A DNA stretch of 63,120 bases, filler included, from Sluysia triapertura (taxonomy: Eukaryota): assembly GCA_046118255.1 (NCBI GenBank). It is 5 parts of 5 records of this genome, joined end to end, with 100 filler letters (N's around TTAATTAATTAA, not from the genome) between each part and the next. Parts side by side here need not be neighbours in the genome. Positions count along the whole stretch, not along the records: positions 24,636 to 38,229 come from JBJNIA010030387.1; 4 more parts are not named here. One strand, 5' to 3'. Under the pieces are notes generated by a model. It was not told the DNA's origin, made no database searches, and saw nothing but the letters and a program-made list of their open reading frames with translations. The position numbers were made by a program, and so were the translations under genes. Of this stretch, positions 1 to 63,120 are shown one piece after another. Each line of letters starts with the position of its first letter. The first letter of the stretch is position 1.

Positions 1-125
1 ATTTTAAATTCTATTCTTGCTTTTATTGGCAACCAATGTAATTCTTTGAGATAGGGTGTTATATGAGATCTTCTTTCAACTTGGAGAATTAATCTTGCTG
101 CTTGATTAATTATTAATTGTAATTT
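1..125 (-). mobile_element. LINE (CR1/L2-group) ORF2 C-terminal remnant, running off the window edge
   Basis: Minus strand reads LQLIINQAARLILQVERRSHITPYLKELHWLPIKARIEFK, matching the post-RT motif QNxAARLI..R.xHITP.L..LHWLP...RI.FK of CR1/L2-group LINEs. Confidence 0.75.
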
Positions 126-1019
126 TTCACTTAAGGATTTTAAAAGTGATCAAACATTTTTTAAAAACCCAATTTAATTGAAATTTTAAAATTTTATTCG
201 TGAATTAAGCTTAGGAATTTTTTAGTCAAAAAATATAAAATCAATATATCCATAGTTTCGATTGGTATTGTTAAATTGTAAATTAAGAATTATTAAATTA
301 AGAAATTTATACATTAGTTGGTAGCGAATCACAATCGATTTGAGTTCTAGATTTATTTCGAAATTAAGTTTCTTTTATAGAAATTTTATAATGACAACTT
401 AACAATTCTATTTAACTGCAAATATTATATAAAAAAATTAAATTACTATATCTAGATTTGTAAATTAAAATTATTAAAACTTTATTAATCTTTAAAATTC
501 TTTCGTCCTTTTATCATAATTACATATAGAAACATTGTATATTAAATTTTGTGGTATTAATAAATCTGAGTAAATTTAACTAAATTGAAACTAACTATAT
601 TTTAAATTCATCATAATTTTCACTTTCATCTCTATAAAAAGAGACGAGTTAAGAACTAATTATAAAATTAAATTAATAAAGCTTAAAGTTAATGTTAAAC
701 GATAAAAGTAACACGAATCATAAAAGTAAAACACAGAATCAATCTCAAATAAATTTAAATCTATCTAAATAAACTTTAAATTATTAAATTCTGATTAACT
801 TAATAGGAAAATAAAAAAATAAATTCATATATTATGTTTCTGTAATTGAATTATTTACATTACATAATAACATAATTTACATATATGTTATATAATTTAC
901 ATAAAATTTTTAATAAAACACCACACGAAAATAAAAACAAATTCATATATTATAAATGTTTCCATAATTTAATTATTTACATAACATAATAAATTCAAAT
1001 CGCTAATTTCATTCCAATT

Positions 1020-1074
1020 AATAATAATAATAATTTAATAATTAATAATATAATAATAATAATTTAATAATAAT

Positions 1075-1117
<43 letters not shown>
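1020..1117. repeat. (AAT)n microsatellite
   Basis: Visible tandem AAT. Similar tracts lie at about 9506-9570, 11829-11900, 14135-14189 and 52059-52124. Confidence 0.95.
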
Positions 1118-1118
<1 letters not shown>

Positions 1119-1218
1119 GAAATAAATAATTCTTTGAGATATTATATTCATTGTGAAGTAGAATTAATGTTAACATCTTCCAACCAAATAATATTAAATA
1201 AACCTAATAATAGCATTA

Positions 1219-1368
1219 TCAGGATTTTTCTGGTTTAGCTACTTTCGCTATACGTTGTCTGAAAGCAGCAACTTCATCTGATGACATTCTACGCATTGAT
1301 TTGTTGTATGGTTTAGATTCATTATTAGGTCCATCGCCCGAAGCATTCAATTTGGCAATGAATGAAGT
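1219..1368 (-). CDS. Terminal coding exon of an unidentified host gene
   Basis: Minus-strand acceptor ttaattcAG, then 49 open codons (TSFIAKLNASGDGPNNESKPYNKSMRRMSSDEVAAFRQRIAKVAKPEKS) and TGA TAA. GC is higher than the flanks. Upstream exons were not identified. Confidence 0.55.
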   Translation of the reverse strand, partial: TSFIAKLNASGDGPNNESKPYNKSMRRMSSDEVAAFRQRIAKVAKPEKS

Positions 1369-1734
1369 CTGAATTAATAGAAAATAAATAAAAATTGTAA
1401 CAGTCCTAAAAGTTTTAATTTAAATAAAACAAAACACTTTTTCTTAGACAATTAAAGTTTCCATTAAAAATTAACGTTGATCTTTATGATTACTCAACCT
1501 AATTTCTTTAGTGTATTTACTAAGTGTGGTTCAGTCGCATCAAAATATAACCTAACTTTTTATAGACTGAAATGTAAATATATAATCCTTACAGTATTGA
1601 TAGTGCGTTATTTATCACAAGTTACTATTCAGCTCTAATGGATAAATTCGCTCACAACATTAATTTAATGAATTCAAATCAATTTGCTAAATTCCAAAAA
1701 TGATCCATTAATTATTCAATTAAATTCGACAATT

Positions 1735-1888
1735 TTAACTCATAACTGGCCGCTAAAAATTCTTAATCGACTGTTTGATGGCAACACAAAGAAAATTATT
1801 TTGTCAAAAACGTGCTACTACGTCAGCGGCTTCTGGATTTCGGACAAAAAATGACGTACTACTACGTCAACGGTCAGTAATGAGTTAA
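1735..1888. mobile_element. TTAA-flanked MITE (piggyBac-like), family A copy 1
   Basis: TTAA-CTCATAACTGGCCG ... CGGTCAGTAATGAG-TTAA terminal inverted repeats. A homologous inverted copy lies at 35148-35301. Confidence 0.8.
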
Positions 1889-2288
1889 TGTTTTATAATA
1901 TCTAGTTGAATTTTGTTTATAAAAACTAGAAAAACCATTATTGGAAAACATAATTAACCACTAACAAGTGCACATTAAAAATTGTTAAATGTTGAAAATG
2001 AGTTGAGCCCCATCGACACTAAAAGCAATGCGAATATTGTTTTTAATATTGATATTACAATAGCACATTCAATTACACTCAAAAAACAAATGAAACAAAA
2101 TTTAACAAACAATTAATAGCTATATAATTTATATAAAAAATAATATCGCATCATTTGAAACAGAAATGTAAATTAGCCTGAAAAGTTACAATAAAATAAA
2201 TGTAATATATTGAAATCATAATTAAAATTTTAAAGCCAATAACAATTAAAATGATAAAATTTTAAAATAAAATTTTAAAATAAATAAA

Positions 2289-2583
2289 TAAATATTTTAG
2301 ACCTCGATGTGCAGAGAAATAAGGAACAATATTTCATTGACTGAGTTATGAAACGAAACAAAAATGAAGTAACGTAACAATTGACAAATGAGAAACAATT
2401 ACAACAAACTCCCTAATATTGAGAATAGAAAAAGGAAAATTCGAAATGACAACTAAAAGCTATTATAAATACGAACCACCATACTATTAAATAAAAGAAC
2501 ACATTCAAAATGTATAAGTAAATATTTTAGACCTCGATGTGTAGAGAAATAAGGAACAATATTTCATTGACTGAGTTATGAAA
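2289..2583 (+). repeat. 65-bp direct repeat pair (2289-2353 and 2519-2583)
   Basis: TAAATATTTTAGACCTCGATGTG(C/T)AGAGAAATAAGG...GAGTTATGAAA occurs twice with one mismatch, 230 bp apart. Confidence 0.9.
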
Positions 2584-4729
2584 TCGAACTATTAATCAAA
2601 CGACTCTATTTAATTCGTTTACTTTTAACCAGTCTCTTTCTTAATTCAAATTAAATTCTCTTTATAACTTTATCTTAAATAACTTTTCACTTAATTTATT
2701 CATTACCTCTTTTATGAATTTAGTTTTGTAGAATGAGTTTAATACTCGTCCCTGTTCTCAAAGATGGAAGTGCTAACATAACTTAATATTTTAATTCAAA
2801 TGTGTACCGATCAAACCGAAAGGATTAAACTTTTAAATCCTTACCTTTCAATAAAACGGTTTATGATATAGAAAAAACTTTATTCAAACAATGTACTTAA
2901 TCAGAACGAAATACTAAATACTTGATTATTATTTATAAACAAAATAAAATATAAAATTTTACAAATTGACATTTATATTTATGAAAGAAATTTTTAAATT
3001 TTATTTTATGGAGAATACTAGCGTTTCACCACAAAAAAATCAAGGATCATATAATGCTAAAATCAAATTTAGAGTAAACCGTAGAACTGAAAATAAATAA
3101 TTCAGAGTTGATTCAATATTGTCGATGTACACGAAATAATTCAGTCAAATCAACTTTATGGTATACTGAAATCGATAATTTGAGGTTTACCAAATAGTGT
3201 TAATATTCACGATTCAATAATTCACTCTATTTCTTATACTGTATTACTGTGCGTTTTTTAAACAAATATAGTTATATACTAGTTACTATACACTTTACAT
3301 GCCGATTATAAACATATAAATTTAGCTTATTTATTATTCTACTGGCACATACATTACTCTAAAAAATTATTGGATTTAATATTAATTACTTATTAATATA
3401 ATGTAAAAATATAATACTTAATATAATAAATTTTCAACTACACACATAGAATGTATGTACGTAACTATCAACTATTAATGTTCTGTTCATATTTTATTTA
3501 ACACATGTTGATTTTATGTGGCTTACCATTCCTTATACAATTATTTGTTCACGACTTATCATAATTTTATATTTGCATTTAGGTTTAATTCAAACACAAG
3601 TTATTAATATCATAATTATTCATTCTTATTAACATACATTTTATTCATCATAACCATTCATTACTTTTAATATCATAATTATTTTATTTAAACATAATAT
3701 TTTAAATTCAGCATTCAGATTTTCATTTTGTCAAGTATTAATTGTCATTCAAATCGTCCTATATTCATCATTCTCTTTCATCAACAAGTACCGCAATTGA
3801 AATTAAATTTATTATAGGTACAGGTAACATTGAGAGTGATACTTTGTGTTTTAGGTTTCCTCTTAAAGTTTTTGCTGGTAATCCATGCACATTTTTAAAT
3901 GATAATGAACCATAATAAATTCATTTTCAAATCTTGTAGTTTAGATGACGTTGTTAAGAGGAAAACAGAATTAGTCAATCTACAAAACGGAAAAATTAAT
4001 GAGGCTATCAAACGATTCAAAAACGAATCAAATGTATTCGTTAATATCATACAAACTGAAGGTTACTTATATAACGTTATATAGATGGCTTACAAGAAAA
4101 TTGTTCTCTCATTCTTATTTAACCCCTTTAAATAAGAATATTCATAGTTATTCATTAATTTTACTTACATCGAAAGCCTACTTAATGTCAGGCAAACAAA
4201 TTATTAGTAAATTTAATTTATTGGTTAATTTAACTAATAAAAAACAACAAACGAACAAGAATAAATTATAAATCAAATAAAAATCGAATAAATCATTAAT
4301 GGATAGTAAAGTTGAATTCTTAATGGAAAACGACGATAAAAGTCACTTATTCGCAGCTGGAGAAGTAACAAGAGCAATGAGTGGATATCGATCATTTAAT
4401 ACCTGTTGTACTTTGTCATCTCAATCTAATATTTTTCCATTTCTTACTAGTTTTAAGTGTTTTATTATTCTTTAGTAAAACTATCTTTCTACATCGAAGA
4501 ATAGCTAATTCAGCAGCTGACAGACACTTAAATCACCATTTCTACACGGCACCACTATTTTATTGTCATTAGTATAGATTGTAACAGATCATCTCGCAAA
4601 CGTAAGTTCATCTTTCTGAAAAGGTTTTTATCTAAAACTTTTCTTGCTTATATATTGGGGAGATCCTATACTTCTTATGAAATGTGCTACATTTTCCTTT
4701 GTTCAAAAAAACGTTTGGTAATATAACAT

Positions 4730-4940
4730 CAATGTTGTGGCAAACCTTTAACTGAAAATTCAAAATAATTATTTCATTTGTAATATCACATTTACTAATA
4801 TTTTATATTTTACTTCCTCAGATTTATTAAAACCTTTTCACATTTCAAAACATCCTAAATTCACAACCTTAGAACATCAAAACTATACTTACATTCAAAC
4901 CATTAATGTACATTTAAAATTTCATAAAAAACATTTTTAA
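4730..4940 (+). repeat. Dispersed repeat module, copy 1 (inverted copy at about 32140-32360)
   Basis: cagatttattaaaaccttttcacatttcaaaacatcctaaattcacaa...aactatacttacattcaaaccattaatgtacattt aligns with the reverse complement of 32140-32360. Confidence 0.8.
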
Positions 4941-6029
4941 CTCATAATTTCTTAACATTAGAATCACAATTTACATCTTAAACTATCAATCTCAATCTTT
5001 TCACACTCAATCATTAACCTCTTCGTAAGACAAATCAAACGCACACGTTAAAGTCATTCTAATCCAAAAAGAACTTCACTTAAAATAATTTTTTTGTAAA
5101 GAATCTTATTTGCCTAATTTAAAATAAAAAAAATCCTAGATGTTCAAAGAATTTTAATTATTTTCATTTTTGTCTCAAAGAAAACATTATGTTAATGAAC
5201 CAGAATTTATACATTTAATATAATTTTATTATAATATTATTTTATTTGATTTATTTATTTTATTACAATTTATTAGTATTTTAGCTATTTTTATTACTTT
5301 TGTATTATCTTAAGAGATTATGTTAAGAAAGAATATAAATAAAAGAAAAGTTCATGTTACGAAAGAAATTAAAAGAATTTATGTATTATTATTATTATTG
5401 TAACTTTTTTATTACCATTATTATTTATTATCATCATTTTAGTCACAATCACTATTATCATCTTCATTCAGTATTCTATCTTCGTTACCACTATTTACAC
5501 TATCAGTAATGACAGTTTTTCAATTTGTACACATTAATTAATCAAAAATCTGCATTGGTATGTTTTTTTACCACATGCATTTCCAATTACTATTGATTTT
5601 GTACATAGCACACAACAAAAGATAAAAATAATTGTAACTGATTCACTAATTAAAACACTATTATTTCTCAATATTAAAAAACTAATATTAGTGGAAGTTC
5701 AATCACAAGCCACATGCAATACATTGATCACTGATACAACGTGATTATTGTAAATAATTTCACAATTATAAAATTTAGAACGGCAAACCAAAAATAACAG
5801 TAATAAAAATTAATTTGCAATTTAAAGACAAAAGTTAAATACTGATATGTTCATGATGAATAATCGATTAAAGTCTTTATCACCATGCGAAGCTAGAGTA
5901 TTTTATAAACCTCTACAATGAGAATTCATTTTCAATTAGAATACTAAATTGTTTTCAAAATTCTAGAAAAATTTGGTATTGAAACTCGACTTAGAACATT
6001 GATTAAAATTATCTATTTCATGTATTTGC

Positions 6030-6972
6030 TTGATGAATACTCTTAATCAAGCTCAAAAAGAATTTATTTCACATTTAGTTTTGCCAACATTACATCAATT
6101 AAAAGATAATGATAGTAATCGAAAAGTATATGAATGGATAAGCATACCTTATCAACAACAATACATTGTTGAATTTATCAAAATTAAGAGAAACTGTAAG
6201 TTAAGCGAATTACTCAGTCGAATAAGAAATGATTTTAACCCCTTAACGCACAGAAACGTATTAACACGGGCGTGGTAGGTTTTTTTAAAAAATTGCGCAT
6301 TAAGGGATTAATGATGAAGAAAAACCAAGCTCAATTATTTTAAGTAGATATCTACCGAATTCAATCGATGCTATAAAACTAATTGTTGCTACTGCTAAAG
6401 ATCGATTAAAGAATTATCATCGTATCTTAATCAAATTCAAAGAAGAATGTTGCACATTAATATTTTTAAAACAGGAATTTCTTCCACATAATTTACGTCT
6501 GTTTACGAGTATTCCTGGTTACCTTAACGAAGACCAGGTAAGTAAGTATGATTATACAGAAGACAAATGTACAACATTGAGCATAGTTCTGTCTCATTCT
6601 GATTCATATAATGTTGATTTATTTGACAAAACTGTAACAGATTATTCAACATGTGTTCAACATTCTATATTCAACTACTATTCTTTTAACGAACTGAATG
6701 TCGTAAACAATCGTACTCTTCCAACAACCATATCATCAATCCATAGTTATTCAGACCATTAGAAGTATAAATTTTTTCGAACAGCCCAATGTCCATACCA
6801 ACTGAACGAATTTGGTGAATGCTGCAAATTTGGACAATCTTGTTTATTGTACCATAACACCCAAGAAATACGTTATTTTGATGCTAATCAAAACATTATT
6901 AATGATCACATAGAACGGGTAAATAATTTGATAATGACCATTCAAGCTGGTAAAGAGTTAAAGATAAGTTGA
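6030..6972 (+). pseudogene. Decayed ORF with a C-terminal CCCH zinc finger, split by a MITE and one in-frame stop
   Basis: Removing 6239-6311 joins ORF 6030 to ORF 6577 in frame. After the TAG at 6760-6762 the same frame reads KYKFFRTAQCPYQLNEFGECCKFGQSCLLYH (C-x10-C-x5-C-x3-H) and ends at TGA 6970-6972. Confidence 0.65.
6235..6311. mobile_element. Tiny TTAA-flanked MITE (piggyBac-like)
   Basis: TTAA-CCCCTTAACGCAC ... GCGCATTAAGGGA-TTAA. Excising it with one TTAA restores the surrounding reading frame. Confidence 0.8.
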
Positions 6973-9505
6973 CATTTAACAATAGTCATGCTGATTTCTT
7001 AGACGATACTCAATCTATTAATTCTATAGACGATTTTAAATCAAGTAATTTTTATTTTTTATAATCAAAAACTATGTAATTTTGATTCTTTTTATTCAAG
7101 GAATCCACAGTCGGAGAAATGCAAACACCATAAATGACTCTATAAATTTAAAATAATAAAAAATAAATCTATTTGTTTTGACCCGGCCTTCTCATTAATA
7201 AAGTTAAATAAATGTATTTCAATTAAATTTAATTTATTTAAAATTTTGAATCATAATAAGAAAATTTCTAAGTTAATTATAATTAATTTTAAAAAATAGA
7301 TGATGTTAAAAACATAAATAAAGTAGTTAAGCATCCCTTAACCCCACAAACAAAATCATTTTTATATCTTCATTTTTAAGATCATTTAAACGTAAAGTAT
7401 AGTTAATTAATTAAACTTTATCATCAACTTTTAATGAACGATCATGGCAGCGTTTTAATTTCAAACAATTATCAGTACAGTGACTCAAATGTTTATCAGT
7501 TTCACCTAAATGAATATTTTCAAGTATTAAATGCTCCAAGGTACCTGATAGTTCACTGAGAATACTTTCTGTTTTTGTTGCTTATTTTTGATTTTTTGAA
7601 ATTTTGAAATTAATTATTCTATATTCTATAGTAATAACCATGATAATAATGACAGTAATAATATAATATTAATAGTAGAAATAATAATAAATAATAAAAT
7701 TGTTAAAATAACATAAACATAATATTTAGCTGTTCACAATAGTAAGTAGCTAAATATTTACTAATAAAATATTCAAAAACAGAATAATATAGATAATGAA
7801 TTAAACTTAATAAATTAGTAAATATATACTACAACATAATTATTTTTCGATACCGCAAAAGGTTTATTAATGACCTATTCCATCTTTAATTTAAAGTTTA
7901 CGATCATAAATTTATACCGAAAAAGAAAAGTTTATTATCAATTTTTTTTGAATTATTCTTTCTTTTAAGAAAATTACAACATAAAACTAAAGGATTTTCT
8001 TAACCTAGAAATTGGTAAACCAATAAAATAAAAATTATCTACATTAAAACTAAGGTTTATTCAGTCAAAAACACAAATTGTTTTAATTTTATATAAATCT
8101 AGTTCTAAATAATTAAGACATATATGACTTTAATAGTTAATAAAAATTTGTATTTTATAAGGGAAAATCACCCAAATTGGATCAATTTATTGTGGAATTA
8201 ATGTAATTTAATTTGATCAAGCGTTTTTTGATGAAAATAATGAAAATTATAACATAAAATAAGGAACGGATCAAGTAAATAGAAATAAACATTTAAGTCC
8301 GTTCTATTACTATTTTGAAACTAAAAATTAGAGAGACTTAAATTTATATATTAACACAGATCTGAACCTAGAAATATGTATTAGAGATTGAAATAATTCA
8401 AGATAGATATACCTTATTTTGACCCAAAATTTGGATATTGCTTCAGATGTGCCAATCAAAAAAATATAAAAATAGAGACAAAATAGTACAATTACAAATT
8501 TTAAAGACAACAATATAACATCAATGTCAACAATAATCAGTACAACAAATTTTAACTAGAAATTATGAGATTTTAAAGGATATGAAATTATAAAATTGTG
8601 TCTATGTTTCATGTGTATTGTTTGATGATTGACATTTTGTGTAAGGTAAGCTTGTATAAGATCTTACCGCAAGGAATGTGTTCTTTTGTGTAGATATATG
8701 TTTGTGATTTTGTTTTAATCTTGGGTTCACTATATGTTATTTTTTTATGGATAGTTTAATCGTTATGTTTTCAATGATTTGTTGAGTTCTCCATTAGCAT
8801 ATATTAAGATGGCCCTATTTCTACTCTCATATAAATTTTTTACGACATATGAAGGCTTTAAGCCTATTCACAAGCACGTTAAGTGCAATTTTTACGTGAT
8901 TCTATACAGAAAATTAAAAGATTTTAAAATTGGTTTAATTTGTTTGAAATTTCTTTTGAAAATGAAAGGCAAAATAGACAATGAAAAAGGAAGTTCAATA
9001 TCCAACAAAACTCAGTAATATAAAAAACATAAATACAGTATCAATATTCAAAATAACAATGACAGTTCAAAAGATCAAAAATACTACTAATTATACTACT
9101 AAAAATGCCATTAATCATCAAAAGGATACAAACAATAAAAATAATACAAATAATAATACACAAATCGCCAATTTAACAAAGATAAAAACAAAAGCCTTAG
9201 GAGTTTCAGCAGATCTTCTCAGCAGTCTTGGTTCTCCAGAAAGGACAAATAATTAAACGTAATCTGATACTATCACAAGAGATTCCAACGAAAAGCGATG
9301 TGTAGATTCCAACTTATCTAACAAAAAATTTTTGTTATGTTTCGTGAGGTATGAATTATCATCTAATTAAACTAATTCAAACTTCATTAGATTACATACA
9401 TAATTTTATACCAATAGGCATGTTATTAATAGTGATGATGACATTTAAAAAGAAAATAATGAGATAAATGACGTGCATCATGATTGTGATTATTATAATA
9501 ACTGA

Positions 9506-9570
<65 letters not shown>

Positions 9571-10334
9571 AAATGTTATTATTTTAATTGAAATTGAAAT
9601 TTTTAATTAATTTTCATAAAATTAAGAATAAAGTTCAGCGTGATGTCAGTAATTTATATTTGAATATGTTGTGTAAGTCTTGAATATCTTTTGGAAATAA
9701 CAAAATATAAATAGTTGAAATGAATATATTTTTGAGATTTGTATGAAAATCGAAAGAGTGTAATGTGTTTAAAGATATCTAACTAGTTACAAGAAAATTC
9801 CTAAAATAATTGAAAGGTTATAGGGATACAACTGAAAAAGTTGTAAGAATTGTGAGCTTTTAAATATTTTGTGTCGCATGTTTTTGTATTTTATAAATTG
9901 TGTGTTATGGGATGAGCCACCACAATGTGCTGCAAAAATACCCTCATCTGTTGAAGGAGGAATTTAATACAGATCATTCATTTTAATTTAAGAATTTCAT
10001 TAAGAACGTTATACTTAATCTGTTAAAATTAACATCATGGTTAAAATAATATTGATACTATTTATTTTATAAAATTCAATGAAAAAGTTATTTAAAGTGT
10101 CAGCATAACATTTTGAGCGTTTGATAAATCTCAAATTTAGAAAATGAAATTTAATAACAAATAGTTTTAAACTGAGATTACACAAATAATTATTTTAAAA
10201 TGATTCTATGAAGACACTGTGAAATCAAACTTTTAGTACATACAAAACCAAGTAAAATTATTTCAATACAAAAGTAAAGTTATATTAAGTTGAGATTGAA
10301 TAAAAATAGTGTGCAATTAAAAATTAGCATCACC

Positions 10335-10460
10335 ATTAACTTAAATTAAAGATCGGACAGGAGAGAAAATAATATATCAAATTTAAAAGCATTATAATCG
10401 ACAGAAATCATCTTAAAATAAGAATCAATATAGGTTGTATGCAATCAAAATTTAATAACA
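10335..10460 (-). repeat. Dispersed AT-rich repeat family (also about 17210-17510 and 53585-53850)
   Basis: The reverse complement aligns with 17250-17355 (ttcttattttaagatgattt...atctttaatttaagttaa). 17335-17510 in turn aligns with 53585-53765. Confidence 0.6.
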
Positions 10461-10750
10461 AGTTTACAAATGTAAATATTCAGGCTGAGATCAATATTTA
10501 TCATCATTATTTATTAATTATTAACAAAATTATTATGTTAATCTAGATTATTTATAACAATGTACATTACGAAATTATCAATGAAATTATTTTATAATGA
10601 AATTATTAACATATTATATAAACTATTTATTTAATATTATAAAAAATTATATAACTAAATACTAACAAAATATAGTGTAAATTTTACTTACAAATATTTT
10701 CAAAAGAACAAATTTCTACACACACACGAGGAAATAGAGTATTATTGAGA

Positions 10751-10930
10751 TTTTAAAATTATAATCGGTAACGGAGACTTTAAATTAGAAACTACAAACT
10801 ACAATCAATTACTGAGAATTTAAATCGGAAAATACAGATTACAATCGACCACCGACATTTCAAATCTGAAGCTACGAACTACAATTGATTACCGAAATTC
10901 TGAACACGAAGATATAAATTACAATTGATT
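10751..10930 (+). repeat. 40-bp minisatellite, about 4.5 diverged units
   Basis: Units such as actacaaactacaatcaattactgagaatttaaatcggaa and aatacagattacaatcgaccaccgacatttcaaatctgaa recur in an exact 40-bp register. Confidence 0.8.
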
Positions 10931-11827
10931 TTAATTTTGAATGTACAAGTGAGTGATATTTATTGCATTCTCAGCCTAAAGATTTAAATTTGTTATTGTA
11001 ATCAAGAATTTAATAATTAAAAAATATTTTAACTCAGTATTAATATTATTATTATTTGTTTTTTGTATTTTATAAGAAAGTATTTAGTTAATAAATTTTA
11101 TTGAATTTAATTTTCTTCATTGGAAGTAGTGCCCAAAGGAAAAATAAAGTAAAAACTACATCGTAATTGAAAATAACATTTGTTTGAATAAGGTTGAGTT
11201 AGAGTATTTTCACTAGTTAACGCAAAATTTTAGGATAAAATAAAGACTTACTTTCGCGCTTCTATTTCTGGTCATTGAAACGAGTATCTGACTTCAAACT
11301 TCTAGATAAAATAAACCTAAAGCATTACTTATAAAATAAACTATAAACTGTATATACTGCTAAAAGTATATAAGATATAAGGTGAAATAATTATTAGAAG
11401 AGTTTAAGTTGTTATTGACGGATAATAATTTATTTAAATGAGGATATTAAAACTATCGTTGAGGACTATATTAGCAAAAGTTGAGAATTCACTATAAAGT
11501 GATTCTAAAAAGAACATTTTGTAAATTTTACATTCATAACAGACCATAGTTAAAATCAGAATAAAGTGAGCATAATGACAAAAGATTTAGAATATTATTA
11601 AGGACAAGAATTCATAAAGAAATGTACACTAATTACCAACACATATAAAATCTAGAGAACATAAGAAAGTATTCAAAGACATTAAATTTTTATAAAGAAC
11701 TACTAAGCAAAATTTTTTAAATTTTAAAATACTGCAATATTGTAGTAATGTTATTTATAGTATTGTGAAGATTAATCATATAATAATAACAAGTAATAAC
11801 ATTTGAATTTTTGTGCACAATATCGTA

Positions 11828-11897
<70 letters not shown>

Positions 11898-11902
11898 ATT
11901 AA

Positions 11903-12002
11903 NNNNNNNNNNNNNNNNNNNNNNNNNNNNNNNNNNNNNNNNNNNNTTAATTAATTAANNNNNNNNNNNNNNNNNNNNNNNNNNNNNNNNNNNNNNNNNN
12001 NN
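11903..12002. other. Artificial scaffold spacer (44N-TTAATTAATTAA-44N)
   Basis: An identical 100-bp structure occurs at 11903-12002, 24536-24635, 38230-38329 and 49855-49954. The 12-mer puts stops in all six frames. Confidence 0.95.
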
Positions 12003-12300
12003 AATTATTCTAACATTCTCCATTTCATTTACAACCTAAACCATCACATCTTTTAAAACAAATTTAATACAACCTTAAAGATTTCATTAGTTCTCAATAT
12101 TTTTTAAACACTCTGATTGGGCCGGCAAAAAAAGAAACAATTGCAGTACTGACATACAATTAAAATTTTCAGAGTACAAGTAAAAATTATTTTTCAAAAA
12201 TTTTATCTCAAAAAGTTTCTGTCTAAACATTTTATTAACAAGAAATCAAAGAAATTATTAAAGTATTTGAAAGTTTAATGAAAATTCTTGATGACCAATA

Positions 12301-13451
12301 ATGAAAAATCTAAATTCAGATAACAAGAATACAGACGAAAGTTTATTCAATAAAGTATGTTCCGATTTAGAAAACAGACCTAATAAAATGCTTCTTTCTA
12401 TGAACATTATGGATGAATTTGATGAATTAGAGAATTTTAATAAGGAATGTATTATGGTACATAATTCTGTTCGTAATTATCACAACTCACTACTATTAAA
12501 ACTAAATTATCAATTGGTAGAAGAAGTACAAAATTGTGCTTCAATATTAATTGAAAATGATGTTTTTAAATATCGTATAAATCTCAAACAAGATGTCGGT
12601 GGAAACTTAGCAAATGACTTAAATGAGCCAAAAACTGCAACATTTTCAGGTTTAGCAGTTTCTGTTAGATGTTATTTAGAAATTAAAGATTATGTAGTTC
12701 AGGAAGAATCAAATAGTTCGAATGTAAAAGAATTTATGGGTAATTTCATACGACTGATTTGGGGACAAACAAGGATGTCAGGTTTTGGTCATTCACAAGA
12801 AAAAAAATGGTAGATGGCATATAGGAGGTCGTATTCATCCAATGAGTAATGTAATATATCAGTATAAAATAAACGTTCATCCAAGTATCAATATCAACTA
12901 ATGATGCAAGATTAATGTACATATCTGAGATACTTATATGGATTCAATTATCTATCAGCTATCATATTTTTATCCACGGAGATCTAAAGCGAACAATCGA
13001 ACAAAACATTTTAGATTTTCCTAAGATTTGTTATATGAATAATAATACCCTTTTCAAAGTGAATAAGCTACTTACAATGAAATAAATTAGATCACGGCCA
13101 TTTAGTATATGTTTGCAAAAAAACGGAGCACAACATAATTTCTATCATCTATTAAATGTATTTTCGAATTATAACTTAATTAGCAGTTTCCCAATTAATG
13201 ATAATGTTCAAAAGAAGGTGCAATATTTAATGAACTCATTAACGTCACCAAAACCTAAAATCATTTTTCTAAATAAATCAACGTTAAATATAGAATATGG
13301 TAATATTACACGTGTATCGAAAGTTCAAGTTTTAGTGAATGAAAATATGACTTTAATCATTGATAAAAGCGAATATGCATACGACACAAATAACATGTTA
13401 TTCATACAAGAACTATTTAAAGTTAAGTTTCCTATGGACTACAAAATTTGA
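12301..13451 (+). pseudogene. Degenerate, intronless protein-kinase-like ORF (frameshifted)
   Basis: IFIHGDLK at 12966-12989 resembles a catalytic loop. It is preceded by RLMYISEIL/YGFNYL (helix E) and followed by ILDFP (DFG-like). ORF 12301 carries ATFSGLAVSVR and KEFMGNFIRLI, resembling subdomains II-IV. Confidence 0.5.
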
Positions 13452-14134
13452 ACTTCGTCTACAAATGGTGCTTTCCAGTTTAAAGTGTTGCACATTGTTA
13501 CTCATTCATTCAACACTGTTCTATCAAACAATAGTGAAGATATGAAGCCATTTAATAATCAAGTAAATTTGAACATAAATTTTCTTTATAATTTTGATTT
13601 CCTTTATTACTTAGTTAGTCATAAATTTGTATATTCATGTAATTATCATTTAGTTAATGGACAACATAACTGGATCGTGAAAATGCAACAAGGGAAACTA
13701 TGCAGAAAGGAGATCAGAATCTCAAAAATAAAAAAAGTTATCAAATTATTATTAAAAACAAATTTTTATTTCAATGTTTTAGTCGCTTAATAAAATATTA
13801 TAACAGTTGTTTTAGATTTTTAAGTTATATTTTGAATATTAAGTTGTTGGACTTATTCCAAAACAAGACGTACAAATTTAAACTCAATTTCATCATATTA
13901 TTGAAAACATCGTATAACAATGATGAAACCAGGAAACTTCATAAAATCTCTAAGATTGATAAAGTTTAACATGTATTAAGTCTTAATAAAACATTTGTGA
14001 CTTTAATCCCAATTTTACATTTGTCCATGAGTGATCTTCATAGAAGTGAACTCAATCTAAAAACATGTACTTATCCAACAAGTTTATTACCTAATTATAT
14101 TACTCTTGCAATGAGTTCGAAATTAAAGCTCCAC

Positions 14135-14190
<56 letters not shown>

Positions 14191-16387
14191 GCCCTCAATA
14201 AGAACCAAAGCTCCAAAAATAATTACTCAAACTAATAATTCAAGTCAAAATTCGTTCATGAAACACTATTTCATATCATACGACCCAACAACATCTAGCA
14301 CAATTAAAAATCAAGAATTATTCCTGGTTCAATGTGCAACTAAATTTCAAATTAATCAAGAGAAAAACTTAATCATTAATTATTTGGCTGTTTTATATTT
14401 ACTACTTATTTGTATTAATAAAGTTACGGTGTTGGTTGAAAAGGAATTATAATTTCACAGTGAACTTTAACAATTTTATTCTACCGATTAACTTAAGAAT
14501 TAAGTATAAATTTAATAATTGTTAATAATGAGTAAGAGTAAATCAATGACCTTGCAGATTTGACATAGAAATCCGGAAACAGTGTCTTCTTCCTATATAA
14601 ATCACTTATTTCAGACAGACCCAAAAGAATATATAATTTAACTACATTTGCTGAATCACAGTGTTGATTGCTGCTCGAGTGTACAAGTAAACTGTTCAGG
14701 ATTTTAGTATTAATTGGAATAATTCTTGGTGACCTCCATTTTACTCAGCAACATTTATATTATCTTGTGTAATTCTTAGATCAATAGGTTTTTTAAGCTA
14801 TTAAATATAAATATTTTGCAATTTTATCGATTAAATTAGAATCAGAATTCAAAATCTTTCTAACTTCGATCAAGATGAGATATTAATAATAACAACAATA
14901 ATAATGATAATAATAATATATAAATTTAATATAATTAATGTAGAAAAAATAATTTCAATCATTTATTAATTTAATCATTTTAAATTTTTAATAATAAACT
15001 TTAATTTTTACTCCGCCATACACCAAATTTATATAATAAATTAATAAAGAAAATAATTCTTTATGCATAAAAATAAAAATATATTTTTCTCTTTCTCTTT
15101 TAAATTATATTTCTTCAGCACTACTATGTCTTTAATTCAATTTCTTGACAATTAAATGAGATTAGTTCAAATACTATTATTATTTCATTCTATTAGGTTG
15201 CTTCATACATTTGTTGCAAAGAAAACACACCAACTTCTTGTTTTAACTGATTTGAGTTATATTCATTCAGCTGAATTATCTATTTAAATCATTTTAGACT
15301 AACTTTTCACTTTCATTACCCTCATTAAAATGGAATGTGTCAGGTAGATAAAAATGAACATTTCCGGCATTTATTCCTTTTCTGTTTTAATCACATTTGA
15401 AAACGAAGAAGCAATTAAAACATGGATCACCAAGCTTCTTCAAGCAAACTGTAAAAACGGTGGCGGAGAATATTGAGACTGAGATATTTGTTTTTTCTAA
15501 TGATTTGATAAATTCATTTTGTTATCTGGAATTTTATTCTTGATCAGTGTACACATTTGTCACGAACTTATGCAGTTTATTGTATTCTTGAGTGTGGAAT
15601 TTTATGATTTATCTTTGAAACTTATAAAATTATTATCATAATTATTATTGTCATTATTATTATTATTATGTAATAATTACTTTCAAAATAAGATACAGTA
15701 CAAACAAGTTATAAAATACATCGAAATATTAATCAATTACTGAATCGGTCTCTGTCAGTTTAAATAGCCACTGTCGATAATCTAAGAAATGCAGCAACAT
15801 CAGAGATGTATATATATAGATTTATCGATTTAAATTAATAGGCGACTAATTATTTATTATACATCTATATACATATATACATATACATATATACACATTT
15901 TAAATACACGTACATAATATATGTTTTCATAATAATTATTATGAGAAAAAATACACTCCATTGAAATTGTTATTATCATCGTATTTCTTTTCACATATAA
16001 TTGACATATTTATTAATGAAACTAAATTCAAATTTTAATTTAATATTTTTATTTTCATATAAATTATATTAATAAAAAATAAATCTCTCTTTTTTGTTCT
16101 GCATTAACCATATGTTCTTCTATGTTTTAATTTTTGCATATTTTAAATATTTCTTCGTTAAATATATATAATATGAAGATATTCTTTGTTTTAGTTTAGT
16201 AAATTAATTAAGTAAGATAATTAAATAGTATGGTTTTGATTTTTGATTTTTTAATTTTTTTTTCGATAAACTCAAAATTAATATTTAATTAGTGTTTTTA
16301 TTTGACATATAATTAAATGTTCTATTAAAACATTATTGGAAACATAATAACACACAATTATCCATCATTTTACCTTCTCTTTTATTA

Positions 16388-17117
16388 CCTCTCTGTTCAA
16401 AAATGATTGTCTCATTTGACATTTGTTGCTAACTTAACAATGAGTCATTTGTTTATGAACATTAGAGAATCATAAAATAATAAAAATAATTTTGGCGAGT
16501 ATTTGTTTAGCATATAAATAACTAAAGCAATATCTGAAATTTGCACCAAAATAACCCGTTGTTATTTTCTTTTCAAGGAAATCAAACGTTCTGGAGTAAA
16601 GTACAGAAATTTAAGTGACAAATTCCATCCTGCAATGCCTTCTGGTGTGATACAACAATAGGAAATTACCAAAAGGAACAATTAACATACAATTAGGAAG
16701 CAATTGAAACTGCTCGCGATGTACTACGAGATATAATTTGTAATAAAATATTTTCATAAATAAAAGCGTCTAAAGCTAAAACTAACGAGACTATCATTGT
16801 TGAACAAAGGTAGTATATACGGTATGCATTTCTAAAATAGTGTATAAATATACTTATTTACACATAAGTAAAGAAAAACTTCGTCGTGAAAACAGATTTC
16901 CAGTATCTCTATTATGCAATGAAGAAGCTCTTAATGTGGCACGTGAAACTATAAACAATTGATAATAAAAGTAATTTTAAATGTTAAAATCTGTGACAAA
17001 TCCTAGTATTAATTAAACTGAAAATTAAAGTCTATTAAATACATATTTATTATTATATACCATATTTTGGAACATATTTAAAAAAGAAATGTATATGACA
17101 TTTTGGAACAGAGGGAG
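16388..17117. mobile_element. Internally deleted Tc1/mariner-superfamily element
   Basis: TA-flanked imperfect TIRs: TA-CCTCTCTGTTCAAAAATG ... CATTTTGGAACAGAGGGAG-TA. The interior has only broken coding-like sequence. Confidence 0.7.
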
Positions 17118-20100
17118 TAATAGTTACTATAATATTAAATAATAAGTAATAATAATTAATAAATAAGCAACATTAATTTTCTGCCTGAATAATTTATTTT
17201 TCTGTTCTACCCAATCTTTAATTTAAATTAATTTTAATCGAGAATAACATTCTTAAATTTTGATTTTTACTCATTCTTATTTTAAGATGATTTTTGTCTA
17301 TTACAATCGTTACATTATTCTTTTTTACTCTGCTTAATCTTTAATTTAAGTTAACTTTGATCGAATATAATGTTATTAAATTTCGATTTCATATCACTAT
17401 TATTGATTCTTAATTTAAAGTGAATTATTGACTATAATAATAAGGATTGATGTTTATCAATTTTAATTTCATATTGTCTTTTAAAGTCTCATTTTAGAAT
17501 GATTATTTATACATGTAAAATTGATTCTTATTTGTTACAAAATTTTAAAATAACTAATTTTAAATTAAAAATGAATAAAATTTGAAAAATAAATGAATAT
17601 TTTGTTACAATAGTATAATTGATTAAAATAAAATAAAACTTGTTGCACATCATCGAAATGTACAGCTATGAAGTAAGAGATCCCTCATTTATTGAAGTCT
17701 AGTAGTACTAATTACACAGAATTTCTGTAAAGATTATCTATTAAGGAAGGAGAGTCAATTAAATAAATAATAATTAAGGGTTATAAATATTAATATAAAT
17801 TTTAAAAATAGAAATATTAATTTGCCAAATGAAATAATACTAATATACAAACACAAATTCAAAATTTTGTTTTTATTCGATTGAACAAACAAATGTGTTA
17901 AGTAAAATTAAAACTACATTATAAGATCATTGGAAAATTTTTAAATATATATATAAACTAAACGAAGCAGAAAAATAACTAATTATTATTTAAAAAATTA
18001 ATTATTGTATTATTAATAAGGTAGACTAATAAGACAATGGTTTTAATGAAGTATAACCTACTATTTTAATATGTACTTTTATTAGGATAAAAATATTTAA
18101 CAAAAATTAATTAAATATTTAACCCATTCGTATTACCAGCACGAATATACTCGTGATACTTTCAATATATTATAACGTACAATTAGTGGAACTTGCGAAC
18201 CTTTTATTGCCATGCAAACAATAATATACAAATGCAAAAACGTGAAAAAAAGTTACAAATAAATTGTTTTTACAAAAATTCTGCTTTATTTAAAAAGTAT
18301 GATATGATATGGTAGTGATACAGATGGCCCACAAAAACTCTATATTTGTTTTCTATTCTGGTTACTTAGTTACCATTTACTTTGGAAACAACTTTTCAAT
18401 ATAACGAGTGTTTAACTGTTCTGTTCGACTGTGATGCACGTTTTATAATACGCGAAGGACGTACTCACAGGATTTTTTGTGGACGCAATGCTCGTAGTGT
18501 TTTTTTAATAACTTCTTAGTTACTAATTTAGTCAAATTATTTTGATACCGAAGCTACTTTTCGATATACACTTATTTCTTTATCAATTGCTCTTTAGATA
18601 TTTTAATTTAAAAGGAACTTTATAAAATGCTTAATTAATGAATCAACAATTAATGAATCAAAATTTAATTACAAAATTGATTATTAATGAATCCAAATTT
18701 AAAACGAAAAGACTACGAAATGACTATCTATTCTTCCAAAAAATAAAAATATAATTTACACAAGAAATTATAATGATATATAGATAAATATAACAAGTTC
18801 ATGATTTCTCCTGGATAAAATAAAATTAGTATTTTAATTAAGATTTTGACTCAGATGAATGCTTGAGTTTCGAAAAAATGATTATTTTACGTTGATTTTA
18901 AGGCAAAATATTTATGCCAAAATCTTACAAAAAATATCATACTTATTCATTGAAATTCCAGATATTATTATTCTTCAAAAAATGAATGGTTCTGAAATCT
19001 TAGAATAGTAGATCACTTATGATTTCACTGGAGAACTTTTGCCAATCAATCTGATGGTGACAAATGATAATTAAATATTGACGACTTAAATAAAGTATTG
19101 ACAATTCCGAAAAAATCTGTACTGGTCACTTGAAAATTTTCCGAGAATAATCCTTGGCCGTTATTAACGTTGTGGTTGTCGTGTATGTCTTCGTTACAAT
19201 GCTAAGTCTTTTATACGATTTTTCACCAATGGTAATTAATTTGTTTATTTCAATGAATAATATTGATATTGAGTTTTATAAACGAATTAATGATTGATAT
19301 TAAAGTTTTTCCAAATAAATAAAGTTTTTCGTTTTAATAAGTGATGCAAATATTTATTTAAAGTTTTTCGATAAAATAAATAATGTTATTAAGTTTCCTT
19401 TAATAAATAATGTAAATTTTAAAGTCTAAAATCAATTAAAAGTTTTTTAAAATTAATTAAATTTATATTTTTTATAAGTTTGCTATTTTAATTAACATAT
19501 TTTATTTTGAATTAAACAAATTTAATTTACAAATTTACAAAAATTTTCGAATTCACATATTGAATTTACATATTTACATGAGAAAATCTGGCCTGTATAG
19601 AAGTCTACTTTAAATTTACGAAAACTGACAGAATTATTATTAATATTGTAGTCAAAATGGCGCATGCGAAATGGAAACATCGACTTAAGGTATTTACAAT
19701 TTTCAAAGCATATAATTCCGAGGTAATAATTTCGAATACCCAAATTAAATTCTGTCAGTTTATTCAAATTATTAACAAAACTTTTACTATCAAGTCTTTC
19801 AACTGAAACGACATACTTTGATGCTCCAATGATGTCTACAATACATATTTTAATTAGATAAAAAGTTCGTTTAATCGTTATACAATGATTTTGCCTCGAG
19901 AGTTATTTCTGATTCTTTTACGTTTAATAAAGTTATTATTCCTTCTAAATCTTTACGTAGATTAAATGAAGGTAGATAAATTTTAATTTAATGAATACAT
20001 TGCTCTTTGTATGTAAAACCGTTGTTGTTCTGATTTTTTGTTGCTATAATTCATCTTCAGTTATTCTACTAATTCCAATTCTGCTATTCAACATTGTTAT

Positions 20101-21599
20101 TCAATTTTAGATATACATTTTGTTACATGCAAAACTTATAGGGTAAAACGTGATTCGTAACATTATTTCTTTAAGAATTTTTATACTCCATATTTAATTA
20201 TATTTATTTATATTTAATTGTATTTAATTGTAACTCATAAACATTCAACAACCTTACATTTTAATCACACTCAAACATATTCATATAACTATCCATACAT
20301 CGTTTATTTTATACACTTAACTATCATTATCTTAACAAATAATACTATGATGACCACTATGTAATTTGTTGTTCAACCATTAGCCACTAGCTACTATCCA
20401 AATTATATTAAGATTAAAGTATTAATTGATTACATTTTCTAAACTTCAATGATGTTCTTTATGATTTGAAAGACCACGTTAACAAATTCCTCAAATAATT
20501 TAATGTAACTGTAAATAACATTATTTCAAATGATTCAAGATGTTATTGTGAAATTAAGAAATATGAAAATATGCTTTAAAACTAAATTAAAATATCTAGT
20601 TATGTGTTACTTAGTGAACGAATGTTTGAACCATACAAATACTAAAACTTTTCTAGAAAAATCAAGTGTACATTTATATTAATGACCATTTTCTGATAAT
20701 CTTCGATATGTGAAAGTTTTAAGTAAATCAAATGGTTGATCGAGCGCTCCTAAACCAATAAGTGCACAACTGTTTGTAGATACGTTTTATATATCAATAC
20801 AAAGGTTATACTAAGTGCATATTATTCAAAAGATGAAACTGACCTTTATATATTTCGAACAATCCAAATAAATATTGATGTTGGTAAATATTTATCATGT
20901 ACCAGTTATTCAGACTGAAATAAGTTTGAGCCGGCAGCTAGTACCAATATTTATTCAAATAAAGTGATAGTTATTACGTCGAAAAGTTAGTAGAACAGTT
21001 CATGACTTGACAATAAATACAAGACAAAACAGAAAGATTAAGCACTTCTAATAACAATAATAATAATAATAATGTAATGAATAATGAACGTACATACTTG
21101 TAAATAAATTATTGATTTATTCATTAGTATGTACAAATTATCGATTTTTAACTATTCATAATTTTTAATTTTTGTTTTTAATCAGATTAATTTTTGAATT
21201 AATATTATTTAATTCTTTTGGATTATTATAAACTAACATAAGCATTTATATTAATTATAAAATTTTAATATCTTTCAAAAACTTTTGTTATAATAAATTG
21301 AATAAAATATTTTGTTTCAATCTGGCTAAGGCCAGCTAAATCAACTATATATAGTTGAAAGTTTCAATAAACAATACACAATTTTCAAGCACAAGTTTGA
21401 AAGGCATAAATTTTTACAATTTTGGTTATCGATTCTTTATAACCCGTCCTCAGCGAAGTGACAAGAATAATCAAATTTGGCTAAAGACTTTCTGATAAAT
21501 TCATTCATTAAAATTTGGTCTAATAATACGCCAGTTTATTATATTAGGTTACGGATATATAATATTTAGATATTCACGCAAAATCAACGTAAAATCATT

Positions 21600-22198
21600 T
21601 TTGTAACTGTTTCTAAAAAGATCTTATAACAGATCTTTCGTAAAATTATTATTGAAATTTCATTGATTTAGAAATTAAAATTGATTAATTCCTAGTAATA
21701 TATTTATTTTATTCTATTTATAATTTTGTTTAATTTTACCCATTGTATAATAAAAATTTTTAAGAATTCATTCTTTCATTATTAAATTTCATAGTTTCAA
21801 TTATAAAATACCTCGTTGAGTAAAGTTTTCAACTATTAGAATTTAATTCTAATAATTCAAAAACATTTTTTATAGATCCTTTTCATAGGATCTTCGTAAA
21901 ATACTTTATAAATTATTTCTAATTTTACAGTTAAAAAATTGCCTTAATTATTCATAAACTTAATACTAAGTATAACTTATATTGATTTTCATTTATACCT
22001 CCAGAGCTTAACCTGAATTACTAAATAACAGAAAGGTTATTAAGCCAAGAATATCCTAAAAAGACCATGTTTTAGAAAGTTATTCTAACTTTTACTTCAA
22101 AATCTTTTATCTACAATCCGACGGCTAGCCCTAACTGGTAAGCCTAGTACGTTGGTGGACTCACGTTAAAATTCTACTTTATTCTAAGAATCGTCACA
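21600..22198 (-). mobile_element. LTR-like repeat, family L1 (5' end TGTGA at 22198)
   Basis: About 600 bp homologous (inverted) to 42908-43490. Shared core ttttaacgtgagtccaccaacgtact...ggctagccgt and acgaagatcctatgaaaaggatc. Both copies begin at TGTGA. Confidence 0.7.
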
Positions 22199-23193
22199 AT
22201 ATTATTATCTTTGTAAGGCTTAATTGTAAAATAGTTGTAAATATAAGTAAGGTCTTCTGTCTCTTAATGCGCTTAATCTGCAACTAAGACTTCCTAACCT
22301 TCTCACATTCACTTGATCATATGTGCACAGGTTTTTATACATACAAACACAAACAAGCTATTTCGATAATTGTCACTCGATCCAACCATGTTTTATTAAT
22401 GAAAAATCACTCATTCACAATTTTACAAAATAATAATAATTACTTATAATAATTAATCTATATTTAGAGATTTTATTGTAAAGGACGTTGTTAAAAGTAT
22501 AAAAGTGTAGTATAAAATTGTGAAGGAGTAAAAATAAAAATGAAACAGTGAATAATTCAATGTGAATTAAAAGTTTATTCTTATCAAATAAGTCTTGAAA
22601 CAATTTATTAAATATATTAAACAGCGTGAATAGAATATATTCATGCCGAGTTAAATTGTACATCTTAATTGACTTTAATCTCATTGGACAATTTGTTCAC
22701 CTGTAAATTATGTTTCTTACTAACTAATTAATCATGTCCATCATAATTTAAATAAATAATTGAAAATATAAATATCATAAAAATTATGTATTAAAACAAA
22801 ATAAATTTACATTTGCGTTGTATTATTTCTATGCTTATTTGACTAATTAATGATTGCACCAATGGAAATGATTTTATCTATCTCAGTTGTGTAAGTAAAC
22901 CCTTGTTTCCTATTTGATGCTAAATACTCCAAAATACACAAAACAAAAAATAAAATAAAATAAACAAAAATTTAATCCACAAATATTAATAATCTTTTTT
23001 TTGTATTTAGTAATTACTTTTTAGTTTACATTTTTGCATTAAATCATTTCTTTTATTCTCCTTAGAATTATTTGCATTGTGATGTAAAGAGGGCGTTTAA
23101 GAGTGATTAATCGTTTGAATTAAATCAGCAATACTTTATTATGGATACATTTCTGTCAAATGATTATAATTGATACACGAGAAACAATACTAT

Positions 23194-23344
23194 NNNNNNN
23201 NNNNNNNNNNNNNNNNNNNNNNNNNNNNNNNNNNNNNNNNNNNNNNNNNNNNNNNNNNNNNNNNNNNNNNNNNNNNNNNNNNNNNNNNNNNNNNNNNNNN
23301 NNNNNNNNNNNNNNNNNNNNNNNNNNNNNNNNNNNNNNNNNNNN
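23194..23344. other. Assembly gap (plain N run)
   Basis: Run of N without the TTAATTAATTAA linker. Confidence 0.95.
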
Positions 23345-23374
23345 CTTAAATCTAAACATAGAAAATAGAAAATT

Positions 23375-24219
23375 GAACAGGGTCCGGTTACGTCGTAAAG
23401 AGGGCACTTCTTCAACAATATAAGTTAAGTAAAACGTAATAACCTAAACTGGTAATTTAAATATGAGAGGGTCAAATTATAATGATTTACGGTTCAATTA
23501 TTATGTATCAAATAAAATCACAAAGGCCTATTAAAATTGTATTTCAAAATTACAACAATTAAGTGTATAAAATTGTTTATAAGATAAAAGATACAAAAAA
23601 CAGAAGGAACAAAAATTACAATAGTTTATTTTATCGTTAAAACTATCTTGAGCATTTAACTTATTTAATTGTGATTTTACTCTGCATTTTACTCAATCAA
23701 TATATCGGGGACCTTAAAATTGACTAAATGTAATATTAATTTAAGTAGATTTAATTAATTAACTTCCTTAAATAAAGTTAATATCAATGGACATAAAACT
23801 GAGGATCCACTTATATAATAATTTTCCAAAATTGAATTACGGTGACGATTGATAGATTAAAAATGATGATTTTCCTATAACTGCTTCACAATGATTTTTA
23901 AAATGATTTCAAAATGGCGATGTACAAATGGCGATTTTCATTGTTCTAGTCATCATCTAGAACATTTTGAAAGCTTCCATACTATTTTTAGTAGCTAATT
24001 TTCTTTTTCTTTAGAAATTTTATTTTCTTTTTTTGGAAAAATAATTTCTTTTTTGGAAAATAACTCCTTTTTAAGTAATTTTAAAGATTAATAATGGTTT
24101 TAAAAGATTTTCTATGATTTTAATTAATTTTTTGATAATTTTAAATATTTTAAAATAATTTTAAGCTGTTATTATGGCATCTTGAAATTATTTTGTAGGA
24201 TTGTGATGACAACCTAACA
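23375..24219 (-). mobile_element. LTR-like repeat, family L2 (TG...CA), copy 1
   Basis: The reverse complement aligns end to end with 50657-51220 (TGTTAGGTTGTCATCACAA...aatgaaaatcgccattt...taaccggaYcctgYtc..CA). No TSD seen. Confidence 0.65.
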
Positions 24220-24637
24220 CTACTATTACTAACTACTACTTCTATTACTACTATTACTACTTTGAAGTGTTAAAGTGTACTTATTCTAAAACTGATAATT
24301 TTGTTGCTATAACACGAGTTAGACAAAACCATTATATCTAAACATTATCTAAACCATTCTATCTACGAACGAGATAAAAACATTATACGGAATAATGCCG
24401 AGGGTAAATCATCGAAACATTTTAAAATATTGGAAGCAATTGAAAACAAAGATAATACTTGCTGGGTTCTTTTTTAACCTAAAAACTTACCTACAGCAAA
24501 ATAATTAATATTTATGAGTCCGTTTACAGTATACGNNNNNNNNNNNNNNNNNNNNNNNNNNNNNNNNNNNNNNNNNNNNTTAATTAATTAANNNNNNNNN
24601 NNNNNNNNNNNNNNNNNNNNNNNNNNNNNNNNNNNAC

Positions 24638-24824
24638 GAGTATTTAGATTTAATGTTTAATGCAGGAATGAAGGATAGAATTTTAGTAGGGATTAAAGTT
24701 ATGAATCATTTTTATGAGATTGTAAATAAAGAGAGAATTTTAGAAGTAGAGGTTTTTACGATGAACATTATTCCTGGTGGTACTACAGCAAAACCTTTCG
24801 TATTACACCACGGTGGTCGTAAAG
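24638..24824 (+). pseudogene. Degenerate lysyl-tRNA synthetase (class II, motif 1 region) fragment
   Basis: EYLDLMFNAGMKDRILVGIKVMNHFYEIVNKERILEVEVFTMNIIPGGTTAKPFVLHH is colinear with eukaryotic LysRS RYLDL..N...R..F..RSKII..IR.F....GFLEIETPMMNIIPGGA.AKPFITYH. The conserved ETP is lost. Truncated at the spacer. Confidence 0.8.
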
Positions 24825-25147
24825 GTATTATTTTTAATTCTACGTATTCACTCGCAAATATTTATTACGTTATTTCTTATATTTATAATTTCAGAATTAT
24901 ATGCAGCAAACGTGGAGCCACGAAAAAGGAGACACGGATAAAGGATAACAAAAGTGGTCTTAAAACTCGTTTTTTGTTATATAAGATAAAAATAAATATT
25001 TTAAATGTTGAATTACGTCCTTGTGTTTTAAATTTCGTTAAAGAGTACGAAGTTTCAGCAATCTTAAACCCTAAATTTCGTGTCTATATTTTCGACTTTA
25101 TTAACGTTCATGAATTTGTATTAATTTTAAGCAGAAGTAAGCGACTA

Positions 25148-26116
25148 ATGTCTTCTTCACGTACGAGTAGAACAATTCATATTAAAAGTATTACTATAAA
25201 GCAATATAAGAACTACTCAACAGGAGTTGAAAAGGAAAATTCAATTATGATAACTAGTGAATTAAATGATACTAAAATACAACACGAAATAGGTAAACCT
25301 CCTGATGAATTTTATGTAAAAGACAAAAGCGTTAGTGAAGATACACTAGAACGAAAACACAATGACGGCCTCATTACTCAAACACTATCACATTTAAGCA
25401 ATAGTTTTAGCTTTATAAAGGAACACTACAGGTCCACGAGTTGTTTACCTGACTTTGAAGTAGCTTCAATTCGTTTTGACAAAATAGTTATTTATCATCG
25501 TACCTTCGATATTGAACACGAAAAACTCGAACATACTCGAATATTGATTAAATCCACTAAAAATAAAGGTGTCAACAATAATATTCTAATTTATTCAAAA
25601 GCCCTCACTACAGGCGCTACTATTACTGTGGTTCATAAAAACTTTCTAACTACTTGGCAATCAATATTTTTAAACAGACTAGGTTTAATAACATATAATG
25701 TAAATCAAACACCCATAAATATCAATGGAACTCTATCATACTATATAGAAGTATTAGGACAATATGTACAAACTTTAGCAAATGTTTGGGATAATAACCC
25801 ATATGAATTAATACTGGGAATGGATGTTATCAACAAATTAGAAGATATGGTTATTCACAGCAAATATGGATTTATCAAAGTACCACCAGGTTCAAATATG
25901 ATTATACCGCAACTATTAGTTCCACAAGTTGGTGATGAATTAACCTTGTATCAAATGCCTATGTCGAATCCACCATTACAAGTTCCGGACTTACCATTAC
26001 TTGATATCGTCGAATCTACACTTCATTTGTCGATGTGCCTTGGGGATCACCATCAACACTTACATTTGAGGAGAATTCAGATTCAGGGATCAGTTCAGAC
26101 ATTCAGGATACAGTAA
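25148..26116 (+). CDS. Retropepsin-fold (retroviral aspartyl protease-like) protein lacking the catalytic Asp; part of ORF 24653-26116
   Basis: ALTTGATITVV (D-T-G motif reads T-T-G) and YELILGMDVINKL (ILG.D motif) at retropepsin spacing. The start at Met 25148 is inferred from an upstream acceptor. No RT follows. Confidence 0.65.
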   Translation: MSSSRTSRTIHIKSITIKQYKNYSTGVEKENSIMITSELNDTKIQHEIGKPPDEFYVKDKSVSEDTLERKHNDGLITQTLSHLSNSFSFIKEHYRSTSCLPDFEVASIRFDKIVIYHRTFDIEHEKLEHTRILIKSTKNKGVNNNILIYSKALTTGATITVVHKNFLTTWQSIFLNRLGLITYNVNQTPININGTLSYYIEVLGQYVQTLANVWDNNPYELILGMDVINKLEDMVIHSKYGFIKVPPGSNMIIPQLLVPQVGDELTLYQMPMSNPPLQVPDLPLLDIVESTLHLSMCLGDHHQHLHLRRIQIQGSVQTFRIQ

Positions 26117-26298
26117 TGATAATGACTAGTATAAAAAAGAAATAGTCTTAATAAAAATCGTTTTTGGAAAATAACTTATTGGTTTTCTATTTTAATTGTG
26201 ATTTTTCTATCACTTATAAATAATGTTATGGCAACAGAAACAGATGAAGAATATAAAAATATGAATATAGCTAAAAACATAGCAGGGAACAGAAAATA

Positions 26299-26649
26299 AT
26301 GATTACTGATATCTACAATCAATACTGGAAATTCGAATTTATTTCTAAGAAGATGTTTCTTCGACACAAATTCGAAATTTATTGTATTTATTTGAAGCCA
26401 GTACTAGTGGGAAAACCACATCATTCGAACGGTATCCCACACTGTCTACATTATGGTTATAGACCAATGTTAATATCTTTTACTCTTGACACTCCAAGAA
26501 ATACACGAGAAACCCAGAAATTTATTAAACAAATAGATCTATTACGATATGAAGAAACATCGAAAACACAAACAACCTTGTCTAATTATAATGCAACTAA
26601 GAAACAAATAAGTAACTTAAATAATTCAACTACAGAAGATACGACATGA
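26299..26649 (+). CDS. Hypothetical protein in the virus-like cassette
   Basis: 116-aa ORF. Its TGA overlaps the next ATG (ATGA at 26646-26649). Confidence 0.4.
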   Translation: MITDIYNQYWKFEFISKKMFLRHKFEIYCIYLKPVLVGKPHHSNGIPHCLHYGYRPMLISFTLDTPRNTRETQKFIKQIDLLRYEETSKTQTTLSNYNATKKQISNLNNSTTEDTT

Positions 26650-27387
26650 AACTCTTATAAATTCTTTACAATATTACTAATTTTTACATTACTACATATA
26701 TTTTGGACTATACTCTATTTGTACCAAGTAGGTAAGAAAATACGAGTTCCCACAAATAATAAAAACCTTATACCTTTAATTTACATTAAGATAATTACAG
26801 TAGTTCAATGTCACGAACAATCTTTTAAAACGGAATACTTTGAAATCTATAATAGAAACAATGAAGTAAAAGTTAAAATATTGAATGAAAATATTCATGC
26901 TAAATTTGCGTGTTTGAAACCTGCCAGACTTAATTTTAGCTCATGGGTTATACACGAAAATTATATTGATAGTGAATTGAAATATCCAGTCACGGTTTGC
27001 TCAGATATTTTACCTATCGAGGATAGACACATTATAGTGAGATTCCGTCACTCATCAAAATACTTGCATTTTGCATTTAAAGGAACAAGAAAACATTTAA
27101 CTATATTAGAGATATTACGAAACGATCCAGCTTTAGTGATATTAATTGTGGCGGCAATACTATTCGTAATAGCTTTAGCTATAGTGGTATTGACTATTAT
27201 TATGTTTGTCTCGAATAGATGTCGATACTCATGCTTACCACATAATAATAATAATGACGATGACGACGCATATGCAGTTCCATACAGAAGTAATTACGCT
27301 CCTCCTCCAGGTATGCCAATACTTCCACCTCCAATTTATGAATACGCTACAAATAATCAAATACCGCTCATATATGGAGATTGGCAA
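26646..27387 (+). CDS. Predicted membrane protein with a Tyr/Pro-rich cytoplasmic tail (probable 1-nt frameshift at the start)
   Basis: Hydrophobic N-terminus FFTILLIFTLLHIFWTILYL is in frame upstream of ORF 26719. TM segment ALVILIVAAILFVIALAIVVLTIIMFV, then tail DDDDAYAVPY...PPPIYEY. Confidence 0.55.
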
Positions 27388-28347
27388 ATGACTCAAGTTA
27401 AATCCACAATTTTAATATGTATTTACCTATCTTGTATATCAAGTGCGAATTATCAATCAGAAAACGCCACGCCTAAAATAATTTTAGTATCTACTCAAAA
27501 AGATGTCTATGCTAGAATATTCATAGGTAAAATTAAGCTATTTTCTGTTCAAATAAAATGTTGTATAATGGATTGGTGTGAAATTAAAACAAAGTCAAGT
27601 AAACAGGATTTCTACTGATTTATAGTTTGTATCGATCTTGCTAATTACCAACTAATTAGTGTAACAATAACCATGGAACTGGAGTATGATTCTCGAAGTG
27701 ACTCAAAAACTATTTTAATACGATACTACAAAATCAGAACCAAGCCATTTGTTTTTCAACAATCGCTGACACATAATACTAAGACAAAGTCAATTGAATT
27801 TCGAATGATCGTTTACCGTTACATTGGAAACGTCGTACGCATCCATAACCCACTACACGAAAATACATTATTGATTGCCTATGAATTAATTGATGGTTTA
27901 CGTTATGGACTGATATTGCCAAATGATACTATTCGTTTATATCACCTTCTCAATAATAAACTTATAAACTAAGAAAAGCGGAAATATAAAATATAAAAGG
28001 ATTTTGGCCAAACAATCAGGTATCATGATGTATAAATACCTGTTATAGATAAGTGCGAAAAGGACTCGGTTATAGAATCAATAAAAAGGCTTGAAAATTA
28101 TAATAATTCGGTAGTTACATCTCGTGTCATAATCAAAAATGTGAGTTTAAAAATTACAAATACTAATATAAGTTTAAGTAAAATCAATAAGGAATACCCA
28201 TCACTGACTAAATCCAACAATAATTTCATTATAATTAGTAATTATATCTTACTAATAGTCTTACTAATGACAATAACTATAAATTTTATCATCCCAAAAT
28301 TTTATCTATTTATAAGGCATAAAGCTCATTTTTTCATTATAATATAG
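27388..28347 (+). pseudogene. Broken type-I membrane glycoprotein-like ORF
   Basis: Signal-peptide-like MTQVKSTILICIYLSCISSA at 27388, continuing through ORF pieces 27673-27972 and 28141-28347. N-x-S/T sequons (NAT, NDT, NIS) and a C-terminal hydrophobic stretch YILLIVLLMTITINFII. Confidence 0.4.
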
Positions 28348-28594
28348 ATTAGGTATAGTACATAATTGACCATATGTAATGACTCTACCATTCAAATTGG
28401 GTCATATGCAATATCAAGACTGTAAGAACTGTGCAACTGACTGCATGTGATGGCTCGCCATCCATTTTGAGTCATGCACCAACTTAAAATTAATTAGGAT
28501 TTTTTTAAAAAGTTTTAGGTTTTTTAATTTAAATCGATAATATTACTTTAACTATTTATTGTCTTATTATATTTTATTTTTTTAGTAATACATC

Positions 28595-28972
28595 ATGTCG
28601 TTTTCCACCTGTGCCATTTGCCTCAGACCAATCCGCAAATACTATGCTCGAACAACGCCGTGTTTTCATCGCTTTCACTTTGTATGTCTATATAATCTCT
28701 TCAACACTTCTCCATCACCTTTACCTTCTTGCCCGTTATGTCGGATTACTATCGTTGCGTGCGATATTAATTATAAACGCGTCTTTAGGAAATCCTACGC
28801 ATTCACAGTTAAATATATTACCAACTCTTCAGAAGAAACAGGAATTGACATCTATCAACCTGTTGTACATAAAAAGAGAAACAATCTTAGTAGGAATGGT
28901 TTAGTTAGACCACCTCCGATCATGATTCCAAATTTAACTAAGTCTCAAAAGAGAAATAGACGGAGACTTTAA
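28595..28972 (+). CDS. Small RING-H2 finger protein (putative E3 ubiquitin ligase) with a basic tail
   Basis: CAIC-x13-C-F-H-RF-H-FV-C-x14-CPLC provides all eight C3H2C3 ligands. Intronless; ends KSQKRNRRRL. Confidence 0.85.
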   Translation: MSFSTCAICLRPIRKYYARTTPCFHRFHFVCLYNLFNTSPSPLPSCPLCRITIVACDINYKRVFRKSYAFTVKYITNSSEETGIDIYQPVVHKKRNNLSRNGLVRPPPIMIPNLTKSQKRNRRRL

Positions 28973-29161
28973 CTTAAACACTTTTATAAGACGCAGGAAG
29001 CTAATAAAAATAATAATATACCAAACCAATTAATCCTTTTCTGAAGAAAAAACGATAATTTCTTTAAAATAGTATATTTCAATTATAATGGGAATGAAAA
29101 TTATTATCTTACTTAATTTTGATTTGTTTTTATCTTGTATCATTTTTATGACTTCAGATTC

Positions 29162-30517
29162 ATGGAAGCAAAGATATTAAATCAACAGAAAAATTTTTAT
29201 GTTTTCGTTGATAGGTTTTGTCACGAGAACATCACCCCCGCCTTCTTTCCTAACTCTTTAGCTACTCCTAATAACTGGAAGTCGGAACTTAACATCAATC
29301 TCGCTACACATATCTTTGCCTTAACACCAGAACGGCCTCACATCTCATTAGACGATTTATCCAATGTTCCAGACTCTATGACGTCTTTGTATATAGTAGT
29401 GGCTCGTGGAGTTATTAAGCTCACTTTCCTCGATAACGGTGCTCCTCATTTGACGAGGATACACAGCTTTTCTTCACTTCATATAACATATCTTCATAAG
29501 AACAGTAACATCGTTATTGAAGCTGCAGAGTATCCCACTTCTCTCGCGTTGTTGTTCCCACTTCCTATAGTAGAGTATAAATCTTTCCTCCCAAATTTAT
29601 ATGAACAAAATTCGTTTAACTTAGAAGGCTGCAACAATGGCGTTTCGTTTACGTATGAACCTCCCTTGTCAGCTTATGATGAAGACCGTTTGGTCTTCAT
29701 GGCTTATTCATACGCATTTGACTTCCGCGATCAACCACACATCACTCAATTGTCTTGTGTTCCCTACCATAAACAATTTCATTCTGACGCCAACATCAAA
29801 CCACGTTTGCGCATAAAAACTTTGTTCGAGATATTCAGGATATTAAAGATGAACATATTAAGGAAGCGAAGGACATTGACGATATACGGCCTTACTTCCT
29901 GGGATATTTGCATGATAAAATTTTAGTAGCTCTAAACCCTACTCTTATCATCGAAACCTTGCGATTGCCTTTCGGTTGGCTTAAGGGTGTAATTAATTTA
30001 ACCAACCACAATCTCATCTCTTACAACACTACGAATTTGATTCTAAGGGGCCGACAGACTTTCCGCCTTCTCTACACAGTTCCGCCTAAAATGACATGCC
30101 CTCGCATGGCCCTCGAACTGGTTTCTCTTTTTGATCTAATCAGAACAAAGGACTTGTTTTTTATCCCAAATTGTTCTCCTCCCCCTCCTTCTCTTTTTTC
30201 TGACGTTCCCGTGACACCTAATCCCATCATCATCATCATCTATACAACCATCTATTGCACCATCATCATCATCGTTATCGACAACTGCTGATTGTGTACC
30301 TCATAAGTCTTCATCGTCATCATCCAATAATGATATTTTCGACCAAGTGGACAAATGGCTAGGCAGCTCATCACCCAGTCCAAACCACGTTCCAATTGGC
30401 ACTACAGCACGACGACACAAATCATTCCAATCCAAAAGCGATATACCTTTGTCATTGAAACCACGTCACAAACAATACTGTACGGATTTAAACGTTGATT
30501 TAACAAGAAAATTTTGA
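29162..30517 (+). pseudogene. Hypothetical protein of about 450 aa with two compensating frameshifts and a Ser-rich C-terminus
   Basis: ORF 29135-29926 overlaps ORF 29908-30291. The original frame reopens near 30225 (PSSSSSIQPS...DQVDKWLGSSSPSP...LTRKF*) and stops at 30517. GC is elevated throughout. Confidence 0.5.
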
Positions 30518-30764
30518 TATCTTCTGACTATTTTATTTCTGATATTATTTATTTATTTTATTTTATGATCGTGCTTTTCTTAAAGATTCGAGACGAATCT
30601 TCCCAGGTAGGGAAGTGTTTGTAAATAATAAAAATAATAAAATCTCTTTAAAAATATTTGTTAAAAAATAAAAATCTTTTAATAATTGTAAATAATAAAA
30701 AATATTTGTAAATAATAAAAATCTTTTAATATCTGTTAATAAAAAATCTTTTAATATATTTGTA

Positions 30765-31430
30765 AATAATAAGATAACATCTAAGATATCAGGAAACTTA
30801 TATTTCGAGTCAGTGTAATACAACAAACTATTTTCATTTTTTTCTAAATCATTTTTACTTTTGAATATATAAAAAGTTGAAGTAAAAGAAGTGAAGTAAA
30901 AATTCATCATGGGTCACATTACGTTCTTCTGCATGTTCATGTTCAATTTTACCATGATACCACTTTATATTTTTTAATATATTCTTAATTTCAGAATCAA
31001 TAATGTCGGATACTATCATCTTCATCTTCATGAAGTCCTTGATAACTAACAAATTTATCTAAAAAAGCATAATTTTCATATTCAACCGTAAAATCAGTTT
31101 TGTAATTATCATCGCGTTCATGTACTGTTTGATTGTTATGATTATTGTTGTTTCCATTCTTATAGTTGTTGTTACATGAATACATCTCCTTACAACTGGA
31201 GCTTACTAAGTTTGTCAAATGTTTTGAATCATAATTTCTTTAACAACTATCTCAATATCATCTTCAATGCATTCACGAATAGATTAATGATCTTCAGGAT
31301 CAGACACGATTATAATCCTTTGCAAAACAGGTGCGTCACTAGAAGTAGTAGTAGAAGCACGGACGTATTTTCGTTCATAATGATAATAAGGTGTCATATT
31401 AGTAAAATGATTATGAAATCGACACTTTGA
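30765..31430 (-). pseudogene. Decayed ORF with an SH2-like domain
   Basis: KWYHGKIEHEHAEERNVTHDEFLLHF, then after a frameshift SLLYYTDSKYKFPDILDVILLF. These match SH2 landmarks WYHG.I....AE, FLxR and YY.....F..L.ELI. Confidence 0.55.
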
Positions 31431-32139
31431 TTTTTTAATTATATTTAGCATTATTGTAATTTATTTCTCGTCTCTAACGGACTTTTATGATTCAAAAGTC
31501 GTCTTTTAATTTTTAATCACTTGAGACGTAATTTTCTAATTTTTTAATCTAGTTCTATTTTGTTAATAATTCTGATTGTATAACTTTTTTAATTGTGTCC
31601 TTTTTTTAAAACCATGAGTGTACAGGATTCACTCTAACTATGTTTGACTAATTAAAATAAAGTTGTTTCACATTCACTTTATTTGTAGCTTTTTAATTGT
31701 CCCTATTCTATTGGCTGAAAATAAATGTGCGCAATAAATGTATTATTTCACTAAGCAACTGTCATCAGTCGACAGCTGAGTTGATTTTAATTAAACTGTC
31801 GACTTTAACTTCTTTTAATTCTTTGTATTCTTAAAAGTTCTTTTTCTTGACATATAAGTAAATAAAATAAAATCATAACGCATAAACTTTATTCTTTTGA
31901 TTCTTGTAAATATAACTCTTTTCTTTCTTTATTCTTAAAAATCCTTCTACATGTAAAAACATTAATTTAAATAAAATTCTTTTTGGATTAGAATGTTTAG
32001 AATGGTTTTAAAGTGTGACTATTGTTTTTCAAAGATGTCGAATAATTCCATTTTTTGATTACGATGTTTTAAAGTGATTTTGAAATAAGGATTTAATGTT
32101 TGTGAATGATATTAATAATTGAGTGTTGAAGGATTGTAA

Positions 32140-32360
32140 ACTTAAAATGTTTTAGATAAGATTTGAAATGTACATTAATGGTTTTGAATGTAAGTATAAT
32201 TTTAATGTTCTGAGATTGTGAATTTAGAATGTTTTGAAATGTAAAAAGGTTTTAATAGATCTGAAAACGTAAAAACGCAAAATGAGAGTAAACGTGATAT
32301 TTCATGTAAAATACTGATTTGAATTTTAAATGAAAAGGTTGACAACCACATACTTGTTCA
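32140..32360 (-). repeat. Dispersed repeat module, copy 2 (see 4730-4940)
   Basis: Reverse-complement alignment to 4730-4940. Confidence 0.8.
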
Positions 32361-33582
32361 TGGAAAAAACTAGAAATCTAATTTGACTAAAAACAGAAAC
32401 TTGTCTTCTAAAAATTTAATTAATTTTTTTGTTTATTCTTCTACTAAAATTTCCTAAATTTATACTAAAATTCTCCATCTTACTTTATTAATTAATTTTT
32501 TGATCTGAAAAAACAAAAAATTATTCTTAAAACTAAAAATTAAAAATCCTAATTCTTAAATTAATAATTATTCAAAAATTAAAAAATGTTAATCTTAAAT
32601 TAATTATAATTTAAAATTAATTATAATTCATAAAATCATTTATACTTCATTTATACTTAAAATATAATTATTCATAATTACTCATAAAATAATTATTATA
32701 CCTTAATAAAATTGAAGAAACAAATGAAAATGAAAAATAATATTAACTTTGATTTGATTTAAATTTTTAAAAGAAAATGATTTAAGAAAAAATTTTTTAA
32801 TAAAAGTAATATGAAAATTTAAAATTTAATTTACTATTTTATTGTTGAAAGATTAATGAAAAAAGAATTGGCACAATGATTTATTTAAATATTTAATATT
32901 GAAAACAATTTAAAAAATTTTGAAAAGAGATATAAGTTTTGATGTTTTATATTTGAAGTCGATAGTGTTGAACAATGCACCAAATGGACGTTTATTGTGA
33001 ATCCTTTGATGGCACTAACAATATTAGATGTCATTATAGAGCTATGTTTTCAGTTTTTGTACAGTTTTTACTTATTACCAAAGGAGGAACTAAGTAATAT
33101 TTCGTAAAAGGAAACATAATCGAAATAAGGAAATTTGTAATAACTTTATATTGAATTTAGTGATTAATTATTGAGGTTTTGTTAAATAGATTAACCGATA
33201 TTAATTTGAAGTTATTATGAAGTACAAAGACGCAACAAAACTACAGCAATCAAAAGGCCTTAAGCCGAATTTCAATTTTTAATTTCGAGTTTCATAATGT
33301 TGTTTTTGATAACACTTTTAAAAGTTATAAAGGGTCTTAAGCCCATATTTTATAATTTTGAAAGTAAGATCTTTAAAAACAAAGTGAACGCTCAAACATA
33401 CCCTACCATTATAAGGAACTTACTGATTTCTTAATAATAATTATAGACGCCATTATAAAACTACATGCTATTGTGCAATATAATCAGAAAAAAAATGAAA
33501 CATCAATCACTACCAATAGATTTTTGTAGAACATGGAACAGAGTACAATGATTTAGCAGATTAATTTTTTTCACAGTAACAT

Positions 33583-33737
33583 AATTTGACTTTCCAGGAG
33601 AAAATGTTAAATTTATAAAGTTTTGGAAACCAAGTGACCCCTCCGCTCCTTTACGCGACATTCCTTCGCTATGGAGGCGAGAGTGAATACACTTGGTTAC
33701 CAGTAACTTTACATCACATCATTTTAAGGCCAAATTA
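33583..33737. repeat. Imperfect foldback with a GC-rich core
   Basis: AAAGTTTTGGAAACCAAGTG pairs with CACTTGGTTACCAGTAACTTT. Inner ctccgctcctttacgcga pairs with tcgctatggaggcgagag, and outer aatttgacttt with aaggccaaatt. Confidence 0.65.
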
Positions 33738-34327
33738 AACTCTTTAAAAAGAAGTTATCGAAGAAAGCTATTGTCACAGTTTGACTTTATATTGTTTTAT
33801 GGATTAATTTTATTTTTCTCCAAAATTTAACCAAAATCAAATTAATTTTTTTAAAAAATTAACTCTAAATTTCTATTTATAGACAAATACTTAAATAAAA
33901 TGTATTATATGACAATTAAATATATTTTAAAGACACAATTGAAGTCTAGATGATTTTTTGTTTTTGTTGGCGCCTGACAATTATATATTTCACAAAGCTT
34001 AAGTTATTTAAATTATAAATAAATTTATAAATGAACCATAAAAATTTGTAATTAAACTACCTTTTCGTTGTAAATGAATTATGAAACTGAAAGAAATAAA
34101 ACAATGTTTAGAAAAATTTTCTTCTCTTACTTCACCAATCACAATCAATCGAATCTCAAAAGTATGTTGTTTTTTCATACATATTTAACTCTTAAAATAA
34201 AGACACACAATTGTTTTCCTAAGAAATTTGGTGATGTACTTTGTTGATACTTTGTAGTACAAAAAAAGTTTTCAAATTTCTAGTTGCAAAAACCAACACA
34301 CATAATGAAGTGATTACCGATTTAACA

Positions 34328-34505
34328 ATGGAGACAAATTATTTGATCATTGTTTTTGTCATTATTGTGCTATTTAACGATTATTGTGAAAGTTATTGTG
34401 TTGATCATAAAACCAAAATACAAACAAAATATGGACTTATTTGTGGAATTAGTGCCCAATTAAAATGGTCTGATATGCCAGATAATACCGTTCATATTTA
34501 TAAAG
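34328..34505 (+). CDS. First exon of a secreted type-B carboxylesterase/cholinesterase-family protein
   Basis: Signal peptide METNYLIIVFVIIVLFNDYCES, then IQTKYGLICG...VHIYKG, the family N-terminal motif preceding GIPYA. Donor G|GTTAGT at 34506. Later exons were not found in this segment. Confidence 0.7.
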
Positions 34506-35147
34506 GTTAGTTTATTACATTTTGACTAAAAATTGAATTTGAATCAAATAATTGTTTTAATCTAAATTTATTCTAGATATTTTTTGTAATGATTAGTTAA
34601 TTAAATTCAGTGTTTATTTAAAATATTACAATTAATTAAAGTTAAACATGTATTTTACAAAAATGACATTTCCAATAATTTAATTTATAAATTTGGAAAA
34701 CAATTTTTATATAATTTATATACATTTATATTAATACCATTTTTAAATTTTATGTGTTAATTTTAACTTAAAATCAAAATTTTGCATTTCTACATTAATT
34801 TATTTAGTTCTTTATTTGGGTTTCTTTCTGATTCTTATATTATTTTTATTGTTATAATTTTAATTATTTCTTAAAAATGTTTATGAAAATAATGCATTAA
34901 ATAAATGTGACTTTACTTATTTTATTTGGCTTTATTTCGGGGGCTCCAAAAAATATGCTTAGTTGGAGTTATCATAGATTACTGATTACATACAAAATTT
35001 GTGAGGGTTGCGTACATTACTATGTCTACTGTTTTCTAATTATTCACACGGAAAATATTCTTTTTTCAGTTTGCATCTTTTGATTTATAATGGTTTGGTA
35101 AAACTTATTCATAAAAAGATAAAGGAAAACCGTATTTTAACTTTATT

Positions 35148-35301
35148 TTAACTCATTACAGGCCGTCGAGAAGTAATACGTCATTTTTTATTCGAAATTC
35201 AGTAGCCGCTGACTTAGTAATACGTTTTTTGACAGAATAACTTTGTTTGTGTTTCCATCAAACAGTCGATTAAGAATTTTTAGCGGCCAGTGATGAGTTA
35301 A
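35148..35301. mobile_element. TTAA-flanked MITE family A copy 2
   Basis: TTAA-CTCATTACAGGCCG ... CGGCCAGTGATGAG-TTAA; inverted homolog of 1735-1888. Confidence 0.8.
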
Positions 35302-36658
35302 TTTAATAAAAACAATTAGATTTTTGCTTTTCTTTTTGTAATTCAGTGAGCCCTTTTTATAAGTCTGTCTATAAAGTCGTTTCAGATAATAGAAATGGAA
35401 TTTTTATACTTAAATGAAACACAATACGTGTCACATCATTCAGATATGATTTAGTCATTCATATATGCATATCTAAAGTTAATAAAAATATGGAAAATTA
35501 ACAAGAAATCTATAAATAAACATATCACCAAAGTGACACTTATTGTTTAAAAATAAGTAAAAATTAAATACAAAAATTTTTCATTTCAAAACATAATAAT
35601 TTTATTTAAGACTAATAAATCTTCAAAGTATTTTAAAAGTGATTTTTTAACTGGCTTAAGCCAGCGCCAAAATTAAATAATTTTAAGTAAAAAATGATAT
35701 CTCAATTAAGTGAAAGAAAAAACTTATCTAACACAAACTTACGGATATTTTACATGAACTGTTAAAAGCTTTTGAAACTTTGGATTTGTAATTACTGATA
35801 AATTGTCAATTGTGATGGTTTATCGCAAATAAAATAAAGAGGCACACTGCGAATATATGATGAATTACAGTCGGTCGATTATTTTCCAAGAATTCGTACC
35901 AAAGTTTGTGTCAATCGTGTATAATTTATGAATCGACACCAAAGTTACAGTTATCTCGTATGAACCTTGTTAACTATCTTCCTATTCTTTGTTTTTTTGT
36001 AGTAAAATATCCATAAATTGATGAAATTATTGGTTAAAAAATCCATTTAATAAATAAATTGTTGAAATCCATTAGAAAATTCATTAATAAATTAATGTCA
36101 ATTAGTTGTAAAATAGTCAAAATTAATTAATTAATTTACAATAAATTAATATCCATTAAATAATAAAATAATGAAAAAAATAAATTGATATTCATTAAAC
36201 AAAATCAATTAATATCCATTAATTTTTGATTTTAATTTTCTTTTTTGATCTACGAACTTATTATTATTATATACTGTGGAGGGCATTAAGTAATTTAATT
36301 CCAATAAATTATAATTAGTTCTTTTAATTTTAATAAATTATGTTTAATTTTGTTTATTTTCGAATATGTATGAAAAAAATTTAAGAATTTAATTAACAAA
36401 AAACCATTGAACTTTAACTTGAAAACAATTAGCGAAAAACAAAATTTTTTTATCAACGAATTAGGCTAATGCCTTTAAAAAATAACGACTTTAATAAAAT
36501 GACAAAATTTGAAATTTCATTTATAAAACAAAAAAATATGTAATAGTACTCACATCATTATAAGCAAAGAATCTAGAGAATGAAGTCACTAGTGATACGA
36601 ATATTGACAGTACAATACTGTTTCAAAAACGAATAATAGATGATATGTGTAATTGGTA

Positions 36659-37045
36659 CTAAAATAACAAATAGATCCATCCAAACAATACCAATTGATT
36701 AGTAAATTGAAAATGAGAAGTTAAATTAATTCTGGAATAATTAATGTAATTGAAGGCTATACTATGTTCATAGTATGAATCTTGTTTATAATTAAAATTG
36801 AAAAATATACAATCATTAGGTTTCATAGTACTTATATTATACTTCACATAATTCGACAAAATGTCATGTCTTAGTAACAAATTTTGATAACATGATTTGG
36901 TAAATGATTGATTGTCATTTAGTAATTTTACTTTTTTGATCAATTGAAATTTATTTGAATTCGACCATTTAAGTGAATAACAAAAATAAATCACTATACA
37001 AGTCGTTATTACGATAATAAAAACTAAAATTTGTATTTCTTTCAT
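36659..37045 (-). CDS. Possible first exon of a type-II membrane protein
   Basis: MKEIQILVFIIVITTCIVIYFCYSL signal anchor followed by about 100 open codons. No diagnostic catalytic motif. Confidence 0.35.
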   Translation of the reverse strand: MKEIQILVFIIVITTCIVIYFCYSLKWSNSNKFQLIKKVKLLNDNQSFTKSCYQNLLLRHDILSNYVKYNISTMKPNDCIFFNFNYKQDSYYEHSIAFNYINYSRINLTSHFQFTNQLVLFGWIYLLF

Positions 37046-37975
37046 AATTAAAAATATCAATAAAAATCAAATTAAAAATTACTATATAAAATTATGCGAT
37101 TTAATAATAAAGGTTTAAAAAATATTTAAGTTATTTATTTAGAAATTAAACTATAATACGATATGTAAAAAAGAATTTTTATATTTTCAGTTTTGCTAAA
37201 AGTTGGCCGAGTTTTTGTAAAGAAATGTTAGCATGTGTGGTAGTTTATAAATTGTTTAGAGAATTCAAACAATGCTGAAGAGATTGTGACAATGCAGTCA
37301 AATGAAGAAAAGCTATTGAAACATCTGAAGAAAAATTAATCATAATGTACCAAAGATGTTGAACAATGATGTGTTCAATGTTTGTACAGCATTTTTTAAC
37401 TGCTGAAATATGTAAAAAGCGCATAAAAAATCTAATCCATTGTGAAAAATGTTCATCATTATTACAAAATAGCAACAGTACCATAAAATACATAATAACT
37501 GAAGAGATTGTGAAGTAATTATGAAGAGATAATTTTTTCACAAATGAAATTAAAATAGATTTTACTTTTTAGTTATTGAGTAAACATCTTAAAGCCACTC
37601 TTAAATTTAAATTTTTAAGTATTAATTTTTTGTTTTTACAAATAAAAGATTTTTTTAATGCTTTTAAACATTAAAAATAAATAAGCGATATGATCCATAT
37701 GACAAATAGAAAGTTCCTTAGAGATCAGTAGAGATTAAATATATACGGAATCAATAATGTAGGAAATACTATTAAAAGTACGAAACTAATAGCTGAATAA
37801 ATTAAGAATTTATCATTTTAATTTATAATGCTAAAATAAATGAAAAAGTTAATTGGTAAGGTGAAGGCACAAAATGAAATATGGGCTATGGGTTTCGTTA
37901 TTGATGTTTTGTAGTAATATGTCTGTGGAGGTAATCTCCTGACGCCGATTTGGGTTATTGATGTTCACATGATGT

Positions 37976-38229
37976 TGTGAAGATAATTTTAAAAGTTTAG
38001 GTATTTGGATTAAACATATTTTTAAGAATTTAGTCTTAGATATTTTTGCAAAAACTAAAAACTATATGCGAATAAAGCGACTTAAAAAATATAAGAAGTG
38101 AGTCCACCAACGTATTGGACTTACAAACCTAATGGCCAACCGTTGGATTTTTTAACTTAAAAATAAAATGGAGGTTGAAAGAAATTCTTCTTCCTTAATG
38201 AAATACGATATTTTAGATGTAAACTGGAA
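37976..38229 (+). mobile_element. LTR-like repeat, diverged member of family L1, cut by the spacer
   Basis: Starts TGTGA and contains gtgagtccaccaacgta...ggccaaccgttgg, shared with the 22198 and 42908 copies. Confidence 0.55.
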
Positions 38230-39072
38230 NNNNNNNNNNNNNNNNNNNNNNNNNNNNNNNNNNNNNNNNNNNNTTAATTAATTAANNNNNNNNNNNNNNN
38301 NNNNNNNNNNNNNNNNNNNNNNNNNNNNNTATATCTAATAAAAAATTAGATTTTACTGGTTTAATTTTAAAATTACGTTTATTGTTTAAAGGCTATAAGC
38401 CTATTTCGTTAAATTCTTTAATATTTAAAAGTTTTAATGTTTGGTCAATTAGTTTTATAACAATTAAAATTCTAATTACCTTGATAAGTTTGTTTAATTA
38501 TAAAATTTTATATTTTTAAAACCAAAAGTAAAAAAGCCCTCCAAAAAGTAAGTTGATTCATTGTGAGTGTTAACACCACAAGTAACCTTTGATGTAGGTT
38601 TCATTTGAAAAATGAAAACATATGAAGAATTATATACATATCATAATCTAAAAGTAATTTGCCTGTGTTATTTAATTATACAAAAAAACATTTTGGAATA
38701 AATTATTGCCCAACAGTACATAAAATTATTTCTATTAATTATTAATTTAATTATAATTTGATTATTAAAAGTATTTATATAATTTTTAACTTTTAATTCT
38801 TTTAGAAATTGATAGATTTTTAATTGTTTAGGTTATTCTAAATTAAGCTTTTGATGCATATAAATCCACATGTTTAAATATTTGTAATTAATAATTACCA
38901 TAGAAATGTAATGGATTATTTTTAAAATGTTTCTTATTTAATTATAATACGTAGTTCATGTAACCATTGCAATATATTGACATCATTTCATTGTATACTT
39001 TAAATTTTATTTCTAATTTAATTTTTAATTTATATTTATTCAAAATATGTATTAAAACAATCACTTATAATT

Positions 39073-40545
39073 ATGGAATATATTGTAGAAGCTATTAAAA
39101 GTAACAAAATAAACGATTTAGAAATACGTAATCAAAGCAGCATTTATGAATTCGATAAGTGTGGTCGTACTTTATTACACTGGGCAGCGTTTTATGGAAG
39201 ATGCGATATTTTAAAGATTTTACTTCAACGTGGATCCTTCATTCATGCGAAAAGCGAAAAAGATGATAATTTTACTGCAATTCATTTTGCAACAGTTAAC
39301 AACCACATACATTGTATTAAGTTATTAATTTTGCATGATAAGACTGTATTAGAGTCAAATGATGCTTTTAATCGTACACCTTTATCAGTCGGTGCTTTTT
39401 ACGGTCGTTTAACTGCTTGTTTATTTTTAATAATGTCTGGAGCTAACGTAAATAATCGAGATCTAAATGGTAATTCAATTTTGCATTTTGCTGTAATGAG
39501 TGGTAATGTACAACTTTGTAATTTGCTTATTTATTGTGGTTGCAATTTATCAATTTGTAACTTTTTCGGCGAATCTGTTCTTCATATTGCAGCTGCTAAA
39601 TCTAGCTCATTATTTTTAGTAAAAGAATTATTGCGACATGATTCTAATTTAATTTCTATTAAAGATAGTCGTAACTTTAATCCGACAATTTATGCGAAAA
39701 TGTGCGGTAATGTTGAAATTTATAATTTTTTAAACAAGTATCAAAGTAAAAGACAACAATTGCTTCATGAATCAGCCAGAATTAAGTTACCATTATATTT
39801 TTTATTGTTTTTCATTTTCGGTTTAGCAATACCTTATTACGTAATTTATATTTTACCACTGTCAATGTATGATTACAAATCAGTTCATTTGACACTTTAT
39901 GTTTTGTTTCACCTAATGCTTTTATCTTTATATTTAACTAATAGTACTAATCCTGGCTTCTTACCTCGAAATACTCGAGAATTTGATCAGGATTTGTCTA
40001 ACATTATTAATATAGATAAAGATGACGATATTAAAGTTATAAATTCTATTTCACGATTGTGTTTTATTTGTCGAACAGTTAAACCAACACGTACATCTCA
40101 CTGTGTATTTTGTGGTCGTTGTGTTTATCAACGAGATCATCATTGTCATTATTTAGCAAATTGTATCGCTTTTCAAAATAGACAGATGTTTTTACTATTT
40201 TTAGTAACAATTTGGTTTTGTGCTGTGATTGGCTATTACTTGATTTATATTTCAGTGTATTTTTATCAAATGCCATTCAGTGTGTGTTTAATTGTTATCC
40301 TTCTGATTAGTTTTTTGTTTTTTATTTTGTTAAATGTTGCCCTAATGAGTTTGTTTAGTGGAATGATAAAAAATTTGACTGCTGTTGAAAGTGTAAAGTG
40401 GAAAAAATATGACTATGATTATTTACGATTTCGAAATGGTAAATTTCATAATCCATATTCAAAAGGAATTTGGTTAAATATTTTGGCATTTTTTCGTTTG
40501 AAAATCTTACCTAAATTTAAATTTTTGCCTAAATTCGATATTTAA
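39073..40545 (+). CDS. ZDHHC17: Ankyrin-repeat DHHC palmitoyl S-acyltransferase (ZDHHC17/13, HIP14/Akr1-like)
   Basis: Ankyrin repeats (GRTLLHWAAFYG, TAIHFAT, RTPLSVGAFYG, GNSILHFAV, GESVLHIAA), TM helices, the DHHC cysteine-rich domain CFICRTVKPTRTSHCVFCGRCVYQRDHHCHYLANCI and C-terminal NPYSKG.WLN. Intact 490-aa single-exon ORF. Orthology to 17 versus 13 is not resolved. Confidence 0.93.
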   Translation: MEYIVEAIKSNKINDLEIRNQSSIYEFDKCGRTLLHWAAFYGRCDILKILLQRGSFIHAKSEKDDNFTAIHFATVNNHIHCIKLLILHDKTVLESNDAFNRTPLSVGAFYGRLTACLFLIMSGANVNNRDLNGNSILHFAVMSGNVQLCNLLIYCGCNLSICNFFGESVLHIAAAKSSSLFLVKELLRHDSNLISIKDSRNFNPTIYAKMCGNVEIYNFLNKYQSKRQQLLHESARIKLPLYFLLFFIFGLAIPYYVIYILPLSMYDYKSVHLTLYVLFHLMLLSLYLTNSTNPGFLPRNTREFDQDLSNIINIDKDDDIKVINSISRLCFICRTVKPTRTSHCVFCGRCVYQRDHHCHYLANCIAFQNRQMFLLFLVTIWFCAVIGYYLIYISVYFYQMPFSVCLIVILLISFLFFILLNVALMSLFSGMIKNLTAVESVKWKKYDYDYLRFRNGKFHNPYSKGIWLNILAFFRLKILPKFKFLPKFDI

Positions 40546-41655
40546 AATGAAGTAGCATTTATTCAGTTTTTTTATTTCGTAATTTTAAAGCTTGTGAGTT
40601 TTTAATGTTTCGTGAAATATTTAAATTTTTTGTTTTTCTATAGTTATCGTAATTTTTAGATATATTTATAGTGAATTTTAACGATTAATTAGTATCATAT
40701 TGGTATTTTGTATTTTTGGTTATTAATTATGAAATATTGTTTTAATTGGAACTGCATGTGCACAAGTTTGGTCAAACAAGTTAACAAAAATACAGTGTTT
40801 TTAAAATGTATGCAGTGAAATAAAGCTAAGTAAATTTAAATTTTGAACGCAATATCGATTATTAAAATCATTTGGCAGGAGATAAATTAATCTTATTTTG
40901 TACTCGGTGATAGTAGTTTTTAAACACTGATTCAACTAATTTTTGTTTCAGAAAAATAATGAACACATCAATATTCTAAAATGTGGCATTAGTTTGTGGA
41001 AATGTACTACTTTTAATGTTGCCGCGACTTCCAAATTTTGTCAAATTGTAAATGGTTGCTGCTGGCATTTGGCAAGCAATACTTCCTGCCACATCTTGAA
41101 TACGATGGAATCAGTGTTCTGATTGATGAATTACCTATGAGTATCACCAAAGACAGTAGCTGAATGAATAAGATTTAGGCACTTTTTAACATGGTAAGTT
41201 TAAAGTTATTACAAAAATTATAGTGAACATTCGCTTTAGGGATAGTGATTTCATTTGCGATTATTTTAGACGAGCAGCAACCAATTTCGAACTGCACATA
41301 GTTTGCCTTTTAAAGATGAGCCTTATTAAAATACTGCCTGCTTTCTAGATATTTCAATAAGTCAACGTGATGAGTGAATATTTGAATAAACCTCACTGCT
41401 TCCACAATAGCATTTGATAATGAAAATTATATTTTGTATTCAAGATATTAAAAACGTATGCATGCTAATGATTGGCTAATGAGAAATAAAATTTAAATTA
41501 ACGGCACACTGTACTATTATTCCGTAGTTTGATTTAAATATTTTAGTAAAAGAAATTTATTTTTAAATATAGAAATAACAAGAAAAAAATTATGATTAAC
41601 CTTGTATTTTTGAACAAAATAAACTCTATACTAAAGTACCATCAAGAATATTTAA

Positions 41656-41947
41656 TACCGTAAAATCCCATGTATAGCCCTCTGCTTATCTAAGAAAATA
41701 TTTACTGGGACTTACACATGAGAATTTAAAACAGAAAAAAATAACTTTAGTTTTGAAAAGTGAAGTGTAACATAGTTTTTAAATAAAGATTTATAAAGTT
41801 AAAAAGAATCATTAAACTGATATATAAATGTATATCTAAATGATAAAAATTAAATTTCTGTTTCCATGGATAAGCCACAGCTTATCTAAAGAAAAACATC
41901 ATTTTAAAAAATTTATAAAGTGCGGCTTATACATGAGATTTAATATG
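41656..41947. mobile_element. Tc1/pogo-like MITE remnant
   Basis: TACCGTAAAATCCCATGTATAGCC ... GCGGCTTATACATGAGATTT inverted termini with an internal duplication of the terminal motif. Confidence 0.55.
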
Positions 41948-42022
41948 AAATTCGTATTGTTAGCATACACGCATAAAGTGCGCGTAGTACAATTGACTAT
42001 AGTAATCTAAAAATTGTTAGAC

Positions 42023-42053
42023 TGGCTGATAGCTCAGTGGGTAGAGCACAACT
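42023..42053 (+). ncRNA. 5' half of a tRNA-like sequence (A box / D arm)
   Basis: TGGCTGATAGCTCAGTGGGTAGAGCACAACT contains the D-stem GCTC/GAGC and A box TAGCTCAGTGG. Confidence 0.7.
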
Positions 42054-45000
42054 TTCTACTCTACTCAGAGAAATAGTGAAGTCGATAAAACACAGGAAAT
42101 CGCGCAAAATCGAATTACACATTGTCTTCTTCGACCTGGCGAATGCATTTGGTTCAGTGCCGTACAATCTGATATGATATACCCTCTCAAGTATGAATCT
42201 AACAGCAAACCCTAAACATCCTGAAGGACCTATACCAAGACAGCAGTACCACCTACAAATGCAATGGCATTATAACCAAATCCGTACCGATCATGTATGG
42301 AGTGAAACAGGAATTTATATTGTCCATGACACTATTCTGTCTAGCAATAAACTAGCTGTTCCTCCAGTTCAAAGTAACGGATGACCTGAAATTTCCTCTA
42401 TACCTTGCGTATACCTCATTGGCATCACTTTCGACATACTACAACAAATTGTCAACGTAGTTATCGAAAATGCCAAACCTTATATTCCGGCCTACGAAAT
42501 GCTTCTACTACAACAACATCCCGGACTCGAGATATTCTCTAATAATCGAAAATATCCTCGATTTCCCCTGTCACCAACGAAAACCAAACTCTATATCTTG
42601 GCATTCCATTTGGTGACTATAAACGGCAAAGTATTAATTATTTACTAAACGAAAACATCAGATACACGGAACTAATCTCGAAGTCAAAACTGAGTGCCCG
42701 GAATAAATTCCTCATTTACAGGAACTTTGTACAGTCCAGACTTCTGTTCCACAAAAGGAATCTGAACATGAATGTACAATTCCTCAGCAATCCCCATTGT
42801 GGTGGCCAACTTCTTCACACAAAATTTTATTACATCACAATACACTAAAACTCATACTTTGATAACACTCAAACCATTCATTATATCAAAACTCATTAAA
42901 TTTGTATTGTGAGATATTTAAAATAGAATAAAGTTGGATTTTAACGTGAGTCCACCAACGTACTACACTTACCATTTAAGGCTAGCCGTTGGGTTTATAC
43001 ATCAAAGATTTTTCAGTGAAGGTTAGAAAAACTGACTGAAGTGTGTGTAGTTTTGCTAGGATATTCTTGGCTTACTGTTAATTAAGTAGATTAATGCTGG
43101 AGGTATTTTATTAAAAGTTAAAGGAAAGAAACTGTTAACAGTATTAAATCTATAAATGTGTTATTAACTGAAAAAATAGAAATAATTTACAGATTGTTTT
43201 ACGAAGATCCTATGAAAAGGATCGATAAAAATGATTTTACATGATTAGAGTTAAATTTTAATCGTTAAAATCTTTACTCTACTGAAGATTTTATAATTGA
43301 AACTATTCAATAATGAAGGAATAAATTCCTAAATTTTTATTATACAATCACTAGTTTATACACTGTTACAAATAAAATAAAATAAATATATTACAAGGAA
43401 TTAGTTTTAATTCCTAACTTAATGAAATTTTAATAGTAATTTTACGTAAGATCTATTATTTTAATTACAAACTGTTCCTGGAAACGTAAAAATCTAATTT
43501 ACAACTGTCATCTGACATTTTTGCTTCATTAAGTAACGATGCGAAATTTGTTTTAGTAACAAATTAGTTGCTTTTTATTGGTCAACAGATGTAACTCACA
43601 ATGCATTCACAATTTATCCAATATAATTTATGCATTTAAAAATTTTTGTTAATCTCAATTAATTAGTTCATAATTCAATTTATTCATACTCAATTACGAT
43701 TTAACTTTTTTAATGATCTATATATGTTTCAAACAATAAGCGTTATGTCACCGCATTCGGATAAACTCTTACCATGGCTTTGTTTACTTAAGAATGAAGA
43801 TTTAGACTTGATTTTAGATGTTTATTTATTAAATTAAGCTTTTCTTAAAATTGATTTCGCTGACAATGTTAATTCAAAATTATCAGATTCAGAACAACAT
43901 GAAATTATTTTTATACAAAATTCTCATTCGGCTATTGATAATTTTATTGTTCTACGATGTCGAATATCAAATTAGAAATTTAAAAGTTATTAGCAACATT
44001 TACACCAACAAATCAGTTATTACTAATACCAATAATAATCTACTAAATTCTTGAACTAAATTTTTGAACTAGCAGAATCTAAAGAGTTACGTAGTGACTT
44101 AGATCAGATAAAGTATCAAGGTAATTAACTATCAGAAGTAGAAATAATGAAATAATGAAGTCCGATATGCTCAGTTGTTACGAGATAAAATTTACTGTCT
44201 ACAAAGAATATTGTATCGACTAGAACAAAATGGACAAGACAATAAAATTTTAATAAATGAAATCAAAGAAAGATATTACTATCAAATTAGTGATGAAGTT
44301 ATGTGTCACAATAGTGTTCACAGAGTACTCAAGCTTTATTTGATTAAGCCAGCTGCAGAATATATGAGGCAAGGTGAAGTCGTAGATGCACATGTTTAAT
44401 GTTATTAAAGAAATATTTTACTTCTCTTACTACAATTAACAATAATAAAATTCCTTGTATTTTAAATATGAAAACCGTTGATATTAAAAGAGTCACTGTA
44501 TTAATAAGTATTTTAATAATACCATTGTTATAATTATACATTTAAATCCAAAGTTTATCACTTAATCTTAAATTTTTCTTTAACAAAATATTTTGTATTA
44601 AGACAAATTAGAGTTGATAAAAATTTTAATGAGAATATTATCATAATTCATTAAATAATTTCACTATCTAATTTCCAACGATCTTTAAACTATCATACGT
44701 TAGTAACTATACACTCATTGATAAAACGTACCAATTTCCTCGAATATATTCTATCGATGTCTATATGCAGAAACTTCTTGTATCAAATTTGTATAAACAA
44801 CTCAATTGATTTTGCAATTCTTAGCATCACGCGGCTACACCAATCCTCGTTCTCAAGATCAGCCCAAATCTCGTGGATCCATTCCATAAACAATGAAACA
44901 GTCTATTTATCTCAAGTATTATATTTTGATTATATGTGTCATTTATTTTTAGTTAATTTTTTTAGTTTTAAATTCTTACCTCAGGTATATTCAAGAATGT

Positions 45001-46429
45001 ATCATGAACTCATGTATTTATAGTTTGTGTTTAGTAAACCAATGCCGTTTAAAAATCTAGTTATAATTTGTTTAACGTATTTAATCAATGAATGTCTTGT
45101 ATGGTATCTTAATCATTTGTATATTAATAAGTTTAATTTAAATTACACAAGTTTTAGTGAAAAATTTTAATAAATGTAACCTCATAATTGAATCTGATAA
45201 ACTTTATTTCAATAAAAACTTCACTCATTATAACACTAAATAAATATAAAAATACCAAAACTTTAAGTCTAAACCCATCTTAAAAGCACATCCTAATCAT
45301 TGAAGTACGACGAAATGTGCCTCGGTCTCAAAAAGTACCAATTGAACAAGAGTTTCTTTATGGCACACATGAACCATGGAAGATTCAGCCTGACTTCAGC
45401 ATATGATGACTACATGTGTCAGAACTTGATATGTGCGTTCAGACTATTCAATAGTCATACACTGATAATACGCATACTGGCACGTCGAGAAGTCATGCGG
45501 ATAGCCAACAGCCGGATGAATGCAGATTGTGTGGATCTGACCCAAGCTCTCGCATGGCTCAATGGAAGTCCTACTGATAAGCACGCTAGGGTGCAAAAAT
45601 GGTGGTCGAAAATCCGAATTTCCATCAAGAACTTGAACGAAAGTACCACATCACTGCTTCATTCATCTGCTCTGACAACTACAATGTTCAACTATCCCTG
45701 AAGTCTGATATACTTGGCGACAATCCAATCATAATTATCCGCAACCACAAAAACAAAGTCGGCAAATTCCTACACAAGCTGATTAGCATTTGCAATACCA
45801 ATAACTGGAAGTCTCTCAAATGCAGTGCCCACTCTCCAATAAATCTCTGTCACTTGAACTGGAAAATAATGCATGAATGTTTATGATCAAGGACCGGAAC
45901 AACATCTTTCGTCTTAATTTCAGTCCAGAGAACATAAGTCTCCATCTGCCAGTATTATGCCGTTGGTGTGGCTTCGAATCTGAATCCCTTCTACACGTTC
46001 ACAACAAAATCCTTAACTACCTAGAAGGGATTCTCAGTCAATATCGGCCACTCTCGACGACCTGACATATAGGCTAGCGGTACTTCCTCATCACAACTGT
46101 TCGTGATTGATGTCAAGACCCCCACGCACCTGAAGAAAAACTTCGAGATAGCCCGAACCTCCAATACTGCGAAGTTGTTGATCTCCGGGACAAACTGCAG
46201 GAACAACTGAAGTGCAAAGTACCTCTGGAAACATTCGTCGTTGGAGCCTTGGGTATGGGATCCTGAGAATAAGAGGCTTCTCAAGGCACTTGGCTTCCAC
46301 AAGACCGAAATCAGGACCCTGGTAGGACTAGCTGTGGAGTCCTCGAATAACGCATACCACGACTATGCCCTACAAGGTCCCTGAAGAGACTAAAACTATT
46401 ATATTAATACCTGTTTTTAATAATCATCG
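42054..46429 (+). mobile_element. 5'-truncated, decayed RLE-type non-LTR retrotransposon (R2 superfamily, NeSL-like) with an internal insertion of about 2.5 kb
   Basis: RT motifs IVFFDLANAFGSVP (42121), GVKQ...TLFCLAI and YLGIPF. The thumb region resumes at about 45300. Zinc-knuckle remnant CRWCGFESESLLH; endonuclease motifs RPDI, FVIDVKT and FVVGALG. Confidence 0.85.
42908..45290 (+). mobile_element. Nested insertion beginning with an L1-family LTR-like repeat
   Basis: 42908-43490 is homologous to 21600-22198. AT-rich DNA separates two colinear halves of the RT ORF. Boundaries are approximate and no TSD was found. Confidence 0.55.
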
Positions 46430-46461
46430 AACTGCGCAGTGAAAGGTCCCAGGTTCGATCC
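46430..46461 (+). ncRNA. 3' half of a tRNA-like sequence (variable loop / B box)
   Basis: AACTGCGCAGTGAAAGGTCCCAGGTTCGATCC contains AGGTC and B box GGTTCGATCC. The T stem and acceptor stem are not completed. Confidence 0.7.
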
Positions 46462-48498
46462 ATTTTATAAAGTCTAACAGTATCACAAGATATAATTTTA
46501 TTATTTATCAATCTTCCTGCAATACAAGGAGTTCTCATTTTTATGCATATAATTTTTCATTTGCAAAAGTGACCTAAAACATTGAAGACGGATGAAGGAA
46601 TTTCACATAATAAATTAGAATTACAGGTAAATAAAACACGAAAAATTATTTATGTTTGAAAACTTTTATACCGGATATCTTAATAGATGTTACACTCTCT
46701 TTTTATCACTTTTTATTAATTATTTACTAAAAAATATGCAGAAATTCAGGCTACATACTTTTCACAGCAAACCCTCAATGTGTTTATGCAAGATTCTCAT
46801 TTTTCAGTTTTTACATTTATTTATTATTATTAATACATCTTTTAGTTTTAAGTGTAACACTTAGGATGTAACATTTACGATTACTTTTAAAAGTTCATTT
46901 GCATAGTAATCTTAGTCCATATATCGTTATAAAAATTAGTTTCCTGTTATCACATCTGTCAGAATTATAATTTTATAGATTTTAATTTAGAAATTATAAT
47001 TTTATAAAATTTTATTAATGAATTAATTTATGAAAATGGAAGAATATGGTTTTCCATTATGAATTTTATAATGTATTGTGTTTACAAAATTAATACGTAT
47101 TTAATTGATGTTTCTAATGTATATATTTAATGAATTTTGGACTTGATTTAGAAAAAACGGTATAAACAAGTACATTTCTCAAAAAATAGCACAACAATTA
47201 TAACTCAAAAGATTTCACATTGAGCACACTCAGGTCCTTAATCCAATATATTACGTAATACGTTCCTTAGAGATTATTATAAAGCATTTTCGGAAACGTA
47301 GTTTCAAATTCCACAACTTGACCGAATCAAATCTACTTTTATTGAGTAATATTTTTAAATTTGTAGCGACAGAAACACTTAAATCAAAAACTTAATACAA
47401 ATGAATTTTTAAATTTGAGATAATTTTCAATTTGATCTTTATCGAAGCAATTTCATAAAATGTAAATTGCAGAAAAGTATCACTTATAATTGAGCACCTT
47501 AGAAAAGTAAACACCGAATTGTAAACAAAATAGTAACAATATGTGAATAATTTATTATCTTAGACTATATTTTGTCAAAATATTCCAAACTGTATAAAAT
47601 GTTACAAAAAAACCTATTCGAGAAGCAAATTCATCTTATTGTACATGAAAGCAACAGATTTTTAGAAAAAGGAAATGGCCTGTGGAACATGAATTTTTTT
47701 AGTAATTTTATTTCTATTTATTAATTACCAACTTTTTATATCATGTGATATGCGCTTCTCGATAAATTGTAAGCGTACAATCACTGAGGGTTAATTAAAC
47801 TGTTTGTCAATAAAATGTTTTCAAAAATAAATGTCAATTTATTTTAAATTATTTCCATTTTAAGTAACAAAACGAAGTTAAAATTATATTTTTCACAATA
47901 TTAAAACAAATCAATATAAATTTGTAGAATTTCTTAACGTGAACGTGTCAGAGCAATACAATAATGTATAGTGTAATTATTTTCCTTTTGGGAACATTTT
48001 AAATTTTATCAAACTAAACTTTTTTAAAAACAAATATTTACAAATTATAATTTCTACTATTAAACTAATTAAATGAACTATAAATTAATAACTTAAGAGG
48101 CTCCTGTCCCTTATGATAACCACCCCCTAGTTACAGTGTGGTAGAAAAATGACAAGTAGAAAACTTTGCACTAAGATGTAACACAAAAGGTTTGATTTTG
48201 AATTTATATAAAGTAGGTTTAATTAGTTTAATTAGCAATGATATTAAACAAAAATGAACAATCAATGCATTATCAATTGAAATAATTTCTCGGTTTCTCA
48301 TTTAATACATTGTGTAAGTAAACGGAAATAAAAAATGTAACCAAAATGAAAATAATAGGAATATTGAAACAAGTTTCGGCATATTTATCATGTTTGAAAC
48401 ACAATGAATCAGTAGCATTGTCACTATTAAACGATTGTAAATGGTGTTAGAATAACTTTAGGTAAAAACAAGATAAAATTATAACCAATTATAACCCA

Positions 48499-49700
48499 TT
48501 ATAACCAATTTTGTTGCGCTTGTGTTTCTTGGTTTCGCTGTTGCTGCTGAGAAGACTGTTGTCGAGAAAGATTTCTTAAATTACGCAAGAAATAACTTTG
48601 CCATTTCTGTCGCAATCCAAGTAACGACTGAAACGATTCTTCATCTGGCACATTAAAATGAAGAATAGCTTTATCTTTAACCCTGAAATCTTCACCAGCT
48701 TCTAATTGACACGCTATTGATACTTCATCTTCTTGACTACTACTTCTACTACTTCTACTGCTACCTGCACTATTACTGTTAGCACCGTTACTGCTGTTGC
48801 TACTCATACAACTTATCGTACTGCACAAGTTGCTGTTGTCACTCTGACTACTGCCACAGCTGATGCAACTGTCCAAATTCGACATATTGTGTTGATGAAG
48901 ATCTGGCTTCGAATGTTTGTTACTTTCAGCAACTGATTTAGTCTCAGAGCCATCTTGTGACGTGTTAACATGACATGCAAGTTTCGAATTATTCGATAAA
49001 TTGGCAAAGTTATTGTGCTGATAACAGTGTCGATGTGTGACAATGTTAATTGAATCGACGAATCCATCATCAGTACAACAGTGATCGGAGTGATCATTGT
49101 GGCAGTATCAGGATATTGGATGTAATTGGGACGATGTGAATGAGTGCTGTAGAAGGTATACACTACTGAAGAAGTGAATGATTTTTGATATGGAGACGCC
49201 AGAAAACGTATATTATGAGAATTATGAGTATAATGGTAGTAGCAATGGTGATGTCGATGGTGGTTGTGATGATGTTTGTGATAATGCTTGTACTTTGCAA
49301 CAGAAGGCATAATAGAAGGAATGTATACAGCTCTGTTGAAAAGTAAAGGTTAGTAGGATGAAGAGATATGGTTGGATTTATGGGATTAAAAAAATTGGAG
49401 AAAAATTGGGGAAAGAAATTGGAGAAAAACAAAAAAATAGAAAGACAGATTGATAATAAGGATAAAAGAAATCGAAAATAATGGAAAACAACTTTATTTC
49501 TTTTACATATGGACACACAAGAAGAAGGCGCGTAAGAAGCACCCTGTACACAGATCACTTTTAGATAATGTTTAGCACAAAAATTTAGTCTTTCACATAA
49601 ATTCAGTAACATAATTATCGTTAATGAACGTGAGTTATTTCCACTTTCGGTCGTCGGTACAGCAACATTGTCTAGACCTTCGACGATTCCATGTCTTAAG
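48499..49700 (-). pseudogene. YTHDC2/Bgcn-like DExH RNA helicase C-terminal region (divergent; motifs in different frames)
   Basis: LHFNVPDEESFQSLLGLRQKWQSYFLR resembles YTHDC2 LHF.L..EAASLLLQLRQKWHSLFLR. Upstream TMITPITVVL and ERLNFCAKHYL fall in the expected order but in other frames. Confidence 0.55.
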
Positions 49701-49773
49701 TAGTACCACAAAGACCCGATACAGCGGAACAAAAAGTAATATATTTTAAACAACATAAAAGTGTACATACAAA

Positions 49774-49775
<2 letters not shown>

Positions 49776-49819
<44 letters not shown>
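49776..49819. repeat. (TA)n microsatellite
   Basis: Visible TA tract. Confidence 0.95.
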
Positions 49820-49823
<4 letters not shown>

Positions 49824-49979
49824 CCACAAAACTCTATAGATAAAAAATAAAGTANNNNNNNNNNNNNNNNNNNNNNNNNNNNNNNNNNNNNNNNNNNNTT
49901 AATTAATTAANNNNNNNNNNNNNNNNNNNNNNNNNNNNNNNNNNNNNNNNNNNNTGCACATTTAATTAAATAATTTTTA

Positions 49980-50045
49980 AACTGTGCCGCCAAATTTTGA
50001 AATCTTTAAAATAGTGCCGCAACAAAAAAAGTCTGAGAATCACTG
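49980..50045. mobile_element. hAT-like transposon terminus (similar end at about 53425-53460)
   Basis: gtgccgc repeats followed by aaaagtctgagaatcactg resemble the aaaggttgagaaccactg ends of Charlie-type hAT elements. Confidence 0.4.
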
Positions 50046-50413
50046 CAGTACAGATACATCTGTAATCATCAGAATGTACATATATGTAATTACAATATAA
50101 AAGTTGGTATGCAATCATAAATCAAAGTCTATCAAAGTTTTATTGACAGTATTCATGTTGAAATTAAAATTTTATGCATGATTTTTTTAAAAGTATGCTT
50201 AGTTATTATGGCGTTAATTATTTCTCATTTTTAGAGTAAAACGCCAATGTAAAATACAAAAACCTTCTCGTAACTCCTTAAGCCGGCAATATTTTCCAAT
50301 TTTAATTTTAATTCTTATGTAAAAGATAAATTTTATAAAACAATTAGTTTTAATAAATTTAAGTTATTTAACGAACTATTAAAAATATATTAATAACCAT
50401 TATTTAATTTTAG

Positions 50414-50519
50414 AGAAATGAAACGTGAAAAGATTTTGACTATTGATATAAGTGGACATATGCAACATGTGGTAATAGAAGAATGTTTAATAAACAAGGG
50501 CAGGCGTGTCCCTGTTGAA
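50414..50519 (+). CDS. WDR11: WDR11 exon
   Basis: tttAG acceptor; EMKREKILTIDISGHMQHVVIEECLINKGRRVPVE resembles WDR11 REHFVFTD.DGQVYH.TVEG......RIP; donor GTTAGT, phase 0. Confidence 0.8.
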
Positions 50520-50656
50520 GTTAGTGCATACTTTGATCCTAATAATAAAGTTATACCATAAAACATTTTTTTGTGCTAATTATTAAATTTTCCTTTTTTG
50601 AAATTAAAAAATGCACAAAGAAAAAACTCCTTGACTTTTAATATTTTTGACTTTTG

Positions 50657-51220
50657 TGTTAGGTTGTCATCACAACCCTATAAAGTAATTTAACATATCA
50701 TAAGAACACTTGAAAATTATTTAAAACTATCTAAAAATCAATTAAAATCATAAAATGCTTTAAAATCACTTTAAAAATAATTATTCTCCAAAAAAGAAAA
50801 GAAAATTTCGAAAAAAGAAAAATCGCTTCTAAAAATAAAATATAAGCTAGCATCAGTTTAATGAAAATCGCCATTTTGGAAAATCAATTTGCTGCAATTC
50901 GTGGAATTGCGAAATTTTAGTAAAGGTTCACTATTCACAATTATTCAGCAATTTGGAATTATCAACTGGACAACATCAAATCCATTTTTTGGGTAAATTA
51001 TATATTTGTAGGGTCAATTTCAATTTTTTACCATAGTTGTTAAAATTTTATATTTTAAATAAGATTGACATTTTTGTGTTATTTAATAAATTCTTAAGTT
51101 ATAGTCTTGAGCAAATGTAAGACTATAAGACATTTGAATTTAGAAAAATTATTAGCTTATATTGTTACAGAAACGACCTCTTTATGACATAAACGTTTAC
51201 TATAACCGGATCCTGCTCCA
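50657..51220 (+). mobile_element. LTR-like repeat family L2, copy 2 (in a WDR11 intron)
   Basis: Homologous to the reverse complement of 23375-24219; TG...CA ends. Confidence 0.65.
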
Positions 51221-51269
51221 AAAACCACAGTAATGTAAATTTATTTTTGCATTTAATCGAAGTGTTAAG

Positions 51270-51960
51270 GCCGTTGAATCTTCTCGTGACATTTGTGATA
51301 CGTATGAGAAAAGTTTATGCCTCAAAATACCATCACCGTTGGTTTGTGCGATTAAAAATTCAGGATTTTTACCTTAACAACGCTTCACACACAAGTCGTA
51401 CAATTATGTTCAGTGAAGTGCACTTAAACAAAAACTGTTATGGAACATCTTCACTGAATGAGCGTAGGCGCGTTAGTGATAACAATAAGCACTCTACTCG
51501 TTCTATTTCGTTATCACAAATATTGTCACTAATGCAGAATAATGGTGTTTTTATACCAATGCGAAAGAGTAAAAACAATGGTCGGACTCAACAAGCAAGC
51601 GTCTCACGAGCAAAACAGGACCTCCATCACCAAGTGACTTTGCTATGTTTAAGGTGGAACTCGTAATTGATTGGGATCTGCTCGAACACAACCAAACATT
51701 CAATATGTTCATCAATTGCATCGAGCCAATGAAACAATTCAGCAACAAGACCGACTATTCTGCAATACGACGTTCGTTCAATATAACCGAAGTTGTGATT
51801 CTGGAATTCAAAATACTTATGCTCTAGATATGGTGTCGTCAGATTTTCATCTCTTTGCGTGTTTTTTGTTCAATAATAAAGTGGAAATCAGGAGTTCCTT
51901 TAGTCATGAACTCGTAAACAAAGAATGAATAGTATTTTATTGATTAACTTGTAGATTTTT
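51270..51960 (+). mobile_element. Mariner transposase pseudogene (in a WDR11 intron)
   Basis: RWFVRLKIQDFYLNNASHTSR (HTH linker), AKQDLHHQVTLLCLRWN, DLLEHNQT and ALDMVSSDFHLF (YSPDLAPSDFHLF-like), spread over three frames. Confidence 0.8.
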
Positions 51961-52058
51961 GTTCAGAATAAATTTGACGAAAATGATTATGAATTATTCT
52001 TCAACCTAAACTAGTTTAGTGTGTGTTTTCTACTGAATAACTATTTTAGATTATAATC

Positions 52059-52126
<68 letters not shown>

Positions 52127-52127
52127 G

Positions 52128-52382
52128 ATGATGATAAATCGTATAACTGCAATTGCATATTGGAACAATGTTCTAATAATAGGAGATTCAGATGGCAAAT
52201 TATTGTTTTGGAATTTCAAAACGTCTAGATCAATACCAGGAATTACGAATTCAAACAGTCGTATCTTGAGAATAAAATTGGCCAATAGTCGCCCTAATTC
52301 TAAAGCGATTAATAATACTTCCACAAGCCGATTAGCTGCAATTTTGTCTGTGGATTCTATCTCAGTCTGGAATTGGAATGAG
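52128..52382 (+). CDS. WDR11: WDR11 exon
   Basis: ITAIAYWNNVLIIGDSDGKLLFWNFK...ILRIKLA...ISVWN resembles WDR11 ITCIAWKGDTLVLGD.DGNLNFWDLK...VRKIRFA. tAG acceptor, GT donor, phase 0. Confidence 0.88.
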
Positions 52383-54109
52383 GTGCTTATATTATTTTAT
52401 TTCCAAATATCGTATTAATATATTTCTATTTATGAGTACTTAATATTTAATTGTTACATAATTTTTATTAATGGCGTTCAATTAGCTTTAACAATTTCTC
52501 AACTGATATTCTTTTACTTCGATCCTTTAATTTTTTTTAACTTTTAAATATTGAATAAATGGTCTGGAGGTATGAATCAATACACTCGTTCTTGTTGTTC
52601 GGGATTGAAGTGCTTAACAAGTTCGTATATATGTTTTACTTAGACTTCTGGAATTAAACTTACCTAATTCAATTGATAAATTTGTTATCCAACCTAAAAC
52701 TATTTTATATGCTTTTCAAGTCAATGATTATCAAGCTCTACCTCATTCAATAGCTCTATTTCCCACCCCCTTTATAAATAAATTAAATTTGCAACTATAT
52801 ATTAAAAAAATTAAATTATGTATATTGCAAATTTATGCAGTTAGGGTATAGTTATGCTTTTATGAGTTAAATTAAAAAATATTTTATCACAAGCAAATTT
52901 GCCAAAGAGTTAACAATTATAAACCTCTGTTCAGGATATCGTAGTGGATCAAAATTGTAATTATTCAAAATTTCAAAAAGAATTTTAGTCTTGGTCTTCA
53001 AAATCAAAATCGCAAATTATAATTTTCTTCAAATCACAAATGCTGTTGTCTCAAAATATAATACCTTGTATATTCCAATAATAAATAATTCCAATAAATA
53101 TTCCATATAATTGACTGATTAAATAATTCAATAATAAATAATTTTAATCAATTAATATTTCGTATATAATAATTCTGATATAAAATAATTCTAACAGTAA
53201 TATTATTATTAAATTTCCAATTGAATTTAGTTATATCACGTTAAATTTTTTATGGGTCGCTGACTCGTGGCTTAATATAAATAATATAATATAAATATAA
53301 ACTACATACAAAAAAATTAATTTATTCAATCAAAACATTAATTAGCGCCAATAGTATGTCTTTTTTATTTCCTAGCATTCACTTATGTAATAAAAAATTG
53401 GGTCATATAACAATCTGAAAAAAAATTATTGGGCCGCGAGATAAAAAGGTTGAGAAACGCCAAGTTATATTATATAAAATAATATTAATTCCACACAATA
53501 TAACGATAATTGTGATGATAGTAATTTATTATGATTATGATTATTATGATTATTATTATTAATTCTTTGGCTAATTTTACACATGAACCTTTATTTTAAG
53601 TTAATTATGATCGAGTTCTATGCTCTTACAATTTGATTTCATATTGTTATTATTAATTCTCATTTTAGGATAATTTCTTGACCATAATAGTAAGATTTAA
53701 TATTTATAAATTCTAATTTCATATTAAACTTTATAGAATCTATCTTTAAAATAATTATTTCTATATTTTCACTTTAAATTTAATTGTTATTTGTCATTAA
53801 ATTTTGAATTTATATTGACTATATGTAATCTCATTTTAAATTGATACTAAAGCATTATAATTTTAATTTTTTAACCAATATTTTATTAAAACTGAGTTTA
53901 ATTAAAATGAAGAATGAGTACTATGTGAACTTTTATTACATTTTACAATATTCAAAAATAAGAGTTCGTGATTTTAAAATTACTGACTATAGATAAAAAT
54001 CTGGCATTAAAATTATAGAGTTTAAATGTTTTTTAATTAAGTAAAAAATTAATTAAACCTAATTAGTCATTTAAAAAGTATTTAAAAATCAATTTAATTC
54101 ATTGTTTAG

Positions 54110-54299
54110 GGTATTTTACTAAAGCAAATAAAGTGGAGTTCAAGTCGTGATAATTTCTGGTCTCCGATTTTGAGTTGCGATTGGGCAGATGACGGTCATT
54201 TATTAGTTATTTTGAGTGCTCATGATGTCAGTGTGGTGCGTGGAGATAATCTCGAAAAGTCAACTTCTCCAATTAATTTAATCGATTTTGAAACTTGTA
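54110..54299 (+). CDS. WDR11: WDR11 exon
   Basis: tttAG acceptor; GILLKQIKWSSSRDNFWSPILSCDWADDGHLLVILSAHDVSVV resembles WDR11 RILDVDWC.SDKVIL; donor GTTAGT, phase 1. Confidence 0.8.
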
Positions 54300-56258
54300 G
54301 TTAGTTTCTTTTTTCAATTTGATAATTTCCAATCAATTAAAAAACTTCATTAAATGTTTAATTAAATTTTTTTAATCTTATGCATTCATTGTTTCTTTTA
54401 ATTTAATAGTCACTTTATTCTTATTTTCATTAAAGATTCTTCACAAATTTACCGCTAAGAAACGAATCTTTTATGTTAAATCGACTTATTCTTTGTATAA
54501 CACAAGTTAATTGTTTGAATGTCTTACCGAATACTTCTTTAATTAATTACACTGAAAGACCTGGTGAATCTTAAAAAAATTCCTACAAAAGTTTTGAGAT
54601 TACTTTATGCATATATATACTTGTTGAAGTGTTTGATGCATTTTATTAATAAGCCTAGTTTAAGGTTATGAAATAATTTAAAATTAAGAGTGTTTTTAAA
54701 GTGTTAATATCTTTGAGAGAATTAAAATGACATTAGCTTACTCCATTTAAAGTTTACTAAAAACTTAGAAATAGGCTAAATACCTTGAGAAATTTTATTA
54801 TAATATAGGAGACTCATCTCAATTAAGGGCTAAACATGTTCAAATTATTTTCTTAATATGATTATTAAAAGTGTAAACAAAATATAACAAATAACAATCA
54901 TTAAAAATTTCGTTGGACAAAGTACTCTATTCAGACTTTCTTTACGGCACAAAAAGCAAGAGTAATTTTACAAGATTCATGTGTTACATAAGAATGAATA
55001 ACAGCTGACATTAATTCAATTAAAGTCTCCATAAAGGACTTTCAATGATTTATCAAAACATATTCTAATATACCGTTTTCAATAGAACTCTTTATTTGTA
55101 GTATCCTTAGTTGCAGTTTATAATTGAGCCTACTCATTAATATTTCGTGATCATATTCATTCTTATGATATAACTATTCAAAAACTAAGTAAAAGCATGC
55201 CCTGACTGTAGAGGAAACTCTTTAAAAAAGATACAATAAAGCATATAGAGATATCATAATTTAGGAATGACTTATTAGAGCTCTTTAAACAGTACATTTG
55301 CAATAATCAACATATTTAACTTATTCCTCGTAATTCATTAGTTTTCGTGATTCAAAATCATTAAGATAGTATATTTGAAACAGTCCATTTTGTGTGAATA
55401 AAAATGATGATCTATGTGTTAGACAAAAACATATTACGTGATCTGATTTAATCTGTTCAATGCTAAAAAGGAACATCATTAATTACATTTTTTAAAACAT
55501 AAGGAAAATTCAAGTTTGGCTTTAATTTCAAAATATGTCTCAATTGTTTCATATAACATATTGAAATATTCTATTTGATTCTATTTTACTAGTTTTCCGA
55601 TTAATATCTTAACATGATTGATTTGGTTAAAAAAATTTTAAAAAAATTATTTAATCTATTTTTTGAATTATGAGATCTTATGTCTTTTTTAAAAAGATAA
55701 TTTTTTGACAATAGAAACAAAAATAAAATAATAATAAAAGATGATAATAATTATTATAATTATAATAATTAATATTGATTATTATCATGATTACAATGAA
55801 AATAAGTTTATATTAAAAAAATAGAATTTATAAGTAATAGGGCGTTTGAAGTAATTTGGAAGTAATATAAAAGTAAATTAATTTATAATTAGTTAAATTT
55901 ATAATGGCAATTATAAACTATGATTTATTATAGATCGCTGTATACTATGGTTGTGAAAGTCATAATGATCATGTAAGGAAATATGATTTAAATCTTAGTA
56001 AAAATTAGTAAAAACTTTATGCAAAATTTAGTTATTAAAAGTAATTATCTTATAATCCTGTGCAAGACAACGGAACAGGATTTTTATTTAATGTTCCTTG
56101 GAGATTTATAACTAATTCTATCGAGGATGTGTTTTTGGTACCATTATGGTTCTTATCTATTATTGTAAAATGCAAGACTGTTTAATAGTGCTTAATGGTG
56201 ACACGCGAATCCTTGTAAACTATGGCTAGACGCCTAATACTCACAATCATGTTTAATC

Positions 56259-56385
56259 TTAAACCTCTATGGGTTCATGTAACTTTCAGATCACAAGCTA
56301 ATAATCAATAACAATATTGTTGACGATTGGTAGTCCCATCAACCTGAAATGTCAAAATAGATAAATTCGACTCATAGAGGGTTAA
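56259..56385. mobile_element. TTAA-flanked MITE (third family)
   Basis: TTAA-ACCTCTATGGGT ... ACTCATAGAGGG-TTAA. Confidence 0.65.
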
Positions 56386-56999
56386 CTTATTCCTTTATGT
56401 ATAATATATCAACTTAGTTTGCTTAAGGAAACTCTAAAGAGATTTATTACGGCAAATGATAAAAGTAAATACGAATGAAAATGTATTCACAAAAATAAAT
56501 ATATTTATACACTTTAGTTAAATAATGAAGGGAACAAATTGAAGATATTAAGAGTGACTTAATATCTAAATATGAATTATTTTGAAAGGATTTATTAAAC
56601 AATAATAACATATACTACAAAATATTAACAAACTATAGTGTATATGAAATCATACTATAGTGTAAATGAAATAATATTAAAAAAATAATTACACTATATA
56701 TTACTGTATTACAAAAATTGAAAACTGTCATTATTATGGAAAGAATCAAGTATAAATATATGGGTTCATTCAATTTGCAATTATTATTTGGAGAACATTT
56801 GTCGAAGAAAAAGAAGTTACTTATTGAAGATATCAAAACTATTGTTCGAGTTCAAGGTATTTGAATAATTGACATTTTACAATTTAAAATACATCAAGAT
56901 TTGATTTTGACTGAAATTTCATCAGAATAACATTTAAAATAACTAAAGTGCTAAAATTAAATTTAATCTTAAAAGAAGTTTGTAAGCACCCTAAATTAT

Positions 57000-57264
57000 T
57001 GTGAATATTATCCGAACTATTTTTGTAGATTTTGTATTCGTTACTTATATTTGATAAATAAACTTTTAGTGAGTTTAGTTTAGAAGAGCTTGAATTTTAA
57101 CGTGTGTTTAAGTGTTTAGAATCTATGCAATCAAATTTTTGCACTTTCACTGTTCCATCTACGACGAGTGAACTAACGATTCCAGATAAGTGTTAAAGCA
57201 AAAAGAAAAGAAAACAAGACTAGATATTAGATAACATTCGAAAGACAAAATACTTATTACAACA
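57000..57264 (+). mobile_element. Possible solo LTR
   Basis: TG...CA ends with TTAT on both sides and an internal AATAAA. Weak, because TTAT is common here. Confidence 0.3.
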
Positions 57265-57528
57265 TTATTATTACTTTATAATCATTATTATATATTATAT
57301 TATTATTCAGTTTATTATTATTATTATAGTCATTAAGACAATATAAAGATGTAATAATGAGTGGTTAAGAAATTTATGTTATTATTTGAGAATGAGTGAT
57401 TTTAAGTTTTAACTCACCAAACCTAGTTTGATATTGCTTTTTATCGAATGAATGAATTTAAAATCCTTCCACATGATAATTTACAATTAATTTCAATACG
57501 GAAAAATTATGAATTTTTACGAATTTAG

Positions 57529-57724
57529 CTCCATCACCTTGTAATTTACGCATGTTACCGCCAAAAATGATTATGTTACTAAAATGTTATATGCAACATC
57601 AACCATGGCAATCAGATGGTCAATTCCATGTGGTCAATTCAAGACATTCAACTTTGTTTCCTGATATGCAAGTTTTTTCGGAAGACAAAACTTTGCAATA
57701 TGTTCTTCAATGGTTGAGTAAAAT
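57529..57724 (+). CDS. WDR11: WDR11 exon
   Basis: tttAG acceptor in phase 1; PCNLRMLPPKMIMLLKCYMQHQPW resembles WDR11 VWCPYLL.P...LALKAFLLHQPW; donor GTATGT. Confidence 0.85.
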
Positions 57725-60345
57725 GTATGTTTAATCTATATTTTTTAATTTATATTTAATTTTTAAGTAATAAAAATAAGAATATTTTTGTTATTTAAAA
57801 CTGTACTGATATTGATTATTTTGCAACAATAATATGTAATAAATTTAACCAAGCTCAAGTGTTAGAAATTTAAAGCACATTCATATTGTCTAGATGTAAA
57901 TACAATATGACTGTATTAATAGTGCGATTTTGCAGTCTCAAAATAATCAAAAATAAGTCAATGAAAAATAGGTATTACTTCGACCATTTGTTGTGTAAAT
58001 CAGATATTAGTATGTAAATATTATCGCGTCATGTTACCTTCCTGAGAAATTGTTTTAGTATTGGGTTTTGATTGGTTGGAATGAGTGTATTTGTTTTGAG
58101 GTTTAAAGTAATATGATTGGTTGGAATATATTGGTATATATAGTTTACTCCTGAGTTAAAGAGTAATATTTGAGTATTTAAATGAGTGTATGAGATGTAT
58201 ACTCTTGGTTTTAATCAGGAAATAACTTCCGTATCACTACATTTGATCTGCCAAGACTTAATCTGAAAACCAATCATACTTATATAATTTATACAAGAAT
58301 TATATATGTTTCTATGGTTCTGCGAGGGTTTCATGAGAAAATAATTATCTCACAAAATAATATTAACATGATCATCTTAATGATAAGCACTCCCATAGGA
58401 TTATAATATAACTTAATAAATTTCATGAATTGTAAGTGGACCACTAATTGTGTTAAAACTAGTAACGCTTGGTCTGTTTTGAATCTAATTTTATTGTTTT
58501 ATGATTCTGTTGATGAGGTAATGACTACTTTAAGCTTAATTATTGAGTACAAATTAAATGATAACTTTCACTATGATAATTATATCGACTAATTCATATG
58601 ATGAAAAATATCAGTAGTAAGAATTAAAACTCAAATTAAGTGTCAATGTTATTAACTAATGATTTTAATTTATATTTTAGTTACTTAGAAATGATAATTA
58701 ATTTTAGGTAAGATAAATGAATATCTCGCAGTAGTGAAATTTTTGAATGATATTAGAATTTGGTGACAAATGTTTTCTTTCATTTTCCAAAAACAAAAGA
58801 AATATAATTTTTGTGTTGAGTAAACTTGCTGATACGTAAATCAATGTTTGAATTTTCTTTTTATAGAAAATTTCTCGCACATTACAGTAATCAAATAAAA
58901 CTTTCCTTTTGCGTAATACTCTTGAAAGTTTAAATAATTAATTCTTTTTAAAAACTACTTCTATTGTTCACTTGAATTATTTTACAAATACTAAATTGTT
59001 GCATAAGCAAATAAATTTTTAATTATATCTCGTCAGCTATGCATGTGGAAGCGATATCGTACAATATCACATTAAATTATTATTATTTTATTATTATTAA
59101 CATTTTACGTACAATAATATATAACAAATCTTTTACCGATGACGATTACACTACTTAAGAATTGTATGACCCTCTGAAGAAATCTTCATCTTCTTAAATG
59201 ACGTTGATGCTTGCGCAAGTTTATTTATACAATAATAAATGTTTACCATCCAAATTGTATGACCGTCCTACGAAATCTCCATTTCCGAATTGCAAGTGTT
59301 CTTTCCTAAATAGAACTTACCTACAAAAAGATTGTCGCGTGGAGTTGAGTTCGGCTAGTTAGATACGGTTTACGTAACGAGTGGATGACGGTCTAATTAG
59401 GCTTTGGAACTGGTATAAGATAAGAAAAACGATGGTCACTCATAAGCAACTCTCTGCTAAGATTTTGGATGTTATATTAATCTTTTATGATTTAATTTAT
59501 TAGTTAAACCAGCCTGTTACGGTCTGATTTATAAAAATTGTATTTTAGCAAGAATAAATTAATGAAATCCTCTTAATATATATTATTCAAAAGTTACTAA
59601 ACAATACAATGTACCAAAAGGTAATACAATTATTCACAAGTTAATAATAATAAAAATATACAATTTACCACCTTAAACTTAATGCTTAGGTGTAAAATAA
59701 TTTATTTTAAAATGATTTTTATCTATCCAGTTACGGTATAGACAATCTTTAAATAATTTAAGTAGTATTTTATATTCTACCTTAGACGGTTAGAATATTC
59801 AAAAAACTTATTAAAAAATAATTACCTATGCATGGAAAAAATATGATTATTGATAGTGTCCAGAAACTGTTTTCTCCAGAAACGATTAATAAAATTTCCT
59901 TTGTAAATTTCTACAAAATGTGTTGTTATGAATTTCTGCAAAATGTGTTAGTTATTTATACAAAACTCACTTCCTTGTTTTGGTTTCACTTTATTCTTTA
60001 AAACAAAATATTATTTTTTTGATTTATTCAAACGAAAATTCTTGTAAATTTTAAGTAAATAGATCTTTTATTATTTAATAATTTTATTTTTTTAAATATT
60101 TTTATAATAATGATAATATTTAAAATAAAAATTGTTAAATTTTTAGAATAAAATAAAACTATATAATTGTTAAAATAAAATAAAACAAATAAAATAAAAC
60201 AATTTTTAATCAGTTTTAATATTTTAATCACAGAAGATAAAGAAATAGATATCAAAGAGATTATAGCAATAGTAAGAAATTCAATTCACTTGAAAATATT
60301 AAAATTCCATTAAAGGATATAAACGTTGTATTATAAGATATTAAA

Positions 60346-61570
60346 ATGACATTACCAATGTATGAATTCAAAAAATGCATGACACAGCTTGCTCAGGACA
60401 TAAAACCCGCAGTATTGTTGCCAGAAAAGCGTAAGTTTAACGGAGCCAAAGAAGACCTTTCTGAATTTTTATTCGAATACAATTTAATATCAGAGGCTAA
60501 TGGCTGTTCGGAATTAGAAAAAATTAAAATAATTCAGAATTATTTTACTGGCGTTGCTATACAGACTTATAAAGAAATAGACCATACGAAAAAAAATAAT
60601 TTGAACACTTTTGTTAACGCTTTCACGGAAGAGATCGTTTTATAAGACATATAGCACTTCCAAAAATTATTAAACAATTTGAACAAATTATTAAACATTT
60701 TAAACAATTATTATAGATTTGTTTAAATAATATTTATCTCTAAAACTGCATGGTAGAATTTGTTGAACAAGATATTAATTTTGAAGAAAACTCCTTTAAA
60801 AGACCTGAGCGCGATAAATATGAAAAGATACAAAACGTAAACAAAGAAAATCTAAAGCGATTTGTAAATGAGGATGGCATGAGCATAAAAGATGCAGCCA
60901 CATGACTAGGAATAAAATATTCTAGTGCAAGATTTATTGTCGCAAAATCTTCAAATCTTCAAATCTTCAAAATATTCAAATGCTTAATACCAGGAAACCG
61001 TATTAATACTCTCGAACCGTATACGAGTATTCATGCGCACTCAAGAGTCTAGTGGCATCGACAAGGATTTCGAAGAAAAGAAGGAAATGACTTTAATAGA
61101 TAAGTTTAAGAGTGGACTACGTGTGGCATTAATTTAATAGACATTCAATCTTTTAAGGAAATAGTCAAAAAATTAAGAGGTTTAGAGAAATCCAAGATTG
61201 AAGAAAACGACAGTGTAAGTTATTTAAGTATAAATAATAAAAGAGATAGGAGCCCAGGATATAATTTAAGAGAAGATACATTTAAAAATAAGACTTTTTT
61301 AGATAATAATAGTACAGGATTTTCGAGGAATAATTTTAACACAAGAAGAAATGATTATAACCAAAGAAAAGGAAAGACAAGAGGGTTTGCAAGAGAATTT
61401 GAGCAAAGACTGCCACCAAGGTGGCCAAATAATGAAGAATTTACAAATAGAAATAAGAGTCCAGGGAGAAGTAGAAAATTATAACAGTAAAACCAAAACA
61501 AAGTAGAGGGAGAGATAATATGTTATAATTGTAATAGGGAGGGACTACTATGCACGAAATTGTAGGAAAT
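60346..61570 (+). mobile_element. Ty3/Gypsy gag pseudogene
   Basis: Capsid N-domain FNGAKEDLSEFLFEYNLISEANG...YFTGVAIQTY, C-domain LIDKFKSGLR (about 61094), an Arg/Asn-rich spacer and a frameshifted knuckle CYNCNREG/YYARNC (61521-61563). Confidence 0.8.
60750..60950 (+). mobile_element. HTH fragment of a Tc1/IS630-like transposase inserted within gag
   Basis: KYEKIQNVNKENLKRFVNEDGMSIKDAAT*LGIKYSSARFIV is a helix-turn-helix pattern lying between the two capsid halves. Confidence 0.5.
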
Positions 61571-62405
61571 TAAAATCAGATACTGTTAACCAAAAGTTAA
61601 GTAGAATGTAAAAACAGTAAGATCAATCCAGAAAGGTAAAATTTGATGAGAGAAATGATAAAAATGGTATGACACAAGTAAATTACAACTATGAAAGACA
61701 AAAACAAGATGATTATGACAGTTATGGTGAAGAATACGAAGGAAATGAATAAGGAAGAAGTTGAAATAGTTTAACAGAAGAAGAAACCAAAATACTGCAA
61801 GAATTTCACAGAATGAAATTGGATGACGATGATGGTGAAGAAAGAAGAAATAGATCAAAGAAAAAACAAGATGAAGACGAAACATTCATAAATTATTTAT
61901 ATGAACAATTTTTAAATTTTTTAAAGAAAAAAGAAGGATAGCACAATCAAACAACAGAAGAAGATAAATTTAAAATAGAAGAAAACAAGAAAGTGGAAGA
62001 GATTTTGGAGGAATTGAATAAAAATACAAATAATACCTATCAAGCACCGAGTGATGACGAATATAAAAATGATAAAAATGAATAAGTAAAAATATCTGAG
62101 GAGGTAAAAAAGGAGGAAATAAAGGAGACAATGTTTGTGAAACAATGTTCATTAATAATTTCAGTTAATGAAGAAAGAGAAGTAAATATCCTCGAATCGG
62201 CTCTAAGTGCAAAAACACAAAAGTTTCTTAAAGATTTACAAAATGGTATTATGCAAACAAAATATATTTATAAAAACATGTATAATTTACTCATTTCAAA
62301 TATGACTTGAATTGATGGACAAAGTATTAAATCGATATAAAACAAAATCTTGGACATTATTGAGAAAAATCAGCCAGTGGAAAGGGTTAAGAACCCAAAA
62401 CCTTA

Positions 62406-62795
62406 ATGAAAATTAACGTATTAATTAATGAGTCAATTAATGTTTTTATAGAATTACCAGTGACCACATTAGTAGAAAAAAATATGGACATAATAAAATC
62501 AAATGATGTTTCTGTAATAGAAATACAATTATATTATCATGATAGAAAGTTAGAACCAGACGAGTTTTTTAATGATTACGGTTATCCGTTAGGAAACCAC
62601 TATGAAATAATAAAAGCATTTATTACTTATGCAGAAAAGAATGAACCTGTTATTACTACAGATACATTTGATAATATTGACTTAGATAAGACTCCGCATT
62701 CTTACATGAAACAGTTAATGGAAAATGATAATGAAGTACTTGTAAATAATACTGGAATTAATGGTGAAGACATAATAGAAAAATCCGAATCTTAA
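62406..62795 (+). CDS. Ubiquitin-like (beta-grasp) domain ORF downstream of gag
   Basis: MKINVLINESINVFIELPVTTLVEKNMDIIKSNDVSVIEIQLYYHDRKLEPDEFFNDYGY aligns by pattern with ubiquitin MQIFV...TITLEVE..DTIENVKAKI...[21 protein letters not shown]. No C-terminal GG. Confidence 0.6.
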   Translation: MKINVLINESINVFIELPVTTLVEKNMDIIKSNDVSVIEIQLYYHDRKLEPDEFFNDYGYPLGNHYEIIKAFITYAEKNEPVITTDTFDNIDLDKTPHSYMKQLMENDNEVLVNNTGINGEDIIEKSES

Positions 62796-63120
62796 TAGTA
62801 ATCCGCGTATCGAAACTAACGATACGACCAAGAAAAGTGAATATAATGAAAATAGTATAATAATGACACATCCGATACATAAAAATACTATTTACTTAAC
62901 TAAAATAGTTTGTGAGGATATAAGTTGTAGTGTGCTGACTATCTCAATTCTTACATACATAACTTAAATATCCATTTTATCCCATATTAACACATTAAAT
63001 CAAATAAATGATAATTACTTAATAAATTATACCAATCAGTTTCACTCAACTAGTCAATATCGTCCTATACAAATATATTATTTTAGTATAATTTTTATAC
63101 TTCCTTGTCTTGGTCACATT

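What the first reader, a model, noticed from the sequence alone, without database searches (positions are those of the whole stretch)
25148..30517. Virus-like gene cassette: pseudo-protease, membrane proteins, RING E3 and an unknown protein
Seen: about six same-strand, closely packed ORFs without coding introns over 5.4 kb, some joined by ATGA overlaps, in a genome whose WDR11 gene has kb-scale introns. They encode a retropepsin fold, a TM protein with a PPxY tail, a type-I glycoprotein-like ORF, a RING-H2 protein and an unknown protein of about 450 aa. No RT, integrase, pPolB or capsid is recognisable in the segment. Inference: this is the accessory or envelope region of a giant complex LTR retroelement or an endogenous virus. 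Giant Ty3/Gypsy elements with extra ORFs (Burro) are known in Schmidtea mediterranea, so novelty depends on that comparison.
Basis: partly seen in the sequence, partly recalled or inferred. Interest (0 to 1): 0.85.

Follow-up and report, generated by a model that had tools for sequence, protein, structure and literature searches.

The report
Decayed virus-like accessory gene block
A broken, intron-free, tightly packed block of genes, including an unexpected piece resembling lysyl-tRNA synthetase, is likely the membrane-protein and host-manipulation part of a large retrotransposon or integrated virus whose replication genes were not found beside it.

Summary
The block is real and starts earlier than reported. 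Plus-strand ORFs of at least 100 codons cover 90% of 24636-30517, against 1.5% in shuffles. Coding runs from an assembly gap at 24636 to 30517, with at least eight interruptions and no splice signals explaining them, so it is a decayed copy. In order: a diverged LysRS motif-1 fragment (new, E 3e-7) in frame with a retropepsin-like domain lacking its Asp; three signal/ectodomain/TM units, one with a PPxY tail; an intact RING-H2; and a ~450-aa protein containing a DnaQ-exonuclease-like segment (new, E ~1e-3) that seems to lack catalytic residues. The ATGA overlaps are no more than chance. No RT, integrase, pPolB, capsid or LTR was found, and the ORFs searched have no relatives. Best reading (0.55): an accessory module of a giant Ty3/Gypsy-like retroelement. 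A decayed gag-knuckle-SUMO-like element with a Burro-like layout lies elsewhere in the window. The block does not match Burro's published domain order, but no Burro sequence was available. Copy number, ends, host taxon and expression remain untested.

The parts
24536..24635 (.). Assembly gap (N44-linker-N44). The block's 5' part is cut off here.
24641..24814 (+). Diverged lysyl-tRNA synthetase fragment (linker plus motif 1 region), 21 of 58 residues identical to each of the two best LysRS structures (counted by eye from the alignments); the conserved E-T-P reads E-V-F. In frame with the rest of ORF1.
   Evidence: PDB phmmer E 3.2e-7; NCBIfam lysS E 8.9e-8, far below cut-off
24638..26116 (+). 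ORF1, 492 open codons, 5'-truncated: LysRS-like piece, ~250 aa unknown, retropepsin-like domain, Pro-rich linker. Coding signal leaves this frame near 26030.
   Evidence: (24815-25147 open in 0 of 2000 shuffles)
25574..25840 (+). Retropepsin-like (clan AA) domain; LTTGA (25604-25618) where the family has D-[TS]-G-A, and ILGMD at 25811-25825. No catalytic Asp.
   Evidence: Pfam PF13975 E 0.053; Atlas leads; motif read, family motif recalled
26122..26730 (+). Membrane unit A: hydrophobic signal-like segment 26162-26218, ~120-aa ectodomain with 2 Cys, Thr/Ser stalk with 3 sequons, TM 26665-26721. Interrupted by frame changes near 26140 and 26285 and a TGA at 26647.
26767..27387 (+). Membrane unit B: signal-like segment (by eye, below the hydropathy threshold), ~105-aa ectodomain with 2 Cys, TM 27133-27189, Cys- and Pro-rich cytoplasmic tail with PPIY (PPxY) at 27328.
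27388..28347 (+). Membrane unit C: signal-like N-terminus (by eye), ectodomain with 5 sequons, TM 28225-28281. TGA at 27616 and disrupted stretch 27970-28035.
28595..28972 (+). Intact 125-aa RING-H2 protein with a basic C-terminal tail.
   Evidence: Pfam PF13639 E 3.2e-9; PDB
29162..30517 (+). Protein U (~450 aa, frame changes near 29790 and 30215): N-terminal part with a cupin/double-stranded beta-helix hint (lead only), DnaQ-like segment, Ser/Pro-rich tail.
29830..30000 (+). DnaQ/DEDDh 3'-5' exonuclease-like segment up to Exo II; the Exo II Asp position holds a non-acidic residue.
   Evidence: NCBIfam TIGR00573 E 1.2e-3; PDB 2p1j E 1.2e-3; own profile best of 834 pieces, 15.8 bits
30566..31460 (-). 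Degraded convergent coding remnant with an SH2-like WYHG motif; membership in the element uncertain.
   Evidence: PDB RasGAP SH2 E 0.14, not significant; no Pfam hit

Best explanation
This is a decayed, 5'-truncated block of intronless genes that is likely the accessory module of a giant gene-capturing Ty3/Gypsy-like LTR retroelement, whose gag and pol would lie beyond the assembly gap or have been deleted. Shown: coding density, domain order, interruptions, and embedding in a contig with host repeats. Inferred working of the intact element: a long cytosolic polyprotein carried captured domains, including the LysRS-derived piece, ahead of a retropepsin-like domain. That domain is inactive here; whether by selection or by decay cannot be told from one copy. 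Three type-I membrane proteins, released by signal peptidase or translated separately, would reach the cell surface. The PPxY tail would recruit NEDD4-type ligases and ESCRT for budding or turnover, which would support particle egress or cell-to-cell spread without a classical fusogen. The RING-H2 protein would act as an E3 ligase on host defence proteins. Protein U would bind nucleic acid through a dead DnaQ-like fold as a decoy or regulator. This copy most likely no longer makes most of these products; only the RING ORF is whole.
For: Coding 90% vs 1.5% in shuffles. No splice signals at 9 of 9 breaks, while the host-like ZDHHC ORF of 1470 nt is intact, so decay is local. Retropepsin-like domain (37, 61), a fold typical of LTR elements (established knowledge). 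The contig shares two dispersed repeats with other contigs of the window (32144-32344 with 4738-4937, 82%; 35148-35301 with 1735-1888, 88%), so the block is integrated. The two halves differ in GC3 (0.23 vs 0.37, p 3e-8), as expected for modular capture. A separate decayed element at 60337-62795 has gag-like, CCHC-knuckle, charged and SUMO-like parts (weak hits E 0.016 and 0.2), the layout described for Burro's N-terminus (PMC6431247 section 7). LTR elements are known to capture TM ORFs and DEDD exonucleases (PMC5408684 passages) and RING/ubiquitin domains (PMC6431247, PMC13465017).
Against: No RT, RNase H, integrase, gag or LTR at the block. No polypurine run of 11 or more in 30517-33700. No sequence shared with the gag-like element or its upstream DNA. 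In canonical pol the protease is followed by dUTPase/RT, not by membrane proteins. Retropepsin support is below every cut-off. No relatives were found for ORF1, the U N-terminus or in contig scans. Multi-copy status is untested. Several dead enzyme folds plus a RING and glycoproteins are equally typical of large DNA viruses.
Confidence: 0.55

Rival explanations
1. Fragment of an endogenised large DNA virus or giant DNA transposon-virus (herpes-, nima-, nudi- or Polinton-like) of an unsampled lineage; the block is its glycoprotein and immune-evasion region.
For: Stand-alone N-terminal RING with a basic tail, several small type-I glycoproteins, inactive enzyme folds and no detectable relatives are common in large DNA viruses (recalled). 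A DUF3587 hit, a family recalled as viral, lies elsewhere in the window (13086-13448, E 3.2e-4, below cut-off).
Against: No pPolB, capsid, packaging ATPase or terminase hit. All genes are on one strand, and the retropepsin fold points to reverse-transcribing elements. 0 relatives in 4 viral-contig scans.
Confidence: 0.25
2. A cluster of host-derived intronless pseudogenes or retrocopies (or a fast-evolving lineage-specific operon) that decayed in place.
For: The host-like ZDHHC gene nearby is also intronless. LysRS, RING-H2, DnaQ-like and SH2-like pieces all have cellular relatives. Host proteins are very divergent, so a lack of relatives is weak evidence.
Against: A 3.7-kb near-continuous coding run joining LysRS-like, retropepsin-like and three membrane units has no host counterpart known to me. 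The LysRS piece keeps its hydrophobic pattern without stops at 36% identity, unlike a simple decaying retrocopy.
Confidence: 0.12
3. The element is intact or the DNA is foreign, and the breaks are assembly or sequencing errors in a draft assembly.
For: Gapped draft assembly; one break sits at an A run; raw reads were not examined.
Against: Two breaks are in-frame TGA codons rather than indels. ORF1 (1476 nt) and ZDHHC (1470 nt) are uninterrupted. The contig carries host repeats.
Confidence: 0.08

Closest known systems
Burro / GYPSM1 giant Ty3/Gypsy elements of planarians (PMC6431247 section 7, read whole; Grohme 2018 and Lee 2026 not held)
   Same: Large intronless coding region with captured host domains ahead of a retropepsin, membrane-protein coding, ubiquitin-related domains; decayed copies are reported in one dugesiid. 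A Burro-like gag-knuckle-SUMO layout occurs elsewhere in this window.
   Different: Burro order is gag ... BCL2 - env - PR - dUTPase - RT - RH - IN in one ~4,900-aa ORF with an F-like Env before PR. Here the membrane units follow PR, are small, and no pol follows. LysRS-like and DnaQ-like parts are not among the domains the review lists; BIR, BCL2, MATH and ankyrin are not in the block.
Env-carrying Ty3/Gypsy errantiviruses of metazoans (PMC13524379, passages)
   Same: Signal peptide, glycosylated ectodomain and TM anchor near retroelement-type genes.
   Different: Known Env are F-type or gB-type multi-domain fusogens, in GAG-ENV-POL order in flatworms. Units A-C have ectodomains of about 105-270 aa with few Cys and no Pfam fusogen hit.
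Bdelloid rotifer LTR elements and Terminons with extra TM and DEDDy ORFs (PMC5408684, passages)
   Same: Short TM ORFs and DEDD-family exonuclease ORFs as accessory genes.
   Different: There the exonuclease is DEDDy/RNase D-like with intact catalytic residues and usually one ORF3. Here it is DnaQ-like, apparently dead, within a multi-gene block.
HIV-1 recruitment of host LysRS (PMC8955326, passages)
   Same: The motif 1 dimerisation helix of LysRS is needed for its packaging, a non-enzymatic role in tRNA-Lys primer loading; the captured piece spans motif 1.
   Different: HIV borrows the host enzyme; here a LysRS-derived segment is encoded in the element's own frame. Function untested.

Membership tests
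Burro (giant Ty3/Gypsy) | PR followed by dUTPase-RT-RNase H-integrase in one ORF | tested here: not met
   PR-like domain is followed by a linker and membrane units; no RT/RH/IN hit
Burro (giant Ty3/Gypsy) | F-like Env in frame upstream of PR | tested here: not met
   No hydrophobic segment in the 492 codons of ORF1; sequence further upstream is lost in the gap
Burro (giant Ty3/Gypsy) | Flanking LTRs, PBS/PPT, many copies | tested here: inconclusive
   No direct repeat around the block within the window, no purine tract; 5' end in a gap; no genome held
Burro (giant Ty3/Gypsy) | Sequence homology to Burro ORFs | not testable with these tools
   No Burro sequence obtained; primary papers not held
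Errantivirus Env (F or gB type) | Large multi-domain ectodomain with conserved Cys bridges and fusion peptide or loops | tested here: not met
   Small ectodomains, no family hit with X read-through; no fold was attempted for these units
Retropepsin (clan AA) | Fold and motifs | tested here: inconclusive
   Pfam E 0.053 over model 16-91 of 92 (37); Atlas 0.82-0.84 (61); no PDB retropepsin hit; single-sequence fold failed
Retropepsin (clan AA) | Catalytic D-[TS]-G | tested here: not met
   LTTGA at 25604-25618
RING-H2 E3 ligase | C3H2C3 zinc ligands | tested here: met
   All eight present; PF13639 37.4 bits over cut-off 27.3
DEDDh/DnaQ exonuclease | Fold homology | tested here: inconclusive
   E ~1e-3 in three searches, but only profile positions 57-94 of 180 matched; Exo I and III not recovered by the profile
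DEDDh/DnaQ exonuclease | D-E-D-D-h catalytic residues | tested here: not met
   Forced alignment puts non-acidic residues at Exo I D, Exo I E and Exo II D; Exo III unreliable; Exo II also
Lysyl-tRNA synthetase | Complete catalytic domain with motifs 1-3 | tested here: not met
   Only 58 residues match; similarity ends at residue 59-60 (14, 84)
Polinton/Maverick or large dsDNA virus | pPolB, capsid, packaging ATPase, TIRs | tested here: not met
   No hit in the block or in the window pieces scanned; truncation limits the test

The most novel reading that the evidence does not exclude
A new lineage of giant retrovirus-like elements whose polyprotein carries its own LysRS-derived module to dimerise with host LysRS or load the tRNA-Lys primer, and which spreads by three small glycoproteins unrelated to known Env fusogens, with a RING E3 and a dead nuclease as anti-defence genes.
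Probability: 0.15. Interest if true: 0.85.

Novelty: new variant of a known kind. Interest (0 to 1): 0.55.

Why it matters
Giant retroelements blur the line between transposons and viruses, and their accessory genes are mostly undescribed. A synthetase-derived segment in frame with a retropepsin, three non-canonical membrane proteins and dead enzyme folds would add new cargo types and a testable route to primer recruitment and Env-independent spread. Two full-text searches found no report of a retroelement encoding a tRNA-synthetase piece, but the library lacks most subscription papers and Repbase. The value is limited by having one truncated, decayed copy.

Tried and rejected
Homology: ORF1 25148-26113 gave 0 of 429 candidates. 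The 1.84-billion representative search gave 2 hits, both summed over repeats (36 and 4 stretches; a CopC-labelled repeat protein and a Tritrichomonas repeat protein) and rejected. U N-terminus vs longer proteins: 0 of 470. Contig scans: 4 viral and 2 metagenome, all empty. PHROGs: nothing better than E 0.024 for 9 pieces. Units A-C, the RING ORF and the LysRS-adjacent region were not run through the two large protein searches. Phage and plasmid tblastn of the DnaQ-like piece: none, and one chance hit at E 6. Folds: two single-sequence AlphaFold2 models failed (pLDDT 30 and 40), so no fold search was run. Homodimer job: no verdict. Units A, B and C show no mutual similarity. TGA-as-Trp was considered and rejected because the Trp codons checked by eye in these frames are TGG. 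Introns at the breaks were rejected. A possible donor/acceptor pair after the LysRS piece gives no in-frame intron (by eye). No Rfam family in 19000-33700 and no tRNA in 1-33700. Placing the host by its ZDHHC protein failed (0 of 1149 at a too strict E 1e-20). Earlier-finding look-ups were empty. Papers seen: PMC6431247 (abstract, passages, section 7 whole); PMC5408684, PMC13524379, PMC13465017, PMC13238120, PMC8532177, PMC8955326 (passages); PMC11952523 (abstract and outline). No supplements were read; Burro ORF maps in unseen papers and supplements could lower the novelty.
Full report
Setting. The window is AT-rich (most 1-kb bins 18-30% GC) draft eukaryotic DNA with five gaps. It holds host-like genes (an intronless ankyrin-DHHC ORF at 39022-40545 and one WDR11-like exon) and decayed mobile DNA. 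No whole genome is held. The host is inferred to be an invertebrate animal; a planarian is a guess from the Burro-like gag layout, not a result, and the one attempt to place it failed.

Is the block real? Yes. Plus-strand ORFs of at least 100 codons cover 90.2% of 24636-30517, against a mean of 1.5% and a maximum of 13.6% in 300 shuffles; the longest ORF is 492 codons against a maximum of 167. A codon model, trained partly on the block's own ORFs with the scored window held out, follows coding almost continuously from the contig edge to about 28345, then in the RING ORF and in 29162-30517. It changes frame near 26030, 26140, 26285, 29790 and 30215; TGA codons interrupt the frame at 26647 and 27616, and 27970-28035 is disrupted. 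Some of these may be true gene ends. None of 9 break sites has a donor-acceptor pair. ATGA occurs 44 times in 5880 nt, so the reported overlaps carry no weight.

ORF1. Its first 58 residues match lysyl-tRNA synthetases (PDB E 3.2e-7; NCBIfam E 8.9e-8), at 21 of 58 identities to each of the two best hits by my count, with the motif-1 E-T-P altered and no similarity beyond. The 111 codons that follow are open in 0 of 2000 shuffles and score as coding, so a fusion is favoured over chance abutment. Near 25574-25840 lies a retropepsin-like domain: Pfam PF13975 E 0.053, Atlas neighbours all of that clan at 0.82-0.84, a lead only, LTTGA in place of the catalytic motif. No PDB retropepsin was hit and the fold failed. 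One copy cannot separate an evolved pseudo-protease from decay. The 25148-26113 protein has no true relative in either large protein search.

Membrane units. Hydropathy gives helices at 26162-26218, 26665-26721, 27133-27189 and 28225-28281; two more signal-like segments are seen by eye only. This yields three units of signal, small ectodomain and TM anchor, with 3, 1 and 5 sequons and a PPIY motif in the tail of unit B. Unit B has no in-frame ATG of its own, which suggests signal-peptidase processing of a polyprotein, though a lost start is possible. The units match no family and not each other, and are much smaller than the F- and gB-type Env described for metazoan Ty3/Gypsy elements (PMC13524379, passages).

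RING and protein U. The 125-aa RING-H2 ORF is whole. In U, the segment 29830-30000 resembles DnaQ/PolC-type exonucleases: NCBIfam E 1.0e-3 and 1.2e-3, below cut-offs, PDB 2p1j E 1.2e-3, and best of 834 window pieces with a profile of 9 DnaQ-family proteins (15.8 bits; the X-read protein scored 15.0 against a maximum of 5.3 in 500 shuffles). Only profile positions 57-94 of 180 match. A forced alignment finds no acidic residue at three catalytic positions and is unreliable at Exo III. The cupin hint for U's N-terminus is a lead only (0.83-0.85, low recognition). GC3 is 0.23 in the 5' block, 0.37 in RING plus U and 0.19 in ZDHHC, which suggests separately acquired modules.

Boundaries. The 5' end is lost in the gap. 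Downstream are a degraded minus-strand remnant with an SH2-like motif (not significant), AT-rich DNA, dispersed repeats shared with other contigs and a probable host exon at 34328-34510. No LTR-like direct repeat or purine tract was found. Among 159 window pieces of at least 55 aa none hit RT, integrase, pPolB or capsid families; a weak RT hit (E 0.097) belongs to a separate non-LTR remnant on the next contig. Copy number and expression are open.

Mechanism and comparison. The best-supported reading (0.55) is an accessory module of a giant Ty3/Gypsy-like element: surface proteins with a late-domain-type motif for egress or cell-to-cell spread, an E3 ligase and a dead nuclease against host defence, and captured domains ahead of the protease. 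All functions are inferred. Precedents exist for each kind of capture: Burro (PMC6431247 section 7; PMC13465017 passages), rotifer TM and DEDDy ORFs (PMC5408684 passages), and short TM proteins enabling Env-independent spread (PMC11952523 abstract). The block works like such a module but fails Burro's domain order and cannot be filed as Burro; sequence comparison was not possible. A large DNA virus remnant (0.25), host pseudogenes (0.12) and artefact (0.08) remain. The LysRS piece is the most surprising part: it spans motif 1, which HIV-1 needs to package host LysRS with its primer tRNA (PMC8955326 passages). Two searches found no report of such a capture, within the library's limits.

Verdict. 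New variant of a known kind; interest 0.55; novel case probability 0.15, interest 0.85.

Noticed in passing
window 60337-62795 (+): Decayed element with a gag-like ORF (DUF4939 E 0.016), a frame-broken CCHC knuckle near 61510-61570, a charged low-complexity region and a SUMO-like piece (PF11976 E 0.2), resembling the described Burro N-terminus.
   Followed up: partly
window 12295-13790 (+): Dense, interrupted ORF cluster just after a gap, with weak CAP (E 0.023) and DUF3587 (E 3.2e-4) hits; possibly a second decayed virus-like block.
   Followed up: no
window 41800-46400 (+): Degraded non-LTR retrotransposon (RT-like motifs, CCHC and restriction-like endonuclease motifs by eye; RVT_1 E 0.097), split by other DNA.
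   Followed up: partly
window 39076-40545 (+): Intact intronless ankyrin-DHHC palmitoyltransferase (ZDHHC17-like), very divergent.
   Followed up: partly
window 6003-6969 (+): Interrupted coding stretch ending in an Unkempt-like CCCH zinc finger (E 3.9e-6).
   Followed up: no
window 34328-34510 (+): Probable first exon of a secreted carboxylesterase-like host gene (signal-like start, GT donor; family resemblance by eye and recalled, no Pfam support).
   Followed up: partly
window 21626-22186 / 42924-43459; 4738-4937 / 32144-32344; 1735-1888 / 35148-35301; 24023-24220 / 50656-50821: Dispersed non-coding repeat families, 71-88% identical, in inverted orientation.
   Followed up: no
window 50851-51925 (+): Weak HTH hits including the Mos1 transposase HTH (E 0.013), suggesting a decayed mariner-like transposon.
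   Followed up: no
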